From NCBI GenBank assembly GCA_947085375.1, contig CAMTWB010000026.1, positions 7,689-71,688 of the forward strand: a DNA stretch of 64,000 nucleotides, in the 5' to 3' direction. Of this stretch, positions 1-64,000 are shown in pieces (within the stretch, counting starts at the first letter, position 1; each line of letters opens with the position of its first letter). A program made the position numbers and the translations under genes. The notes under the pieces were generated by a model, which saw only the letters and a list, made by a program, of their open reading frames with translations, had not been told where the DNA came from and did not search any database. This DNA comes from an uncultured delta proteobacterium. Lineage in GTDB: Bacteria > Desulfobacterota > Syntrophia > Syntrophales > CAMTWB01.

Positions 1-899
1 AGGACATCCTGATTCTGGCCTCAACGACGCCTCTGACCGCCGCCAATGTCGCCCTGGCCGAAAAGACTCTCGCTGCCAACAAGCCCGTTGCGGATTCCCT
101 CAGGGAACTCAACATCAACCGGATGGATTCGCTCTTGCTTCGGGAAATTATGAACGATGGGGATATAAAGAGCCGCTACGACGGTTTCGGCCAACAGACG
201 CGAGACTTCCCCCTTTTGCATTATCTGGCCGGCAAACTTTTTTTTATGGAAAGATTTGTCCCCTTTGAAACCCTGCTGAACGCGGATACGGCCTATCACC
301 GGGAAAACTATCTCCTGGTAAAAAAATATCAGGATCGCAATCGCGCGCCGCTCGACAAAGCTTCTGTCGATTTCATCCTGCGGGATGACTCCCCCGGCCT
401 GCCGGCCGCGATCATAAAATCCCTGAAACTAAAGGCCTGGCTGAACCACAATTCTTCCCTTGAGCCTGCCCCGCAGGATATTGCCGATTTCCGAGCCGAT
501 CTTATTTCATTGACGATGCGCTACCCCCACCAGAACGACTTCCGGTGGCCGGTGGGGCTTGCCGCCGGGGAATACCGGTTGAATATCTCAATGCTTTTGG
601 CCAACATCGAAAAGACGCGCAACTGGATCAGCGCCTATCCGCTGGACGGATTGTTAAGACTGGTCGATGAAGGCATCCGGCAGGGTATAAACGCCCAGGA
701 GAAAAACTGGTGCCGTCTTAAGCAGGCGCAATTGATGATCAAGGCGAAGGAGCCGCCAGAGAGGATCGAAGCTCTTCTTAATCAGCTCCTGAAAGACGAC
801 CAGGGGAAGATATTGCTGGCCGACGGGGATGAAGCCCTGCTAAAAGTTGTGACGGCCAGCCTGAAGAAACTAAGACCATTGAGCGGATTGCCCCAATAA
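1..899 (+). CDS. hypothetical protein, C-terminal part (frame open to left window edge)
   Basis: Frame 3 has no stop from nt 3 to the TAA at 897-899. The listed ORF 123..899 is only its Met-initiated tail. No motif recognised. Confidence 0.55.
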   Translation, partial: DILILASTTPLTAANVALAEKTLAANKPVADSLRELNINRMDSLLLREIMNDGDIKSRYDGFGQQTRDFPLLHYLAGKLFFMERFVPFETLLNADTAYHRENYLLVKKYQDRNRAPLDKASVDFILRDDSPGLPAAIIKSLKLKAWLNHNSSLEPAPQDIADFRADLISLTMRYPHQNDFRWPVGLAAGEYRLNISMLLANIEKTRNWISAYPLDGLLRLVDEGIRQGINAQEKNWCRLKQAQLMIKAKEPPERIEALLNQLLKDDQGKILLADGDEALLKVVTASLKKLRPLSGLPQ

Positions 900-902
900 A
901 AT

Positions 903-1172
903 ATGGATCACCAGACCCAAAAAACACTCATCCAGATCGCCCATGTAAGCTCGGTCGGCATCGGCATGGCGGTGGCGATTTTCGGCGCCATGTTTGTCGG
1001 AGTTTACCTGGACAAAAAGTTCGAAACCGGGCCGTATCTGACAGTCATTTTACTCATAATGGGGATTATCGCGGGATTCAGGAACTTTTTTCGCCTGGTG
1101 AAAAGATATGGAATCGATTTATCCCCCTTGAAAGCAACCAAAAAAGATGATAAAGCCCCGCCTGGAAAATAG
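903..1172 (+). CDS. AtpZ/AtpI-family small membrane protein preceding F-type ATPase genes
   Basis: 89 aa with two hydrophobic helices (VSSVGIGMAVAIFGAMFVGVYLD, YLTVILLIMGIIAGF). Lies directly upstream of atpI-like/atpB. Confidence 0.65.
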   Translation: MDHQTQKTLIQIAHVSSVGIGMAVAIFGAMFVGVYLDKKFETGPYLTVILLIMGIIAGFRNFFRLVKRYGIDLSPLKATKKDDKAPPGK

Positions 1173-1575
1173 ACTTGAGCTGACCAACTGGCTTTTTTTG
1201 ACCTGTCTGGTTATTTCAAGCCTGCTATTTATGACTTGGCCCTTTACCCTGGGTCTGTTACTGGGAGGCTTGATCAGCTCCTTGAACTTCCTCTTCCTGA
1301 AGAGGGACTTGAAAACTTTTTTCCTTGAGGAAAACGCCCGGGGTAAGATCAGGGTGATTTTTAAGTTTTATGTGCGGTTTACCCTCACGGCTATTGCTCT
1401 TTACTATATCATCAGCCGCCAACTGGCCGATATTTTCGGACTGCTCCTCGGCCTATCGGTGGTGATGATCGGCCTGACCATGGGCGTCTTATTGGAGCGC
1501 CGGGAACTGTTTGGCGACGGTGCCAGGGCCAAACAAGGCAAACTCGGTTCGGCGGGTGAGGGGAACGGGAATTAA
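1147..1575 (+). CDS. atpI: ATP synthase protein I-like membrane protein
   Basis: 142 aa with several hydrophobic segments. Overlaps the previous gene by 26 nt and precedes atpB. Assigned from context and topology only. Confidence 0.5.
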
Positions 1576-1664
1576 CTCCCTGGCTGGTTCAGGCTTGCAG
1601 CCTGAACCAAAAGTCGGCAAAAAGGCATTATTTACCGAAAATACATCACACCGGAGGCGCTGGG

Positions 1665-2318
1665 ATGAATCCCTGGCTTATCTTTCATAATAGCTATTTA
1701 CCCGATCATGTTACCTACACCTGGGTTGTGATGGCGCTTTTGGCCCTGTTTGGCTTCGCCGCCACCAGGAGAATAGATATTTATCCGCAAAGATGGCAGA
1801 ATGTCGCCGAGATCATCGTGGATGGTTTAGGCGCCTTCATAGTGAGTACGATGGGGCCGGAGGGCAGGAGGATATTTCCCTTGATCGCCACGCTTGCGTT
1901 CTTTATTCTCACCTCAAACCTGATCGGTCTTTTTCCCGGTTTCACCTCTCCTACCAAGAGCCTTAACACCACGGTTGCGCTGGCCCTGGTAGTTTTCTTC
2001 ACCACCCACATCATCGGCATTCGGGTTCACGGATTCAAATATATCAAGCAATTTCTGGGACCGGTCTGGTGGCTTACGCCCCTAATGCTGCCGATCGAGA
2101 TCATCAGCCACCTGGCGCGCCCCCTGTCGTTGTCGGTTCGTCTCTTTGGCAACATGAAGGGCGGGGATATCGTTCTGGGGGTGCTGTTTTTCCTGGTGCC
2201 CTTTTTGGTGCCGTTGCCGATTATGGTTCTCAAACTGATCATCGCCCTGATTCAGACTTTGGTCTTTGTGCTTTTGTCCATGATGTATTTTGCCGCTGCG
2301 ATGGAAGAGGCCCACTGA
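1665..2318 (+). CDS. atpB: F0F1 ATP synthase subunit a
   Basis: 217 aa polytopic protein with the subunit-a signature [11 protein letters not shown] (essential Arg present) and [17 protein letters not shown] near the C-terminus. Confidence 0.9.
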
Positions 2319-2333
2319 CGGCTTGAGATAGAA

Positions 2334-3515
2334 ATGGTCCTGCGGTTTTGCTTACGCCCTGAGCCAGAAAGTAAGAGAATTAAATTGACCAGAGAAATTA
2401 AGCTTCTTCAGGGAAACCAGGCCATTGCGGCCGGGGCCATCTATGCCGGGGCCCGTTTCTATGCCGGCTATCCCATCACCCCGTCCTCCGAAATCGCCGA
2501 AGAATGCGCCCGCCTTTTGCCCAAGCTGGGCGGGATTTTCCTGCAGATGGAAGACGAGATCGCCTCCATGGGCGCCATCGTGGGAGCGTCGCTCGCCGGT
2601 GCCAAGGCCTTCACTGCCACCTCCGGCCCAGGGTTTTCCCTCATGCAGGAAAACCTGGGGATGGCCATTATGGGTGAGGTGCCCTGTGTGGTGGTCAACG
2701 TCCAACGCTCCGGCCCCAGCACCGGCCTGGCTACCAAACCGGCCCAGGCGGACATCATGCAGATCCGCTGGGGGCGTCATGGCGACCAGTGCCTGATCGC
2801 ACTTACGCCGTCGACTGTCGCCGAGTGCTTTGCCTTTACCGTCATGGCCTTCAATCTGGCCGAGCGTTACCGGGTGCCGGTAGTACTGGCGCCGGACGAG
2901 GTGGTGGCGCACATGCGGGAAAACGTCATTTTGCCCCTGCCGGGCGAGATTCCGGTTATCGACCGCAAAAAACCGTCCGGGCCGCTTGATGCCTACCTAC
3001 CCTTTACCCCCGACGAAGACGGGATTGCCCCACTTGCGGCCTTCGGCAGCCGCTATGTTTTTCACGTCTCGAGCTCCATGCACGGCCCCGATGGCTACAG
3101 CAACAACAATCCCGCCAACGCCGCCCGCAAGGTGGCCCAGCTGCACACCAAAATCGAGCGGCACAAAAACGATATCGTCAAAACAGTCCTCTTTGACGGC
3201 GAAGACGCCGATATTCTCCTCATTGCCACTGGAATCGTCACCCGGACCTGCCGGGAGGCGGCCCGCCGGCTGCGAAAACGGGGATACAAGGTGGGGGTGC
3301 TCCAGATTATTACCCTCTGGCCTTTTCCGGAAGATGAAATTGCCCGGCTGGGCGGACGGGTGAAAAAAGTTCTGGTGGCCGAAATGAACTACAGCGGTCA
3401 ACTGGCGGGAGAAGTCCGTAAAGTGCTTGGAGCCGACAGCAGGGTGATCCAGGTGAACAAATTCAACGGCGAGATGATTTCGCCCACAGAAATTATTGGG
3501 GCGTTGGACCTCTGA
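2334..3515 (+). CDS. korA: 2-oxoacid:ferredoxin oxidoreductase subunit alpha
   Basis: N-terminal LLQGNQAIAAGAIYAGARFYAGYPITPSSEI is typical of KorA/PorA. An alternative TTG start lies about 50 nt downstream. Confidence 0.9.
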   Translation: MVLRFCLRPEPESKRIKLTREIKLLQGNQAIAAGAIYAGARFYAGYPITPSSEIAEECARLLPKLGGIFLQMEDEIASMGAIVGASLAGAKAFTATSGPGFSLMQENLGMAIMGEVPCVVVNVQRSGPSTGLATKPAQADIMQIRWGRHGDQCLIALTPSTVAECFAFTVMAFNLAERYRVPVVLAPDEVVAHMRENVILPLPGEIPVIDRKKPSGPLDAYLPFTPDEDGIAPLAAFGSRYVFHVSSSMHGPDGYSNNNPANAARKVAQLHTKIERHKNDIVKTVLFDGEDADILLIATGIVTRTCREAARRLRKRGYKVGVLQIITLWPFPEDEIARLGGRVKKVLVAEMNYSGQLAGEVRKVLGADSRVIQVNKFNGEMISPTEIIGALDL

Positions 3516-3550
3516 TCAGGCGGTTCTAAGTTGGAAAAACGTAAGTTAAT

Positions 3551-3683
3551 GGAGGGCTTTGTAAAAAGTTCGCAGGCAAGGCGCGCAAGCCCCCTACCCG
3601 AGGAATGAGGCGTACTTTTTGGTACGTCGCAGTGACGAGGGATGTAGCGCAACGCAGAATCCGGACTTTTTACAAAGCAGTCA
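3551..3683 (-). repeat. K-type TIR-bounded repeat (about 130 bp), inverted copy, between korA and korB
   Basis: Its reverse complement aligns almost base for base with 4549..4675. Ends are GGCTTTGTAAAAAGT ... ACTTTTTACAAAGC. Confidence 0.85.
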
Positions 3684-3723
3684 CCTCTGATCGTAAGTTC
3701 GCCCCCTTGACAAGGAGGATCAA

Positions 3724-4551
3724 TTGTCACATGCAACAGGCACGAGGTACCTCAAGGGAGGAGTGCTGCCGCACATGTGGTGTTCCGGCTGCGGTATCGG
3801 CATCGTCCTTGGCGCCCTGCTTAGGGCCTTTGAAGAACTTGGCTACGAGAAGAACAATACCGTTTTAGTCACCGGCATCGGCTGCACCGGGAAGTCCGAT
3901 GATTATCTGGTAACCAACGCCCTGCACGTAACCCACGGACGGGCGCTTACCTTTGCCACGGGGATCAAGGCCTTCAACCCCTTGTTAAACGTGGTGGTGC
4001 TGATGGGCGATGGCGACGCGGTTACCATTGGCGGCAACCACTTCATCCACTCCGCCCGACGCAACATCGATTTGACGGCAATCGTGGTCAATAATTTCAA
4101 TTATGGCATGACGGGGGGGCAGGTGTCAGGCACCACACCATTTGATCATTTTACGACCACCACCTCCTGGGGCAACCCGGAACGGGGGTTTGATATCTGT
4201 CAGGTGGCCATCGCGGCGGGCGCCAATTATGTTGCCCGTGCCACCACCTATCACGGCTGGGAGATGCAAAATCACTTTCGCGAGGCGCTCGTGAAAAAGG
4301 GATTTTCGGTGGTGGAGGCATTCAGCCCCTGCCCCACCCACTACGGCAAGCACAACGACATGAAAGCCGCCGTCCAAATGTTGCGCTGGCTCAAGGAAAA
4401 GGCTCTGACCATTGATGCCTATAATCAACTTCCGCCTGGCCGCCGCGATGATTACTTCCCCATCGGAAAGCTCAAGGAAGGGGACGCCCCTGATTTCAAC
4501 AGTTGCTATGAGGAAATGCGCCGTAGGGCGCTCCAAGATAACCATGAATGA
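3724..4551 (+). CDS. korB: 2-oxoacid:ferredoxin oxidoreductase subunit beta (TPP-binding)
   Basis: Motifs PHMWCSGCGIG and VVLMGDGDAVTIGGNH. TTG start 5 nt after the AAGGAGG Shine-Dalgarno at 3711-3717. Confidence 0.9.
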   Translation: MSHATGTRYLKGGVLPHMWCSGCGIGIVLGALLRAFEELGYEKNNTVLVTGIGCTGKSDDYLVTNALHVTHGRALTFATGIKAFNPLLNVVVLMGDGDAVTIGGNHFIHSARRNIDLTAIVVNNFNYGMTGGQVSGTTPFDHFTTTTSWGNPERGFDICQVAIAAGANYVARATTYHGWEMQNHFREALVKKGFSVVEAFSPCPTHYGKHNDMKAAVQMLRWLKEKALTIDAYNQLPPGRRDDYFPIGKLKEGDAPDFNSCYEEMRRRALQDNHE

Positions 4552-4675
4552 CGACTTCGTAAAAAGTCCGGATGCGGCGTTGCGTTTCATCCCTCGTCAC
4601 TGCGGCGTACCCAAAAGTACGCCTCATTCCTTGGGATTTACGCGCCTTGCCTGCGAACTCTTTACAAAGCCGTCC
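4549..4675 (+). repeat. K-type TIR-bounded repeat, between korB and korC
   Basis: Starts TGACGACTTCGTAAAAAGT and ends ACTCTTTACAAAGCCGTCC. Inner hairpin GGCGTAC-N6-GTACGCC. The first 3 nt are the korB stop codon. Confidence 0.85.
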
Positions 4676-4712
4676 CCAAACCATCGTTTTCTTAACTTTT
4701 TACGAGTTTGTC

Positions 4713-5267
4713 ATGAATGAGCGCCAAAAGAGTGAAAACAAAGAGCGACATGAGGTCATCCTGGCCGGATCAGGCGGACAGGGCCTGGTCTTAGCGGGGA
4801 TCATCCTGGCTGAGGCCGCGATCCGGGATGGTAAAAACGCCGTCCAGACACAATCCTACGGAATCGCCTCGCGGGGCGGCTTCTCGATGGCGGAGGTGAT
4901 TTGCGACCGCTCCGAGATCATCTATCCCCACGTGGAGGCTCCGGATATGATTCTGGCAATGACCGCAGAAGCCCTGCTGAAATACCGGCATTACCTGGAA
5001 AAAGGCTCCTGGCTGCTCTTTGATTCTACATTGGTTGCTGCCGAGGTCGGTGATAAATGTATCGGCCTGCCCTTGACCAAGATGGCCGATGAATTAGGGC
5101 ATGTCGGCGCGGCCAATATTATCGCCTTAGGCGCCATCGCCGCCGCAACCGCCATGGTAACCCGAGACAGTCTGGAAGCCATTATCACTAGCCGTTTTTC
5201 TCCCCGGGCGAGCGAGGTTAATATCAAAGCTCTGGCCCTGGGGGCGACGAGCTTGACGGCGCGTTAA
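4713..5267 (+). CDS. korC: 2-oxoacid:ferredoxin oxidoreductase subunit gamma
   Basis: EVILAGSGGQGLVLAGIILAEAA is typical of the gamma subunit. I chose the ATG at 4713 because the longer ORF from 4572 reads through the repeat. Confidence 0.85.
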   Translation: MNERQKSENKERHEVILAGSGGQGLVLAGIILAEAAIRDGKNAVQTQSYGIASRGGFSMAEVICDRSEIIYPHVEAPDMILAMTAEALLKYRHYLEKGSWLLFDSTLVAAEVGDKCIGLPLTKMADELGHVGAANIIALGAIAAATAMVTRDSLEAIITSRFSPRASEVNIKALALGATSLTAR

Positions 5268-5286
5268 AAAGTCGCAAAATGATTGC

Positions 5287-5520
5287 TTTCTGAGGCCATG
5301 CTTAAGTCATGGCCGCCTGGTCGTTGTCATTTGCTCGCGCCTACACTATAAAACGGACGAGGCGGAGCTCGTCCCTCCGAGAAGACAATGCCCATAGGTT
5401 TTCCTGGAGCCATGTCCACCGGTTTTTCGGAGGGCCATGCTCCGTCATGGCCGTAAGGCGTTGCCGTTTGCCCGCGCTTACACTATAATGCGGACGCGAC
5501 TTAAGCGCGTCCCTCCGAAA
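5287..5520 (+). repeat. REP/BIME-like P-family repeat, two tandem units
   Basis: Units contain the hairpins GGCCATG-N6-CATGGCC and GGACGAG-N6-CTCGTCC (second unit GGACGCG-N6-CGCGTCC), bracketed by CGGAGGG ... CCCTCCG. Confidence 0.8.
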
Positions 5521-5565
5521 TTGAAAAAGGACGTCCTTTTGCCGCGTCATCAAAAAGGAGTAATC

Positions 5566-7194
5566 ATGTCTCATCACCAGGCCGGGGTCAAAAGCCTTCC
5601 CCCCTGCCGGCAGGCCTGTCCGGCAGGGGTAGATGTCCCCCGTTACATCCGCCAGATCCAGGAAGGCCGTTTCAACGATGCCCGCCTTACCGTCAGGGAG
5701 CGTATTCCTTTTTCCGCGGTCTGCGGTTATGCCTGTCTTCACCCCTGTGAGGCCAGGTGTGCCCGAATCCAGTTCGACGAAACGATTGCCATCCGGATGC
5801 TTAAACTGGCCGCGGAAGAATACGGCAAGATCCAGGCCCGTCCGCCGGAGAAACTTCCCCCCTCGGGCCAAAGGATTGCCATCGTCGGTTCCGGCCCGGG
5901 CGGCCTTACCGCTGCCTATTACCTGGCGAAGATGGGCCATTGCCCCGTCATATTCGAGGCCCGGGAGAAAGCGGGGGGACTCCTGCGTTACGGCATACCC
6001 TCCTACCGCCTCCCCCGGGAGGCCCTTGATCTGGAAATAGACCTCATTCGGGCGCACGGCGTCGAGATTCGCCTCAATACCCCCGTTTTTTCCCCTAAGC
6101 AGCTTTTTGACGATGGTTTCACCGCCGTTCTATTGGCGGTAGGCGCCTGGCAGCCCCTGGGCATGGGCATCCCCGGGGAAGATTCACCCCTGGTGGTGGA
6201 TGGTTTGTCGTTCTTAAGAGCGGTCAATGCCGGCAGCCAGCCCGCAATGGATAGGAAACGAGTCCTGGTGGTGGGCGGAGGAAACACCGCTATCGATGCC
6301 GCAAGATCATCGCGCCGCCTGGGTGCGGAAGCAACCATCCTCTACCGCCGCCGCAGGGAGGATATGCCGGCCAGTGACGAAGAGATCGAGGATGCCCTGG
6401 AGGAAGGTGTTGCGATCATGTCGCACACCCTCCCGGTCGCCGTTTTCGGCCAGGAGGTAACCTGCCAGAAGATGACCGAAGGCCCGCCGGACGCAAGTGG
6501 CCGTCCCACCCCACTGCCCCAGCCGAGAAGCGACTTTATCATAACCGCCGACCTCATCGTTGTTGCCATCGGCCAAAGAGGCATGGCGGCAAAGCTGGCC
6601 GTGGAGGAAACCGGGGGTGGCCGGGTTAAGGTTGATCCGGAGACTTGCGCCACCTCCACCCAGGGCCTTTTTGCCGCCGGCGACGCGGTACTGGGGCCAG
6701 CGAGCATTATCGACGCCATTGCCCAGGGGAGAAAAGCCGCCGCCGCAATCGACAGGTTTCTGGGCGGTGCCGGCAATATCGACCAGGATACACCGGCTAC
6801 CGCAGGAGAAGCACCAGACGCAGTCCCACGGGGGGTTGCCCGGGCTAAAAGGAAAAAGGCGCCGCCACAGGAAAGATTACAAGGCTTTAACCCGGTGGAG
6901 CAGGTGTTTGAGCGGGTGGTCGCAATCGGTGAGGCGGGGCGCTGCCTGTCTTGCGATCTGCGAGACTTTGACGTCAGCGTCAACGATCAACTCTGCAAGG
7001 AATGCGGTTTCTGTCAGGAAGTTTGTTCCTTGAGCGTTTTTGAAACCTCCGATTCCTTCAACGTTCAGGGATACCGGCCGACCCTGGTCAAGAGCGACGC
7101 CCGTTGCATCGGTTGTCTGAGCTGCCTTTACATCTGCCCGGATTTTGCAATCACGATCCGGGATGGGAAAGTGGAGGGCCGAGTAAATAATTGA
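5566..7194 (+). CDS. GltD-family NAD(P)H-dependent oxidoreductase with C-terminal 2x[4Fe-4S] ferredoxin domain
   Basis: N-terminal Cys cluster (CRQACPAG...CGYACLHPCEARC). Dinucleotide folds IAIVGSGPGGLTAAYYL and VLVVGGGNTAIDAA. C-terminal CKECGFCQEVC and CIGCLSCLYICP. ATG at 5566 follows AAAGGAG. Confidence 0.85.
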   Translation: MSHHQAGVKSLPPCRQACPAGVDVPRYIRQIQEGRFNDARLTVRERIPFSAVCGYACLHPCEARCARIQFDETIAIRMLKLAAEEYGKIQARPPEKLPPSGQRIAIVGSGPGGLTAAYYLAKMGHCPVIFEAREKAGGLLRYGIPSYRLPREALDLEIDLIRAHGVEIRLNTPVFSPKQLFDDGFTAVLLAVGAWQPLGMGIPGEDSPLVVDGLSFLRAVNAGSQPAMDRKRVLVVGGGNTAIDAARSSRRLGAEATILYRRRREDMPASDEEIEDALEEGVAIMSHTLPVAVFGQEVTCQKMTEGPPDASGRPTPLPQPRSDFIITADLIVVAIGQRGMAAKLAVEETGGGRVKVDPETCATSTQGLFAAGDAVLGPASIIDAIAQGRKAAAAIDRFLGGAGNIDQDTPATAGEAPDAVPRGVARAKRKKAPPQERLQGFNPVEQVFERVVAIGEAGRCLSCDLRDFDVSVNDQLCKECGFCQEVCSLSVFETSDSFNVQGYRPTLVKSDARCIGCLSCLYICPDFAITIRDGKVEGRVNN

Positions 7195-7364
7195 CGAGGC
7201 GTTAAAAAGTAGAAATACCCCCTCCCCCTGATGGGAGATGGTGCTAGGAGAGGGTGACAATAGTCGATATATCGAATGTTTAAGCCCCCTACCCCCTACC
7301 CCCTACCCCCTCCCCCTGCCCCTCCCGCCGGGGGAGGGGAAATCGGAGTTTTACCGCTTCATCA
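7192..7364 (+). mobile_element. A-type MITE-like element (173 bp)
   Basis: TIRs are TGACGAGGCGTTAAAA ... TTTTACCGCTTCATCA. Internal G/C hairpins include CCCCTCCC-GCCG-GGGAGGGG, with a central palindrome CGATATATCG. No ORF. Near-identical copies elsewhere in the window. Confidence 0.8.
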
Positions 7365-7462
7365 AGGATGTCGTTACGAATAAGGTTACCAGGCGCCTCG
7401 CTATTTTGCTCAAGGCGGGGTTTTGTTTTTCCGGCTATTTTTTAAAAACTAAGGAGGAAACG

Positions 7463-8434
7463 ATGAAAAGGGGTTATTGGGGAACATTTTTTTGCGTGGC
7501 GGCATTTCTCGCGGCTTTATTTCTTGTCGGCAGCGTTTATGCCCAGTCCAGAGTCTTCATCAGTATCGGCACCGGCACTACCGGCGGCTCTTACTATCCC
7601 ATCGGTGGCGCCATGGCCAAAATCTGGAGTGACAAGATTCCCAACATGAGGGCCACCGTCCAGTCCACCGGCGGAACCATCCAGAACATTCAGCTGATGG
7701 CTGACAAACAGACCGAGGCCGGATTTACCGACACCAGGTACGTATTTGCTTTTCGGGGTCGGGGCCTCCAGTTTGAGGGCAAGCCTCAGACCTGGCTCCG
7801 GGGCCTGGTGCCGCTCTATCCAGAGCCGACCAATATCGTGGTTTTGAAGGATTCGGGAATCAGGACCCTGGCCGATCTTAGGGGAAAGCGGGTTTCGATC
7901 GGCGCGGTCGGCAGCGGTACCGAGGCGACTGCCCGGGAGCTATTCGGCATCCTGGGAATTGACGTGGCCAAAGATATCCGGCCGTTTATGCTGGGGACTG
8001 GCGAGACGGCAAGCGCCTTCCAGGATAAGAGAATCGATGCGGCCATTTTAGTGGGGTCCTTGGGCATGTCTTCAGTGGTGGAGATTACCTCCCTGGGCCT
8101 TGTTGACTTCCTTGAAGTTGATGATGCCACTTTCCGGGCCTTAAAGAGGGTCAATGAAACCTGGGTGCAGTTTTCGATCCCGGCCAATTTCTACAAGAAC
8201 CAGCCCCGCCCAATAAGAACCTACGCCAGCTTCAACATCCTGTCGGTTCGAGAAGACCTGCCCGAAGAGCTGGCCTATCAAATGACCAAAACACTTTTTG
8301 AAAACAAGGCCGATTTAGTAGCGGTAAGAGCTACGATGGAAAACATGACTCTTGAAAATGTCCATAAGATTGAAATTCCCGTCCATCCCGGAGCGGCACG
8401 TTACTATCGGGAAATGGGGGTCAGGGTGCACTAA
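7463..8434 (+). CDS. TAXI-family TRAP transporter solute receptor
   Basis: Signal peptide followed by ISIGTGTTGGSYYPIGGAMAKIW, typical of TAXI receptors. ATG 7463 follows AAGGAGG. The longer ORF from 7238 translates the MITE. Confidence 0.85.
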   Translation: MKRGYWGTFFCVAAFLAALFLVGSVYAQSRVFISIGTGTTGGSYYPIGGAMAKIWSDKIPNMRATVQSTGGTIQNIQLMADKQTEAGFTDTRYVFAFRGRGLQFEGKPQTWLRGLVPLYPEPTNIVVLKDSGIRTLADLRGKRVSIGAVGSGTEATARELFGILGIDVAKDIRPFMLGTGETASAFQDKRIDAAILVGSLGMSSVVEITSLGLVDFLEVDDATFRALKRVNETWVQFSIPANFYKNQPRPIRTYASFNILSVREDLPEELAYQMTKTLFENKADLVAVRATMENMTLENVHKIEIPVHPGAARYYREMGVRVH

Positions 8435-8461
8435 AATCGCTTGGGAGCGATGAAAATCGCC

Positions 8462-8491
8462 GGGGCGCGCTGAATCGCGTCCCGGCGCCCC
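8462..8491 (+). other. intercistronic GC hairpin between TRAP receptor and permease genes
   Basis: GGGGCGC (8462-8468) pairs with GCGCCCC (8485-8491). There is no U-tract, so it is more likely a stabiliser or attenuator than a terminator. Confidence 0.35.
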
Positions 8492-8523
8492 TTGCAAATG
8501 CAGATACTGAGGTTCAGGTTATT

Positions 8524-10494
8524 ATGGATAGGGTAGGCGGTCTGGACAATAGGGTAGAACAGCAGAAGGCGCAGGAACTATTAGAAAAATATGATGCCGA
8601 ATCCCGTTTCCGCAAGCTTTCGGGGTGGCGCGGCAACCTGGTTGGTGGCTGGCTGGTTGCCATGTCGCTCTTCCACCTTTATGCGGCCTCAATCGGCGTT
8701 CTTACCACCAATATTCAACGTACCTGGCATCTGCTTTTTGCGTTAACCGCAGTTTTTCTCCTCTTCCCCTTTCGGAGTAAGGCAGCAAAAAAAGACTCCT
8801 TCTCCTGGGTCGACCTGCTTTTGGCCATGCTTGCGGTAACAGTCAACGGCTACCTGATTTTGGCCTTCGATCAGATCGTAATGCGGGGTGCTAAGGTAAC
8901 CCCTCTGGAGATGGTCTTCGGCACCATTGCCATCCTGCTGCTTTTGGAAGCAGGAAGGCGGGTGCTGGGCTGGGGGCTTCCCATCCTGGCCAGTATCTTT
9001 TTGCTTTACTGCTACTTCGGCCGCTATGCCCCCGCCATGTTCCAGCATCGGGGCTACAGCCTGGAGCGAATCATCCAGCATATGTACGTGGTTCCCGAAG
9101 GTATTTACGGTGTTGCTCTGGGCGTATCAGCGACTTTTGTGTTCCTTTTTATTCTCTTCGGGGCTTTCCTCAATATATCGGGCGGCGCCCGTTTCTTTAA
9201 TGATCTGGCCCTGGCGCTTGCGGGGAAATACGCGGGCGGTCCCGCGAAGGTAGCCATTTTTTCCAGCGGCCTGCTGGGAACCATCAACGGCAGCTCCATC
9301 GCCAATACCGCAACCACCGGCGCCTTTACCATCCCCTTGATGAAGAAGGTGGGCTACAAACCTTACTTTGCAGGCGCCGTTGAGGCTAGCGCTTCGACGG
9401 GCGGTCAGATCATGCCGCCGGTCATGGGGGCGGCGGCCTTTATCATGACCGAATTTCTAGGGGTCCCCTACAAGACGATCATCACTGCCGCACTTGTTCC
9501 CGCCGTTTTATACTACTTCGGCATCTTCATGAGCGTTCACCTGACCGCCAAGAAAGAGGGCCTGAAGGGTCTCCCCCCGGAGGTGCTGCCGCAGGTTAAA
9601 GAGGTGATGAAAACCAGGGGGCATCTGCTCATCCCAATCGTCGTGATCATCGGTCTGTTAATTGCTGGATTTACCCCCGTTTTTGCCGCCTTCTGGGGAA
9701 CGATCAGCGTTGTTCTGGTCAGTCAGTTCCGGGCGGATACGCGGATTACCTTTCCCAAACTCATTTTGGCCCTGCGTGATGGCGCCCGGTCGGCACTAGG
9801 CGTGGCTATCGCCTGCGCCATCGTCGGTTTCGTTATCGGCACCTCATCTTTGACCGCACTGGGGCTGACCGTTTCAAACAACTTTGTCGAGATGGCCCAC
9901 GGGCTCCTTTTGCCCACCTTAATTCTGGCCATGATTGCCTGCCTGATTTTGGGGATGGGTCTGCCGACCACGGCCAACTATATCGTCACCTCGACAATTG
10001 TGGCGCCGGCATTGGCCAAACTGGGGGTGCTGCCAATTGCCGCCCACTTTTTCGTCTTTTATTTCGGCATTCTCGCCGATGTGACCCCTCCGGTCTGCCT
10101 GGCCGCCTTCACTGGCGCGGGCATCGCGGGAGCCAATCCGACCCGGACCGGGATTGAGGCGACAAAGCTGTCGCTTGCGGCCTTCATCCTGCCCTACATG
10201 TTCGTGTATTCGCCCCAGTTGCTCTTGCAAGGCGTCCACTTCTTTGACTTTATCCTGCTACTTGCCACCGCGCTCATCGGAATTGTGGCGCTCGCGGGCG
10301 CCACGATGAACTATCTCTTCGTGGATAACAAGTTCTACGAGCGGATTATTCTGCTGGGCGGGGCCTTGTGCATGATTTATCCAGGGGCTATAACCGATTC
10401 GATCGGTTTGGGATCACTCCTCTTGGTTTCCGGGTTGCAACTTAGACGACGGCAGCGGATAAGTGAAGGAGCCTTGCCAAGTGTCAAGACTTGA
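8524..10494 (+). CDS. TRAP transporter fused 4TM/12TM permease
   Basis: 656 aa polytopic membrane protein directly downstream of the TAXI receptor. Size and hydrophobic pattern fit fused TAXI-type permeases. Confidence 0.85.
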   Translation: MDRVGGLDNRVEQQKAQELLEKYDAESRFRKLSGWRGNLVGGWLVAMSLFHLYAASIGVLTTNIQRTWHLLFALTAVFLLFPFRSKAAKKDSFSWVDLLLAMLAVTVNGYLILAFDQIVMRGAKVTPLEMVFGTIAILLLLEAGRRVLGWGLPILASIFLLYCYFGRYAPAMFQHRGYSLERIIQHMYVVPEGIYGVALGVSATFVFLFILFGAFLNISGGARFFNDLALALAGKYAGGPAKVAIFSSGLLGTINGSSIANTATTGAFTIPLMKKVGYKPYFAGAVEASASTGGQIMPPVMGAAAFIMTEFLGVPYKTIITAALVPAVLYYFGIFMSVHLTAKKEGLKGLPPEVLPQVKEVMKTRGHLLIPIVVIIGLLIAGFTPVFAAFWGTISVVLVSQFRADTRITFPKLILALRDGARSALGVAIACAIVGFVIGTSSLTALGLTVSNNFVEMAHGLLLPTLILAMIACLILGMGLPTTANYIVTSTIVAPALAKLGVLPIAAHFFVFYFGILADVTPPVCLAAFTGAGIAGANPTRTGIEATKLSLAAFILPYMFVYSPQLLLQGVHFFDFILLLATALIGIVALAGATMNYLFVDNKFYERIILLGGALCMIYPGAITDSIGLGSLLLVSGLQLRRRQRISEGALPSVKT

Positions 10495-11755
10495 CCTCCT
10501 GCTTCTGTCGTTTATCGCCATCGTTTTTGCTGGTTGTCAAACAATTTACCAAAATCCGGGACGGCCGGGGCCACCGCCCGGGGATAATTCGAGCCTTGCC
10601 ACCCCTTCAGCCCGGATGTCGATTTCGCAAGACACTCAACCCTCCCTTGCCGTGAAAATAGGTCAGATGCTCATGGTCGGCTTTCGCGGGCTTACGGTGG
10701 ACGACGAACATTTTATTATACAGGATATCAAAGAACGTCATCTGGGCGGCCTCATCCTCTTTGATTATGACGCTCCCTCCCGGCAGAGGCAGCGCAACGT
10801 CACCTCTTTGGGGCAACTGCAGGCGCTGACTGCTTCCCTGCAAAAAGCCGCTACTTCTCCGTTGCTGATCGCGGTCGATCAGGAGGGGGGAGTGATCAGC
10901 CGTCTCAAAGAACAAGATGGTTTCCCGCCAACCGTTTCTCACGGGTTTCTGGGTGGGCTTGATGATCCGGACGAGACCTATCGTCGCTCTGCGGCTCTTG
11001 CCGCAACCCTGGCCGAAGCTGGGATCAACTTTAATTTGGCCCCGGTGGTAGATCTTTGCCTCAATCCGGACAATCCGATCATTTCCCGGTTTGAACGCTG
11101 CTTTTCCGCCGACCCGCAAGCGGTTACAGATCATGCGCGGCAATTTATCCGCGCCCATCGTAAGCGAGGGGTGCTGACCGCACTTAAACATTTCCCCGGC
11201 CATGGCAGTTCGGTTGCGGATTCGCATCTTGGTATGGCCGACATCACCAACAGCTGGTCGAAACTGGAACTGGTGCCATATCGGAACTTAATTGGCGAGG
11301 GGATGGCCGATGCGGTGATGACGGCTCACGTTTACCATGCCGGCAGGGATGATCATTGGCCCGCGACCCTTTCCCGGAATATTGTTGGGGGCCTGCTGAG
11401 ACAGGAACTGGGATACGAGGGGCTGATAATTTCGGATGACCTGCAAATGGGCGCGATTGTCAAGCACTTTGGCCTGGAGACTGCGATAGAAATGGCAATT
11501 GCTGCCGGCGTGGATATTCTAATCTTTGCCAATAATTCGCTGTACCAGGAGGATATTGTCAGCCGCGCCGGGGAATTGATCCGCGACCTGGTGCGGATGG
11601 GCCGGATCACCGAGGCGCGCCTTGATGAATCATACCGGCGGATAATGGCGGCTAAAGCAAAAATGGCGACGTCTGGTACACTTACGTTGCCAATGGTACC
11701 AGCGTTAGATCCCCGAGTTAACCAATTAAGGGAGAGGGAAATATTTTCAGAATAG
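10463..11755 (+). CDS. GH3-family beta-N-acetylhexosaminidase-like lipoprotein (NagZ-like)
   Basis: Lipobox IVFAGC. GH3 N-domain motifs LLIAVDQEGG and KHFPGHGSSVADSH. GTG start at 10463 or 10481. Confidence 0.8.
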   Translation: MKEPCQVSRLDLLLLSFIAIVFAGCQTIYQNPGRPGPPPGDNSSLATPSARMSISQDTQPSLAVKIGQMLMVGFRGLTVDDEHFIIQDIKERHLGGLILFDYDAPSRQRQRNVTSLGQLQALTASLQKAATSPLLIAVDQEGGVISRLKEQDGFPPTVSHGFLGGLDDPDETYRRSAALAATLAEAGINFNLAPVVDLCLNPDNPIISRFERCFSADPQAVTDHARQFIRAHRKRGVLTALKHFPGHGSSVADSHLGMADITNSWSKLELVPYRNLIGEGMADAVMTAHVYHAGRDDHWPATLSRNIVGGLLRQELGYEGLIISDDLQMGAIVKHFGLETAIEMAIAAGVDILIFANNSLYQEDIVSRAGELIRDLVRMGRITEARLDESYRRIMAAKAKMATSGTLTLPMVPALDPRVNQLREREIFSE

Positions 11756-11789
11756 ATTGATAGAGTGTAGGGTATTATCGGTATAAATG

Positions 11790-11818
11790 GGCCTCTCGGG
11801 AGAGAGGCCTTTTTGTTT
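11790..11818 (+). terminator. rho-independent terminator after the NagZ-like gene
   Basis: GGCCTCTC-GGGA-GAGAGGCC followed by TTTTTGTTT. Confidence 0.75.
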
Positions 11819-12107
11819 AGTAAGGGCGGTGTTACCTAAGAAGAGATGCCGCCCTTCGATTAAGGTGAACTGGGATGTTCGGCCCGAAGCCTGCTTCACC
11901 ACCTTGGAGAAAGCGGATAACTCATTTGCTACTAAACCGGACATATCTATTTGCTGCTAACAGGAGCTAAGAAAAACGAGAAACAATGTGTCTGCACCGC
12001 CTCGGTGCGACAATGGGTTGCCCACATTTTTGTCGCAAAGCCGCATCTTTATGAACTTGACTTTACCGACGGCGCTGTTATTATGCCTCCCAACCAGAGG
12101 CTATTCA

Positions 12108-14360
12108 ATGTACGATCACATCAGACAATATTTCCGTACCTCACCATTGCAAATAGCTATATTTATAGTTATTTCTCTTTTGATCCTCTTTTTCTTCGAT
12201 ATTGCTTTTCTCAGGTATATGGAATTAAGAACATACGACCTGCGGATGGTCTATCGCGGTGAGAGGACGATTGGCAAGGAAACGGCAGTTGTGGCCATTG
12301 ATGAGAAGAGCTTGACGGAATTGGGTCGTTGGCCTTGGTCCCGTGCGACAATGGCGGAGTTGCTAAATGCCGTGAAGGCCGAGGGAGTCAAGGCCATCGG
12401 CTTTGATATAATTTTTTCTGAGTCTGAAGACAACCCGGGGATCAAGGCACTCAAGGACATATCTGATCAACTCGCAAAACAAAAGCTGCTAAACAATTCA
12501 CTACAGGAGATGATCCGGGAGAAAAAAAGGCAACTGGATACGGATGCCCTTCTTGCCGATGCCATTGGGGCGGCAGGCAATGTTACCTTGGGATATCTGT
12601 TTTATTTTTCTTCGTCCGAGGTGCGACACTTAAGTGAAGAAGAGATATCCCGCAATGCCGAAAACATTGCCTCCGGCCAATATGGGGTGGTCCAGTACCG
12701 GCGAGCGCCCGAACCGGGCAATCTGTTTGAAGCCCGGGCTCCCCTGGCAAATGTGGGAGAACTGTCTTCACGAGCGGAAAATTGCGGTTTTTTCAATGCC
12801 TTTCCGGATAATGACGGGACAATCAGGTGGTCGCCCTTGGTCATCGCCTTCCGGGATAAATATTATTCCTCGCTGGCTGTTTCCCTGCTGATGCAGTATC
12901 TCGACTGGCCGGATCTCCGGCTCAAGCTCGATTCCTTCGGCGTGTCGGGAATTACGATCGGAGATCGGCTGATACCAACCGATCACCAGGGCCGGATGCT
13001 GATAAACTACCTGGGCCAGGATAACGTAGTACCTCACTACTCGGCTGTTGATGTCATCCGGGGCCGAATCCCTCCGGGAGAGCTCAAAGACCGGATGGTA
13101 ATTATCGGCGCCACAGCAATCGGCATCTACGATCTGCGGGTTACGCCCTTCAGTCCGGTTTCAGCAGGGGTTAATATCCATGCCACCGTGGTTGACAACA
13201 TTCTCCGCCGGTCGTTCATTGTTCAGTCTTTCTGGACCTCCCTGATTGATATTTTAGCCATCATTTTGCTGGGTTTGGTCACCGGCTTATTTGTTTCCCG
13301 CCTGCGGGCAGTTCCCGCCTTTGGCTTGACCGCCGGTCTGACCATTTCCTTCATCCTGGTCAATTACTTTATATTCTCAAGGCTTAGTATCTGGCTAAAC
13401 CTTGTCTACCCGCTCTTGTCGATCTTGTTTTCCTATATGGGCATTACGGTATATAAATTCCTGGCGGAAGAAAAAGAAAAGAAGAAGATCCGCTCGGCCT
13501 TTCAATACTATCTCACCTCTTCGGTTATCAACGAGATGCTCAAGGATCCCTCCAAACTTCGCTTGGGGGGCGAGAAGAAGGAACTGACGGTGCTCTTCTC
13601 GGATATCCGGGGCTTTACCTCGGTATCGGAGGTCCTGACGCCAGAAGAATTGGTGCACCTCTTGAATGAGTACTTAACCGCGATGACGGATTTGGTATTC
13701 AAGTACGATGGCCTATTGGACAAGTATATGGGCGACGCCATCATGGCGGTATATGGAGCGCCGTTGGATCAGCCGGACCACCCGGCTCGGGCCTGCAATA
13801 CTGCGCTGGAGATGCTATCAGTTCTTGATGTTTTGCGGGAAAAATGGCGCCAGGAGGGACGGCCGGATCTCGATATCGGTATCGGGATCAGCAGCGGCCC
13901 GATGGTAGTGGGCAATATGGGTTCCCGGATGAGGTTTGACTATACCGTCATGGGAGACATGGTCAACCTGGGCTCCCGACTGGAAGGGCTCAACAAGGTC
14001 TATGGAACCCGGATAATTGTCAGTCAATATAGCCGTGAGCTGGTTCTGAACCAATTTGTTTTAAGAGAACTTGATTTGGTGCGGGTCAAGGGCAAGGCGA
14101 TTCCGGTCAAGATCTACGAGCTTTGTGGGACGCAATCCGATACCGATAAAGATACTCGCAAATTTATCAGTCTATTTGAAGATGCACTGGCCAGGTACCG
14201 AAACTCTATTTGGGATGAGGCGTTACGGCTATTCCAGGAGGCTCTTGTTATACGACCCAATGATGGGCCGACCATGCTTTATTTGGCCCGAGTCGAGCAA
14301 CTTAAGATCCATCCGCCGGCCCCTGATTGGGACGGCGTCTTTACTATGGAGTCCAAATGA
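12108..14360 (+). CDS. CHASE2-domain class III adenylate/guanylate cyclase
   Basis: CHASE2 signature VVAIDEKSLTELGRWPWSR...GFDIIFSE, then TM segments, then the cyclase core LTVLFSDIRGFT...GDAIMAVYGAP...GNMGS. ATG chosen at 12108. Confidence 0.85.
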   Translation: MYDHIRQYFRTSPLQIAIFIVISLLILFFFDIAFLRYMELRTYDLRMVYRGERTIGKETAVVAIDEKSLTELGRWPWSRATMAELLNAVKAEGVKAIGFDIIFSESEDNPGIKALKDISDQLAKQKLLNNSLQEMIREKKRQLDTDALLADAIGAAGNVTLGYLFYFSSSEVRHLSEEEISRNAENIASGQYGVVQYRRAPEPGNLFEARAPLANVGELSSRAENCGFFNAFPDNDGTIRWSPLVIAFRDKYYSSLAVSLLMQYLDWPDLRLKLDSFGVSGITIGDRLIPTDHQGRMLINYLGQDNVVPHYSAVDVIRGRIPPGELKDRMVIIGATAIGIYDLRVTPFSPVSAGVNIHATVVDNILRRSFIVQSFWTSLIDILAIILLGLVTGLFVSRLRAVPAFGLTAGLTISFILVNYFIFSRLSIWLNLVYPLLSILFSYMGITVYKFLAEEKEKKKIRSAFQYYLTSSVINEMLKDPSKLRLGGEKKELTVLFSDIRGFTSVSEVLTPEELVHLLNEYLTAMTDLVFKYDGLLDKYMGDAIMAVYGAPLDQPDHPARACNTALEMLSVLDVLREKWRQEGRPDLDIGIGISSGPMVVGNMGSRMRFDYTVMGDMVNLGSRLEGLNKVYGTRIIVSQYSRELVLNQFVLRELDLVRVKGKAIPVKIYELCGTQSDTDKDTRKFISLFEDALARYRNSIWDEALRLFQEALVIRPNDGPTMLYLARVEQLKIHPPAPDWDGVFTMESK

Positions 14361-14399
14361 AAACAGCAATCATATGGTGCTACAATCCCCGTTTGGTCA

Positions 14400-16352
14400 A
14401 TGGCGATGTCAGAATCTAATTACCGCAGTTGGGTCGAGGTTGATCTCGATTGCTTCACCCAGAACTGGGAAGAGATGAAACGCCTGGCCAAGCCTGGGGT
14501 GAAGATCATGCAGGTTCTCAAGGCGGATGCTTATGGTCATGGTGCAATTGAGATTGCCAATGTTGCCTTGCGCAATGGTGCGGCCTGCCTGGGCGTTGCC
14601 AATGCCGATGAAGCGGTCCAGCTTCGGGTGAGTGGTCTCATTGTTCCGATCCTCATCCTGAGTCCTTCACTGCCGGCGGAAATAGGAGAGATAATAAAGT
14701 ATAATCTGGTGTCCTCCATTTCCGACGAATCATTCGCCCATCAACTCCAAACGCGATGTCAGACGGCGGGGATTCGAATTCCGGTGCACCTGGAAGTCGA
14801 TTCCGGCATCGGCCGGGCCGGCATAAGCTCGGATAAGGCGCTCGACGTCATCCGTAAGATCAACAAGATGCCCAACCTATTTCTGGAGGGTATCTTTACC
14901 CACCTATCGATAAGTGAAACTTCCGATGAATATAATCTGCGGCAGTGGCGGAATTTCAGTCAGCTGTTGAACATTCTTTCCCGGGAAGGCATTAATATTC
15001 CGATCAGGCATATGGCCAACAGCGGGGCCATGATAAATTACCCGGAATTTCAACTGGATATGGTAAGACCGGGACTGATGTCGTACGGCATATTTCCCAC
15101 CGCTGAGTCAGTCGGCCGGATTCGCATTAAGCCGGTAATGACCTTCAAAACCCGTATTCTTTTGATTAAGGAGTTTCCCGCTGGCGCAAGCATCGGCTAT
15201 GGTCGTTCCTATACCACGACTAAAACAACCCGGATAGCCACCATCCCGGTCGGCTACGGCGATGGATATGGTTTTGTCCTTTCCAACCGGGGCGAGGTTC
15301 TGGTGGCGGGCAGGAGGGTGCCGGTGGTGGGCCGGGTCTCGATGGATTTGTGTACCATAGACATAACCGGCCTGCCTGAGTGCGACGTCGGCACCGAAGT
15401 CGTTCTCCTGGGAAGGCAGGGCAAAGAATACATCTCCGCAAATGAGATAGCTGACAAGGTGGGAAGCATCAGTTACGAGGTTCTCTGTGCCTTGGGCAAA
15501 AGGGCGCCGCGGATATTTCTTAAGCAGGGCCTAGTCGGCGCCACAGAGCCACGACTAAGGCGCATCTTCATTCCCGATGAGGAGCGGTCGCTCTCCCGGA
15601 TCGACAATATCATCAGGAGCTGCCTCCATACCCGCGCCAAGAGCGTCGGTTTCGGAGACGCCATCTATTACGAGATGTTAGAGACCCTATTTGGAAAAGA
15701 TGACCGCCAACTGGAATTAAGATCGGATTTTCGCTACGATATAACTGTAGCCCCATCCGATGAAGTTGAACATGGCCGCTCTGGTCAGGATACAGAATAT
15801 CTGAACGTAATAACCCATATCGAATATCGGAAGGTTCTCAAAAACCACTTGTTCATGATTGGATGCGCCAGCAATAATGACCAACTGGCAGCTTTCTTCG
15901 AAGATCCCCGCTGCCAGTATCGCTGGCTTTTAGGCAATGGGGAAGACCTGGAGGCACCGCGGGATTTTCAGGTGACAGCGGTAAGAGTGGACGGACAAGG
16001 GGTTCCCATCGAGGAAGCCACGACATCCGAACGGGGATACGAGGTCTGGGCCGGAGGCGATTGCCTGCGCGAGAAGATTCACCGGCAGGTACGCATCGAG
16101 ATTGAAATAGTAACGAAACAATCCCGGAAGAAAAGAGATTTTTCCGTCCATATCGTCTATCCTACTCAAGGTCTAGAGATAAACTTCAATTACGCTAAGA
16201 CGGGTCTGAAAAATGTCCGGGAGGTAAGTTTCTTCTCTGGCCGACGTCCCTATCCGCAGGTCTGCAGGGAAGAGGGTAGGGCGATCAAGGTCGTTGTTTC
16301 CAAGGATGAATGGGTATTCCCCCACAGCGGGGTCACGTTTATTTGGGATTGA
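14400..16352 (+). CDS. alr: alanine racemase fused to an unknown C-terminal domain of about 275 aa
   Basis: Residues 1 to about 375 are Alr (PLP-Lys motif VLKADAYGHG, GYGDGY, GRVSMDLCTIDIT, YEVLCALGKRAPRIF). Residues about 376-650 match nothing I recognise. Confidence 0.85.
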   Translation: MAMSESNYRSWVEVDLDCFTQNWEEMKRLAKPGVKIMQVLKADAYGHGAIEIANVALRNGAACLGVANADEAVQLRVSGLIVPILILSPSLPAEIGEIIKYNLVSSISDESFAHQLQTRCQTAGIRIPVHLEVDSGIGRAGISSDKALDVIRKINKMPNLFLEGIFTHLSISETSDEYNLRQWRNFSQLLNILSREGINIPIRHMANSGAMINYPEFQLDMVRPGLMSYGIFPTAESVGRIRIKPVMTFKTRILLIKEFPAGASIGYGRSYTTTKTTRIATIPVGYGDGYGFVLSNRGEVLVAGRRVPVVGRVSMDLCTIDITGLPECDVGTEVVLLGRQGKEYISANEIADKVGSISYEVLCALGKRAPRIFLKQGLVGATEPRLRRIFIPDEERSLSRIDNIIRSCLHTRAKSVGFGDAIYYEMLETLFGKDDRQLELRSDFRYDITVAPSDEVEHGRSGQDTEYLNVITHIEYRKVLKNHLFMIGCASNNDQLAAFFEDPRCQYRWLLGNGEDLEAPRDFQVTAVRVDGQGVPIEEATTSERGYEVWAGGDCLREKIHRQVRIEIEIVTKQSRKKRDFSVHIVYPTQGLEINFNYAKTGLKNVREVSFFSGRRPYPQVCREEGRAIKVVVSKDEWVFPHSGVTFIWD

Positions 16353-16359
16353 TTGCCTT

Positions 16360-16457
16360 TGACGACTTCATCAAATATGATGAAGCGGCAAAAAGTCCGA
16401 TCTCCCCTCTCCTGGTGGGAGGGGCAGTGGGAGGGGGTTTTGACTTTTTACACTGAG
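16360..16457 (+). repeat. TIR fragments plus half A-type element
   Basis: TGACGACTTCATCA-AATA-TGATGAAGCGGCAAAAAGT..., then CCCCTCTCC-TGGT-GGGAGGGG, ending GACTTTTTACACTG. Confidence 0.6.
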
Positions 16458-16458
16458 A

Positions 16459-16606
16459 CAATTGCAGAAGTCTCAAAAATTTCCTCTCCCCTTCAAGGGA
16501 GAGGGTTTTAGGTGAGGGGGGAATAATAAGTATAATCTATAGATTTTATCACACCCTCCCCTTAATTTCCTCCCATAAAGGGAGGGGAAACAGACTTTTG
16601 CAATTG
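16459..16606 (+). mobile_element. MITE-like element with distinct TIR (CAATTGCAGAAGTCT / AGACTTTTGCAATTG)
   Basis: 15-bp imperfect TIRs. Internal hairpins CCTCTCCCC-TTCAA-GGGAGAGG and CCTCCC-ATAAA-GGGAGG. No ORF. Confidence 0.65.
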
Positions 16607-16640
16607 GCTCCACTGTCAAAAAATATAAATACAGAGGGAT

Positions 16641-17699
16641 ATGGCAATGAAGCTAAGAGTGGGAATATTTTTCGGCGGCCTTTCCTCCGAGCGCGAAGTG
16701 TCGCTCAACAGCGGCCGTAATGTTTATGATAACCTGGAAAGGGAGAGTTATGAACCATTGCCTTTTTTTGTTGACAGCCAAGGGGGACTGTGGATTCTCC
16801 CTTGGCAACTAGTCAGCCAGAACACCACAGCGGACATAAAAGAACGGCTTGCAGACGAAGCAACAAAGGTTTCTTACGAGGAAATTCCCAAACTTATCGA
16901 CTTTGCCTTTCTTACTCTTCACGGTAAATACGGTGAGGATGGCTGCTTTCAGGGCTTGATGGAATTGCTCGGCATTCCCTATAGCGGTTCCGGCGTCTTG
17001 GGGTCAGCATTGGGGATGGATAAATATCGGCAACAGATGCTGCTCAAAGCCGCTGGCCTGAATATCCCGGCCAGTATTCTGGTATCCCAAGAAGAATGGC
17101 CGGCTCAAGCGGATGCGCTGAAAAAAAGAATAGCGGAAGTTTTATCCTACCCCCTGTTTGTAAAGCCTACCCGGGAGGGTTCCAGTATCGGTGTGAATAT
17201 TGTGAAGGACGAAGGCGCTCTGCCCCAGGCGATAGCAAAGGCTTTGACCTGTGACAAAGCGGTATTGGTGGAGGAATATCTCGATGGTACCGAGTTCTCC
17301 TGTATCATCATCGAGGAAGGCGGCGTTGCCAATCCCCTCGATGTTACGGAGATTCATCCCCAGGGGAAGTTCTATGATTACGATGACAAGTATATGCCCG
17401 GGCGCTGCCGCAAGTTTACCCCGCCGAAAAACATCCCCGCTTACGCGGTGCAAAAGATCAAGACTGAGGCCTTGCGGGCCTTTCACGCCTTGGAATTCCG
17501 ATCCTATGGCCGGATCGACGGCTTCTTTATGAAAGACGGCCGCGTTTTGATAACCGATCCCAATTCATCCTCCGGGATGGCCCCCTCTTCCTTTTTCTTT
17601 GAGCAGGCGGCCGGCGCCGGGTTCTATCCCGGGGCGATTTTATCTAAAATTATCGAGGAGGCCAGGATGATCCACCACTGCAAGAAGGGTCCCCTGTAG
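16641..17699 (+). CDS. ddl: D-alanine--D-alanine ligase
   Basis: FFGGLSSEREVSLNSG N-terminus, ATP-grasp core (FVKPTREGSSIGV) and C-terminal ITDPNSSSGM. Confidence 0.9.
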   Translation: MAMKLRVGIFFGGLSSEREVSLNSGRNVYDNLERESYEPLPFFVDSQGGLWILPWQLVSQNTTADIKERLADEATKVSYEEIPKLIDFAFLTLHGKYGEDGCFQGLMELLGIPYSGSGVLGSALGMDKYRQQMLLKAAGLNIPASILVSQEEWPAQADALKKRIAEVLSYPLFVKPTREGSSIGVNIVKDEGALPQAIAKALTCDKAVLVEEYLDGTEFSCIIIEEGGVANPLDVTEIHPQGKFYDYDDKYMPGRCRKFTPPKNIPAYAVQKIKTEALRAFHALEFRSYGRIDGFFMKDGRVLITDPNSSSGMAPSSFFFEQAAGAGFYPGAILSKIIEEARMIHHCKKGPL

Positions 17700-17756
17700 T
17701 TGCGGGCAGGTTTACGTTCGATGAACAGGACTGGACAACCATCACTCATGCCGATT

Positions 17757-17789
17757 GGTTTTTCGGAGGGCCATGCTCAGTCATAGCCG
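17757..17789 (+). repeat. P-family REP singlet
   Basis: GGTTTTTCGGAGGGCCATGCTCAGTCATAGCCG, which is the first hairpin of the P unit only. Confidence 0.6.
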
Positions 17790-17800
17790 CATTAGACTGA

Positions 17801-18835
17801 CTATTTGCCTAACTGATCCTTTATTTTTCGGCGATCTTGAATTGCCTTGGACACCCTTCCTAAGGCGGCGGTAATTTTATCATCCGGCTTAGTAAGGAGC
17901 CGATCGGATTTCCGGTAGAGATCCAGGGCCTGCTCCAGGTCTCCTGTTATCTCCGAACATATGCCCAGATCGTAGAGCAGGGCGGCAGTAGGCTGGGAGA
18001 GCGCCCGGGCCTCGCCCCAGAGCTCACAGGCGCGGTCAAGACGGTTATTTTTGGCAAACTCCAGCCCCTGCTTGAATAGTCTTTCCGCCTCCCGGGAAGT
18101 CATGCCGTCGGTGGAATCCATCAGTTGCACCGAAACGGTAACATAATGGGGAGCGACATCAGCCCTGAAACTATGCTTTGCCTGCTGTTTGGCCTGCTCA
18201 AGCAGTTCGCTATGGCTGACCAATGGTCTGGGACTGTCCTCACAGGCAGACGATCTGGCTGTACCGGAAATATTGCTTGCATAGACGATGCGTCCCGTTT
18301 CAACCTCCAGCAATTTTGGCGTGGCCGCAAAAGAAGCGACCCGGGATGTACAGGAAACGTTGTATTTTACCCAGCGGACGCATTCTCTATATTCTTTCCC
18401 CTTTTCATTCTTTTTCGTTACTTCTGAGGCACAGCGGGTACGTTCTTCCTGGTAACGGTTGTCGTTACTGCGTGATAAAGTGATGCTGCCTGTATAAATG
18501 CCCCGGGCGCCAACCAGTTTGCCGAGCCGGGCGACATTGCCCGGGTCCATCAGAGCGCTTTGGGAGAAATTCAACTCTTCGATCAGCCGGTCGATTTTTG
18601 TTCGGTCGACCAGGGAAAAATACTGGCGGTCGCCGATATTAATTCCGGCTAATGTGCCTTCTATTTCAGCAGCAAAGTTTTTTCCTCCGGGTCCATCAAA
18701 GGGCAAAACGGCGACTTCCTTCAGTAGGGAAGCCTCGTGTGCCCTGGCCGGTAAAAGAGCGGTGGTTTTAAGGCTTGGGGGGGCGCAGCCTAAAAGTGCA
18801 GACACAATAAGTATGAGGGCAATTATGATTCTCAC
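17801..18835 (-). CDS. CsgG/LpoB-like lipoprotein with C-terminal TPR-like helices
   Basis: GTG at 18835 lies 9 nt after GGAGG. Lipobox LLGC. VAVLPFDG...LVDRTKIDRLIEELNFSQS...LGKLVGARGIYTGSIT resembles CsgG-family lipoproteins. The ATG at 19012 would bury the signal peptide at residue 60. Confidence 0.6.
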   Translation of the reverse strand: MRIIIALILIVSALLGCAPPSLKTTALLPARAHEASLLKEVAVLPFDGPGGKNFAAEIEGTLAGINIGDRQYFSLVDRTKIDRLIEELNFSQSALMDPGNVARLGKLVGARGIYTGSITLSRSNDNRYQEERTRCASEVTKKNEKGKEYRECVRWVKYNVSCTSRVASFAATPKLLEVETGRIVYASNISGTARSSACEDSPRPLVSHSELLEQAKQQAKHSFRADVAPHYVTVSVQLMDSTDGMTSREAERLFKQGLEFAKNNRLDRACELWGEARALSQPTAALLYDLGICSEITGDLEQALDLYRKSDRLLTKPDDKITAALGRVSKAIQDRRKIKDQLGK

Positions 18836-19436
18836 GGCGTTAGACCTCCATTCAAGATCGTCTTGAGAGCAGCAAAAGTGGCCCGCCCCGGGAGGCGGTC
18901 CAGTGCCGTTGTTAACCGCTTGCGTCCGCCGTCCTTGCGGCTTAACCTGTCTGTAACCCGGATTGCCTGACGCTTTACTCAGACAATCACTACAAAAGCC
19001 GTAATATTCCATTCTAGACCTGATTAACCGAAAGCCGGTTTTTTCGGAATCATTCAGTTTAAGGTTGAATAATCAAATTTATATTTCTTGTCAAGCGGTT
19101 GGATGCGATGGCAGAGAACTTACCGCCGGCAGGCTGTTTGCAAAGTCGTCAATTTTTGTCGTTTTATTTATCAGGGGATTATGTTACAGATATAGAAGCA
19201 TAAAGCGTTATTCAAATTAAATTAGCTATATGCATGATATTTACTTGTGTAGCTACTTAGGCTTGATTTATGCCAGCCCAGATGTTTTATAGTTTTGAGC
19301 CTAAACAACAAGTGGCTACCTGAAATGATGATATCGTATAAGATTTAGGGAAAAATATTTGGCAACTGCTTTTGCAGGAAGGCTCGGATGCGGCCCGCGC
19401 ATTGCACTCAACTTTTTATAATGGCAGCATAATGGT

Positions 19437-20231
19437 ATGGATTTAGCCACAATTCTTGGAATCATCAGCGGTTTTTCATTGGTCATCATTGCCATGGGAG
19501 CAGGTGGCGGCATTGGCTGGTTCATCAACGGGCCTTCGGCGATGATAGTCCTGGGAGGAACCTTGGGGGCAATACTTATAAATTATCCCCTGCGCGACTT
19601 GCTGGGTGTGCTCAAGGTCGCAAAAAACGTTTTTTTATCAAAATTGCCGCGAGAAAAAGAGATCGTAGCGGCTATTATATTCATGGCCCGCCATACCAGG
19701 CGCAACGGTATCTTATCTATTGAATCTGCAATGAATGACAAGGGTTTCGATCCCTGGCTGAAAAAAGCTCTCATGTTGGTGGTCGATGGGCTGGATCAAA
19801 AGGACATCAAAAATATATTGCGAACAGAGATCAATTTTATTGAAGAGAGGCACCGCCTGGGTGCGGAAATTTTTACCAGCATGGGCAACTTCGCGCCGGC
19901 AATGGGTATGATGGGCACTCTTATCGGATTGGTTAAAATGCTGATGTATATGAATGATCCAGCGAATATTGGCCCTTCCATGGCCGTGGCTTTAGTAACA
20001 ACTTTCTATGGGGTAATTTTGGCTAACCTAGTATTTCTGCCAATTGCGGGTAAACTAAAAAACATGAGTTCTCAGGAGCTGTTGATCAAACAATTGATCC
20101 TTCAGGGCGTGCTATCGATACAGTCAGGAGACAATCCTCAAATCTTGGAAGAAAAATTAAATTCCTTCATCTCACCCGGCGAAAGACGCAGGCAAACTGC
20201 TTCAGGGGTAGGTAATGATCAAAGACAATAG
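19437..20231 (+). CDS. motA: flagellar stator protein MotA
   Basis: 264 aa, four TM segments, MotA/TolQ/ExbB channel motif GPSMAVALVTTFYGVILANLVFLPIAGKL. Confidence 0.9.
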   Translation: MDLATILGIISGFSLVIIAMGAGGGIGWFINGPSAMIVLGGTLGAILINYPLRDLLGVLKVAKNVFLSKLPREKEIVAAIIFMARHTRRNGILSIESAMNDKGFDPWLKKALMLVVDGLDQKDIKNILRTEINFIEERHRLGAEIFTSMGNFAPAMGMMGTLIGLVKMLMYMNDPANIGPSMAVALVTTFYGVILANLVFLPIAGKLKNMSSQELLIKQLILQGVLSIQSGDNPQILEEKLNSFISPGERRRQTASGVGNDQRQ

Positions 20232-20901
20232 GAGCGACAGTGATTATTGGCAGACTATATACTGCGCTTTAATGCTCATTATCGTCGCTTTTTTTATGTT
20301 TCTGATATCAGTTTCCAAATTGGAGAAAGCCAAGCTTAAAAGCTTTACTGATACATATAGGTCAGATGCCATTGTCACAGCGACAAGGCAGCAACTGGAG
20401 ACAAATGACGGCCAGCTGATAAATGATGCACTTTTTAACCAACTCGGCGGGAGGTTGGATGCAATACTGGAGAATACCGGTTATAAAGGTGCGGTTGGAT
20501 TGGAACGCGTCCCCGGAGGCATTAAGGCAACTATTATTTCTGAGCTTCTGTTCGAATCGGCAACAGCGCACCTAAAAAGAGACTTCCTGGCTGTGCTTGA
20601 TGAAATTTCCAATATTGCCAAGGAATCAGAATTAAGTCTCGCAATAGAAGGGCATACTGATAATCAAGCGATTATATCAGATAAATACCCATCAAACTGG
20701 GAATTATCCACTGCCCGCGCCGTAAGCTTATTAAAGTATTTTTTGGAGTCCGGCGGAATTCCTCCAGAGAGGCTCCGCGCTGCCGGTTTTGGCCAATACC
20801 GGCCTATCGCAGATAATGAGACGCCAGAGGGCCGAAAAAAGAATCGCCGCGCAGAACTTTATCTCTTCCCTGCTTCTGTCAACCACAAGACGAATAATTA
20901 A
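20215..20901 (+). CDS. MotB-like OmpA-domain protein lacking the channel Asp
   Basis: TM segment WQTIYCALMLIIVAFF aligns to MotB WxxxYADxMTxxxxFF but has Ala (GCT 20266-20268) in place of Asp. Intact OmpA-like C-terminus EGHTDN...NRRAELYL. Confidence 0.8.
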   Translation: MIKDNRSDSDYWQTIYCALMLIIVAFFMFLISVSKLEKAKLKSFTDTYRSDAIVTATRQQLETNDGQLINDALFNQLGGRLDAILENTGYKGAVGLERVPGGIKATIISELLFESATAHLKRDFLAVLDEISNIAKESELSLAIEGHTDNQAIISDKYPSNWELSTARAVSLLKYFLESGGIPPERLRAAGFGQYRPIADNETPEGRKKNRRAELYLFPASVNHKTNN

Positions 20902-20907
20902 CCTCTT

Positions 20908-21636
20908 ATGAGCAATAAAAGACTGCCGATACCGTCAAATCAAAAAACATGGTTAATTACATTCAATGATCTGATTACGTTACTTTTGACTTTTTTTGTT
21001 CTGATACTATCTTTGTCTTCTATTAACGCCGAGGGGCTGCGGAGGATGTCCTCTTCGCTGCAAGAGTCAATTCTCGGGCTTCGGGGCGATAAGAAAGTTC
21101 AGGTATTTGAGCCTTTCGTCAGGAATTTGGAAGATGAAGATATTGCAAAAAATAAACAAGCTGACATTATAAAAAGGGAATTAGCGGCCAATGAACTGCA
21201 GCAGAAACTGGCGGAACAATTTGCTGAGTCTGTTAGCGGTGTAAAGGGTATGGAGGTTAAGAAGGAGGGTCAAGGGATCATAATTTCTTTACCCGACTCG
21301 TTGCTTTTTGCATCGGGAAGCGCGGAAGTAAAGAAAAAGAATGGAGTTATTCGCTTACTTGCTGATAATATTCGAACGATCAATGCCCAAATTACTATTG
21401 AGGGTCATACTGACGATGTACCTGTTGTTAGCAATACCTACCCCTCGAACTGGGAATTGTCGATGGCAAGGGCCGTGAATATCTTGAAACTTCTAATAAG
21501 TGAAGGTGGCATCGATCCCGCCCGCTTATCGGCAGCAGGTTATGCGCATACCCGTCCCCTAGCCCCCAATGATTCAGCCCCCGGAAGAAAAGCTAACCGG
21601 CGGGTAAATATTCTACTAACTATCGAAAATATATGA
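20908..21636 (+). CDS. motB: flagellar stator protein MotB
   Basis: WLITFNDLITLLLTFF with the conserved Asp. OmpA-like EGHTDD...NRRVNILL. Confidence 0.85.
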   Translation: MSNKRLPIPSNQKTWLITFNDLITLLLTFFVLILSLSSINAEGLRRMSSSLQESILGLRGDKKVQVFEPFVRNLEDEDIAKNKQADIIKRELAANELQQKLAEQFAESVSGVKGMEVKKEGQGIIISLPDSLLFASGSAEVKKKNGVIRLLADNIRTINAQITIEGHTDDVPVVSNTYPSNWELSMARAVNILKLLISEGGIDPARLSAAGYAHTRPLAPNDSAPGRKANRRVNILLTIENI

Positions 21637-21644
21637 GGTGAGCA

Positions 21645-22133
21645 ATGGCTAATAAGAATAGCGAAGACAAGACGGCAGCAACCCCGGCGGCGGTAAAAAA
21701 ACCTGCTTGGAAATTGGCGCTAATTATCTTTCTGGCCCTGATTGTGCTAGGCGGAATTGGTTTTGCAGCGTATGAATTCGTTTTGAAGAAAGGATTGCCG
21801 GAAAAGCAGGCGAAAAAGGAATCTTCAATTACAAGTGCAATTTGGTCGATGGATCCCTTTGTGGTTAATCTGCTTGATAATCATGGAGGAAGATATCTCA
21901 AGGTTGTGATCCAATTGGAAATTCAGGATGATAAGACCTTGCCTGAGTTCAATGCCAGTAAGCCCAGACTCAGAGATGCTGTCATTGATCTAATTTCGGC
22001 CAAATCTTACAAAGAGTTGATGGAACCAGGCGGCAAGCAGCAACTTCGGGACGAACTTCTCCTTAGACTCAATGCCAACCTAAAAGAAGGGAAGGTTGCA
22101 AAGATATATTTTACTGAGTTTATTATTCAATAG
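21645..22133 (+). CDS. fliL: flagellar basal-body-associated protein FliL
   Basis: Single TM segment, then FVVNLLDNHGGRYLKVVIQLE...KIYFTEFIIQ, the typical FliL signature. Confidence 0.85.
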   Translation: MANKNSEDKTAATPAAVKKPAWKLALIIFLALIVLGGIGFAAYEFVLKKGLPEKQAKKESSITSAIWSMDPFVVNLLDNHGGRYLKVVIQLEIQDDKTLPEFNASKPRLRDAVIDLISAKSYKELMEPGGKQQLRDELLLRLNANLKEGKVAKIYFTEFIIQ

Positions 22134-22157
22134 TATCGTTTGCCAGGAAGAAGCATT

Positions 22158-23150
22158 ATGGCCGGTATATTGTCACAGGAAGAAGTCGATGCCTTGATTC
22201 ATGGGTTGAACGAAGGGAAACTTCCGGCAGATGCTAAGGAGGACTCTTCAGGAGTCAAGCCCTACGATCTTACCACTCACGAGAGGATCATCAGGGGCAA
22301 AATGCCTACCCTGGAGATCATCAACGAGAAATTTGCTCGTTTGTTCCGGACGACAATGCAATCAATGCTCCGCCGGGTTATAAATGTCACCACTCTGGCT
22401 ACATCCGTGATCAAATTTCAAGACTATTTGAAAACCTTGCCGGTGCCTTCCAGCATACAGGTTATCAAGCTCGAGCCGTTGCGAGGGAGCGCTATTTTAG
22501 TCATAGATTCAAAGCTGATATTCACATTTATTGACATAATACTAGGTGGCACAGGGAAGACTCCTTACAAGGTAGAGGGTCGTGAATTCTCCGCTATTGA
22601 AAATAATATCATCAGAAGGATCATCGACAGATCCTTGACAGATTTTGAAAATGCCTGGAGTTATGTCATAAACTTAACCGCGACCTACCAGAAAACTGAA
22701 ATCAATCCCCAGTTTTGCCTGATAACACTCCCAACAGATCCTGTCGTTATTATTACATTTTTAATTGAGATGGAACATTCATCGGGCAAGATGACCATCT
22801 GTATTCCCTACACCAACCTGGAGCCTTTGAGAGAAAAATTGACCAGCCGATTTCAAGGTGAACAGTCGGATAATGACTTGCTGTGGGCAACAAGATTAAA
22901 AGCGGGCCTGATGCTTGCAAGTATAAATGTGGCAGCAGAAGCCGGGAAGGTCACTATTGCCGGACGAGATCTCGTAAGCTTAAAAAAGGGCGACGTTATT
23001 ATCCTAGATAAGCACTGCAATGATTTCTTTGACGTCCTTGTCGAAGGGAGCGTTAAATTCAAGGGTATCCCGGGAATTTACAAAGGCAGTAATGCCATTC
23101 AAATATCTCATATCGTGGGCCAGGGTGAGGTAATCGAACATGGAGATTAG
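22158..23150 (+). CDS. fliM: flagellar motor switch protein FliM
   Basis: N-terminal LSQEEVDALI (CheY-P binding motif region). Size and C-terminal SpoA-like domain. ATG 22158 preferred over TTG 22140. Confidence 0.9.
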   Translation: MAGILSQEEVDALIHGLNEGKLPADAKEDSSGVKPYDLTTHERIIRGKMPTLEIINEKFARLFRTTMQSMLRRVINVTTLATSVIKFQDYLKTLPVPSSIQVIKLEPLRGSAILVIDSKLIFTFIDIILGGTGKTPYKVEGREFSAIENNIIRRIIDRSLTDFENAWSYVINLTATYQKTEINPQFCLITLPTDPVVIITFLIEMEHSSGKMTICIPYTNLEPLREKLTSRFQGEQSDNDLLWATRLKAGLMLASINVAAEAGKVTIAGRDLVSLKKGDVIILDKHCNDFFDVLVEGSVKFKGIPGIYKGSNAIQISHIVGQGEVIEHGD

Positions 23151-23583
23151 AAAAGACCAACAGGAAGAAAATAATCGTTCGCAAGGCAAACCGGTCAATA
23201 ACGAGGAGGTTGCAGATGTTGATTGGGAAGAAGCCTTCCGGGAAGAAGAGCAAAGTACAAAAAAAACAGAGGTTTCCCCGGTTCAATTTTCGGAATTAAA
23301 AAAAAGCGTTACCCCTTCCGGAGCACTTGATTTTGATTTCATTCTTGAAATACCCCTGAACCTCACTGTTGAGCTAGGCAGAAATAAGATGCTTATTCGA
23401 GAGCTTCTCCAGCTTGGCCAGGGTTCCGTAATCGAATTGACAAAGATGGCTGGCGAGCCGATGGATATTTTTGTCAACAATAGACTGATTGCTCGTGGGG
23501 AGGTGGTGGTCGTCAACGAGAAGTTCGGCATCAGGCTGACGGACATCATATCTCCCGAGGAAAGGATCAACTATTTAAAGTAA
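23140..23583 (+). CDS. fliN: flagellar motor switch protein FliN
   Basis: C-terminal SpoA domain LTVELGRNKMLIRELLQLGQGSVIELTKMAGEPMDIFVNNRLIARGEVVVVNEKFGIRLTDI. Confidence 0.9.
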   Translation: MEIRKDQQEENNRSQGKPVNNEEVADVDWEEAFREEEQSTKKTEVSPVQFSELKKSVTPSGALDFDFILEIPLNLTVELGRNKMLIRELLQLGQGSVIELTKMAGEPMDIFVNNRLIARGEVVVVNEKFGIRLTDIISPEERINYLK

Positions 23584-23597
23584 CGCAGTAACTACAT

Positions 23598-23759
23598 TGA
23601 CGAGGCGGTAAAAACTCCCATTTCCCCTCTCCCGGTGGGAGGGGGCAGGGGGAGGGGGTAGGGGGCTTAAACATTCGATATATCGACTATTATCACCCTC
23701 TCCTAGAACCCTCTTACATCAAGGGAGAGGGGGTCTTTCTACTTTTTACCGCATCATCA
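23598..23759 (-). mobile_element. A-type MITE-like element (inverted orientation) between fliN and fliO
   Basis: TGACGAGGCGGTAAAAACT ... ACTTTTTACCGCATCATCA. Its reverse complement aligns with 7192..7364. Confidence 0.8.
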
Positions 23760-23780
23760 GCATTTACCGGAGGACAATAA

Positions 23781-24170
23781 TTGGAACCGGTGTCACTAGC
23801 CTCAGCCTTTTGGAACATGCTGGCGGCCCTGGCCGTTGTATTGTTAATTTTAATTCTCACCATGTTTGTGTTTCAAAAGCTTCTCAAACAAAAAATGCCC
23901 ATCAAAGACGATGGTGCAATTATAAATATAATAAGCGTCCGTTATTTAGGACCAAAAAATTCACTCCTGCTGGTTGATGTTTTGGGGAAGCCAATATTAA
24001 TCAGCATTTCCAATCAGCAGGTGTCATATTTGACCACCCTTGACGACGAAGTATCCATTCAGAAGTTAAAAGCAATCAACAATACACAAAAAAGCCATCC
24101 CCTAGACAGAGGATTACTTTCTCGCTGTCGGGATTTTGTTTTATTTAAGGCTCCGGGAAAGGATAGTTAG
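23781..24170 (+). CDS. fliO: flagellar biosynthesis protein FliO
   Basis: 129 aa with a single N-terminal TM segment, located between fliN and fliP. TTG start 5 nt after GGAGG. Confidence 0.7.
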   Translation: MEPVSLASAFWNMLAALAVVLLILILTMFVFQKLLKQKMPIKDDGAIINIISVRYLGPKNSLLLVDVLGKPILISISNQQVSYLTTLDDEVSIQKLKAINNTQKSHPLDRGLLSRCRDFVLFKAPGKDS

Positions 24171-24952
24171 TGCCAATGGGTCGTCCTAAAACTAAGTCAC
24201 CCAACCTTTATCTGGCTGCCCTGCTGCTGACGGTGCTATTTTGCTTTCCCGTGACGTTAGCATTTGCCCAGCCTGCCGCCCCCCATATCAACCTGACAAT
24301 TTCGGGCGCCGAGGGCGATCCAGAACGGGTCTCGATTACTTTGCAGCTTCTCATCCTCTTGACCGTATTGTCGATTGCGCCCGCGATCCTCCTGATGCTG
24401 ACATCCTTCACCCGCATTATTGTTGTTCTTTCAATATTAAAACACGCGCTCGGCACCCAGCAGCTGCCTCCCGCTCAGGTTATTGTTGGATTGGCCTTGT
24501 TTTTAACTTTCTTTATCATGACCCCCGTATGGCAACAGGTGTACAAGGAGGCCTTCCAACCCTATTATGAGGAAAAAATAACCGGTCAGGAAGCCCTGGA
24601 ACAGGCTACGCTTCCCATTAAAGGATTTATGCTCAAGCATTCCCGGGAAAAAGATATCGCCTTGTTTGTAAAGATGGCCAAGCAGGAACGGCCGGAAAAG
24701 CCGTCCGATCTGTCTCTGACGGTACTGATACCGGCCTTTGTCATCAGTGAATTAAAAACCGCATTTCAAATAGGTTTTATGATTTACCTGCCCTTTTTGG
24801 TAATTGACATGGTTGTTGCAAGCATTCTTTTGTCGATGGGAATGCTGATGCTGCCGCCAATCATGATCAGCCTGCCTTTCAAGTTGCTGCTTTTTGTTTT
24901 GGTTGATGGCTGGCATTTGATAATTTCATCGTTAGTTCAAAGTTTTCAATAA
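24170..24952 (+). CDS. fliP: flagellar export apparatus protein FliP
   Basis: LTSFTRIIVVLSILKHALGTQQLPP and PAFVISELKTAFQIGFMIYLPFLVIDMVVASILLSMGM are FliP signatures. Confidence 0.95.
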   Translation: MPMGRPKTKSPNLYLAALLLTVLFCFPVTLAFAQPAAPHINLTISGAEGDPERVSITLQLLILLTVLSIAPAILLMLTSFTRIIVVLSILKHALGTQQLPPAQVIVGLALFLTFFIMTPVWQQVYKEAFQPYYEEKITGQEALEQATLPIKGFMLKHSREKDIALFVKMAKQERPEKPSDLSLTVLIPAFVISELKTAFQIGFMIYLPFLVIDMVVASILLSMGMLMLPPIMISLPFKLLLFVLVDGWHLIISSLVQSFQ

Positions 24953-24977
24953 TCGACCTCTTGCCAAAGGCAAACAA

Positions 24978-25247
24978 ATGTCTGCAGATTTAGTTGTCGG
25001 TTTAATGGCGCAAACCGTCAAAATTACGTTACTCGTATCGGCGCCGGCATTGCTGGTTGGCTTAATCGTGGGACTTCTGATAAGCTTGGTGCAGGCGGTC
25101 ACTCAAGTTCAAGAGATGACACTGGTTTTCGTGCCGAAGATTATTGCCGTCATGTTCACCCTTATTGTGGCGCTCCCTTGGATGATTAACCTCCTTCTCA
25201 CCTTTACTCACAATCTTTATTCTAATATTCCACTGTATATAAAGTGA
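24978..25247 (+). CDS. fliQ: flagellar export apparatus protein FliQ
   Basis: 89 aa with the motif LISLVQAVTQVQEMTLVFVPKI. Confidence 0.95.
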   Translation: MSADLVVGLMAQTVKITLLVSAPALLVGLIVGLLISLVQAVTQVQEMTLVFVPKIIAVMFTLIVALPWMINLLLTFTHNLYSNIPLYIK

Positions 25248-26023
25248 TCTCAATTCCAGATCCGGCACAACTTGAACTCCTGTTTCTGATCTTTCTTCGA
25301 ATAAGCGCCATGTTTATAATGATCCCCCTTTTTGGTGAACGAACCGTCCCGGTTCGGGTTAAGGCGGGGTTATCCATTATTTTGACTTTAATTATTTTCC
25401 CCCTTATCCCAGCATCTTCATTGCCAGCCATCAGTGAAAATACTCTTGTTTTATTCATGAAAATTGCCGGTGAAGTAATGATCGGATTATTGATCGGCTT
25501 AATCGGCCGTTTCATCTTTGTTGGCATTCAGCTTTGCGGTCAGATCATTGGTTTCCAGATGGGTTTTGCCATCGCCAATATTGTCGACCCAGTCACCAGT
25601 ACCCAGGTTTCGATTATTGCGGAGCTCTATTATCTGATCGCAATCCTCCTTTTTTTGACTTTTGATATGCACCAGGTATTCATTGCGGCGATAGTGGAAA
25701 GTTTTTCAATAATTCCGCCTTATGGCTTTCGAATGAAGGGGGAGATTGCCCAGGCGCTGGTTGTTTATTCGTCGAATTTATTTCTTGTAGCAGTCAAAAT
25801 TGGCGCCCCAGTAATCGCTGCTTTAACGCTCCTGAATGTATCGCTTGCTATAATCGCCCGGACAGTTCCCCAGATTAATATCTTCATCGTTGGATTTCCG
25901 CTGCAAATTATGACCGGACTTCTTTTTATTGGCCTGGGATCTGCTATGTTTACCGTGGGCATTGATAAATTATTCAACCAGATGGCTGGGCAAATCATGA
26001 CCATGCTGCGGCTTGTGCCTTAA
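25244..26023 (+). CDS. fliR: flagellar export apparatus protein FliR
   Basis: 259 aa polytopic protein located between fliQ and flhB. Motif GFPLQIMTGLLFIG. Confidence 0.9.
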   Translation: MISIPDPAQLELLFLIFLRISAMFIMIPLFGERTVPVRVKAGLSIILTLIIFPLIPASSLPAISENTLVLFMKIAGEVMIGLLIGLIGRFIFVGIQLCGQIIGFQMGFAIANIVDPVTSTQVSIIAELYYLIAILLFLTFDMHQVFIAAIVESFSIIPPYGFRMKGEIAQALVVYSSNLFLVAVKIGAPVIAALTLLNVSLAIIARTVPQINIFIVGFPLQIMTGLLFIGLGSAMFTVGIDKLFNQMAGQIMTMLRLVP

Positions 26024-26132
26024 GAAGCAACTGCTCAGGTGGATAGACTGAAGGCGGAAGGCTTAACACTAGAGCAGTTATTCCGTTAGCATATTTATTG
26101 ACGCTTCGTCATATATTTGAAAGGTCCCGCCA

Positions 26133-27227
26133 ATGGCGGAAAATGAGACTTCCCAGGAGAGAACCGAACAAGCCACCCCCAAGCGCCGGGAAGAGGCCAG
26201 GGAAAAGGGACAGGTTGCCAAAAGCAGAGAGATTCCATCAGTTGCAGTCTTGATCGTTTGCCTTGCCTTCTTTTACTTCAATTCATCCGGCATGCTAGAC
26301 CAGTTTCGGCGCCTATTAAAAATCAGTTTCCAGCAGGCTGCTTACGTTCAAGTCGAAATTGGCAACATCCAAAGCATCATATTGTGGTATTCCTATCAGG
26401 CTTTTTTTATTCTATTACCTTTATTTGTAACAGTTATCGCGGTTGCGCTTCTGTCCAATATTATTCAAGTGGGGTTTTTAATCGCCCCTGAGTCAGTAAT
26501 GCCAAAATTTTCAAAAATCGATCCGTTAAAGGGATTCGGTCGCCTTTTCTCGCTTAAATCCTTTATTGAGCTGCTAAAAACGATATTCAAAATGCTATTG
26601 GTTGGCCTGGTTGCCTATGTCGTGGTTAGAAATGATCTATCACATCTTACCTTACTGATGGACATGGCAGTCATGCAAATCATTCATTTCATTGGGATGC
26701 AATCATTCAAAATCCTTACGGCCTCTTGCGCGCTCTTAATTATACTTGCCATTTTTGATTATCTTTACCAGCGTTATGAGCATGAGAAATCGATTAAAAT
26801 GACCCGGGAAGAGCTAAAACGGGAAATGAAAAATACGGAGGGGGATCCCCTGATCAAGGCCCGGATCAGAAGGATTCAGCGGGAAATGGCCAAAAAGAGG
26901 ATGATGGCGGCCGTGCCCAAGGCTGACGTTATAATAACCAACCCGATTCACCTTGCCGTGGCAATATCGTACGACCATAAAAAGATGAAAAGTCCTGTAG
27001 TTGTGGCCAAGGGGGCAGGACTGATTGCCGAGAAGATAAAAGAAATAGCGAAAAAAAATGATATACCTCTGGTCGAAAATAAAACGGTGGCACAGGTATT
27101 GTTTAAATCAGTAAAGATTGGCAGCGCGATTCCGGAAGATATGTATCGAGCCGTGGCAGAAATACTGGCTTACGTCTACAAACTCAAGGATAAATTGACC
27201 TGGGAAACACAGAGTGAAATAAGGTGA
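26133..27227 (+). CDS. flhB: flagellar export switch protein FlhB
   Basis: N-terminal SQERTEQATPKRREEAREKGQVAKSRE. Autocleavage-site region ITNPIHLAVAISYD (NPTH variant NPIH). Confidence 0.95.
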   Translation: MAENETSQERTEQATPKRREEAREKGQVAKSREIPSVAVLIVCLAFFYFNSSGMLDQFRRLLKISFQQAAYVQVEIGNIQSIILWYSYQAFFILLPLFVTVIAVALLSNIIQVGFLIAPESVMPKFSKIDPLKGFGRLFSLKSFIELLKTIFKMLLVGLVAYVVVRNDLSHLTLLMDMAVMQIIHFIGMQSFKILTASCALLIILAIFDYLYQRYEHEKSIKMTREELKREMKNTEGDPLIKARIRRIQREMAKKRMMAAVPKADVIITNPIHLAVAISYDHKKMKSPVVVAKGAGLIAEKIKEIAKKNDIPLVENKTVAQVLFKSVKIGSAIPEDMYRAVAEILAYVYKLKDKLTWETQSEIR

Positions 27228-27228
27228 T

Positions 27229-29289
27229 ATGTTAACGACAGCGGACCTTTCAGCCACCAGGACATCCAGCGCAATAATCGGCCTGGGTATCATCGGCATC
27301 CTGATAGTGATGATCATACCCATTCACCCTTTGGTACTCGATATCCTGCTTTCGTTTAATATCACGTTGGGCATTATCATCATTCTAATGTCGCTTTTTG
27401 TTCTCAAGCCGCTTGATCTCTCAACCTTTCCCTCCATTCTCCTTATGGCTACACTTTTTCGCCTGGCCCTTAATGTGGCCTCCACCCGTTTGATACTGCT
27501 GCATGGAAATGAAGGCACGGCAGCCGCGGGACAGGTAATCAACGCCTTCGGGACCTTTGTGGTTGGGGGAAATTATGTTGTGGGGTTCATTATCTTTACT
27601 GTTTTGGTCCTCATAAATTTCGTGGTTATTACCAAGGGGGCAACCAGGGTGGCAGAGGTGGCGGCCAGGTTTACCCTCGATGCCATGCCCGGCAAGCAGA
27701 TGAGCATCGATGCTGATTTAAACTCCGGTATGATAACCGAAGCCGACGCTCGCATGAGGCGCTCAGAGATTGAAAGAGAAGCCAATTTTTATGGCGCTAT
27801 GGATGGGGCGAGCAAATTCGTTCGCGGTGACGCCATTGCCGGGGTAGTCATAACCTTGGTGAACATAATCGGGGGGCTCATCGTCGGGGTTTTGCAGCAG
27901 GGGATGGAGCTTGCTGACGCCGCCAGAAATTACACTCTCTTGACAGTGGGCGATGGTCTCGTAACCCAGGTGCCGGCCCTGATTATATCAACTGCGGCCG
28001 GGATATTGGTAACCCGAACCACCGCCTCGGCCCAATTGGGCAGCGAAGTAAAAAATCAATTATTCATGCAGCCGAGAGCTGTCGCCACAGCCGCTTTTCT
28101 GCTTGTGGTTTTTGCCCTCATTCCCGGCATGCCTAAGTTTTCTTTTCTTCTGGTAGCAGCGTTGGTGGGATTTTTGGCCTACCGTCTTTTTAGCGCCGCA
28201 AAAGCCACTGAAAAATGGGAAGAAGCGGCCAGGGCGCCCTTGCCGCAGGAGGAGCCCCCTGTTCGAGTAGCCCCCGTTGATCTTCTTGGGTTTGAAGTAG
28301 GGTATGGCTTGATCAACCTAGTCGATGCCGCTCAGGGAGGTGAGCTGCTGTTACGCATCAAGGCGCTGCGCAAGCAGCTCGCCTCCGAGATGGGATTTAT
28401 CCTGCCTGCCATTCACATAAGAGATAACCTGAAATTAAAAGCCAACGAATACACTATAAGCATAAAAGGGGTAGATGTGGCCAAGGGCGAGGTGATGCCT
28501 GATCATTTCCTGGCTATTACCGCAGGCGATCAAGACCTGAAAATCAAAGGAATCGAAACCAGGGAGCCCGCCTTCAACCTGCCTGCGGTTTGGATTACGG
28601 CCCAGGAAAAGGATATCGCCCAGTCGATGGGGGTCATTGTAGTCAATCCGGCGACAGTCATAACCACCCACATTACGGAGGTTTTAAAAAACAACGCTGA
28701 TGAAATTCTCAGCCGCCAAGATGTCCAAACTCTCTTGGATGGCCTTTCCCAATCCCATCCGAAACTTGTCGACGAGCTGATACCTAAAATAATACCACTG
28801 GGCACTCTCCACAAAGTTCTCCAAAGACTCCTGCGGGAAAGAATCTCCATCAGGGATCTGGCCGGCATAATCGAATGCCTGTCAGACTATGCAGTTATCA
28901 CTAAAAATGTCGATATTCTTACCGGGTATGTAAGGCAAAGTCTGTCGCGAACAATTACTAAACAGCATCTGGACCAGGAGGGCAATATAAACGTTATATT
29001 GCTTTCACCGCAAATAGAGGACAGCATATCCGCCAAGATTCAGCACACGGAGTACGAATCTTTTGTCTCAGCGGATCCTCAGATCATCAATTCTCTTATC
29101 TCGCGTCTCCAGCAGTTTATCGTGAATTTTACTTCTATCCAGCAGCAGCCTATAGTATTATGCTCGCCAAATGTACGTATTTTTGTTCGTAAAATCCTGG
29201 AGAAGTTTTTCCCCAATATCGTCGTCCTTTCCCACAACGAGATTTCCCGAGAGGCAAACATTAAATCCCTAGGCATGGTGGAGTTATAA
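27229..29289 (+). CDS. flhA: flagellar export gate protein FlhA
   Basis: 686 aa. FHIPEP motifs VITKGATRVAEVAARFTLDAMPGKQMSIDADL and GAMDGASKFVRGDAIAG. Confidence 0.95.
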   Translation: MLTTADLSATRTSSAIIGLGIIGILIVMIIPIHPLVLDILLSFNITLGIIIILMSLFVLKPLDLSTFPSILLMATLFRLALNVASTRLILLHGNEGTAAAGQVINAFGTFVVGGNYVVGFIIFTVLVLINFVVITKGATRVAEVAARFTLDAMPGKQMSIDADLNSGMITEADARMRRSEIEREANFYGAMDGASKFVRGDAIAGVVITLVNIIGGLIVGVLQQGMELADAARNYTLLTVGDGLVTQVPALIISTAAGILVTRTTASAQLGSEVKNQLFMQPRAVATAAFLLVVFALIPGMPKFSFLLVAALVGFLAYRLFSAAKATEKWEEAARAPLPQEEPPVRVAPVDLLGFEVGYGLINLVDAAQGGELLLRIKALRKQLASEMGFILPAIHIRDNLKLKANEYTISIKGVDVAKGEVMPDHFLAITAGDQDLKIKGIETREPAFNLPAVWITAQEKDIAQSMGVIVVNPATVITTHITEVLKNNADEILSRQDVQTLLDGLSQSHPKLVDELIPKIIPLGTLHKVLQRLLRERISIRDLAGIIECLSDYAVITKNVDILTGYVRQSLSRTITKQHLDQEGNINVILLSPQIEDSISAKIQHTEYESFVSADPQIINSLISRLQQFIVNFTSIQQQPIVLCSPNVRIFVRKILEKFFPNIVVLSHNEISREANIKSLGMVEL

Positions 29290-29291
29290 AG

Positions 29292-30449
29292 ATGCAGATC
29301 AAACGGTACGAATTGGCTACATTAAAAGAGGCCCATACCGTGATCAAAAGGGATCTGGGAGCCGATGCCATCATCCTTTCCACCAAAGATATAATGCGGC
29401 GAGGACAAAAACTCCTGGAAGTTGTTGCCGCGCGTGATTTTACGGACGGCACCGTTTCAGCTTCAAGGTTAACTAACATTACGGCTGATTCATTGAGCTG
29501 CCCGACGCAGGAAAAATCCGAACTTCTTTTTCAGGAAATAGCCAATATCAAGTCGCAACTTTATGCGTTGTTTGAATTGGCCGCCGGCAATCATTATCTT
29601 GCCGGATCATGGGGGGGTGAATACGGGATTGCCGATGTTCTCAATGCCAGAGAGGATCAGGAAAAGAAGTCCCTCTGGATGGGTATCTATAGTAACTTAT
29701 TGCAATCGGGCATTTCTCACCGTCAGGCAGCCCAAATTTGTGCTATTTTCTCTAAGACCAAGACAGAATCGAAAAGCAGAGACTTAAGAGACCTCAAGCC
29801 GCAACTGGAAGAAATTGTCGAGGATGACCTGAAAAAATTCTGTGGAATTACAATTAACAAAAGAATAAAGGTATTCATCGGCCCCACCGGAGCCGGTAAA
29901 ACTACGACCTTGGCAAAGTTGGCCGCCCATTACGCTTGGGATAAAAAATTAAAGGTCGGCCTCATTACAACCGATATGTATAGAATTGCTGCAGCCGAAC
30001 AATTACGCATTTATGCCAATATTCTCGATCTCCCCCTGGAGATCGCCCGTAAACAAAATGATTTGGCGGGCTCCTTGAACCGCTTTACCAACAGGGATGT
30101 CATTTTAGTCGATACTCCGGGGAGAAACTGCCGGGACGAAAGCTGTATTTCATCCTTAAAGGCCTTGCTGTCGCCTTTGGGAGAGGCGGAAGTAAATTTG
30201 GTTTTGAGTGCAACCTGCAGCAATGAAAACCTCTTGGACACAGCGGCAAGGTATGACATAATGTCTTACAATAATGTAATTTTTACTAAACTAGATGAAT
30301 GCTCTCGTTTTGGTTTTCTATATGACTTTCTGCAGAAAACCAGAAAAGCTGTTTCATACCTGACCAATGGACAAAATGTGCCCCAGGATATCATGGTCGC
30401 CACCGCATCAAGGCTAACAAGACTGATCTTAGATGCGAGGCTTAATTAG
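29292..30449 (+). CDS. flhF: flagellar SRP-like GTPase FlhF
   Basis: P-loop GPTGAGKTTTLAKLA, plus DTPGR and TKLDE motifs. Confidence 0.9.
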   Translation: MQIKRYELATLKEAHTVIKRDLGADAIILSTKDIMRRGQKLLEVVAARDFTDGTVSASRLTNITADSLSCPTQEKSELLFQEIANIKSQLYALFELAAGNHYLAGSWGGEYGIADVLNAREDQEKKSLWMGIYSNLLQSGISHRQAAQICAIFSKTKTESKSRDLRDLKPQLEEIVEDDLKKFCGITINKRIKVFIGPTGAGKTTTLAKLAAHYAWDKKLKVGLITTDMYRIAAAEQLRIYANILDLPLEIARKQNDLAGSLNRFTNRDVILVDTPGRNCRDESCISSLKALLSPLGEAEVNLVLSATCSNENLLDTAARYDIMSYNNVIFTKLDECSRFGFLYDFLQKTRKAVSYLTNGQNVPQDIMVATASRLTRLILDARLN

Positions 30450-30463
30450 TCAAAAAGCAGATA

Positions 30464-30630
30464 TGATGACACTGTAAAAAGTCAAAAGACCCCCGCTCCC
30501 TTGATGGGAGAGGGTTCTAGGAGAGGGTGATAATAGTTGATATATCGAATGTTTGATCCCCCTCCCCCTCCCCCTGCCCCTGCCCCCTCCCACTGGGGGA
30601 GGGGGAATCGGAGTTTTTACCGCGTCATCA
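30464..30630 (+). mobile_element. A-type MITE-like element between flhF and flhG
   Basis: TGATGACACTGTAAAAAGT ... GTTTTTACCGCGTCATCA. The interior aligns with 7192..7364. Confidence 0.8.
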
Positions 30631-30635
30631 AATAT

Positions 30636-30734
30636 TGACGACTTCGTAAAAAGCTCGGATTCAGCGCCTTGACTTCGAAACTTTTACCAAGCCGTCACCA
30701 AACTAAGTCGTGCAGACTTTTTACGAGGTCGTCA
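30636..30734 (+). mobile_element. short K-related TIR element abutting the flhG start
   Basis: TGACGACTTCGTAAAAAGCTCGG ... CAGACTTTTTACGAGGTCGTCA. It ends 3 nt before the flhG ATG. Confidence 0.7.
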
Positions 30735-30737
30735 GAC

Positions 30738-31583
30738 ATGGATCAAGCCAAAGCACTTCGCAAACTCAAGAGTGATGCCTATGGCGCTCAGGCAGGAACT
30801 GCACCTCGCAGGGTAAGGGTTGTTGCAATTACCAGCGGCAAGGGCGGGGTAGGAAAGACCGGCATTGCGGCCAACCTGGCCTATATTTTAAGCAGCAGAA
30901 ATAAAAAAACCCTGATCCTCGATGCCGATACCGGCTTGGCCAACATCGATGTCGTCTTGGGCCTCTGTCCAAAATACAACTTATCTCATGTCCTAAGTGG
31001 CGAAATACCGATCAGCGAAGCCATTATTAAAACCCCCGGCGGTTTCTACATCCTTCCGGCCAGCTCTGGAATTCAGGAAATGGCAGAGCTCACGCGAGGG
31101 CAAAAGCTTTCCCTGATCGATGAGATCAGTTCCTGGCAGCAGGAACTGGATTTCATGCTAATAGACACTGCCGCGGGCATTTCTTCCAATGTCATGTATT
31201 TCAATATGGCAGCGAGTGAAACAATTGTCGTCGTTACCCCTGAACCAACATCGCTGACCGATGCCTATGCTGTAATTAAGGTTCTTTTTCAAAAACATGC
31301 CAAAAAAAGGTTTCTCTTGATCGTGAATATGACGAAGGGCAAAGCCGAGGCATGGGAGGTTTACAGGAGACTAAACCAGGCCACAGATCACTTTCTCAGC
31401 ATTACCATACAGTACCTGGGTCATGTAGTAGATGACGATTTCTTTAAAAAAGCAATCAGGCAGCAAAAAATTATCGCCGAGATATACCCCAAGGCGCCGG
31501 CTTCGCAATGTTTACGGGAAATAGCAGACAAGCTTGAGGAGTCTACAGCTGACTACCAGTCGGGATCGCTCAATTTTTTCTGA
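30738..31583 (+). CDS. flhG: MinD/ParA-type flagellar number regulator FlhG (FleN/YlxH)
   Basis: Deviant Walker A ITSGKGGVGKTGIA. Located between flhF and fliA. ATG 30738 chosen because the longer ORF translates the repeat. Confidence 0.9.
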   Translation: MDQAKALRKLKSDAYGAQAGTAPRRVRVVAITSGKGGVGKTGIAANLAYILSSRNKKTLILDADTGLANIDVVLGLCPKYNLSHVLSGEIPISEAIIKTPGGFYILPASSGIQEMAELTRGQKLSLIDEISSWQQELDFMLIDTAAGISSNVMYFNMAASETIVVVTPEPTSLTDAYAVIKVLFQKHAKKRFLLIVNMTKGKAEAWEVYRRLNQATDHFLSITIQYLGHVVDDDFFKKAIRQQKIIAEIYPKAPASQCLREIADKLEESTADYQSGSLNFF

Positions 31584-31620
31584 CGACTTTTTACGAGTTT
31601 GACCATTTTGATGTAGGACC

Positions 31621-32328
31621 GTGGATAAAAAAACGCGTGATGAACTGATCATCAACTATGCTCCGCTGGTAAAAAATATCGTAGGCCGGATAGCCGCGAA
31701 GGTTCCGATCGATCCGGCCGATAAGGAAGACCTGCTAAATATAGGCATTCTTGGCCTCATCTCAGCGCTCGACAATTATGACCAGGCCAGGAGTGTCCGT
31801 TTTGAAACCTACGCCGGCTATCGGATCAGAGGGGCGGTTTTAGATGAACTACGCGCTCGAGATTGTATCCCCCGCCAGGCCAGGACCAGAGGCAGCCAGT
31901 TGGAAGATGCCGCGGCCAGCTTGCAAAAAACATTGCGACGACCTCCTGACGAGGCCGAAATTGCAAAGTACCTGGGATTTTCGCTAGATGAGTACCATCG
32001 CTGTCTGGATGACGCAAAATCGGTCTCGGTTATGCATTATGAAGATATATCTCCTGATTTTCTCGAAGCATACAACGCAATGGATGTTGTTTCCGGCATC
32101 GATCGTGACAATCCTTTTGTGTTGTTTTCCAGCAAGGAGATGCGGGGGCTAATTAAAGCTGCAATCGATGCCTTGCCGGACAAGGAGCGGATGGTGCTTT
32201 CGCTTTACTACTTTGATGAACTTACGATGAAAGAGATCGGACGAGTGATGGAACTGACGGAATCACGGGTCTGCCAGCTCCATTCTCAGGCGATTATCAG
32301 GATACGCGGCAGTTTGAAAGACACTTAA
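31621..32328 (+). CDS. fliA: flagellar sigma factor FliA (sigma-28)
   Basis: Region 2 (FETYAGYRIRGAVLDELR) and region 4 (LSLYYFDELTMKEIGRVMELTESRVCQLHSQAI). GTG start. Confidence 0.9.
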   Translation: MDKKTRDELIINYAPLVKNIVGRIAAKVPIDPADKEDLLNIGILGLISALDNYDQARSVRFETYAGYRIRGAVLDELRARDCIPRQARTRGSQLEDAAASLQKTLRRPPDEAEIAKYLGFSLDEYHRCLDDAKSVSVMHYEDISPDFLEAYNAMDVVSGIDRDNPFVLFSSKEMRGLIKAAIDALPDKERMVLSLYYFDELTMKEIGRVMELTESRVCQLHSQAIIRIRGSLKDT

Positions 32329-32394
32329 TGGGCAGCCGGTCATCCGAGGTTGTCCTGTTATTTTTGAATTACAATAATTATAGCGTTGGTTATA

Positions 32395-32976
32395 ATGTCA
32401 CCTGAATCCCGAAAAGAAGAAGAGATAAAAGATGTGGCCGCAACAGGTTCTGAAGGCGGTGACGCTCGTGTTAAGATTACGATCAACTTTAAGTTGTTAA
32501 CATATGTTCTTGCCTCTTTGTTGGTCGTAGTTGTATCATCTGTAGCAGTGACCCTGTACCTCTTTAGAGAAACTCCTCTATCCGGGGGAATCAAGGCCGC
32601 TCTGCCGATTCCAAATCCAAATACGATCGCGGACGAAAAACATTCCTCGGAGGCCGCTTTTTTGCATCTTGCCCCCCAATCTCTGCAGCTGAATGGTTTT
32701 TTAATCGAGATCACTGATCAGCAGGGTGCCCCTAAAATACTTGCCTGTGATTTTACACTGGTATTCAAACCCGATTACGAGGCGCCAATCATTGCCGACG
32801 AACGACTGATCCGAAAATTGTTCTATCAGGAGTTACTGAAAAAAAAACCGGCTGAGCTGACAGGCAAGGTAAATATTAATATTCTAAAAAACGATCTTAA
32901 ATTAAAACTCCATGATTTTTTTGATAACAAAGACGTGGTAGATGCAGTACTCATAACCAACTTTCTCATAATCTAA
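32395..32976 (+). CDS. FliL-like second paralogue
   Basis: Single TM segment. The core FLIEITDQQGAPKILACDFTLVF and the C-terminal VVDAVLITNFLII parallel FliL (21645..22133). Confidence 0.55.
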   Translation: MSPESRKEEEIKDVAATGSEGGDARVKITINFKLLTYVLASLLVVVVSSVAVTLYLFRETPLSGGIKAALPIPNPNTIADEKHSSEAAFLHLAPQSLQLNGFLIEITDQQGAPKILACDFTLVFKPDYEAPIIADERLIRKLFYQELLKKKPAELTGKVNINILKNDLKLKLHDFFDNKDVVDAVLITNFLII

Positions 32977-33001
32977 AACGGCGGTACAGGACAGGTGTAT
33001 A

Positions 33002-33787
33002 ATGGATTATTTAAATAATATCAGATATATAAATGACGATTTTGCCAGGATATTTCTAAAGCAGCTAATGCCTGGCGTGATTCACAACTTTGCCAATCCC
33101 TTAAACAGCATTATGGGAAGAACAAAAATGATGGAGCGACGCGTTGGCGATTTGGCCAATTTTTTACAGGAACATCATCCCCAGGTTGCAGCTGATATCG
33201 ATGCGGCAATAAAAAAATTAGACGCCGACACGGCATCTCTTTCCGATAACGCCAATTATTTCCGCTCCATTTTTAAGGTTCTTACTGACAAGTTATACTG
33301 CCTGACAGATAATGGAAACGCCAATGTGAACCTGTCACACTTAATGAAGCTAGAGTCAGAGTTTGGCAATTTCCTGCTGGATTTTAAACATAATGTTAAA
33401 AAGACGCTGATTCTCGACGATGACATCCCCCCTGTCCCGGGCAACCAAAGTCATCTCTCGATTTGCCTGACAATGATGATAATACATGCCTTAAACATGA
33501 TGGATGGATTCCAGGAAAAGGAATTGATCATGATGACTTCCCGTGACGATTTCCGGGCATATTTAACCATCAGATACAAGGGCAATGTGCCGGATGCAAA
33601 TAGCACCGAAGACAGGAAAACTTGTAAAATCAACTCAACATTAGAGACCTTTCCCAAACAGCATGAACAGAAGCTCTTGCTTGCTCTGTCCCTGCTGGAA
33701 GAATATGGCGCGGCTCATGAGGTCACCGAAAATGGCGGATGGTCAGAAATCAAAATTTCCCTACCCTGTAGTGGGGAAATGCGGTGA
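33002..33787 (+). CDS. histidine-kinase-like protein with H-box but degenerate ATP-binding motifs
   Basis: The H-box-like GVIHNFANPLNSIMGRTKMM is present. The N-box position reads LTMMIIHALNMM with no Asn. No DxGxG or GxGLG motifs. No TM segment. Confidence 0.55.
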   Translation: MDYLNNIRYINDDFARIFLKQLMPGVIHNFANPLNSIMGRTKMMERRVGDLANFLQEHHPQVAADIDAAIKKLDADTASLSDNANYFRSIFKVLTDKLYCLTDNGNANVNLSHLMKLESEFGNFLLDFKHNVKKTLILDDDIPPVPGNQSHLSICLTMMIIHALNMMDGFQEKELIMMTSRDDFRAYLTIRYKGNVPDANSTEDRKTCKINSTLETFPKQHEQKLLLALSLLEEYGAAHEVTENGGWSEIKISLPCSGEMR

Positions 33788-33804
33788 ATATTCACCAGCG
33801 GCTT

Positions 33805-33865
33805 TGATGAAGCGCTAAAAACTCCGATTACCACTTAGGTGGGAAGGGGGCAGGGGGAGGGGGAT
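33805..33865 (-). repeat. truncated half of an A-type element
   Basis: TGATGAAGCGCTAAAAACTCCGATTACC...GGGGGCAGGGGGAGGGGG, then homology stops. Confidence 0.6.
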
Positions 33866-33910
33866 ACAAAGATGTAATAGCTGGCAATATTGAATAATAA
33901 CAACTAAAAC

Positions 33911-33937
33911 TTAAGTTATTGCGCTATGTGACGATTT
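33911..33937 (+). promoter_or_regulatory. weak sigma-28-like promoter candidate
   Basis: TTAAGTTA-N11-GACGATTT compared with the consensus TAAAGTTT-N11-GCCGATAA. Spacing is correct and the -10 matches 5 of 8. Confidence 0.3.
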
Positions 33938-33975
33938 ATATATCAGTAAATAAATTTCCGAGGGTAAAGATTCAT

Positions 33976-34287
33976 ATGGTCCGGCCTGTGGATGTGCAAC
34001 AAATCGTTCTTCAGACGAATCCGATCGAGAAGATACAGCAAACGCAGCAGCGTCATCCCGACATGCAGCAGCGGTATTTAGAGACTCAGTTAAAGGTACA
34101 GAAAAACCAGGAGAAAGATCGGCTCCATCAAACGGAAAAAGCAGATCGGATACGGATAACGCAAGACGAAGAACGAAAGGGCAACAGGCAGGACCAGGGT
34201 AGAAGCCCAACCGAAAAAAAAACGCCTCCGGGGGAGATCGCCGATAAATCCGAACATCAGGGACATCATGTAGATACCACGGCATGA
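33976..34287 (+). CDS. small highly charged Q/K/E-rich hypothetical protein
   Basis: 103 aa, same strand as its neighbours. GAGGG lies about 12 nt upstream of the ATG. The overlapping minus-strand ORF looks non-protein-like. Confidence 0.45.
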   Translation: MVRPVDVQQIVLQTNPIEKIQQTQQRHPDMQQRYLETQLKVQKNQEKDRLHQTEKADRIRITQDEERKGNRQDQGRSPTEKKTPPGEIADKSEHQGHHVDTTA

Positions 34288-34308
34288 GCACTTTCAGGAC
34301 GTCGTAAA

Positions 34309-34779
34309 TTGAGTGCGTTACTTTTTTTTATTATCCTGACAGACATTGCAATTATAATTGCCATTGCCATTCTGGTGGTCAAGCTCAAGAATCTCTTCGG
34401 AGCTAAAGCACACCAGTTCCAGACTCACGCGGATGAATTGCGAACCCTGATTGTCGAGTCGGGAAACGCAAGCACTTCTTTTTTCAACAAAATGAACGAA
34501 ACGGCAAACAGGCTCGTGGAAATTCTTCGCTCATTGGATGAGAAGGAGACACGCCTGCAGGCGCTTTTGAGCAGTATTAACAACCAACTCGGGGATGAGC
34601 CGGGTCTGCCCGGCGGCAGCACCCATTACGATGCCCTGATCCGCCTGGTCAAGGAAGGTCTTCCCGAAGAGGAAATTCGTCAGACCAGCGGCTTTTCCGA
34701 TGCCGAAATCACTCTGATCCTGGATTTGCATCGCCAAAAAACGCAGGCCAACCGCAATAAGATGCCAATTGAGCAATGA
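34309..34779 (+). CDS. membrane-anchored protein resembling DUF2802 flagellar-operon proteins
   Basis: N-terminal TM segment, a coiled-coil-like middle, and a C-terminal HTH-like YDALIRLVKEGLPEEEIRQTSGFSDAEITLILDL. TTG start. Stop overlaps the next gene (ATGA). Confidence 0.45.
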   Translation: MSALLFFIILTDIAIIIAIAILVVKLKNLFGAKAHQFQTHADELRTLIVESGNASTSFFNKMNETANRLVEILRSLDEKETRLQALLSSINNQLGDEPGLPGGSTHYDALIRLVKEGLPEEEIRQTSGFSDAEITLILDLHRQKTQANRNKMPIEQ

Positions 34780-35918
34780 TTATTACCTCCCCTCCTACCG
34801 CCCAAGCAGGCTGGAATCAGGCAATAACCATATCGCCTAAGGCCGATGGGCAGGCGCCTGTTTTTTCTCCCGGTATGATTTTGACGGTCGATATTGCACG
34901 GAGAGTGGGGGCCAATGAATTTCTCGTAAAGATCAATCAAGTGACGTATCTGGCCAAGACCGCAGGGCCGCTCTCTCCGGGTGACAGGCTCAATGTGATG
35001 GTGGAATCCCTCCAGCCCACGCTGACCATCCGGGTACTGCAAGGCCAGGAGGCTACGGGGCAAAAGTTGCAACAGTGTCTTATTCCCTGGCGCGCTGACC
35101 CTCGCCGCCTGCTTGATATCTTTACTCAGGCGCAGGCGCTTTCCAGGGTGGAGATTCCAGGAGAACTCGCGCTACTGCTCAAAGACGCTGGCCTGGGTAA
35201 TCTGCTGAAGTTTATCAACAGCCTCATCTATTCCACTCAGACGAAGGGTAATCTCCTATTCCTCAAGGAATTTATTAAAAATCTTGGTTTGACCTGGGAG
35301 GGAATTCTCAGCCGAGAATTCTCCATGGGGCGCTTTAAAACCAGCCTCGACAGACCGCTTAAGTCCTCCCTGCTGGCCCTTTCCCGGGAGGTGGGGATAT
35401 TACTTGGCAAGCCTGATCTTTCTTCCGCAACGCAGTTACTCTTAAAGAACATCGAACAGTTTCTCAATTCCTCCCTGAAAACCATTGAAACGCTGCAGGC
35501 GGTTAATATTTTTTCCTGGGAGGAACAAAACAAATATATCCTCCAATTTCCATTTTTGCTGGGCAGCGAGGTTCGATTAAACGATTTATTCGTTTCCCGG
35601 GAACCATCAGGCAAAGAAGGCGAGTCAGCCGATCGGTGGCAGTTATTTCTCTATCTGGATTTCGATCTTTTGGGTGAGCTTGGCGTAAGGATTGAGTCAA
35701 CAGAAGGGAATTTAGATTGTATTTTTCTGTCTTCTCGCAAAGAAGTAGTTGACTATATTGCTTCATCCTTGCCCAACCTGACTGACCAATTGGTTTCCCT
35801 GGGTTACCGTCCCACAAGCATGGCCAGCCGCTGGGAAGCAAATCTCAAAGCGACCAGGCAAGAGATATTTAACTCCTATAAAATAAATCATCTTGAATTG
35901 GTGGACACCTTTGCCTAG
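34776..35918 (+). CDS. FliK-like (hook-length control C-terminal domain-like) protein
   Basis: N-terminal GMILTVDIARRVGANEFLVKINQVTYLAKTAGPLSPGDRLNVMV. C-terminal LFLYLDFDLLGELGVRIESTEGNLDCIFLSSRKEVVDYIASSLPNLTDQLVSLGY resembles the Flg_hook domain pattern. Confidence 0.5.
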   Translation: MIITSPPTAQAGWNQAITISPKADGQAPVFSPGMILTVDIARRVGANEFLVKINQVTYLAKTAGPLSPGDRLNVMVESLQPTLTIRVLQGQEATGQKLQQCLIPWRADPRRLLDIFTQAQALSRVEIPGELALLLKDAGLGNLLKFINSLIYSTQTKGNLLFLKEFIKNLGLTWEGILSREFSMGRFKTSLDRPLKSSLLALSREVGILLGKPDLSSATQLLLKNIEQFLNSSLKTIETLQAVNIFSWEEQNKYILQFPFLLGSEVRLNDLFVSREPSGKEGESADRWQLFLYLDFDLLGELGVRIESTEGNLDCIFLSSRKEVVDYIASSLPNLTDQLVSLGYRPTSMASRWEANLKATRQEIFNSYKINHLELVDTFA

Positions 35919-35924
35919 GGAAAA

Positions 35925-36127
35925 GGGGTTTTTCGGAGGGCCATGCTCCGTCATGGCCGCAAGGGCGTTGCCTTGGGAACAGGCGAAAATGTGGACGCGG
36001 CTTAAGCGGCGAACTGGCGATCAAACGGCAATGACAGTGAATATTGCCTCCGCAGCCGGACGAGACGGAGCTCGTCCCTCCGAAAAACCAGTGCCCAGAG
36101 GGGGTTTTTCGGAGGGCCATGCTCCGT
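35925..36127 (+). repeat. P-family REP/BIME-like repeat (one interrupted unit plus a singlet)
   Basis: GGTTTTTCGGAGGGCCATGCTCCGTCATGGCCG ... CCGGACGAGACGGAGCTCGTCCCTCCGAAAA, followed by a second GGTTTTTCGGAGGGCCATGCTCCGT. Confidence 0.75.
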
Positions 36128-36146
36128 ATTTACGAGGCCATCAACA

Positions 36147-36434
36147 ATGCCCGATCAAGAAAAAAAAATCCGGCTTGCTGCCGCGATTAAATACGACCCG
36201 GAAAAACAACGGGCGCCGATCATCACCGCCAAGGGGCTGGGAGTGGTTGCCGAGAAAATAATCGAACTGGCCCAGGCTCATGACATTCCGATAAAGAACG
36301 ACCCGGCCTTGATCCAGGCCCTGTCAAAATTGAACATCGACGAGGAGATTCCCGTGGGACTCTATCTGGCAGTAGCCGAAATTCTTGCCTTTGTTTATCA
36401 GTTAAACGAACAGAAAAGAACTTTCCCCAGGTAG
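36147..36434 (+). CDS. stand-alone FlhB C-terminal-domain homologue (FhlB-domain protein)
   Basis: AAAIKYDPEKQRAPIITAKGLGVVAEKIIELAQAHDIPIKNDPALIQAL...IPVGLYLAVAEILAFVY parallels FlhB residues after the NPTH site (compare 26133..27227). Confidence 0.85.
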   Translation: MPDQEKKIRLAAAIKYDPEKQRAPIITAKGLGVVAEKIIELAQAHDIPIKNDPALIQALSKLNIDEEIPVGLYLAVAEILAFVYQLNEQKRTFPR

Positions 36435-36629
36435 CCTAGGGGAAATCTTTTCCTCCGGTTCAAGCAATATTTACCCACTTCTGTTTTTTCAATCGCCTGC
36501 GGGACTAGCCCCAGGACGGCGAAAACGTCAGCCCGTCGCCCCGTAACCTAAGCTAAGATTAGATATTAAGGTGATGCGCCGCTAGGGAAGCGCAGTCCGC
36601 CGGAATATGAAAATTTGGCCCATCGTCTC

Positions 36630-36645
36630 TGGCATAGGCATTGCA
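36630..36645 (+). promoter_or_regulatory. sigma-54-type promoter candidate upstream of flgF
   Basis: TGGCAT-AGGCA-TTGCA matches TGGCAC-N5-TTGCW with exact GG-N10-GC spacing, about 30 nt upstream of the flgF start. Confidence 0.55.
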
Positions 36646-36676
36646 GTGCAGGGTTTCAAAGGAAATGGAGACCGTT

Positions 36677-37396
36677 ATGGAGATCAATAATTTATATAAC
36701 CTGGTGGCGGCAAGCGACAGAAATTTGATCGCCTTGGACATTAACGCCAACAACATCGCCAATGCCAGCACACCCGGATACAAAGCGGATCGCGCTTTTT
36801 TTGTTCCGCAGCCGCAAGGCGCACGAAAAGGCTCTGCTACGACCAGCGCTTTTGACAGCATCAGGATAGTTGATTTCACTGCCGGAAGCCTCCAGCGAAC
36901 CGGGAATTTGCTTGATTTGGCAATTGAGGGCAGGGGTTTTTTTAGCATCCAAGGCACGGATGGCGAGTATTATACCAAAAAAGGCAATTTCACCCTGGAT
37001 AAAGACCGTCGTCTGGTAACTATGGGCGGGCTTGCGGTAATGGGTGAAAATGGCAGTATTAAGCTTCCACCGGGGCGCGTTGAGATAGGCCAGGAGGGAG
37101 AGATTACTGTAGCTGGCGCCGTGATTGCGCGATTGAAAATCAGCGCCTTTGCCGATGAATCAAAATTAATTAAAATCGGAGACAGCAATTTTCGAGCGAC
37201 GGAAGCTAATTTGGCCCTCAAGGCCGAGAATGTAAAAGTGCATTCCGGGTACCTGGAGATGGCCAATGTGGCAGTGATGAAGGAAATGGTGGAGATGATT
37301 GCATTGCACAGAAGGATGGAACTTTTCCAGAAAGCGGCCCAAACCATCGCCGATCTGGATAAAAATGCAACCAATCGCATCGGCAGATTGGCATAG
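36677..37396 (+). CDS. flgF: flagellar proximal rod protein FlgF
   Basis: ALDINANNIANASTPGYKAD N-terminus, C-terminal YLEMANVAVMKEMVEMIALHRRMELFQKA. ATG 36677 lies 6 nt after GGAG; ATG 36665 is an alternative. Confidence 0.85.
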   Translation: MEINNLYNLVAASDRNLIALDINANNIANASTPGYKADRAFFVPQPQGARKGSATTSAFDSIRIVDFTAGSLQRTGNLLDLAIEGRGFFSIQGTDGEYYTKKGNFTLDKDRRLVTMGGLAVMGENGSIKLPPGRVEIGQEGEITVAGAVIARLKISAFADESKLIKIGDSNFRATEANLALKAENVKVHSGYLEMANVAVMKEMVEMIALHRRMELFQKAAQTIADLDKNATNRIGRLA

Positions 37397-37405
37397 GAGG
37401 ATGAA

Positions 37406-38188
37406 ATGATTAGAGCCCTTTGGACCGCGGCAACCGGAATGGAAGCGCAGCAGGTGGATCAGGATGTAGTGGCCAACAATCTGGCCAATGTAAATACTAT
37501 CGGTTTTAAAAGGTCCCGTGCCGATTTTCAGGACCTGATGTATCAGGTGGAACGGAAAGCCGGATCTGAGACCACCGGAGGGGCACAGTTGCCAGTTGGC
37601 GTCGAGATCGGCATGGGGACGAGGCTCGTTGCCACCCAGAAGCTTTTCACCCAGGGAGATTATCAGCAGACGGGCAATCAGTTCGATATGGCCATCGAAG
37701 GTGATGGTTTCTTCCAGATTGACGACCGGGGACGCACCCTCTACACCCGGGCTGGCAACTTCAAGGTTAATCGCGACGGGGTTCTGACCAATTCGGAAGG
37801 CCTGCGCCTGCAGCCGGAGGTAAGCATTCCTCAGGGGACGGTAGTTTTCACCGTGGATAGCGGTGGCACCTGGACTGCATCGGATCGGACCGGCAATCCG
37901 CTTGCTACTGGGCGGCTGGAGTTGGCGACATTCGTCAATCCTTCCGGGTTGGCCAGCCTGGGGAGGAATCTCTATGATGTAACGTCGGCATCAGGCGATC
38001 CAATTACCGGCCCTCCCGGTGAAGGCGCGATGGGTACCATAACGCAGCATTTTCTCGAGATGTCCAACGTAAACGTAATCGAGGAGATGGTCCGCATGAT
38101 TGTTGGCCAGCGGGCCTATGAAATAAATTCTAAAGCGATCCAGACCGCCGATGGAATGCTGCAGATCATTGCCAATTTGAAGAGATGA
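37406..38188 (+). CDS. flgG: flagellar distal rod protein FlgG
   Basis: MIRALWTAATGMEAQQ...ANNLANVNTIGFKRSRADFQDL and the C-terminal LEMSNVNVIEEMVRMIVGQRAYEINSKAIQTAD. Confidence 0.95.
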   Translation: MIRALWTAATGMEAQQVDQDVVANNLANVNTIGFKRSRADFQDLMYQVERKAGSETTGGAQLPVGVEIGMGTRLVATQKLFTQGDYQQTGNQFDMAIEGDGFFQIDDRGRTLYTRAGNFKVNRDGVLTNSEGLRLQPEVSIPQGTVVFTVDSGGTWTASDRTGNPLATGRLELATFVNPSGLASLGRNLYDVTSASGDPITGPPGEGAMGTITQHFLEMSNVNVIEEMVRMIVGQRAYEINSKAIQTADGMLQIIANLKR

Positions 38189-38216
38189 ACGATTAGCCAA
38201 GTAAAGAGGTTTTAAT

Positions 38217-38942
38217 ATGAAATGCCTGATTATAGCTTTCCTTGGTTTCTTGCTAGTCACTGGGGCGTCTTCTTCTGGCGCCATGACCGGGACGGTCGTA
38301 AAGGCCGAGATGATACAGTCCGCCATCGCCGATTATGTTCATCGCCTGGCCCCGCTAGAGCCTGCAGCCATTAGGATTGAATATACCGCCCGGATGAACG
38401 ACATCACATTACCGCTGCCGCTAAAAAACCTAAACGATCTTGAGTTTCAAGTATCCAGCACCGCTGATACTTTTATCGGCAACATGACCTTTTTGGTAAA
38501 GATCAGTCATCTGGGCAGGTTGATTCGTGAAGAACGGGTCACGGCCCGGCTGGAACAATTGCAGGAAGTGGTAGTCACCAATCGCGCCTTGCCGAAGGAT
38601 GCAGTAATCACTGAGGCGGACGTAAAAATTGTTCAAAAGTGGGTACGCCGGCAACCCACCGGCCAGTTGGACAATGTCCAGGAGGCTATCGGCAAAAGAG
38701 TGATTGCCAGCATCAGGGCCAACACGGAGTTAAGATCAAGCCTTCTTGCGGAGCAGGTAATAGTAAAAAAAGGGCGAAACGTCAGAATTGTTCTCCATGC
38801 CGGCCCAATGCTAATCTCGGCGGTCGGGCTATCCGAGCAGGATGGGACTATGGGGGAAATAATAAAGGTCAAAAACATCTCCTCCAGTCGCATTATATTT
38901 GCCCGAGTTATCAATGACTCACTAGTACAGGTGGATTTTTGA
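38217..38942 (+). CDS. flgA: flagellar P-ring chaperone FlgA
   Basis: Signal peptide. C-terminal SAF/FlgA pattern VKKGRNVRIVLHAGPMLISAVGLSEQDGTMGEIIKVKN. Confidence 0.85.
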   Translation: MKCLIIAFLGFLLVTGASSSGAMTGTVVKAEMIQSAIADYVHRLAPLEPAAIRIEYTARMNDITLPLPLKNLNDLEFQVSSTADTFIGNMTFLVKISHLGRLIREERVTARLEQLQEVVVTNRALPKDAVITEADVKIVQKWVRRQPTGQLDNVQEAIGKRVIASIRANTELRSSLLAEQVIVKKGRNVRIVLHAGPMLISAVGLSEQDGTMGEIIKVKNISSSRIIFARVINDSLVQVDF

Positions 38943-38951
38943 GGTGGCATT

Positions 38952-39653
38952 ATGAAAAATAGAGCGCAGATATTACTTATATTATTGGGGTTCTTTCTTT
39001 TCACCGCCGGCTGCACCAGTAAATCGGAGATGATGGAGATGATGAAGAGCGAATTTAAACCTTACCCCGTCACCAAGCGGACCCCGCCGCCACCCGGTAC
39101 GATCTGGTCCGGGGAGAATGGCAAAAACATGCTTTTTGCCGACAAGAAGGCCCGTCAGGTCAACGATATTGTAACCATCATTATCAGCGAGTCATCCAAG
39201 GCCGGCAATACAGCAACCACCAATACCGGCCGCACCGGATCGGCAACTGCCGGCATCAGTTCATTGCTGGGGCTGGACAAGTCTCTGATCGATTCCAATA
39301 AAAACCTCAGCCCCAAGATTGAAATCGGCGGCTCCGCCACCAATACCTTGAAGGGCACCGGAAACACCAGCCGAGAGGGAAAGCTTGAGGCCCGGCTTAC
39401 CGCTCGGGTGGTTCAGGTGCTCGATAACGACAATCTGGTAATTGAGGGCCGCAGGCAGCTTTCGGTCAACGCCGAAGATCAGTACATTATTGTAACGGGC
39501 TTAATCCGAACCGAAGACATTACCGCCGAGAACACTATCGCCTCCCAACATATCGCCGATGCGCGGATAATATATACTGGTGAAGGGGTGATAAACGATA
39601 AGATGAGACCAGGCTGGCTGACTCGCGCCCTCGACTGGGTCTGGCCCTTTTAA
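38952..39653 (+). CDS. flgH: flagellar L-ring lipoprotein FlgH
   Basis: Lipobox FTAGC. LFADKKARQVNDIVTIIISE and NLVIEGRRQLSVNAEDQYIIVTGLIR are FlgH signatures. Confidence 0.9.
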   Translation: MKNRAQILLILLGFFLFTAGCTSKSEMMEMMKSEFKPYPVTKRTPPPPGTIWSGENGKNMLFADKKARQVNDIVTIIISESSKAGNTATTNTGRTGSATAGISSLLGLDKSLIDSNKNLSPKIEIGGSATNTLKGTGNTSREGKLEARLTARVVQVLDNDNLVIEGRRQLSVNAEDQYIIVTGLIRTEDITAENTIASQHIADARIIYTGEGVINDKMRPGWLTRALDWVWPF

Positions 39654-39668
39654 AAGGAGGGAGTTGCT

Positions 39669-40835
39669 ATGACGAATCGGGTATCATTATTTTCCGCTAT
39701 CATTGCAGTTGCGCTGGCTCTTACCGCAGCCCTAGCCGAAGGCGCCCGGATCAAGGATATTGCCAGTATCGGCGGGGTAAGAGAAAACCAGCTTATAGGG
39801 TATGGTTTGGTGGTGGGTCTTGCGGGAACCGGTGATGACATCAAAAATGGCTTTACCCGAGAATCACTGGCCAATATGCTTTCCCGGCAGGGCCTGGCCA
39901 TGAAGGATAAAGTCATCAAATCGGAAAATATTGCCGCAGTGATGATTACCGCATCACTGCCGCCTTTTGCTAAGATCGGCAGTAAAATTGATGTGCTCGT
40001 TTCGTCTATTGGCAATGCCAAGAGTCTGCTGGGTGGGACCTTGCTGATGTCGCCCCTGCGCGGAGCGGATGGCGAGGTTTATGCCGTCGCCCAAGGGGCG
40101 GTAACCATCGGTGGGTTCAGCGCCGCAGGAGGGGGGGGAGGAGGGGTTACAAAAAATCATACCAGTGTAGGCCGAATCGTCAACGGCGCCTCCATCGAAC
40201 GGGAATTGATCCATGATTTTGAGCAAACCAGAACCTTAACGATCAATCTTTTTCAGCCGGATTTCACCACCGCCAATCGTCTCGGACAGGTTTTAGCGGA
40301 ACGAATCAAAGATATTGAAACTAAAACCATTGATTCCTCTACAATCGTAGTTAAAATGGGTGATTTCTTTTCCGGCAACGCGATCCGACTTGTTTCGTTG
40401 ATTGAAAATATCGATGTTCCCGTTGATAATGCCGCAGTTGTTGTATTAAATGAAAAAACCGGCACGGTGGTAATGGGGGAAAATGTCCGTATCTCAACCG
40501 TTGCTATTGCTCACGGTAACTTGAGCATCCAGATCAAGGAAGAAGCCCGGGTGTCCCAGCCCCTTCCGTTTGCCCCTAGACCCACTGGTGAGCCACCGGT
40601 TGCCGGACCGGGCGGGGTGATTGTCGCCCCCGGCGGCCAGACCGTAGTGACCAAGGATACGGCCGTCACGGTGGACGAGGGTAAACAGCAGTTGTTGCTG
40701 GTTCCCCAGGGGGTAAGCATACAGGAAGTGGTGAAGGCATTGAATGCCATTGGCGTCAGTCCCAGGGATCTTATCACCATACTCCAGACCATTAAGGCGG
40801 CGGGCGCCATGCAGGCGGATTTGAGGATTATTTGA
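39669..40835 (+). CDS. flgI: flagellar P-ring protein FlgI
   Basis: RIKDIASIGGVRENQLIGYGLVVGLAGTGD and the C-terminal LNAIGVSPRDLITILQTIKAAGAMQADL. Confidence 0.95.
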   Translation: MTNRVSLFSAIIAVALALTAALAEGARIKDIASIGGVRENQLIGYGLVVGLAGTGDDIKNGFTRESLANMLSRQGLAMKDKVIKSENIAAVMITASLPPFAKIGSKIDVLVSSIGNAKSLLGGTLLMSPLRGADGEVYAVAQGAVTIGGFSAAGGGGGGVTKNHTSVGRIVNGASIERELIHDFEQTRTLTINLFQPDFTTANRLGQVLAERIKDIETKTIDSSTIVVKMGDFFSGNAIRLVSLIENIDVPVDNAAVVVLNEKTGTVVMGENVRISTVAIAHGNLSIQIKEEARVSQPLPFAPRPTGEPPVAGPGGVIVAPGGQTVVTKDTAVTVDEGKQQLLLVPQGVSIQEVVKALNAIGVSPRDLITILQTIKAAGAMQADLRII

Positions 40836-40848
40836 CATTGAGGGAAAA

Positions 40849-41205
40849 ATGATGAACACAATAAACCGGCTAGACTTGCAACTTCCCCAGATCGCTGATT
40901 ACGGCAAAGCAGCCGGCAGTACGGGAGGGCAGGGCCGCAACGAGGAACTCTTAGCGGCCTGCCAGGAATTCGAAGCGATTTTTGTCTTTCAGTTGTTCAA
41001 GGCGATGAGGAAAACAGCTCCGGAAATAGGTGCGATTAAGATACCAGGCCGCAGCACTTTTGACATGATGATGGATCAGAAGCTATCTCAGGACCTCGCA
41101 AAAAAGGGCGGCGGAATTGGACTGGGCCGGCTGTTGTACGAAAAACTTTCCCAGGAGAGTAAAAACAGCACCAAGATTAAAGATAATTACGAAATTGCCG
41201 ATTAG
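40849..41205 (+). CDS. flgJ: rod-binding protein (FlgJ N-terminal domain only)
   Basis: 118 aa with CQEFEAIFVFQLFKAMRKT, typical of the FlgJ rod-binding domain. No glucosaminidase or peptidase domain. Confidence 0.8.
   Translation: MMNTINRLDLQLPQIADYGKAAGSTGGQGRNEELLAACQEFEAIFVFQLFKAMRKTAPEIGAIKIPGRSTFDMMMDQKLSQDLAKKGGGIGLGRLLYEKLSQESKNSTKIKDNYEIAD
41178..41204 (+). promoter_or_regulatory. sigma-28 promoter candidate for flgM (inside the 3' end of the flgJ-like gene)
   Basis: TAAAGATA-N11-GCCGATTA compared with TAAAGTTT-N11-GCCGATAA, 31 nt upstream of the flgM ATG. Confidence 0.6.
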
Positions 41206-41234
41206 TGTGATAAGAATCCCCGTGAGGTGAAAAA

Positions 41235-41540
41235 ATGAAAATTTCCCAATACACCGACAAGATGGCCCAGACAGTTCAACAATACCAGAAGGTTGAGCAG
41301 GCGCCGGTTGATGCGGCCAAAAGGGTCAATGGGGCGCCAACTCCCCAAGAGCAGGTCGAACTTTCCACTAAGGCAAAGGAAATCCAGCAAATTAAAGGCA
41401 TCCTGACTGGTCTGCCTGAAATTCGTGAAGACAAGGTCCAAGACCTCAAAGCACAGATTTCCGCCGGAACCTATCGGCCGGATGTTGGGAAAATTGCCGA
41501 CAGGATGGTGGGGGAATCGCTGCTCGATATCTTTGCCTGA
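41235..41540 (+). CDS. flgM: anti-sigma-28 factor FlgM
   Basis: 101 aa. C-terminal REDKVQDLKAQISAGTYRPDVGKIADRMV is the FlgM signature. Confidence 0.85.
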   Translation: MKISQYTDKMAQTVQQYQKVEQAPVDAAKRVNGAPTPQEQVELSTKAKEIQQIKGILTGLPEIREDKVQDLKAQISAGTYRPDVGKIADRMVGESLLDIFA

Positions 41541-41639
41541 TTCCGGGTTCAATTCCCCCTTTTATAGCTGCTAAGCACAGTTACTCCGACAAATATTCTT
41601 TATGCTGCGGCACCAGATGGACCTGTCGATTGCTATAGT

Positions 41640-41820
41640 TTAAGCAAATCTCCCCTAACCCCTCATTCCCAAAGAGGGGGACAATTTGGATGGTTAATTT
41701 TCAGGAAGAGGACAATTGTAAGGCTGGTTTTACCCCCCCTTTACCAAAGGGGGGCAGGGGGATTGGTTTTACCCCCCCTTTACCAACGGGGGGCAGGGGG
41801 GATTTGGTGAATTGTCGCAG
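41640..41820 (+). repeat. G-box hairpin repeat cluster (R-related modules)
   Basis: AAATCTCCCCTAACCCCTC...GAGGGGG, then two tandem CCCCCCCTTTACCAA(A/C)GGGGGGCAGGGGG modules. Confidence 0.7.
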
Positions 41821-41844
41821 TGGCCGTACTTACGGGGAATCTAA

Positions 41845-42378
41845 ATGCAAACGGAAAATCTCGGTAATCCAGTCCTAGAACAACTTTGTGATTCCCTCTT
41901 GACCATGCTGGAGAGGGAAATTCCTCTGCATCAGGAGCTCCACGCGGCGCTTAAATTCGAACGTGAGACGCTCATCCGCCCATCCATCGAATCATTAAAT
42001 GAAACAAACAGCCGCAAGGAGACCTGCCTTTTGAAATTGCGGATTATCGAAGAGGCCAGGATGGGAATCATTCGCAAGATAGCGGCCCGGCTGGGACTTC
42101 CGGAACGGGAGGTCAATATTTCTCGGCTGGGCCCATTACTTGACGAAAGAAGGAAGTTGGCCTTAAGCACAGTACAAGATCGGCTGCAAAACCTCCTGGA
42201 AGATATTTCGTCATTGAACCGGACCAATAAGAGTGCAATTGAGGCCTCAATCAACCACGTCCAGGGCGCACTGTCTTTGCTGGGTAATCTTCTTTCCAAC
42301 GGCGCTGCTGGCTACTCGCCCAACGGTTTGTTTGGCGGGCCGCAAATGTCGGGACAGGTTATTGAGACAAGGGGTTAG
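41845..42378 (+). CDS. flgN: flagellar chaperone FlgN family protein
   Basis: 177 aa helical protein located between flgM and flgK. N-terminal LLTMLEREIPLHQELHAALKFERETL fits the FlgN pattern. Confidence 0.7.
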   Translation: MQTENLGNPVLEQLCDSLLTMLEREIPLHQELHAALKFERETLIRPSIESLNETNSRKETCLLKLRIIEEARMGIIRKIAARLGLPEREVNISRLGPLLDERRKLALSTVQDRLQNLLEDISSLNRTNKSAIEASINHVQGALSLLGNLLSNGAAGYSPNGLFGGPQMSGQVIETRG

Positions 42379-42387
42379 GAGACAGTT

Positions 42388-43743
42388 ATGATTAACCTCC
42401 TTAACATCTCCAAAAATGCGTTGGCGGCTCATCAGTTTTCGCTGGGGGTCACCAGTTCCAACATTGCCAATGTCAACACGCCAGGCTACAGCCGGCAACG
42501 GCCGGAGTTAAGAACGCTGGGGACCACTGATGTAAAGGCCGGTAACATTACCTTGAGCGTTAACGTAACCGAAGTCCGCAGAATATACGATAATCACCTG
42601 GAAAGGCAGGTCATTGGTCAGATCCAGACGGCCGCTTATTCTTCGGAACAAAAATCGCTCTTGGCGCGTCTGGAATCAATCTTTGAGGAAAGCCAGGGGG
42701 GAAAGCTTGCAGATAATCTTAATCGCTTCTGGCAGGCTTGGGATGGCCTGGCGCTTAATCCCGACGGGTGGGTGGAAAGAAGGGCGCTTCTTTCCGAGAC
42801 GGAATCATTGGCACATACCTTTCGAGATTATGATGCTTCATTGCGCGGCTTGACAGCCGATATTCAAGAGAGACTGTCGGATTCGATTAGGAAGGTCAAT
42901 GATCTGTTACCCAAAATAGCCGATTTAAACAGAAGAATCATTGAGGTAGCCAAGGATGATGGCAGCTTAAACAGTCTCAGAGATCAAAGGACTGAGTTGA
43001 TCAAAGAGCTTGCCAGTAAGATGGAAATCGACCATTTCGAAAATGAATGGGGTGCAGCCAACATCTTTCTTGCCAACGGCCAGAACCTGGTCAATAATCA
43101 TGTCAGCGAGTTACTTGTGCTCAATAGTGACAGAACCATAATGATCAGCGGCTATCCCGGCATAATCATCAACGATACGGTCTCCAAAGCTGAAAATGGA
43201 CAGATTTCCGCACAGCTGAGAATTGCAGGCCGGCAAATACCAGAGTACCTGGCAAAACTTGATCAATTGGCGAGGGCGATCACGGAAGCAGTAAACAGCC
43301 AGCACCGACTGGGGTATGATCAAGGCGGAAATGCCGGGGGCAATTTCTTTGTTCCCACGACAACTGCCCGGGGGATGGCTGTCAACATAACTGAGCCCCG
43401 TCGCATAGCCGCCTCGCTCACCGTAGGCAACGATGGCCAAAATGCCCGCAGCATCGCCTTAATTAATGATAAACATGTAATTGATGGCACTGCCACCATC
43501 AATCAATTCTTTGCCAGCCTGGTCGGCCAGGTGGGGCTTGATCTGGCCCGGGCCCAAGGGATGGATGAGCACCGGCAATTGGTTCTCAACAACCTGATGC
43601 AACGCCGGGAAGAATTTTCCGGGGTATCAATCGATGAAGAGATGATGAACCTGATCAAGTTTCAACTGGGATACAACGCGGCGGGCCGTCTGGTGAAAAC
43701 CGCTGATGAACTGCTCGAAACCTTGATCCGGCTGGGTTCTTAG
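42388..43743 (+). CDS. flgK: flagellar hook-associated protein 1 FlgK
   Basis: LGVTSSNIANVNTPGYSRQR N-terminus and C-terminal SGVSIDEEMMNLIKFQLGYNAAGRLV. Confidence 0.9.
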   Translation: MINLLNISKNALAAHQFSLGVTSSNIANVNTPGYSRQRPELRTLGTTDVKAGNITLSVNVTEVRRIYDNHLERQVIGQIQTAAYSSEQKSLLARLESIFEESQGGKLADNLNRFWQAWDGLALNPDGWVERRALLSETESLAHTFRDYDASLRGLTADIQERLSDSIRKVNDLLPKIADLNRRIIEVAKDDGSLNSLRDQRTELIKELASKMEIDHFENEWGAANIFLANGQNLVNNHVSELLVLNSDRTIMISGYPGIIINDTVSKAENGQISAQLRIAGRQIPEYLAKLDQLARAITEAVNSQHRLGYDQGGNAGGNFFVPTTTARGMAVNITEPRRIAASLTVGNDGQNARSIALINDKHVIDGTATINQFFASLVGQVGLDLARAQGMDEHRQLVLNNLMQRREEFSGVSIDEEMMNLIKFQLGYNAAGRLVKTADELLETLIRLGS

Positions 43744-43755
43744 GGAGGAGCTGCC

Positions 43756-44946
43756 ATGCGCGTCACGGAAAATATGCGTTTCCTAAACACGACCTACAAT
43801 CTTGGGAATATCAAGAAGAAACACGAGGCTGTCATCGAGAAGCTCTCAAGTCAGAAAAATATCAATCGTCTTTCCGACAATCCCATTGGCATGACCAGGC
43901 TTCTCGATTTGCGAAAGACCAAGACTTCGCTCGATCAGATCAAAGGCAACATCAATCATGCAAAGGGTTTCCTCAGTATTTCGGAAACAAAGTTGACCGC
44001 GGTCTCCGATTTGCTGATCAGGGCCCAGGAACTGGCCATCGGACAGGCCACCGGCATCGCTACCCAGGAGAGCAGAGCAATTGCCGCCAAAGAGCTGCAG
44101 GAGATAATTTCTGAACTCCTCACCCAGGCCAACGCAACCTTTAATGATAAATATATCTTTGCCGGGTCAAAAAATTCGGCGCCACCATTTTCGCTTGCCG
44201 ATCCCCTGCCTTCCATCTCGGCGGTCACTGCCGGGTCCATGAACCATTTCAACGGTACCGTCAGCGCTCAGGGATCGTTTAGCGGGACTGCTAATAAAAC
44301 ATTTGTCCTGCAGGTCACCGCAGGCGGTGCATTGGCAGATGCAGAATATAAAATTTCCGCCGATGGCGGCCTTACCTGGGGGGGAACCCAGACGGGGCTG
44401 GCCGGCCCGGTAAACCTGGGTGAGGGGATAGAACTAATTTTTACCGCCGGCAATGTCAACGCGGCCCCAAACGATACCTTCATCCTGCAGGCCAAGGCGG
44501 GTGGCTACTATCACGGCAACAAGGCCGACCTTTCGGTTAACCTGGGAAGGGATATTACTTTGAGCTATAATATTTCCGGCGTGGAAGCTCTGGGCGGCCA
44601 GATGCCAGGCGGGGTAGATATTTTCCAGGTTCTTATAGCTTTCAGAGATTCGCTGATAAATAACGACACCAGTGCGATTCAGGCCGCCATAACTGGACTG
44701 AACTCCGGTCAAAATCACATATTGCAGGCCATAGCAACGGTTGGGGCCAAAATGAACCGCCTGGATTTGGCGACCGATCAGGTCGAGGCTTTGGGCTTGG
44801 AAATAGCCAAACTGACGTCCGAAATTGAGGATGCCAATCTGGAAGATTTGATATCCAGATTTACCACGAGCGAATCCGCGCTCAAGGCCTCCTACCAGGT
44901 TGCCGCCCGGGTGGGGAATATCTCTCTGCTCGATTTTTTAAGGTAG
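43756..44946 (+). CDS. flgL: flagellar hook-associated protein 3 FlgL
   Basis: Flagellin-like N-terminus (MRVTENM...) and C-terminus ([38 protein letters not shown]), downstream of flgK. Confidence 0.85.
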
Positions 44947-45028
44947 GATTCCTTTATATTTTGTATTCGCGCCCGGACGCAACGAAGCGCGTTATTCCGA
45001 AAGCAATCCCAAATTCCGTGAGTTTGCT

Positions 45029-45277
45029 ATGCTGATCCTGACTAGAAAACTAGGCGAATCAATTACGATAGGCAGCGAAGTCAAGGTCACAATACTGGGG
45101 ATAAAAGGCAATAACATCAGGCTGGGAATAGTCGCTCCGCCGGAGTTGGCAGTGCACCGGGAAGAAATATACCGGCTCATTCAGGAGCAAAACATCGCCT
45201 CCGCGCGCAATGTACGCAATGTAGCGGCGAAAGTTCACTCCCTGGGTAAGCTCTGGCAAAACATGAAAGAAGGCTAA
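45029..45277 (+). CDS. csrA: carbon storage regulator CsrA (flagellar type)
   Basis: [48 protein letters not shown]. Confidence 0.95.
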
Positions 45278-45288
45278 AGGAGGCTCGC

Positions 45289-45720
45289 TTGCTCGAATTC
45301 GATCAATTGTCCATTGAAGAAAATAACCCGATAACCATCAGGGGTGGCATTCTGGGTTTTGAAGAATTGAGTCGCTACACCATCGTTGCCGACGAACCTG
45401 ATGCCCCCCTCTACTGGCTCCAGTCGCTCGACGATCCGGAGTTGGCCTTTATAGTTGTAGATCCATTTTTAATTAAAGCGGATTATGACCCCCGGTTCAA
45501 CCCGGCGGATCTGGCCGCCCTGGAAATAGACGACATCAGAGAAGATGCGATATTGCTCGCCATTATTACCTTGAAGGAAGACTATCTCCAAAGTACCGCC
45601 AACCTGATGGCCCCCGTTGTAATCAATAAAAAGACGCTGATCGCCAAACAGATAATCCTGGATGACCGCTCGCAGCCCATTCGCTACAATATAATATCAA
45701 CCGCCGCCAGCGGCGTTTGA
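45289..45720 (+). CDS. fliW: flagellar assembly factor FliW
   Basis: ITIRGGILGFEELSRYTIV...PLYWLQSLDDPELAFIVVDPF is the FliW signature. TTG start. Confidence 0.9.
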   Translation: MLEFDQLSIEENNPITIRGGILGFEELSRYTIVADEPDAPLYWLQSLDDPELAFIVVDPFLIKADYDPRFNPADLAALEIDDIREDAILLAIITLKEDYLQSTANLMAPVVINKKTLIAKQIILDDRSQPIRYNIISTAASGV

Positions 45721-45745
45721 TTGGGATGGCCTGGGGGGTATTCGG

Positions 45746-45846
45746 TTTTCTCGGAGGGACGAGCTTAAGTCTCGTCCGGGTTATTGCGCAGGGCGGGGCA
45801 ACCGGCAACGCCCTTGCGGCCATGACGAAGCATGGCCCTCCGAAAG
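45746..45846 (-). repeat. P-family REP/BIME-like unit (inverted) in the convergent fliW / fliS spacer
   Basis: CTCGGAGGGACGAGCTTAAGTCTCGTCCG...GCGGCCATGACGAAGCATGGCCCTCCGAAAG. Confidence 0.8.
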
Positions 45847-45918
45847 ACCCGCTTCTTCAAAGTGCCCAGGTTGGTTCATCGCGAGGAAACTATCCCCGGC
45901 CCGCCCATGGCAGGCCCT

Positions 45919-46299
45919 CTAAAGGTTCTTTCCTTCAAATCCGCCCCGCAGGTTTTCCAGCAGGCTGATTATCTCTTTTAACTTATCGCTGTCATTTCTT
46001 AAATTGGCTGCCAACAGTTCTTGCATCATGTAGTGGTACAACTGCCGCAGATTGGCGGAAACCTGCCCGCCGGCCTCCATATCCAGAGAATTGTCCAGCT
46101 CTTGAATTATTGCCAGGGCCCGGTCGATGTATTTGAGTTTAGTTCTAATATCCTTAGCAATAATTGCCCGGCTCGCCCTATGAAGGAAATCAATGGCGCC
46201 GTTGTACAGCATCACAACCAAATCGAGAGAATTAACTGCGGTCGTCACACTCGTTTGGGTATAAGAATTAAGCGCGTAGGCTTGGCTTACCATTGTCAT
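45919..46299 (-). CDS. fliS: flagellin chaperone FliS
   Basis: 126 aa. LVVMLYNGAIDFL...KLKYIDRALAIIQELDNSLD is the FliS pattern. Confidence 0.9.
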   Translation of the reverse strand: MTMVSQAYALNSYTQTSVTTAVNSLDLVVMLYNGAIDFLHRASRAIIAKDIRTKLKYIDRALAIIQELDNSLDMEAGGQVSANLRQLYHYMMQELLAANLRNDSDKLKEIISLLENLRGGFEGKNL

Positions 46300-47702
46300 T
46301 TACCTCCGAAAGATTTGGAAAGCATCTCCATCTGTTGAGTTAAGTAATCGCTTGTGCTTTGCATCCGGTTTAACTGCGCGTCTAAGGCGATATATTTCTT
46401 CTTGAGGGCCACTTCGGTCAGTTCCAGTTTTCGCTCCAGATTGAGCCCAGCGCGCTGGGCATTTCGCATGGCTTCCTGATAGCCGCTTTGCCGGGACGGG
46501 AGGATGGTCTTTTCATAAGCGGTCAGGACTGATACCATTGCTGTCGCCATCGCATTTAATGTGCCGGTTAGATTAGATTCGCCAGTTTCAATGGCCTCGT
46601 CTAGTTTTTTGGTATCCAGGGTCAAGACGCCGGTCTTGTCATGGGCCAAGCCAAAATAGGCCAGAGACTTGTTGTTGTAGGTTCCGCTGACCGAAGAGCG
46701 CAGAGCTGTCTGGAGCGCTCCCAAAGTCGCATCACTCTTGAGCGCGGCCTCGCCCCGCAGGGACTTAATGCCCGCGCTGGCCTGATTGTAGGCGGTAACA
46801 AAGGCGTTGACCTTGGTTTTATAGGCGCCGGTGTCCTTGGAGATGGTCAACTTGATATTGGTTTGGTAGCTGTCAGCCTTCAGAAGATTCAGGGTTAGCC
46901 CGGAAATAAGATCGCTTATCGTATTGGAAGACCGAATGACTTCGAGGCCGTCCACTTTCAATTTGGCGTCCAGGGCCGCCTGGGACTGGGTCATCCGGAC
47001 TATCCCGCCGGTGATGCCGCCGTCAGGGTTGTAGGTGGCATTGAAGGCCAGGCGGGAGAGACCGGTTGTGTCAACATCGTCGCCTGTTTCGCTGAAGTTG
47101 ACCCCGTCTTCGGCAACCTTGATCACGACCCTGTTTCCCGCACCGGTTGCATTTGCCGATAGAATCAACCTCTGAGATGTCCCGTCGTTGATTATCGTGG
47201 CCTTGAGACCCGCATTGGCGCTGTTGATCGCATCTTTTATGCCGGTGAGGGTATTATTTGCGCTGTTGACGGCAATCTCCACCGCCGGTGCACTTCCGGT
47301 CTGAATCTGTAATTTTTGGTTTGGCTGAAGGGACAAATCGGCGACTCCACTTGTGGTTGAGGCAAAGGCGGTGGAATAGATGCTCTGCGCGGTGGCTAGG
47401 TTGTGGACTCTGATATTGTACGACCCGGCTGACTCCGGGGTTGCGGTGCCAACGGTAAAAAAGGAGGAGTCGGAGAGGGTGGCCTTCATAGCGGTGAGAC
47501 TTGCGTCTCTAAGACCGGTTACAGCGCTTTTGAACGTGGATAGGTTGTTCAGCAACAGGGCGTAGGAGCTGATTTTCGCCTGGTAGGAGGTCTCCTTTTC
47601 CTTGATCTTAAGGAGCGGTTTTCTCTCCACCTTCATCAGCTGCTCGACGATCGCATTTGTATCGAAACTGCCGCCCGTTGATCCCAATGGATTGACAGCC
47701 AT
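46296..47702 (-). CDS. fliD: flagellar filament cap FliD
   Basis: N-terminal IVEQLMKVERKPLLKIKEKETSYQAKISSYALL and C-terminal ALKKKYIALDAQLNRMQSTSDYL. Confidence 0.9.
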   Translation of the reverse strand: MAVNPLGSTGGSFDTNAIVEQLMKVERKPLLKIKEKETSYQAKISSYALLLNNLSTFKSAVTGLRDASLTAMKATLSDSSFFTVGTATPESAGSYNIRVHNLATAQSIYSTAFASTTSGVADLSLQPNQKLQIQTGSAPAVEIAVNSANNTLTGIKDAINSANAGLKATIINDGTSQRLILSANATGAGNRVVIKVAEDGVNFSETGDDVDTTGLSRLAFNATYNPDGGITGGIVRMTQSQAALDAKLKVDGLEVIRSSNTISDLISGLTLNLLKADSYQTNIKLTISKDTGAYKTKVNAFVTAYNQASAGIKSLRGEAALKSDATLGALQTALRSSVSGTYNNKSLAYFGLAHDKTGVLTLDTKKLDEAIETGESNLTGTLNAMATAMVSVLTAYEKTILPSRQSGYQEAMRNAQRAGLNLERKLELTEVALKKKYIALDAQLNRMQSTSDYLTQQMEMLSKSFGGK

Positions 47703-47716
47703 CCTACACCTCGTTC

Positions 47717-48061
47717 CTAAGCCTTGCTAAGAAATAGACTTTCTACTGTCTTTTGAAATTTGTTCAGCATATTGAGATATTCTTCCGGGGGGAACTGGCG
47801 TACGATCTGACCCTTTTCATCCAGAAACCTGATGACCACGTTCTTTCCTTCCTGGGCAAATACGGCCTTCAAGTCAAAGAACTCCGGCGTGGAGATTTCA
47901 GGGGGCTTAATCTCCGGGGTACGTTCCTTTGTTTCCTGTTCTTTCGGAACAATCTTGGCCGGCGCCGCAGCGGGGCTGTTAACGGCAATTTTTTCCGTCT
48001 GGCCCCGCTGAACCGATATTTCGATGTTCTGCATTATGGCGCCAATATTCATCTTCGTCAC
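47717..48061 (-). CDS. flaG: FlaG family protein
   Basis: 114 aa. C-terminal VVIRFLDEKGQIVRQFPPEEYLNMLNKF is the FlaG pattern. Located between fliC and fliD. Confidence 0.8.
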   Translation of the reverse strand: MTKMNIGAIMQNIEISVQRGQTEKIAVNSPAAAPAKIVPKEQETKERTPEIKPPEISTPEFFDLKAVFAQEGKNVVIRFLDEKGQIVRQFPPEEYLNMLNKFQKTVESLFLSKA

Positions 48062-48097
48062 CCAAAACGTCCTTTAGCATAAACTCTTTACATGCAG

Positions 48098-48165
48098 GGT
48101 GCGTTACGGCGGTTTCTTGCCGTAACGCACCGTCCATTTGGTGCGTTACGTTTAGCTAACGCACC
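48098..48165 (-). terminator. tandem hairpins downstream of fliC
   Basis: GGTGCGTTACGGC-N8-GCCGTAACGCACC (48098-48131) and GGTGCGTTA-N8-TAACGCACC (48140-48165). The following tract is only weakly U-rich. Confidence 0.5.
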
Positions 48166-48185
48166 CTAGTTTACCGCTCTACCTG

Positions 48186-49610
48186 TTACCTGCCGCCCAG
48201 GAGCGCCATCACGTTCTGGGGCAGGTTGTTGGCCTGCGACAGGACCGAGATGCCCGCCTGCTGCATGATCATCGCCTTGGTCAGGTTGGCCGTTTCCGCC
48301 GCAAAGTCGGCATCCATGATCCGGGAACGGGCGGCCGTGACATTCTCGACCACGTTTTCCAGGTTTCTCACGGTGGATTCAAGGCGGTTGAGAACTGCGC
48401 CGATGTCGCTTCTGGAGGTGGATACAGTCCCGATGGCTCTGTCAACAGCAGCGATCGCCAGGTTGGCGCCGGTATCGGTGGAGATGTCCACTGCGCCGAC
48501 ACCCAGCGTTGCAGCTCCAGCAGAGAAGCCGGCTTTGGCTGGCGCCGTTCCGCCAATAGTATAGCTGCTATTGGATACCAGACTGATGCGTGAACGGTGC
48601 GCGCTAGCACCAGTGGCATCTGCCAGCCCAGTTACGGCAGTTTCGGCCGTACTTAAACCAGCTATGTCAATATTAACACCACCAGCGCCGGTTAATACTA
48701 TCTGGTTGCCGGCGATTGTTGCCGCCACCCCGGCACCGGCCGCATTAACAGCGTCCTTCAGCGCCGCTAGTTGCGCGTTGGCGGTCTGACCCGCCGACAA
48801 AGCATAAGAGACAACCTTACTGTTAATTGTAAATGAAACTCCGATATCTGCGGCAACAACATTAGTTAACGCAGTCCCCACCACCCCGGTATCAAGCGCG
48901 GTGGCGCCAATCCCACTAGCCGCGGACAAAAGATTTATTGCCTGCGCCTTGGACCAAGCGCTATCGGTAGTCTGCCCAAGCGTTGTATCGCCTGCAAGAG
49001 AGGCGCCCACAGTGAACAGGTTGCCGCCTGTCGTAAATGTGACATCACCGGAAACGAAAGGAGCACTCGTTACGGTAGTGCCGCTGGTCGTGTAGGCGCC
49101 CAAGATGCTGGCAGATCTTACACTTCCAAGGGATATGTTAATGGTTTCATTGGCTTGTGCGCCTACCTGTAGCCCCTTCGTTCCGAAGGTGCCATCCAGC
49201 AGATTGACCGTACTGAACCTGGTTTGGTCAGCGATGCGGTTAATCTCAGCCACAAGTTGCTGCGCCTCAGCGTTCATTGCATTACGCTCGGCTGACGTGT
49301 ACATCCCGTGCGCCGACTGTACCGCAAGCTCCCTGATCCGCTGTAAAGAGGTACCCACCTCCTCCAGCGCCCCTTCCGCCGTCTGGGCGACGGAAATGCC
49401 GTCGTTGGCGTTTCTGACCGCCTGTGAAAGTCCTCTGGCCTGCGACAGCATCCTGGTGGCGATGGCAAGTCCTGCTGCATCGTCTTTGGCCGAGTTGATT
49501 CGGAGTGTGGAGGACAGCCGCTGCATGGCGGTCTGCAGGGGGGCCTGTGACTTGTTCAAGTTTCTCTGGGCGTTAATTGATGCGATGTTGGTATTGATTG
49601 CTAGTGCCAT
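48186..49610 (-). CDS. fliC: flagellin
   Basis: MALAINTNIASINAQRNLNKSQ...LSSTLRINSAKDDAAGLAIA N-terminus and C-terminal DADFAAETANLTKAMIMQQAGISVLSQANNLPQNVMALLG. ATG 49610 follows GGAGGA. The ORF extension to 49853 is read-through. Confidence 0.95.
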   Translation of the reverse strand: MALAINTNIASINAQRNLNKSQAPLQTAMQRLSSTLRINSAKDDAAGLAIATRMLSQARGLSQAVRNANDGISVAQTAEGALEEVGTSLQRIRELAVQSAHGMYTSAERNAMNAEAQQLVAEINRIADQTRFSTVNLLDGTFGTKGLQVGAQANETINISLGSVRSASILGAYTTSGTTVTSAPFVSGDVTFTTGGNLFTVGASLAGDTTLGQTTDSAWSKAQAINLLSAASGIGATALDTGVVGTALTNVVAADIGVSFTINSKVVSYALSAGQTANAQLAALKDAVNAAGAGVAATIAGNQIVLTGAGGVNIDIAGLSTAETAVTGLADATGASAHRSRISLVSNSSYTIGGTAPAKAGFSAGAATLGVGAVDISTDTGANLAIAAVDRAIGTVSTSRSDIGAVLNRLESTVRNLENVVENVTAARSRIMDADFAAETANLTKAMIMQQAGISVLSQANNLPQNVMALLGGR

Positions 49611-49752
49611 TTTATTTTCCTCCGTGAAGTTTGTTTGGTTGTCGTGGCGACAACTCGTTGCGGGCTTCCTGCCCTTTCTTGTTTTTGGCGTCGTACCCCT
49701 TTTACGCTTTTCACCTCCCTTCCCGGTTCGCGCCTGTTGCCCTTTGGCTAGT
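49611..49752 (-). promoter_or_regulatory. fliC 5' leader with two candidate CsrA sites
   Basis: On the minus strand, the hairpin GGGC-AGGAA-GCCC (49661-49673) presents GGA in its loop. CACGGAGGA (49618-49626) overlaps the Shine-Dalgarno. Confidence 0.5.
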
Positions 49753-49779
49753 TTATCGGATTTATTGCCGGGAACTTTA
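49753..49779 (-). promoter_or_regulatory. sigma-28 promoter of fliC
   Basis: The minus strand reads TAAAGTTC-N11-TCCGATAA compared with TAAAGTTT-N11-GCCGATAA. Confidence 0.7.
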
Positions 49780-49834
49780 GTTAAAAATGAGGGCCTGGTA
49801 AAAAAGTCCATAAACCGCGGTTGGTTTTGCCCCT

Positions 49835-50197
49835 CGGTTTTTCGGAGGGCCATGCTCCGTCATGGCCGCAAGGGCGTTGCCGGTTACCCGCGCTTGTGCC
49901 ATAAAACGGACGAGACGAAGCTCGTCCCTCCGAAAAGACAATGCCCATTTGATTGTTTGGTTGCTATATGCACCGGTTTTTCGGAGGGCCATGCTTCGTC
50001 ATGGCCGTGAGGGCGTTGCCGGTTACCCGCGCTTGTGCCATAAAACGGACGAGACGAAGCTCGTCCCTCCGAAAAGACAATGCCCATAGGATTGAATGGT
50101 TTTTAGGAGGGCCATGCTCCGTCATGGCCGTAAGGGCGTTGCCGGTTGCCTCCGCATACGCCATAAAGCGGACGAGACGGAGCTCGTCCCTCCGAGA
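49835..50197 (+). repeat. three tandem P-family REP/BIME-like units
   Basis: Units start at 49835, 49975 and 50098 (GGTTTTTCGGAGGGCCATGCTCCGTCATGGCCG...ACGGACGAGACGAAGCTCGTCCCTCCGAAAAG). Confidence 0.9.
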
Positions 50198-50242
50198 GAA
50201 GAATACCCAACTTCCGGGGTACAAAATAAATGCAACCAAAAT

Positions 50243-50269
50243 TTAAGTTTAAACTGTATCTGCCGATAA
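50243..50269 (+). promoter_or_regulatory. sigma-28 promoter upstream of the 71-aa ORF
   Basis: TTAAGTTT-N11-GCCGATAA, with an 8/8 match in the -10 element and exact spacing. Confidence 0.75.
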
Positions 50270-50297
50270 AAGAATCACATACGGGAGGGTGTTCACC

Positions 50298-50513
50298 ATG
50301 ACCATAACCTCATATCAGATTGACGGGCTGCTCAAGGCCTACAGCCGCCAGAACAAGTCGGTGTCGGCGCTGGCAAAAGAAGCCGATTCCGCACGAAATA
50401 TTCCAACCACCGACATCGTCGAACTATCGATCCCCCTGGCAAATAAGGCCGAAGCCTTCGAGAAGGTTTCCTACAGTCTGGTGGATGTTCTACTTAAGAA
50501 CAAAACCAAGTAG
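50298..50513 (+). CDS. small hypothetical protein (71 aa) under a sigma-28 promoter
   Basis: The ATG lies 8 nt after GGGAGGG. The sigma-28 promoter ends 29 nt upstream of the ATG. No motif recognised. Confidence 0.6.
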   Translation: MTITSYQIDGLLKAYSRQNKSVSALAKEADSARNIPTTDIVELSIPLANKAEAFEKVSYSLVDVLLKNKTK

Positions 50514-50616
50514 ACTTGCCAATTCTTCTGTGGTAAGTTACGCGTCAAAATGAAAAACGGAATTTTGACCGATGCCTGACAAGTCATGGAAACGGTAACC
50601 CAAAAAGGCTAAGCAC

Positions 50617-52104
50617 GTGGATAAATACCGGATATTAGTTGTAGATGATTATCAACCGACGCGTAATCTGATTACGGAAGCGCTGGGACAATGCGCCAAA
50701 TACGAAACAGCGGAAGCTGAAAATGGGTCAATCGCCCTTGAGCTCTTTAAAAAATATTCCTTCGATTTGGTCATCTCGGACGTCATGATGCCCCAGGTGA
50801 GCGGCATGGATCTACTGCCCGCGCTGATAGCAATCTCACCTGTAACCCCGGTCATCATGATGACCGCCCATACGGCGCCGGAAATGACCGTCACGGCGTT
50901 AAAAAACGGTGCCGTTGATTTTCTGCAAAAACCTTTCGATATCGACGAACTCCTCTTTAAGGTTGACATCTATCTGCGGAATAGACCCCGCTGCACTCCT
51001 GATGCCGTCCAGGACCAGCCACAGCACTTGCCGTTCATTGCCGGCATGAAGGATGATCTGGCGATACAGCAGTACATTTACGACTCAATTGAGCAGGCCA
51101 GCGGCGCCAATGAGGAAATATTAGAAAAAATCGTTGATCTGGCGCTGAAGGTGGTAAGCGGGGACACCGCCTATCTGCTGCTTTATGATCAGAAACAGGA
51201 TGAAATCCAGCTACAGGCTATGAGATCAAAAAATGGACAGCCCACGCCATCAAGCCAATTGCGTCTTTGGACTTTCATGTTTCAAGAGGTTATGGACAAA
51301 CCCACAGGCCTGATCCTGCACCACGAAGATCATCCCGAAGTTTCACGTTCGTTAATCTGCTCCCCCTTGATGATCCGCGGCCGGGTATTTGGCCTTCTGG
51401 TGGTCACGAAAAGTCCTGCTGCCCAGATATTTTCCCGCAAAGAGCTTCATTATCTGCAGACCATAACGATAAGGGCCGCTCTCAATCTGGAAAACACAAT
51501 GCTCTACGAGAGCATCTACGGCAATGTGATCGATACCTTCCAATCGCTCATAGCCTCAATTGAGGCCAGAGACCATTATACCCAGACCCATTCACTGCGG
51601 GTAGCCAAAAATGCGCTGTCTATCGGCCGGATATTAAATTTACCCCTGGGCAGCCTGGAATCGCTTAAAATTGCCTCTTTGCTCCACGATATTGGAAAGA
51701 TTTCCATCCCCGACTCGATATTGCTTAAAGCCGGCAGGCTCTCCACAGAGGAATATCAAGTCATGAAAAATCACAGTAGCGTCGGGGAGAGCATCATCCG
51801 GCCCATCGCTCTTTTGGACCGGGAACAGAAGATCGTCCGTCATCATCACGAAAGATGGGATGGCGCAGGCTATCCCGACGGCCTGGCCGGTGAAGAAATA
51901 CCGATCATGGCCCGCATATTGACAGTGGCCGACAGCTACGACGCCATCGTCACGAACCGTCCCTACCGGCAGGCAATGGCAATGGATTGGGCCTTGGAAG
52001 AGATTCAACGGGGCCGGGGAAGCCAGTTCGATCCGGCTGTTGTGGACGCCTTTTTAAGCCCGGAAAGTCAGGCTGTGGTGAGAGCCGGCTCTCTGATGTG
52101 CTGA
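50617..52104 (+). CDS. response regulator with GAF-like and HD-GYP domains (putative c-di-GMP phosphodiesterase)
   Basis: Receiver domain ILVVDD...DLVISDVMMP...QKP. HD-GYP motifs LLHDIGK and HHHERWDGAGYPDGL. GTG start. Confidence 0.9.
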   Translation: MDKYRILVVDDYQPTRNLITEALGQCAKYETAEAENGSIALELFKKYSFDLVISDVMMPQVSGMDLLPALIAISPVTPVIMMTAHTAPEMTVTALKNGAVDFLQKPFDIDELLFKVDIYLRNRPRCTPDAVQDQPQHLPFIAGMKDDLAIQQYIYDSIEQASGANEEILEKIVDLALKVVSGDTAYLLLYDQKQDEIQLQAMRSKNGQPTPSSQLRLWTFMFQEVMDKPTGLILHHEDHPEVSRSLICSPLMIRGRVFGLLVVTKSPAAQIFSRKELHYLQTITIRAALNLENTMLYESIYGNVIDTFQSLIASIEARDHYTQTHSLRVAKNALSIGRILNLPLGSLESLKIASLLHDIGKISIPDSILLKAGRLSTEEYQVMKNHSSVGESIIRPIALLDREQKIVRHHHERWDGAGYPDGLAGEEIPIMARILTVADSYDAIVTNRPYRQAMAMDWALEEIQRGRGSQFDPAVVDAFLSPESQAVVRAGSLMC

Positions 52105-52129
52105 TTTGGCAAGTCAAAGGGTCGCCTGG

Positions 52130-52300
52130 GGTCTGCGACAAAAATGTGGGTATTCTGTTCTTGCAGAGACTTATCCCCCCTTTCGAAAAGGGGGGCAGGG
52201 GGGATTTATAATAAAAGTAAGAGGTAATTTTTTATCCGTCAAATCTCCCCCAACCCCTCTTTTCTAAAGAGGGGAGAAAAACCGCTCTACCTATAAATTT
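52130..52300 (+). repeat. R-type repeat (about 171 bp), copy 1
   Basis: Its reverse complement aligns along its length with 58684..58855. Contains CCCCCCTTTCGAAAAGGGGGG and CCCCTCTTTTCTAAAGAGGGG hairpins. Overlaps the trmFO stop codon. Confidence 0.85.
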
Positions 52301-53613
52301 GCCGCACACGCGGTCGCCTGCCAGGATTTCAAAGCAGCAAGCGCCCGTTTTGCCATCAGACTTCCCTTTAGTTTTCGCTCGACCCGGCCAACGTCCAGGG
52401 GAGGCAGAAGCCCCAGGTTGATATTCATGGGCTGAAAGTTTTTCCCCTGATAGCTAGTAACGTACTGCAACAAAGACCCGACGGCTGTCTCTTCCGGCGG
52501 CGGCGACAGATTTTTGCCCAAGAGGGCGACCGCGGCAAATATCCCGGCGATAAGCCCCATTGCAGTGGATTCCATATAACCCTCGACGCCGGTTATCTGG
52601 CCCGCAAAGAAAATGTTCTGATTTCGTTTCAGCCGCAAAAAACGGTCTAGCAGGCGGGGCGAGGCGATGAAGGTATTGCGGTGAATGCTGCCGAAACGCG
52701 CCAGGCGGGCCCCTTCCAGGCCTGGAATCAACCTTATTATCCTCTCCTGTTCCCCCTGCAGCATCCTGGTTTGAAAACCGACGATATTAAATAATCGGCC
52801 TTCGTTATCCTCGCGCCGCAACTGCACCACCGCATAGGGTCTTTTGCCGGTGCGGGGATCATCCAGTCCGACCGGTTTCATCGGCCCGAAGGCCAGGGTT
52901 TGGAAACCTCTCTGGGCCAAGATCTCGACAGGCAGGCAGGACTCAAAGCACTTCAGATCCTCAAAAGCATGGGGCGGCACCTGTTTGGCCTGGATCAGGG
53001 CCTGCCAGAAATTTTCATACTCAGCCCTGCTCAATGGGCAGTTGACGTAATCAGCGGATGCGGGATCATAGCGGGAGGCGAGAAATACCTTTTGGTAGTC
53101 GATGGAATCTCCTTCAATGATAGGGGAAATGGCATCGTAGAAATAGACATGCTCCTGGCCGGTAAGAAAAGCGATGCTTTGGGCCATTGCAGGCGATGTC
53201 AGCGGCCCGGTGGCGATGATGGTGGTCCCCCCCGCCGGGATTTGTGTTTCTTCGCTGCGAATTATTTCCAGCCCCTTTTCCCGGGAAAGCTTTTCTTCAA
53301 TGTAACCGGAAAAGAGGTTTCTATCCACCGCCAACGCCCGGCCGGCGGGAACGGCACAGCGATCCGCCGCCTCAACTATCAGAGAGCCTAGTTCCCGGAG
53401 TTCCTGTTTTAAAATACCGGAAGCATGATCCGGGGCGTTTGAACCGAGCGAATTGGAGCAGACCAATTCGGCCAAATGCGGCGATTTGTGGGCCGGTGAA
53501 AAAAGGGCCGGTTTCATCTCCCGGATGGTGACCGTAAATCCCCTTTTGAGGAGCTGCCAGGCGGCTTCGCAGCCGGCCAGACCGCCGCCGATTATCGCAA
53601 CATGGTTATTCAT
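52291..53613 (-). CDS. trmFO: methylenetetrahydrofolate--tRNA-(uracil54-C5)-methyltransferase TrmFO
   Basis: MNNHVAIIGGGLAGCEAAWQL FAD fold, CSNSLGS, FFAGQITGVEGYMESTAMG. ATG at 53613. Confidence 0.9.
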   Translation of the reverse strand: MNNHVAIIGGGLAGCEAAWQLLKRGFTVTIREMKPALFSPAHKSPHLAELVCSNSLGSNAPDHASGILKQELRELGSLIVEAADRCAVPAGRALAVDRNLFSGYIEEKLSREKGLEIIRSEETQIPAGGTTIIATGPLTSPAMAQSIAFLTGQEHVYFYDAISPIIEGDSIDYQKVFLASRYDPASADYVNCPLSRAEYENFWQALIQAKQVPPHAFEDLKCFESCLPVEILAQRGFQTLAFGPMKPVGLDDPRTGKRPYAVVQLRREDNEGRLFNIVGFQTRMLQGEQERIIRLIPGLEGARLARFGSIHRNTFIASPRLLDRFLRLKRNQNIFFAGQITGVEGYMESTAMGLIAGIFAAVALLGKNLSPPPEETAVGSLLQYVTSYQGKNFQPMNINLGLLPPLDVGRVERKLKGSLMAKRALAALKSWQATACAANL

Positions 53614-53618
53614 GACAG

Positions 53619-55853
53619 TTACTTTGCCCGCCAGCCGCAATCGCTATTGTGGCAGACCAGTTTAACCGTTCCATCCCGGCTCTTTTTTTCCAGCAGAAAC
53701 GGCGCCTGACATTGGGGGCAAGCCTCGGCAACAGGCCGGTCCCAGATGGCGAATTTGCAGTCGGGATAGCGGGAGCAACTGTAAAAAGTCTTTCCCGTCT
53801 TACTTCTTTTTTGCGTCAGATAACCCCCGCATCCCTCCTCCGGGCAGTCCACGCCGGTGCTGATCGGACGAATACTCTTACATAACGGGTACGTGGAACA
53901 ACCGAGGAAATCGCCAAACCTTCCCTTTTTCACCGCCATCAACTGGCCGCAGATCGTACAAGGGATGTCCGTTAACTGCGGGGCTGGAGGCGGGCCATCG
54001 TTTGCCGGGGAGATATTTTTTTTATTTTTACACTGGGGATAATTAGCGCAGGCGGCAAACTTTCCCCAGCGGCTCATTTTTAACAACATCGGGCTTTGGC
54101 AGAGTTCACACACCTCACCGGTAGGAAGCGCCTCTTTCTTAATATTTCGCATAGTTTCTTTGGCCTTCAATAGATCCCGGGAAAAGCCGGTATAGAATTC
54201 CGTCAGCGTTTCCAAGCGATTTAACTTCCCTTCCGCGATCAGATCCAGCTTTTTTTCCATCTCGGCAGTAAAGGTCACATCCATAATCTGAGAGAAGTTA
54301 TCCTTAAGCTGTTGATTTACCAGTACGCCCAGTTCGGTAGGCATAAACCGCAACTGTTGAAGAATGACATACTGGCGATCCTGGATGGTGGAAAGGATGG
54401 CGGCGTAAGTGCTGGGCCGGCCGATGCCCTTCTCTTCGAGTTCCTTCACCAGCGTCGCTTCGGTGAAACGCGGGGGAGGCTGGGTGAATCGCTGCTCAGA
54501 CTTAAGCGCGATGAGGTTTAAAATTTCTCCTGGGGCAAGTTGCGGCAGGAGGGCGGCCAGACCGTTTTCATCGCCGTTTTCTTCTTTCCCCTCGGTATAA
54601 ACTGCCGTGAAGCCGGGAAATTTCATGACCTGACCCTGGGCGCGGAATTGACAATTGACAACATCAATGTCGATTGTAGTCTGATCGAAGATGGCGGGGT
54701 TCATCTGGCAGGCGATAAAGCGGTTCCAGATGAGCTGATAGAGCTTGAACTGGTCGGGCGTCAAGTGTCCTTTCAGGTCTGTCGGTTTGTATTGCCCGCT
54801 GGTGGGCCTTATGGCCTCGTGGGCATCCTGTGCGGCCTCCTGATTCCGGAAAAAACGGGGCTTTGCCGGCAGGTATTCGCTGCCGAAAGTCTCCCGGATC
54901 AGATCGCGGGCCGAATTAAGAGCATCATCGGCAATGCGGACCGAATCGGTTCGCATGTAGGTGATCAAGCCAACCGAACCTTCCGCCCCCAGCTCAACCC
55001 CTTCATATAATTTCTGGGCAATTTTCATGGTTTTACTTGGCGCAAACCGAAACCAACGGGAAGCCTCCTGCTGGAGTTTACTCGTGGTGAAGGGCGGGGG
55101 AGGGGACTTTTTGACTTCTTTTTGCTCCAGTTTCCGGACGATAAATGTTCCCTTTTCGATCCTGGCCCGAAGCTCTTCCGACTGAGCGCCGCTGGTAACC
55201 TTTGATTTCCGGCCGTCAATTTTTATCAGCTTGGCCTCGAAGGAAGGTGGTGCCGAAGCTTCCAGGGTGGCGGTCATGTTCCAGTATTCTTCCGCCACGA
55301 AAGCGGCAATCTCTTCTTCCCGGTCGCAGATGATTCTCACCGCAACCGACTGGACCCGGCCGGCACTCAAACCCCGCCTGACCTTTTCCCACAACAGCGG
55401 GCTGATCTGGTATCCCACCAGCCGATCCAGTATCCGTCTGGTCTGCTGGGCCTCGTATTTGTTGAAATCCAGCTTCTGAGGATTGGCGATGGCCTGAAGA
55501 ATCGTAGCACGGGACAAGTCGTTGAACAGCACCCGGTAAATATTTTTGCCTTTCCCCTGGAGGTCTTCCGCTATATGCCAGGCGATGGCCTCGCCCTCCC
55601 GGTCGGGGTCGGGCGCAAGATAGATGTTGGAGACATTTTGGGCCGCTTTCTTCAGACCGGCCATCACCTTTTTCTTGGCTTCGATAACTTCATAGGAAGG
55701 GGTAAAGCCGGCTTCCACGTCAATCCCCAACTTGCTTTTCGGTAGGTCCTTAACGTGGCCTACGGAGGCCATGATGCTGTATTCGGAACCGAGATGTTTT
55801 CCAATAGTTTTTATCTTAGCAGGAGATTCAACTATTACAAGTCCTTGCGACAT
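53619..55853 (-). CDS. topA: DNA topoisomerase I
   Basis: Toprim domain LVIVESPAKIKTIGKHLG. Active-site region ITYMRTDS. C-terminal CxxC zinc-ribbon repeats. Confidence 0.95.
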   Translation of the reverse strand: MSQGLVIVESPAKIKTIGKHLGSEYSIMASVGHVKDLPKSKLGIDVEAGFTPSYEVIEAKKKVMAGLKKAAQNVSNIYLAPDPDREGEAIAWHIAEDLQGKGKNIYRVLFNDLSRATILQAIANPQKLDFNKYEAQQTRRILDRLVGYQISPLLWEKVRRGLSAGRVQSVAVRIICDREEEIAAFVAEEYWNMTATLEASAPPSFEAKLIKIDGRKSKVTSGAQSEELRARIEKGTFIVRKLEQKEVKKSPPPPFTTSKLQQEASRWFRFAPSKTMKIAQKLYEGVELGAEGSVGLITYMRTDSVRIADDALNSARDLIRETFGSEYLPAKPRFFRNQEAAQDAHEAIRPTSGQYKPTDLKGHLTPDQFKLYQLIWNRFIACQMNPAIFDQTTIDIDVVNCQFRAQGQVMKFPGFTAVYTEGKEENGDENGLAALLPQLAPGEILNLIALKSEQRFTQPPPRFTEATLVKELEEKGIGRPSTYAAILSTIQDRQYVILQQLRFMPTELGVLVNQQLKDNFSQIMDVTFTAEMEKKLDLIAEGKLNRLETLTEFYTGFSRDLLKAKETMRNIKKEALPTGEVCELCQSPMLLKMSRWGKFAACANYPQCKNKKNISPANDGPPPAPQLTDIPCTICGQLMAVKKGRFGDFLGCSTYPLCKSIRPISTGVDCPEEGCGGYLTQKRSKTGKTFYSCSRYPDCKFAIWDRPVAEACPQCQAPFLLEKKSRDGTVKLVCHNSDCGWRAK

Positions 55854-55857
55854 ATAT

Positions 55858-57003
55858 TCAATCCTTTACCTTATAGTTATTTCCCGGCAGTTTCAGAATC
55901 AGCCCTTGGAGTTCCAGGGATAAAAGGCCCGGCTGAAGGGAAGAGAGGGCAATTCCGCTGGCTGCTGCCAGTTCGTCAATATGGAGGGGCTTGAGGGACA
56001 AAAGTTTCAGTATTGCCGACTGCGCAGGATCCATTGTTGAAAACTCAGGGAGGGGAGTGGGTTTGTCGGGATTAGTTAATTCAGAATTCTTTTTTGCGGC
56101 GAAAATGACAGGGGGCGTCTGATTGGAAATCTGCGGCAATATCTCGGCGATAATATCACGGGCAGATTCCACCAGCCTGGCTCCATCGCGGATTAACTTA
56201 TGAGTTCCCCGGGATCCGGAGGCGTCAATTGCCCCGGGCACGGCAAAGACCTCCCGTCCCTGTTCAAGGGCGAATCGAGCAGTGATGAGGGAGCCGCTTT
56301 TGTCGCCCGCCTCAACGACTACGACTCCATAGGACATGCCGCTGATGATCCGATTTCTGGCGGGGAAATTAAGCCGGTGCGGTGGTGTGCCCAACGGGTA
56401 TTCGGAGATAATTGCCCCCTGTTCGGGAATCAATTCATAGAGGCGGGAATTTTCCGGGGGATAGACAATGTCTATGCCGCAACCCAGAACCGCAATGGTG
56501 CGACCACGGGCCGACAAGGCCCCGCGGTGTGCAGCGGAGTCTATCCCCCGGGCCAAGCCGCTAACGACGGTTATTCCGCTTAAGGCCAACTCCCGGCTGA
56601 GCTTTTCTGTGGTGAACCGGCCATAGGGGCTAGCCAGCCGCGAGCCCACCAGGGCAATGGCTATCTCGCCTGCTGTAAGAGTTCCTTTCACGTAGAGAAA
56701 GGGAGGGAAGTCGTAAATTTGCAGCAGATTTTGCGGATATAGCGGGTCCTGGCAGGTCACCAGACATGAACGGAATTTTTCGAGCTGCTTAAGCTCGTTT
56801 TCGGCCTTGTCCCACTGGTCAAAGGCCAGAATCTGCCGTGCCGTGACTTCGCCTATTGCCGGAATGGCTGTTAAGCGGTGCAATGATGATTTGAATACCT
56901 GCCGGGGACTGCCCAGCGCGTCCAGCAGGTTGCGGAAAACGGTGTTTCCCACCCCGGGGACGGCTTTCAGGGCGATCCAGCAAGCAAGATCATGATGTTC
57001 CAT
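55858..57003 (-). CDS. dprA: DNA-processing protein DprA
   Basis: IALVGSRLASPYG...VVSGLARGIDSAAHRGAL...TIAVLGCGIDIVYPPEN is the DprA Rossmann-like core. Confidence 0.9.
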   Translation of the reverse strand: MEHHDLACWIALKAVPGVGNTVFRNLLDALGSPRQVFKSSLHRLTAIPAIGEVTARQILAFDQWDKAENELKQLEKFRSCLVTCQDPLYPQNLLQIYDFPPFLYVKGTLTAGEIAIALVGSRLASPYGRFTTEKLSRELALSGITVVSGLARGIDSAAHRGALSARGRTIAVLGCGIDIVYPPENSRLYELIPEQGAIISEYPLGTPPHRLNFPARNRIISGMSYGVVVVEAGDKSGSLITARFALEQGREVFAVPGAIDASGSRGTHKLIRDGARLVESARDIIAEILPQISNQTPPVIFAAKKNSELTNPDKPTPLPEFSTMDPAQSAILKLLSLKPLHIDELAAASGIALSSLQPGLLSLELQGLILKLPGNNYKVKD

Positions 57004-57114
57004 GATTATTTTCCTTAAGGAATGATGACTTTTGACGAGGTCCTCAACAAAGGTTTTTGAGATGGATGCACTTATATCGAAGCGCCAAGGGGTGTCAAGA
57101 TATTTTGCCGGGTC

Positions 57115-57262
57115 AAAGTAAAGATTCAGTTATGGGTGGGCAGGTTCAAACGTTATGACCTCGTCCCCTCAGCACCCCGGAAGGGGGCAGGGAGAGGGGG
57201 GTCTTTCTGGCTTTCAGTGCTCCTACAATTAACTTCCCCCCTCAAGACTGAATCTTTACTTT
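57115..57262. repeat. 148-bp segment bounded by a perfect 16-bp inverted repeat
   Basis: AAAGTAAAGATTCAGT (57115-57130) and ACTGAATCTTTACTTT (57247-57262). The interior carries G-box sequence (GGGGGCAGGGAGAGGGGGG). Confidence 0.7.
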
Positions 57263-57332
57263 CCCACCGGGAATCCTGTTGCAATCTATTTTCCTTTGGG
57301 ATACATTTTTGCACTGAAAAAAAGGAGAAGAT

Positions 57333-58616
57333 ATGAATAAAATGGCCATCCACGCCGCCGTCATGGTTTTTTTATCTTACTTTTATCTACCAGCGGCTGC
57401 GATTTCAAGCGATACGAACCAACCTTTTGGCAAGGGCAATGGAAGAACGCCGGTTGGCCCAGTTCTGTCGGTCAATCCCACCACAATTGATCTGGGTGCA
57501 GTTGCCATCGGCGAAAAGATTACCGGACAGATAAAGATACGCAATACCGGAACGGAAGTCCTGCGCTGGACGGCGGCGATCCCCGCTAAGCCCCAGATTA
57601 ATCCTGTGAATGCTGCAAAGGACGGCAGATTTATCTCCTTTCAAAACCGGAACGTGGCGGCAACAGGAGTTTATCTGCCTCCTGCCCACATCCGGGAACA
57701 GCTGGATGTTACCGGTAGGTGGTCTGAGGAAGATGGCTACCCGCTTGGCCTACCCCCCTCGGCTACCCTCAGGTTTCGCTTTTCCGGACCCGCCGTTACG
57801 TTAGTAAACATGCGGAAGTCAGAAGAGGGAGCTCTGGCGGTTTTGATTGATGACCAGCCCATTATCTTCCCCCGCGATCATGAGGAGGGAAGCGGGTACC
57901 TCGATCCGCATATGATTCAAGGCTTGTCTGACACCCAGCATACCCTTACCGTTATCAGCAGGGATGCCCAATTTATCATGGAAGGCGTAAAGACGTTCGG
58001 CCGGGAATCGAGCAGGTTCCCGGCAGGAGCAGTCAGGGTATTTCCCCGCAGCGGTATAACCACCCGCGAGACAGACTATCTGACAATCAGCATAGACACT
58101 CGCAACCTCAACCCTGGCCTGTATTTGGAATATCTGGAGCTTTCCTCCAACTCCGGCCAGGAAACGGTATTGATGTACTGCGACGTTTTTTCAACGGGAG
58201 GAACCAAACTCCTTGATGTTTATCGCTATGTTAAAGATAGGGAGTACCTGTTTACGACAAATCTCCAGGCGGACGGCAAAAAGATATTTGTCAACGGCTA
58301 CGCGAACCAGGGAATCGCCTTTCAGCTTTTCCCGCCTGGCGCTCCCGGCACTACAGAATTTTTCCGCTGGTATAATCCGCATAAGGCGGACTATTTCTAT
58401 TCCTATCAGCGTCAGGGAGGAAGCAAATTACTTTCCGGCTACATCTTTGAGGGCGCCATCGGCAATATTGCCACCTCCCGGATTGCCGGCGCACGCCCCC
58501 TGCACCGCTGGCTCAACAAAAAGACGGGACGTTACTTTTTTACCGTGGATCCTAAAGGCGAAGATATTAATAAACACGGCTACAGTTACGACGGAATTGC
58601 CGGATTCGTCAGGTAA
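57333..58616 (+). CDS. secreted protein with Ig-like N-domain and three C-terminal aromatic repeats
   Basis: Signal peptide MNKMAIHAAVMVFLSYFYLPAAA. LSVNPTTIDLGAVAIGEKITGQIKIRNTGTEVLRW resembles choice-of-anchor-D/ASH-type Ig domains. Three Y/F-rich repeats (YRYVKDREYLFT, FFRWYNPHKADYFYS, LHRWLNKKTGRYFFT). Confidence 0.7.
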   Translation: MNKMAIHAAVMVFLSYFYLPAAAISSDTNQPFGKGNGRTPVGPVLSVNPTTIDLGAVAIGEKITGQIKIRNTGTEVLRWTAAIPAKPQINPVNAAKDGRFISFQNRNVAATGVYLPPAHIREQLDVTGRWSEEDGYPLGLPPSATLRFRFSGPAVTLVNMRKSEEGALAVLIDDQPIIFPRDHEEGSGYLDPHMIQGLSDTQHTLTVISRDAQFIMEGVKTFGRESSRFPAGAVRVFPRSGITTRETDYLTISIDTRNLNPGLYLEYLELSSNSGQETVLMYCDVFSTGGTKLLDVYRYVKDREYLFTTNLQADGKKIFVNGYANQGIAFQLFPPGAPGTTEFFRWYNPHKADYFYSYQRQGGSKLLSGYIFEGAIGNIATSRIAGARPLHRWLNKKTGRYFFTVDPKGEDINKHGYSYDGIAGFVR

Positions 58617-58683
58617 GGTGAAGCGGTATAAAGCGCCTTCAGGCAAGGCGTGCAAATGAAGTGCTGGCTTCCGTAGGTGTGCG

Positions 58684-58855
58684 ACAAATTTATGGGTAGA
58701 GCGGGTTTTCTCCCCTCTTTAACAAAGAGGGGTCAGGGGAAATTTGACGGACAATAAATAACTTTCTGATTTTATTGCAAATCACCACTGCCACCCTTTT
58801 CGAAAGGGGGGTGAGTCTCTGCGTAAATACGATACCCACATTTTTGTCGCAGACC
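58684..58855 (-). repeat. R-type repeat, copy 2 (inverted relative to copy 1)
   Basis: AAATTTATGGGTAGAGCGGGTTTTCTCCCCTC...ACCCACATTTTTGTCGCAGACC aligns with the reverse complement of 52130..52300. Confidence 0.85.
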
Positions 58856-58928
58856 TGGCTTCCGTTTTCGGCTTGACAAAAAATGGGAGAGAATATAGAA
58901 GCACATTTCCTGATTAAGATTTACTTGG

Positions 58929-59005
<77 letters not shown>

Positions 59006-59009
59006 TAAT

Positions 59010-59087
59010 GGTGGGTGTAGCTCAGCTGGTTAGAGTGCCGGGTTGTGGCCCCGGAGGTCGAGGGTTCGAATCCCTTCACTCACCCCA
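59010..59087 (+). tRNA. tRNA-His (anticodon GTG)
   Basis: Extra 5' G(-1), acceptor GTGGGTG/CACTCAC, anticodon arm CCGGG-TTGTGGC-CCCGG, T-loop GGTTCGAATCC, encoded CCA. Confidence 0.9.
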
Positions 59088-59104
59088 TTATTTCATCTTA
59101 CCAA

Positions 59105-59181
59105 GCGCCCGTAGCTCAGCTGGATAGAGTGGCAGACTTCGAATCTGCAAGTCGTAGGTTCGAATCCTACCGGGCGCGCCA
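59105..59181 (+). tRNA. tRNA-Arg (anticodon TCG)
   Basis: Acceptor GCGCCCG/CGGGCGC, anticodon arm GCAGA-CTTCGAA-TCTGC, T-loop GGTTCGAATCC, encoded CCA. Confidence 0.9.
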
Positions 59182-59478
59182 TATTCCCCTTGAAAAATCA
59201 AGTGGTTACCTTTTTGGTTTCGTCCGTCGCCAACAGGAATTCTGGAGCGACGAGAAGCTTGCGCTCGTCCCGCGAGAGGCGCGCCTGACCTTCGCGCGGC
59301 TCTGGACCTGCTCCGACGACTACGGCATCACCAAGTGGCCCCGGCCTGGCTCAAGGCGGGAGCCCGTAGGGTGCGTTAGCGCGGCGTAAAGCCTTGCCTC
59401 GCACCAAAACAAAAATCAAAAGCCTTGTCTTATAATCCGCATTCCGATATTCTGAATTCAGATTAATTAAGGAGGTGC

Positions 59479-59770
59479 ATGATGGACAGCGCAAAAGCGG
59501 CGGTAGCGGAGATCAAATCCCGCGGTCAGCTTACGATTCCCAAAAAGATACGTGAAATGACCCGTCTGGAGGAAGGTTAGCTTCTTTCCATTATCCCGAT
59601 AGGAGATGCGTTGATTGTCACCCCGAGGCGCCTGGAAATGGACGACGCGCGACGGGAGGTCGGGAAGCTGCTCAAGGGCCGCTAATATGACCGTCGAGGA
59701 GCTCTTGGAATCCTTTAAGGAGGAAAGAGGAGGGCTATATCAGGATACCTATGGAAAAATATCCGATTAA
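59479..59770 (+). pseudogene. decayed AbrB/MazE/SpoVT-type antitoxin gene
   Basis: GGAGG then ATG. RGQLTIPKKIREMTRLEEG, then an in-frame TAG (59578-59580), then LLSIIPIGDALIVTPRRLE. The remaining C-terminal part (MTVEELLESFKEERGGLYQDTYG) is in another frame. No toxin gene follows. Confidence 0.6.
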
Positions 59771-59851
59771 GGTCTCCTCCCGCTGGTTCAATCTGCAAGA
59801 TTGAACCAGCGGGAGGCAAAAAATATCTGTCCCCTTTTCCTCCCCTGGCAT

Positions 59852-61741
59852 TTACATCCACCGGTCTGAGCGGGCCTTGGCTTCGTATTCTTCGCGCAGG
59901 GCAATCTGGGTGGCTTCAGCGATGTCCTCGACCCTTTTAACCCAGTCCTCGAATTTAATATCTACCCCGAAAATACCAGCGATTTCGTCCTTGTCGTCAG
60001 TGATAGGGGCCGAAGCGGTGATACAAAGGGCGCCGGTCATTTTGGAAATGTAGAAATTGGTAACGTGCATCTTCCCCGTCTGCATGGGTTTGATGAACCA
60101 CTCACGGTCCGACTGATCAGTGCCCACCCCATAGTTTTCATACTTAGCCCGATCGGTGATGTTGGTGATGTTCTTCGTGGTCTTCTTCCCGTTGGTATTA
60201 ACCACATAGGCAAACTGGATGGATGGATTTTCCTCGATCATCTTCTGCATTACCGGTTCCTGCAGTTCGGGCTTCATAGTTTTCATTACCGGATGCTCGA
60301 TCACCTGGCTCACAACGGATATGGCGGCCTCGGCGGCCCTCATCTTGATCTTGTCCAGTTCGGACATGAAGAGTTCCGGGATATACTTGCGCACCAGCCT
60401 GTCCATTTCTTCATGGGAAATACTGGTTACCCGTCCGCTTTCGTATTGTTCAGTCACCCATTTATGGATTTTTGAGACACCCGGATGCCGTTTATCCACC
60501 TCAACTTCACTCCTAAGACCCAAGCGCTGGTTTATCCAGTATACAATGCCGGACTTGCCGGATTTGTCGGTAATCGTGGCAATTATCGGCCGCTTCAATA
60601 TCAGTCTGGTATCGAAGATATTGTATATTTCCTCGTTTTTGATGAGACCGTCGATGTGTACGCCGGCCATAGTGACGTTGAAATCGGCGCCGACAAAGGG
60701 AGTAGCGGGTGGAATCTTCACCCCCACTTCCTTTTCAAAGTATTCGGCGATATCCGTAATTACACAGGTATCTATTCCATTTGTTTTACCAAGCAGACTG
60801 ATATATTCGATGATCAGGGCTTCTATCGGCGGATTGCCGGTTCGCTCTCCCATTCCCAGCAAGGTGGAGTTGGCGGCGGAGCAGCCATAAAGCCAGGCGG
60901 TGACGGCGTTCACCAGGGCCTTGTAAAAATCGTTATGGCCATGCCATTCCAAGAGCTGCCCGGGTACGCCGGCATCATCGATAAATGCCCGCACCAGCTT
61001 ATCCACACTCCGGGGCAGGGCGGCACCGGGATAGTTGACACCGTAGCCCAGTGTATCGCAAAGGCGGATCTTGATGTCGATGCCGCTCTCTTCCCGAAGC
61101 TTCATTAATTCGATGGCAAAGGGGATGCAAAAGCCGTAGATATCGGCTCTGGTAAGATCCTCGAGATGACAGCGGGGCGTTATCCCTGCCTCCAGGATTG
61201 AGCGGACAATCTTCAGGTAATCCGCGAGTGCCTCAGCTCGGTTCTTCCCCATCTTAAGATAGATATGATAGTCCGATGCGGACGTTAGGATGCCGGTTTC
61301 CCTGAGGCCCGCATTCTTAACCAGTTGGACGTCATCGCTGTTTGCCCTGATCCAGCCGGTTATTTCCGGGAATTTAAGGCCCAGTTCCCGGCATTTATCA
61401 ACCGCCTCCCGATCCTTGTTACTGTACAAGAAAAATTCGGTCTGACGGATTACACCGTTTGGACCGCCTAAGGCGCCCATTAATTTATAAAGAGCCACAA
61501 TCTGGTTAACTGTATAGGGAGGCCGGGCCTGCTGGCCGTCGCGGAAGGTGGTGTCGGTAATAAAGATTTCTTCCGGCGGCCTGATGGAAAGAAGCTTATG
61601 ATCGAAATCGATCCGGCTGACATCGCTGTAGGGAAACACGTCCTTCTGGAGATTTGGCTCGACTACGTTTATTAGGCCGTACTTCCAGTGGGGGCTGTGT
61701 TCGTGATCAAGTACTCTTAAGTCTTTGTTCCAGCGGGGCAT
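59852..61741 (-). CDS. HMGL-family synthase (isopropylmalate/homocitrate/Re-citrate synthase-like) fused to a C-terminal Cache/PAS-like domain
   Basis: ITDTTFRDGQQ catalytic motif, TIM-barrel core through HGHNDF. The C-terminal ~170 aa (FAYVVNTNGKK...DREWFIKPMQTGKMHVTNFYISKMTGALCITASAPITDDKDEIAGIFGVDIKF) has a Cache-like pattern. Confidence 0.8.
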   Translation of the reverse strand: MPRWNKDLRVLDHEHSPHWKYGLINVVEPNLQKDVFPYSDVSRIDFDHKLLSIRPPEEIFITDTTFRDGQQARPPYTVNQIVALYKLMGALGGPNGVIRQTEFFLYSNKDREAVDKCRELGLKFPEITGWIRANSDDVQLVKNAGLRETGILTSASDYHIYLKMGKNRAEALADYLKIVRSILEAGITPRCHLEDLTRADIYGFCIPFAIELMKLREESGIDIKIRLCDTLGYGVNYPGAALPRSVDKLVRAFIDDAGVPGQLLEWHGHNDFYKALVNAVTAWLYGCSAANSTLLGMGERTGNPPIEALIIEYISLLGKTNGIDTCVITDIAEYFEKEVGVKIPPATPFVGADFNVTMAGVHIDGLIKNEEIYNIFDTRLILKRPIIATITDKSGKSGIVYWINQRLGLRSEVEVDKRHPGVSKIHKWVTEQYESGRVTSISHEEMDRLVRKYIPELFMSELDKIKMRAAEAAISVVSQVIEHPVMKTMKPELQEPVMQKMIEENPSIQFAYVVNTNGKKTTKNITNITDRAKYENYGVGTDQSDREWFIKPMQTGKMHVTNFYISKMTGALCITASAPITDDKDEIAGIFGVDIKFEDWVKRVEDIAEATQIALREEYEAKARSDRWM

Positions 61742-61883
61742 TTATATGTCCTCCTTTATAGAAAGCCTCAAGGTTTTAGACTTCGTGAAAAGCCGGCCAG
61801 GGATGCGTGTCCCCATACCGCCTTGGTTGCTAACCTAAATTAAACTTCAAGTTTTTTCAACTATATTATGCCAGCAGTATCTT

Positions 61884-63686
61884 CTACAAAGCGGCTTTCT
61901 TTGGGTTATGAGGCGTCTGGGAGACAATCTTGATGGATAGCTCCATCAACTGCTCTAAAGATACCTTGGAAGGTGCGCCACTAAGGAGACAGCCGGCTTT
62001 CTGCGTTTTGGGAAACGCGATGACGTCCCGGATGGATTCGGCGCCGGCCATGAGCATTACCATCCGATCCAAACCGAAAGCTATCCCGCCGTGGGGAGGG
62101 GCGCCATACTGAAGGGCTTCCAGGAAAAACCCGAATTTTGAATCCAGATCTGCTTCGGTAAGTCCCAGGGCTGTGAATATCTGTGCCTGAACTTCCCGGC
62201 TGTGGATACGGATACTTCCCCCACCGATTTCCGAACCGTTGAGCACCAGGTCATAGGCGCGCGCCCTTACCCGGGTCGGATCGGTCAAAAGGTAGGGCAG
62301 GTCCTCCAAATACGGCGAGGTAAAAGGATGATGGGTGGAAACATACCTCTTGTCAGTCTCGCTGTACTCCATCAAGGGAAACTCGGTTACCCAGGTGAAG
62401 GAGAACTTGGCGTTATCGATCAGGTTAAGTTTCTTGGCCAGGTGCAGCCGCAGGTTTCCCAGAGCGGCGTTGACCACGCCGACTGAATCGGCCAAAATAA
62501 AGATCAACGATCCCTCGCGGGCGGACAGCCTTTCGTTGATGGTAGCGATCTCAGTGTGTTTGAGGTGTTTGGCAACCGGTGATGCCCAGCCCTCGGAATT
62601 AACACGCGCCCAGGTTAGCCCCCTTGCCCCATGGGTCGCAACGAAGTCCTTCAAATCATCCAGCTCCTTGCGGGAAAAGGCGCTGCCTTCTTCGATCATG
62701 ATGGCCTTGATGATGCCTCCCCGGGCAATGACCTCGCGAAAAAGCTGAAAATCACATTGCTCCAGGATATCTGTTAAGTCATGGAGGTAGAGGGCAAAGC
62801 GGGTGTCCGGATTGTCTTTGCCGTAACGGCTCATGGCTTCCTGATAGGTCAGGCGGGGGAAGGGCAGGGAAAGATTGCGGGCCATACAGGTTCGGAAGAG
62901 CTCCCCAAAAAGGCGCTCGATCACCGCAATGATGTCTTCTTCGTCGCAGAAGGACATTTCCACGTCAATCTGGGTGAATTCCGGCTGCCGGTCCGCCCGA
63001 AGGTCTTCGTCACGAAAGCATTTGACTATCTGGTAATAGCGGTCAAAACCGGAAACCATCAGAAGTTGCTTGAACAATTGCGGCGACTGGGGCAGGGCGT
63101 AGAAGAGCCCCTGATTGATACGGCTGGGAACCAAGTAATCACGGGCTCCTTCCGGGGTACTCTTGGTTAGAAAAGGCGTTTCCACCTCCAGAAACCCTTC
63201 CTGTTGGAAATAATTACGCACTGTTGCCGCAACCAGACTCCTCAAAATTATATTTTTTTGCAGCTCGGATCGCCTGAGATCAAGATAACGGTATTGCAAA
63301 CGGATATTTTCGGATGTTTCGTTTGAGCCATCCAGCGGAAAGGGAGGAGTCTTGGCTTCATTGAGAACCTGGAAAGATTTAACCAGGATCTCTATTTCAC
63401 CAGTGGTCATATCCGGGTTTGCCATTCCGGATGGTCGCATGCGAACCCGTCCCTCCAGGGCCAGTACAAATTCACTTCGAATAGACTTCGCCGCATCATC
63501 CATTTCATCCGGGGTAATTACCGCCTGCACCAGGCCAGTACGATCACGAAGATCGACAAAAATGACACCTCCGTGGTCTCGGCGGCGATGCACCCAGCCC
63601 ATCAGTACCACATCGCGACCAAGATCGGCTGGTCTTAAGTTTCCGCAATAGTCGGTGCGTTTTAAGTCCTTTATAAATTCACTCAC
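61884..63686 (-). CDS. aspS: aspartate--tRNA ligase
   Basis: [22 protein letters not shown], class II motifs [18 protein letters not shown] and [13 protein letters not shown]. 600 aa. Confidence 0.95.
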
Positions 63687-63766
63687 AAGTCATACCTCTT
63701 TTTGGAATAATCTATTTCGGAAGATCATGCTTCGTCATAGCCATAAAATACCTCGCCTTTTGGCAA

Positions 63767-63908
63767 TGAGGAGGCGGTAAAAACTCCTATTCCCCCTCCC
63801 CCGGTGGGGGGGCAGGGGGAGGGTGGATGTAAGCATTCGATATGTCAACTATTATCACCATCTCCCCTCAAAGGAGAGGAGCCCTTTTGACTATTTACAG
63901 TGCCATCA
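63767..63908 (-). mobile_element. A-type MITE-like element upstream of aspS
   Basis: TGAGGAGGCGGTAAAAACTCC ... GACTATTTACAGTGCCATCA. The interior aligns with 23598..23759. Confidence 0.75.
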
Positions 63909-64000
63909 ATTAAATCAATCAGGGAATTTTCGATTCCATCAAGTGACAGTGGCCACTGAAGGGATCTGCGCATATCCCGCAGTTGCGCACGCCCCGATGC

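Follow-up and report, generated by a model that had tools for sequence, protein, structure and literature searches.

The gene at 59852-61741 of the window, i.e., of the whole stretch of 64,000 nucleotides analysed in this work, raises two questions: which reaction its barrel-type enzyme part catalyses, and what the Cache domain fused to the C-terminus does there. Cache domains are typically extracytoplasmic and lie between two transmembrane helices (78% of them, PMC4822843). The domain in the window protein departs from this norm, as hydropathy reveals no transmembrane segment; actually, the highest 19-residue Kyte-Doolittle mean is 1.10, and the 629-aa protein contains no hydrophobic segment. 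The protein is soluble, in agreement with the cytoplasmic location given in the preliminary description, and a secreted or membrane-anchored Cache domain is ruled out by the same hydropathy values. The gene, the parts of its product and the neighbouring gene are as follows.

59852..61741, minus strand: complete gene of a probable long-form Re-citrate synthase, 629 aa, ATG start, stop codon at 59852-59854
61565..61741, minus strand: N-terminal extension, residues 1-59, less conserved, with low model confidence at residues 11-18
60743..61564, minus strand: HMGL-like (DRE-TIM) catalytic barrel, residues 60-333 (Pfam PF00682, E 2.7e-28; pLDDT mostly >90)
61529..61561, minus strand: clade signature ITDTTFRDGQQ, residues 61-71, with R67 and D68 as substrate and metal residues
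60935..60943, minus strand: metal-binding HxH motif H267-G-H269, aligned to HGH of CimA and HAH of HCS
60362..60742, minus strand: helical subdomain II and linker, residues 334-460, with a weak HCS_D2 match; the clostridial short forms end here
59933..60361, minus strand: cytoplasmic single PDC/Cache domain, residues 461-603, with a long N-terminal helix, two short helices and a beta-sheet core
59855..59932, minus strand: C-terminal helix, residues 604-629, found in the Syntrophales subgroup only
61884..63686, minus strand: aspS (aspartyl-tRNA synthetase, Pfam), lying directly upstream in the same orientation; it is conserved as a neighbour and no part of the enzyme

The start codon is supported because SYN_02536 of Syntrophus aciditrophicus shows the same N-terminus (MAKWNPQKRVLNHEH...). 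Open reading frames on the opposite strand within the gene (60065-61108) are spurious, the minus-strand protein being strongly conserved. Nor is the fusion an assembly artefact, since at least 593 species genomes from many anaerobic phyla carry the long form and more than 8000 database proteins share the architecture, which has already been labelled by Pfam and by NCBI ('cache domain-containing protein'). Many members of the family are misnamed 'histone-lysine N-methyltransferase' in public databases.

For the enzyme part, we have found 71% identity to SYN_02536 (Kim et al. 2013, J Bacteriol 195:1689) in a pairwise alignment over residues 1-629, Cache domain included, and this value is a lower bound owing to OCR dropouts in the reference sequence. 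SYN_02536 is a known, isolated Re-citrate synthase (PMC12016533). The identity to CKL_0973 of Clostridium kluyveri (Li et al. 2007) is 47% over residues 19-470. In the neighbour-joining (NJ) tree, the window protein and SYN_02536 group together at 100% bootstrap with the clostridial Re-citrate synthase clade adjacent, and the deep backbone is weakly supported, such that it does not discriminate between a single gain and multiple losses of the Cache domain.

The catalytic residues agree with this placement. The top Foldseek matches of the barrel are homocitrate, methylthioalkylmalate, isopropylmalate and citramalate synthases. The preliminary description had read an HMGL barrel in which Leu and Glu of the signature are replaced, and alignment bears this out: ITDTTFRDGQQ aligns with the citramalate synthase sequence 'LDVTLRDGEQ' and the homocitrate synthase sequence 'LDSTLREGEQ', and it has F66 and Q70 where LeuA, NifV and CimA have Leu and Glu. 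Both this signature and H267-G-H269 are invariant in 99 long forms and in the sequences from 75 loci (for the signature, in every intact one), and ITDTTFRDGQQ is also present in CKL_0973, CAC0970 and the C. thermocellum homologue. R67, D68, H267 and H269 align with CimA and HCS, that is, the DRE-TIM residues expected of a Re-citrate synthase are in place.

Judging from these alignments, the gene product is very probably a Re-citrate synthase (EC 2.3.3.3) and the orthologue of SYN_02536, and the earlier assignment to this family holds in the tree as well as in the pairwise identities. Such an enzyme performs a metal-dependent DRE-TIM Claisen condensation of acetyl-CoA and oxaloacetate to citrate, and in strict anaerobes it supplies the oxidative TCA branch that leads to 2-oxoglutarate and glutamate. 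The two orthologues are of the same length class, with barrel, helical subdomain, Cache domain and C-terminal helix, and they have in common the catalytic signature and the pocket residues DREWF, FYISKMTGALC and GIFGVDI; they belong to different organisms and differ at ~29% of residues. On the other hand, CKL_0973, CAC0970 and the C. thermocellum protein, which form the neighbouring clade, share the catalytic core and the TTFRDGQQ and EWHGHNDF signatures but are short forms of about 445-465 aa without the Cache domain. Since the proven C. kluyveri enzyme ends before that domain, the Cache domain is dispensable for catalysis.

The genomic context is partly conserved among relatives. Among 80 related loci, 39 likewise have aspS upstream, and two independent runs gave this arrangement as well. 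A gene for NADP-dependent isocitrate dehydrogenase (NADP-IDH) follows downstream on the same strand in 11 related loci, immediately next to the enzyme gene in 8 of them; for an aconitase-family gene the corresponding numbers are 9 and 4, and within the window no aconitase or isocitrate dehydrogenase gene adjoins the enzyme gene. The preliminary description had taken korABC in the window as metabolic support, and this part does not stand: the kor-like cluster at 2334-5267 encodes a 2-oxoacid:acceptor oxidoreductase whose beta and gamma subunits score under the 2-oxoglutarate equivalog cutoffs, and an operon link is ruled out by a distance of ~55 kb with unrelated genes between. In an Rfam scan for riboswitches and further cis-regulatory RNAs around the gene, three tRNAs were the only matches, and scans for sigma-70 promoters and terminators gave nothing above background.

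We then come to the tail. Pfam assigns residues 496-599 to MCP-like_PDC_1 (PF22673; E 1.2e-13; 51.9 bits, with the gathering score at 27). The dCache_1 model scores under its threshold and covers profile positions 45-153 only, and the structure model contains one PDC unit, which excludes a double-module domain. The AF2 model of residues 462-606 is confident (pLDDT 92, pTM 0.87), and Foldseek retrieves PDC/Cache sensor domains with it, at E values down to 4e-10; KinD is the best match (TMq 0.70), accompanied by Tlp3, PctA, DcuS and CitA (TMq 0.6–0.7) and YkuI (TMq 0.55). The Cache-like pattern noticed earlier (YVVNTNGKK, DREWF, HVTNFYISKMTGALCITASAPI, GIFGVDIKF) is entirely present, and Pfam, model and fold matches agree on it to a degree far beyond chance. 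A LeuA-type regulatory domain is ruled out as the tail, since LeuA_dimer (PF08502) gives no Pfam match in the window protein at E<=1 and the LeuA regulatory domain is absent from the best 50 Foldseek matches listed for the C-terminal model, all of which are of PDC/Cache type.

The HMGL-like enzyme is the sole other domain that Pfam finds in the protein, and no signal-transduction output domain is coupled to the Cache domain. The closest parallel in architecture is YkuI (EAL plus YkuI_C, PDB 2BAS/2W27), in which a cytoplasmic Cache-like domain is also C-terminal to a barrel-type enzyme domain, although the partner there serves c-di-GMP signalling and is not a central-metabolic enzyme. YkuI_C is one of two principally intracellular Cache families (PMC4822843). 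The family profile matches YkuI 2BAS with E 1.5e-6 and some homologues carry YkuI_C (PF10388), which has no Pfam match in the window protein at E<=1.

What the domain might bind can be approached through the amino-acid motif of dCache_1 sensors, whose definition and spacing ranges have been published (PMC8915833). We have mapped the motif positions by profile alignment to PctA, Tlp3 and KinD.

60095..60106, minus strand: R546-E-W548-F549, corresponding to R126-P-W128-Y129 of PctA, the carboxylate-binding half of the motif, 95-100% conserved
60044..60052, minus strand: Y564-I-S566, corresponding in the profile alignment to Y144-V-D146 of PctA and Y-S-S of KinD
59960..59962, minus strand: D594, corresponding to D173 of PctA, invariant in 99/99 and 75/75 sequences

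The replacement of PctA Y129 by F549 is a conservative change, because Y129 is a structural aromatic without ligand contact, and W548 is as invariant as D594 (99/99 and 75/75). D173 of PctA contacts the ligand's amino group, and D173A abolishes binding in PctA (PMC8915833). In amine-only sensors the R126 position is lost and D173 is retained for the amino group. The spacings are 14 residues from the R-x-W-F half to Y564 and 29 residues from Y564 to D594, and they fall into the published ranges of 13–17 residues between the halves and ~27–34 from Tyr to Asp. At position 541, which corresponds to the motif's first Tyr (PctA Y121), the window protein carries Thr (T541) and most lineages carry E, D or T; Tyr occurs there chiefly in Desulfovibrionaceae-type sequences. 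Y564 varies in 12 of 75 sequences. Overall, the six motif positions take conservation ranks 2–16 among the 143 positions of the domain, in a test that is partly circular as the motif was first spotted through conservation.

From these alignments, the Cache pocket is seen to keep the amino-acid-binding motif of dCache_1 sensors, minus the first Tyr, which is a new result of this analysis, and the motif may partly echo descent from a dCache_1 ancestor. In addition, positions 522, 541, 567 and 596 covary in a lineage-specific way in the sequences from 75 loci, with basic residues added at 567 and 596 in most lineages, and this covariation points to a tuned pocket. Desulfovibrio-type domains combine Y541, Q567 and Q596, and Syntrophus-type domains E/T541, K/R567 and K/R596. 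The dCache_1AA sensors (PctA, Tlp3, Mlp24/37; Gumerov et al. 2022) resemble the window domain in the fold of their membrane-distal module and in motif spacing. The window domain differs in being single-module and cytoplasmic, without transmembrane helices and without the first Tyr, and the output of the protein is a metabolic enzyme rather than a kinase, MCP or cyclase.

Considering its position in the protein, the Cache domain (the C-terminal 140–170 residues) would occupy the place of the amino-acid feedback domains in LeuA, CimA and some homocitrate synthases. These enzymes share with the window protein the DRE-TIM fold, the metal site and a regulatory domain after subdomain II, and the amino acid at the end of their pathway exerts control over them through LeuA_dimer or, in Sulfolobus HCS, RAM; their identity to the window protein is 18–25%, and its PDC/Cache fold is unrelated to their regulatory domains. 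Among the structural neighbours of the barrel are LeuA with leucine bound, HCS with lysine bound and an HCS construct lacking the RAM domain, and relatives of the same catalytic core bear ACT, receiver or ATP-grasp modules instead of Cache.

We consider it fairly probable that the tail is a ligand-binding regulatory domain. In the predicted pocket, Arg and Trp would contact the carboxylate of the ligand, and Tyr and Asp its amino group. Because the pocket retains both kinds of contact, an amino acid or a close analogue should be the most likely effector, though an amino-acid-type ligand is an assignment that we make tentatively, at somewhat less than an even chance; the candidates would be glutamate, as the pathway end product, or aspartate, as a proxy of oxaloacetate. 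Taken as a whole, a known enzyme with an allosteric, effector-binding Cache module and a predicted amino-acid-like ligand is an explanation to which we give slightly better than even chances. In its most specific form, the domain would descend from the distal module of dCache_1AA receptors, sense amino acids in the cytoplasm and feedback-regulate the entry to the glutamate-forming TCA branch, a possibility that we put at about one in three. The allosteric control proposed in the preliminary description is supported as far as the idea of a ligand-binding regulatory module goes, and we infer ligand binding, the identity of the ligand and the effect on activity, control included. Our literature search turned up neither binding nor kinetic measurements on the Cache domain in this family, although the original enzyme papers may discuss the tail, and no reports on how Re-citrate synthase is regulated; the full-text search returned nothing joining Re-citrate synthase with Cache, and nothing on SYN_02536 by name or on the HCS RAM domain.

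The alternative that survives best, though we think it unlikely, is that the Cache domain senses a central carboxylic acid (pyruvate, 2-oxoglutarate, citrate, malate or oxaloacetate), as in KinD, DcuS, CitA and DctB. DcuS and CitA are among its fold matches, and KinD of Bacillus subtilis, a pyruvate binder (PDB 4JGO/4JGP, pyruvate-bound), is both the best fold match and the second-best profile match. KinD R131, mutated in R131A entries, aligns with R546, and Y564-x-S-K/R-x-T-G closely resembles Y-S-S-R-I-T-G of KinD; the extra basic residues at 567 and 596 and the loss of the first Tyr from the amino-acid motif would also fit an acid. However, the KinD domain lies outside the cytoplasm and consists of two modules, and neither the Trp nor the final Asp, here the invariant W548 and D594, is found in it. 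As the D173 position makes the amino-group contact in amino-acid and amine sensors alike, a purely anionic ligand is hard to square with an invariant buried Asp.

Less likely still is a Cache domain without any small-molecule ligand, which would act as an oligomerisation or stability module, e.g., in a tetramer built via the long helices. PAS/PDC domains often dimerise via N-terminal helices, the S. aciditrophicus enzyme is reportedly a homotetramer (Kim et al. 2013), and the short-form enzymes function without the domain. Against this, the most conserved residues of the domain occupy canonical pocket positions and not the helices, the pocket positions covary by lineage, and the fact that other lineages equip this core with ACT or receiver domains favours regulation over scaffolding.

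It is very improbable that the enzyme itself makes homocitrate, citramalate or isopropylmalate and has an unusual regulatory domain. In favour of this reading, the nifV, LEU1_arch and IPMS models are the best NCBIfam matches of the window protein, many homologues are named 'isopropylmalate/homocitrate/citramalate synthase' by JGI, and the families of the downstream genes in relatives are aconitase/IPM dehydratase and isocitrate/IPM dehydrogenase. Against it, the NCBIfam scores (~130 bits) all lie far under the family cutoffs (>460), the structures of CimA, HCS and IPMS are 18–25% identical to the window protein while the two proven Re-citrate synthases reach 71% and 47%, the TTFRDGQQ signature is confined to the Re-citrate synthase clade, and the dehydrogenase downstream in relatives passes the NADP-IDH equivalog cutoff. 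Of the earlier label, homocitrate/Re-citrate-synthase-like, the second half is kept and the first disfavoured by the identity and bootstrap values shared with SYN_02536.

Overall, the Cache tail is real and widespread, and while the enzyme class is known, the role of the module is new ground. The system suits experiment: the natural tail-less form of C. kluyveri is a ready control, and one family member has reportedly been produced in E. coli (Kim et al. 2013). The misnamed family members could be re-annotated. If the amino-acid-sensor reading is true, Cache would here be the allosteric part of a central-metabolic enzyme and not the input of a signalling protein, and the LeuA/HCS/CimA superfamily would have recruited a feedback domain independently for a fourth time, LeuA_dimer, RAM and ACT being the earlier three. 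The universal amino-acid motif would then reach beyond membrane receptors into a soluble enzyme of metabolism, and the pocket variants Tyr541/Gln596 and Glu541/Lys-Arg596 would imply different effectors by phylum. Many strict anaerobes (syntrophs, sulfate reducers, Nitrospirota, Omnitrophota and gut Desulfovibrionaceae) enter glutamate synthesis through this enzyme, and if its tail is an amino-acid-responsive switch, this would account for how the flow of acetyl-CoA into biosynthesis is throttled in these organisms.

The open reading frame was found exactly where the preliminary description had placed it, and the exact window sequence is on record in one NCBI contig and two sequencing runs:

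59852..61741, minus strand, Re-citrate synthase gene with an ATG start, encoding 629 aa

The calculated mass of the product is 71.2 kDa. Pfam assigns residues 60–333 to the HMGL-like family (E 2.7e-28) and residues 496–599 to MCP-like_PDC_1 (E 1.2e-13; 51.9 bits, gathering score 27), with a sub-threshold dCache_1 score over the latter stretch; no LeuA_dimer match appears in the protein even at E<=1. As previously read, there is no transmembrane segment: no hydrophobic stretch was found in the protein, where the 19-residue Kyte-Doolittle mean peaks at 1.10. In the HMMER alignments, solved citramalate and homocitrate synthases show L-D-V-T-L-R-D-G-E-Q and the HxH metal motif opposite ITDTTFRDGQQ (residues 61–71) and EWHGHNDF (residues 265–272) of the window protein. 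This confirms the replacements of Leu by Phe and of Glu by Gln, noticed earlier, and shows the Arg/Asp/His-x-His catalytic set to be complete.

We have compared the protein with the characterised Re-citrate synthases, taking their sequences from Table S1 of PMC12016533, a paper that terms the enzymes of Clostridium kluyveri and Syntrophus aciditrophicus "known and isolated". The identity to the Syntrophus enzyme SYN_02536 is 71% over residues 1–629, including the whole C-terminal region, and this value is a lower bound because the reprinted reference text has letters missing. The C. kluyveri enzyme CKL_0973 shows 47% identity over residues 19–470 and stops there; its homologues CAC0970 and that of C. 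thermocellum are likewise short. In a neighbour-joining tree of the catalytic core, whose deep backbone is weak, the window protein and SYN_02536 pair at 100% bootstrap within a crown group containing every Cache-bearing form, the clostridial clade (98%) adjoins this group, and NifV, LeuA and the second, NifV-like Re-citrate synthase type (Heliomicrobium, Dehalococcoides) are distant. This phylogeny, proposed earlier as a check, keeps the Re-citrate part of the original "homocitrate/Re-citrate-like" assignment. The homocitrate part is disfavoured, since every NCBIfam equivalog score stays far below cutoff, at best ~130 bits where nifV, archaeal LEU1 and IPMS demand more than 460, which speaks against a standard synthase of homocitrate, isopropylmalate or citramalate. 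Structures matched by the full-length AlphaFold model (pLDDT 85.7) are those of homocitrate, methylthioalkylmalate, isopropylmalate and citramalate synthases, and they share no more than 18–25% identity with it. Overall, the catalytic core is that of the proven Re-citrate synthases, and the protein is very probably a Syntrophus-type enzyme. Kim et al. reportedly found in 2013 that the recombinant Syntrophus enzyme is a homotetramer with subunits of ~73 kDa, a size that fits the 629-aa architecture plus a tag. Enzyme and architecture are already known, as the characterised ortholog has both and databases annotate both domains, and the window gene is a further member of the known long-form (Cache-tailed) Re-citrate synthases.

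This architecture is widespread. Among more than 8000 database proteins matching the window protein, the best 120 are all of ~629 aa with HMGL and PDC domains, 75–93% identical and from Syntrophales-type MAGs, some named "citrate (Re)-synthase" by JGI. In a scan with one genome per species, at least 593 genomes have a relative matching through residue ~600; they include members of Syntrophales, other Thermodesulfobacteriota and Desulfovibrionaceae, and also of Nitrospirota, Omnitrophota, Lentisphaerota, Elusimicrobiota, Spirochaetales, Armatimonadota, Odoribacter and Termititenax. Using the most divergent long form as seed retrieved at least 120 more, some called "cache domain-containing protein" in newer NCBI annotation. 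This seed, P0126 (593 aa, 44–46% identical, with the pocket Arg replaced by His), is labelled as a Nanoarchaeota MAG, possibly an archaeal occurrence or a binning error. Many homologues (P0009, P0012, P0021, P0036, P0126 and others) carry the NCBI name "histone-lysine N-methyltransferase" and one "triose-phosphate isomerase", which look like propagated misannotations of Re-citrate synthase.

Among representatives at 50% identity, long forms of 593–615 aa stand beside short forms of ~440–476 aa that end at query residue 455–460. Natural short forms are active enzymes, so catalysis does not depend on the Cache tail. Related enzymes substitute other modules for it on the same core: P0123 (599 aa, 58% identical) has an N-terminal response-regulator receiver and no Cache, and P0176 and P0200 (607 and 623 aa) have a C-terminal ACT domain. 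A C-terminal ATP-grasp/L-amino-acid-ligase domain is found in P0145 (833 aa).

The C-terminal domain was modelled alone (residues 462–606, 24-sequence alignment) with pLDDT 92 and pTM 0.87, giving a beta-sheet core preceded by a long N-terminal helix and two short ones. Foldseek against the PDB matched this model to PDC/Cache sensor domains: the pyruvate sensor KinD (TMq 0.70), the amino-acid sensor Tlp3 (0.63–0.66), Methanosarcina histidine kinase sensors, WalK, Mlp37, DcuS, CitA, PctA/B and YkuI, which is cytoplasmic like the window domain. Together with the MCP-like_PDC_1 match, these results confirm the Cache-like tail; the LeuA-type regulatory domain, raised earlier as the contrary outcome, is absent from the 50 Foldseek matches listed. 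The paper defining the superfamily (PMC4822843) describes every Cache family as mainly extracellular, with the small families YkuI_C and Diacid_rec as exceptions, and gives signal-transduction outputs as the partner domains. A soluble Cache on a central-metabolic enzyme is thus atypical for the superfamily, though abundant in sequence databases.

The tail has a conserved amino-acid-type pocket. In an alignment of 99 long forms (A1), 44–93% identical to the window protein, mean identity is 55% in the PDC region versus 69% in the barrel. The most conserved PDC positions include W548, S566 and D594 (99/99 each), F549 (97/99), R546 (95/99) and Y564 (94/99). In a search of PDB sequences, the domain profile sdReWF...dlYtS...giDikf aligned to RSRPWY...EPYVD...GGDLSL of the sensor PctA and KTKDWY...PAYLD...GVDIPS of Tlp3, and R546 fell opposite the KinD arginine mutated in the R131A entries. 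According to Gumerov et al. (PMC8915833), Y121, R126 and W128 of the amino-acid motif hold the ligand carboxylate, Y144 and D173 hold the amino group, and D173A abolishes binding; 13–17 residues separate the halves and ~27–34 the Tyr from the Asp, compared with 14 and 29 in the window protein. A follow-up study found that R126 is lost and D173 retained in amine-only sensors, and that the aromatic residue Y129 has a structural role and does not touch the ligand. F549 is therefore a conservative replacement, and since R546 and D594 are both kept, the sequence points to a candidate ligand carrying both carboxylate and amino group.

By degree of conservation, the six aligned positions rank 2–16 among 143 (permutation p < 1e-5), with the caveat that the motif was first noticed through conservation. 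W548, F549, S566 and D594 show no exception among the 75 sequences taken from labelled genomes, of which 72 have R546 and 63 have Y564. Two pocket flavours can be observed. Syntrophales, Nitrospirota and similar groups have T522, E/T/D/S541, K/R567 and K/R596, while Desulfovibrionaceae and Odoribacter have C/A/Q522, mostly Tyr541, Q/H567 and Q596; Tyr541 occupies the PctA Y121 position and completes Y-x4-R-x-W. The second flavour is carried by Desulfovibrionaceae-, Bilophila-, Mailhella- and Odoribacter-type enzymes (related loci L057–L072, L077 and L080), which suggests an effector different from, or bound differently from, that of the Syntrophales type. Such covariation at 522/541/567/596 would fit a tuned ligand pocket, not a passive scaffold.

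The likeness to KinD speaks for an effector of the carboxylate type that KinD, DcuS and CitA sense, but the invariant Trp and Asp are absent from KinD, and we consider this unlikely. A purely structural or oligomerisation role of the tail is somewhat less likely still, as conservation is concentrated in the pocket. Given the orthology and the family cutoffs, another synthase specificity is very improbable.

The gene neighbourhood was also surveyed:

61884-63686, minus strand, aspS, directly upstream of the Re-citrate synthase gene on the same strand
58929-59181, plus strand, three closely spaced tRNA genes, Arg(TCT)-His(GTG)-Arg(TCG), that converge on the 3' end of the synthase gene
2334-5267, plus strand, 2-oxoacid:acceptor oxidoreductase (alpha, beta, gamma), alpha passing a generic equivalog model
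within 2334-7194 (the whole module), plus strand, after the oxidoreductase, GltD-like NAD(P)-binding Fe-S flavoprotein, 585 aa

Near the synthase gene, Rfam showed no riboswitch, and the scans for promoters and terminators gave nothing that stands out. Weak Rfam "Plastid-ycf2" matches, under the gathering cutoff, overlap two tRNA genes on the opposite strand and look like chance. Of 80 related loci, 39 have aspS as the immediate upstream neighbour in the same orientation and 28 have hisS upstream of aspS, and the order hisS-aspS-Re-citrate synthase (loci L001–L071) is kept in several Thermodesulfobacteriota orders and beyond. An aspartate/oxaloacetate connection as the functional reason is only a thought. 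In other lineages, NADP-isocitrate dehydrogenase, passing the NCBIfam equivalog cutoff, lies downstream on the same strand in 11/80 loci (8 adjacent), and an aconitase/IPM-dehydratase-family large subunit in 9/80. These genes make up the route from citrate through isocitrate to 2-oxoglutarate, and thus give independent support to the enzyme assignment of the long-form family.

The flavoprotein C-terminus resembles the delta subunit of 2-oxoglutarate:ferredoxin oxidoreductase, and the module 2334-7194 is possibly a 2-oxoacid oxidoreductase linked to NAD(P)H. The oxidoreductase at 2334-5267 had been called korABC and said to fit the metabolism of the synthase. It is compatible with that metabolism. 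Its beta and gamma subunits match 2-oxoglutarate and 2-oxoacid types best, both under cutoff, and the cluster lies 55 kb from the synthase gene and is not linked to it. The frame 1665-2318 is ATP synthase subunit a and no kor subunit. Other features of the window are:

14400-16352, plus strand, alanine racemase, 650 aa; the two racemase domains cover residues 14–372 only, a ~280-aa C-terminal extension has no domain match, and D-Ala-D-Ala ligase lies directly downstream
50617-52104, plus strand, receiver-GAF-HD-GYP signalling protein adjoining flagellar genes (~36-50 kb)
11988-14360, plus strand, CHASE2-adenylate/guanylate cyclase, a signalling protein
57333-58616, plus strand, 427-aa protein with hydrophobic N-terminus and C-terminal DUF5648, between dprA and the tRNA cluster

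Based on the fold and the pocket, the Cache tail would bind a cytoplasmic effector, with an amino acid or close analogue as the leading candidate, and binding may modulate activity via the long helix 461–481, which continues from subdomain II. The structural neighbours of the full-length model include LeuA with bound Leu, HCS with bound Lys and an HCS construct from which RAM was deleted; LeuA and HCS are subject to feedback inhibition, in each case by the amino acid that their pathway yields. The most logical candidates would be glutamate, the end product, and aspartate, the transamination partner of oxaloacetate; the extra basic residues 567/596 in the window's lineage could fit a second carboxylate of the candidate effector. 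We found no literature report joining Re-citrate synthase and Cache in a search outside the original enzyme papers, and the function of the tail appears unstudied. The motif analysis turns this gap into a specific and easily testable hypothesis.
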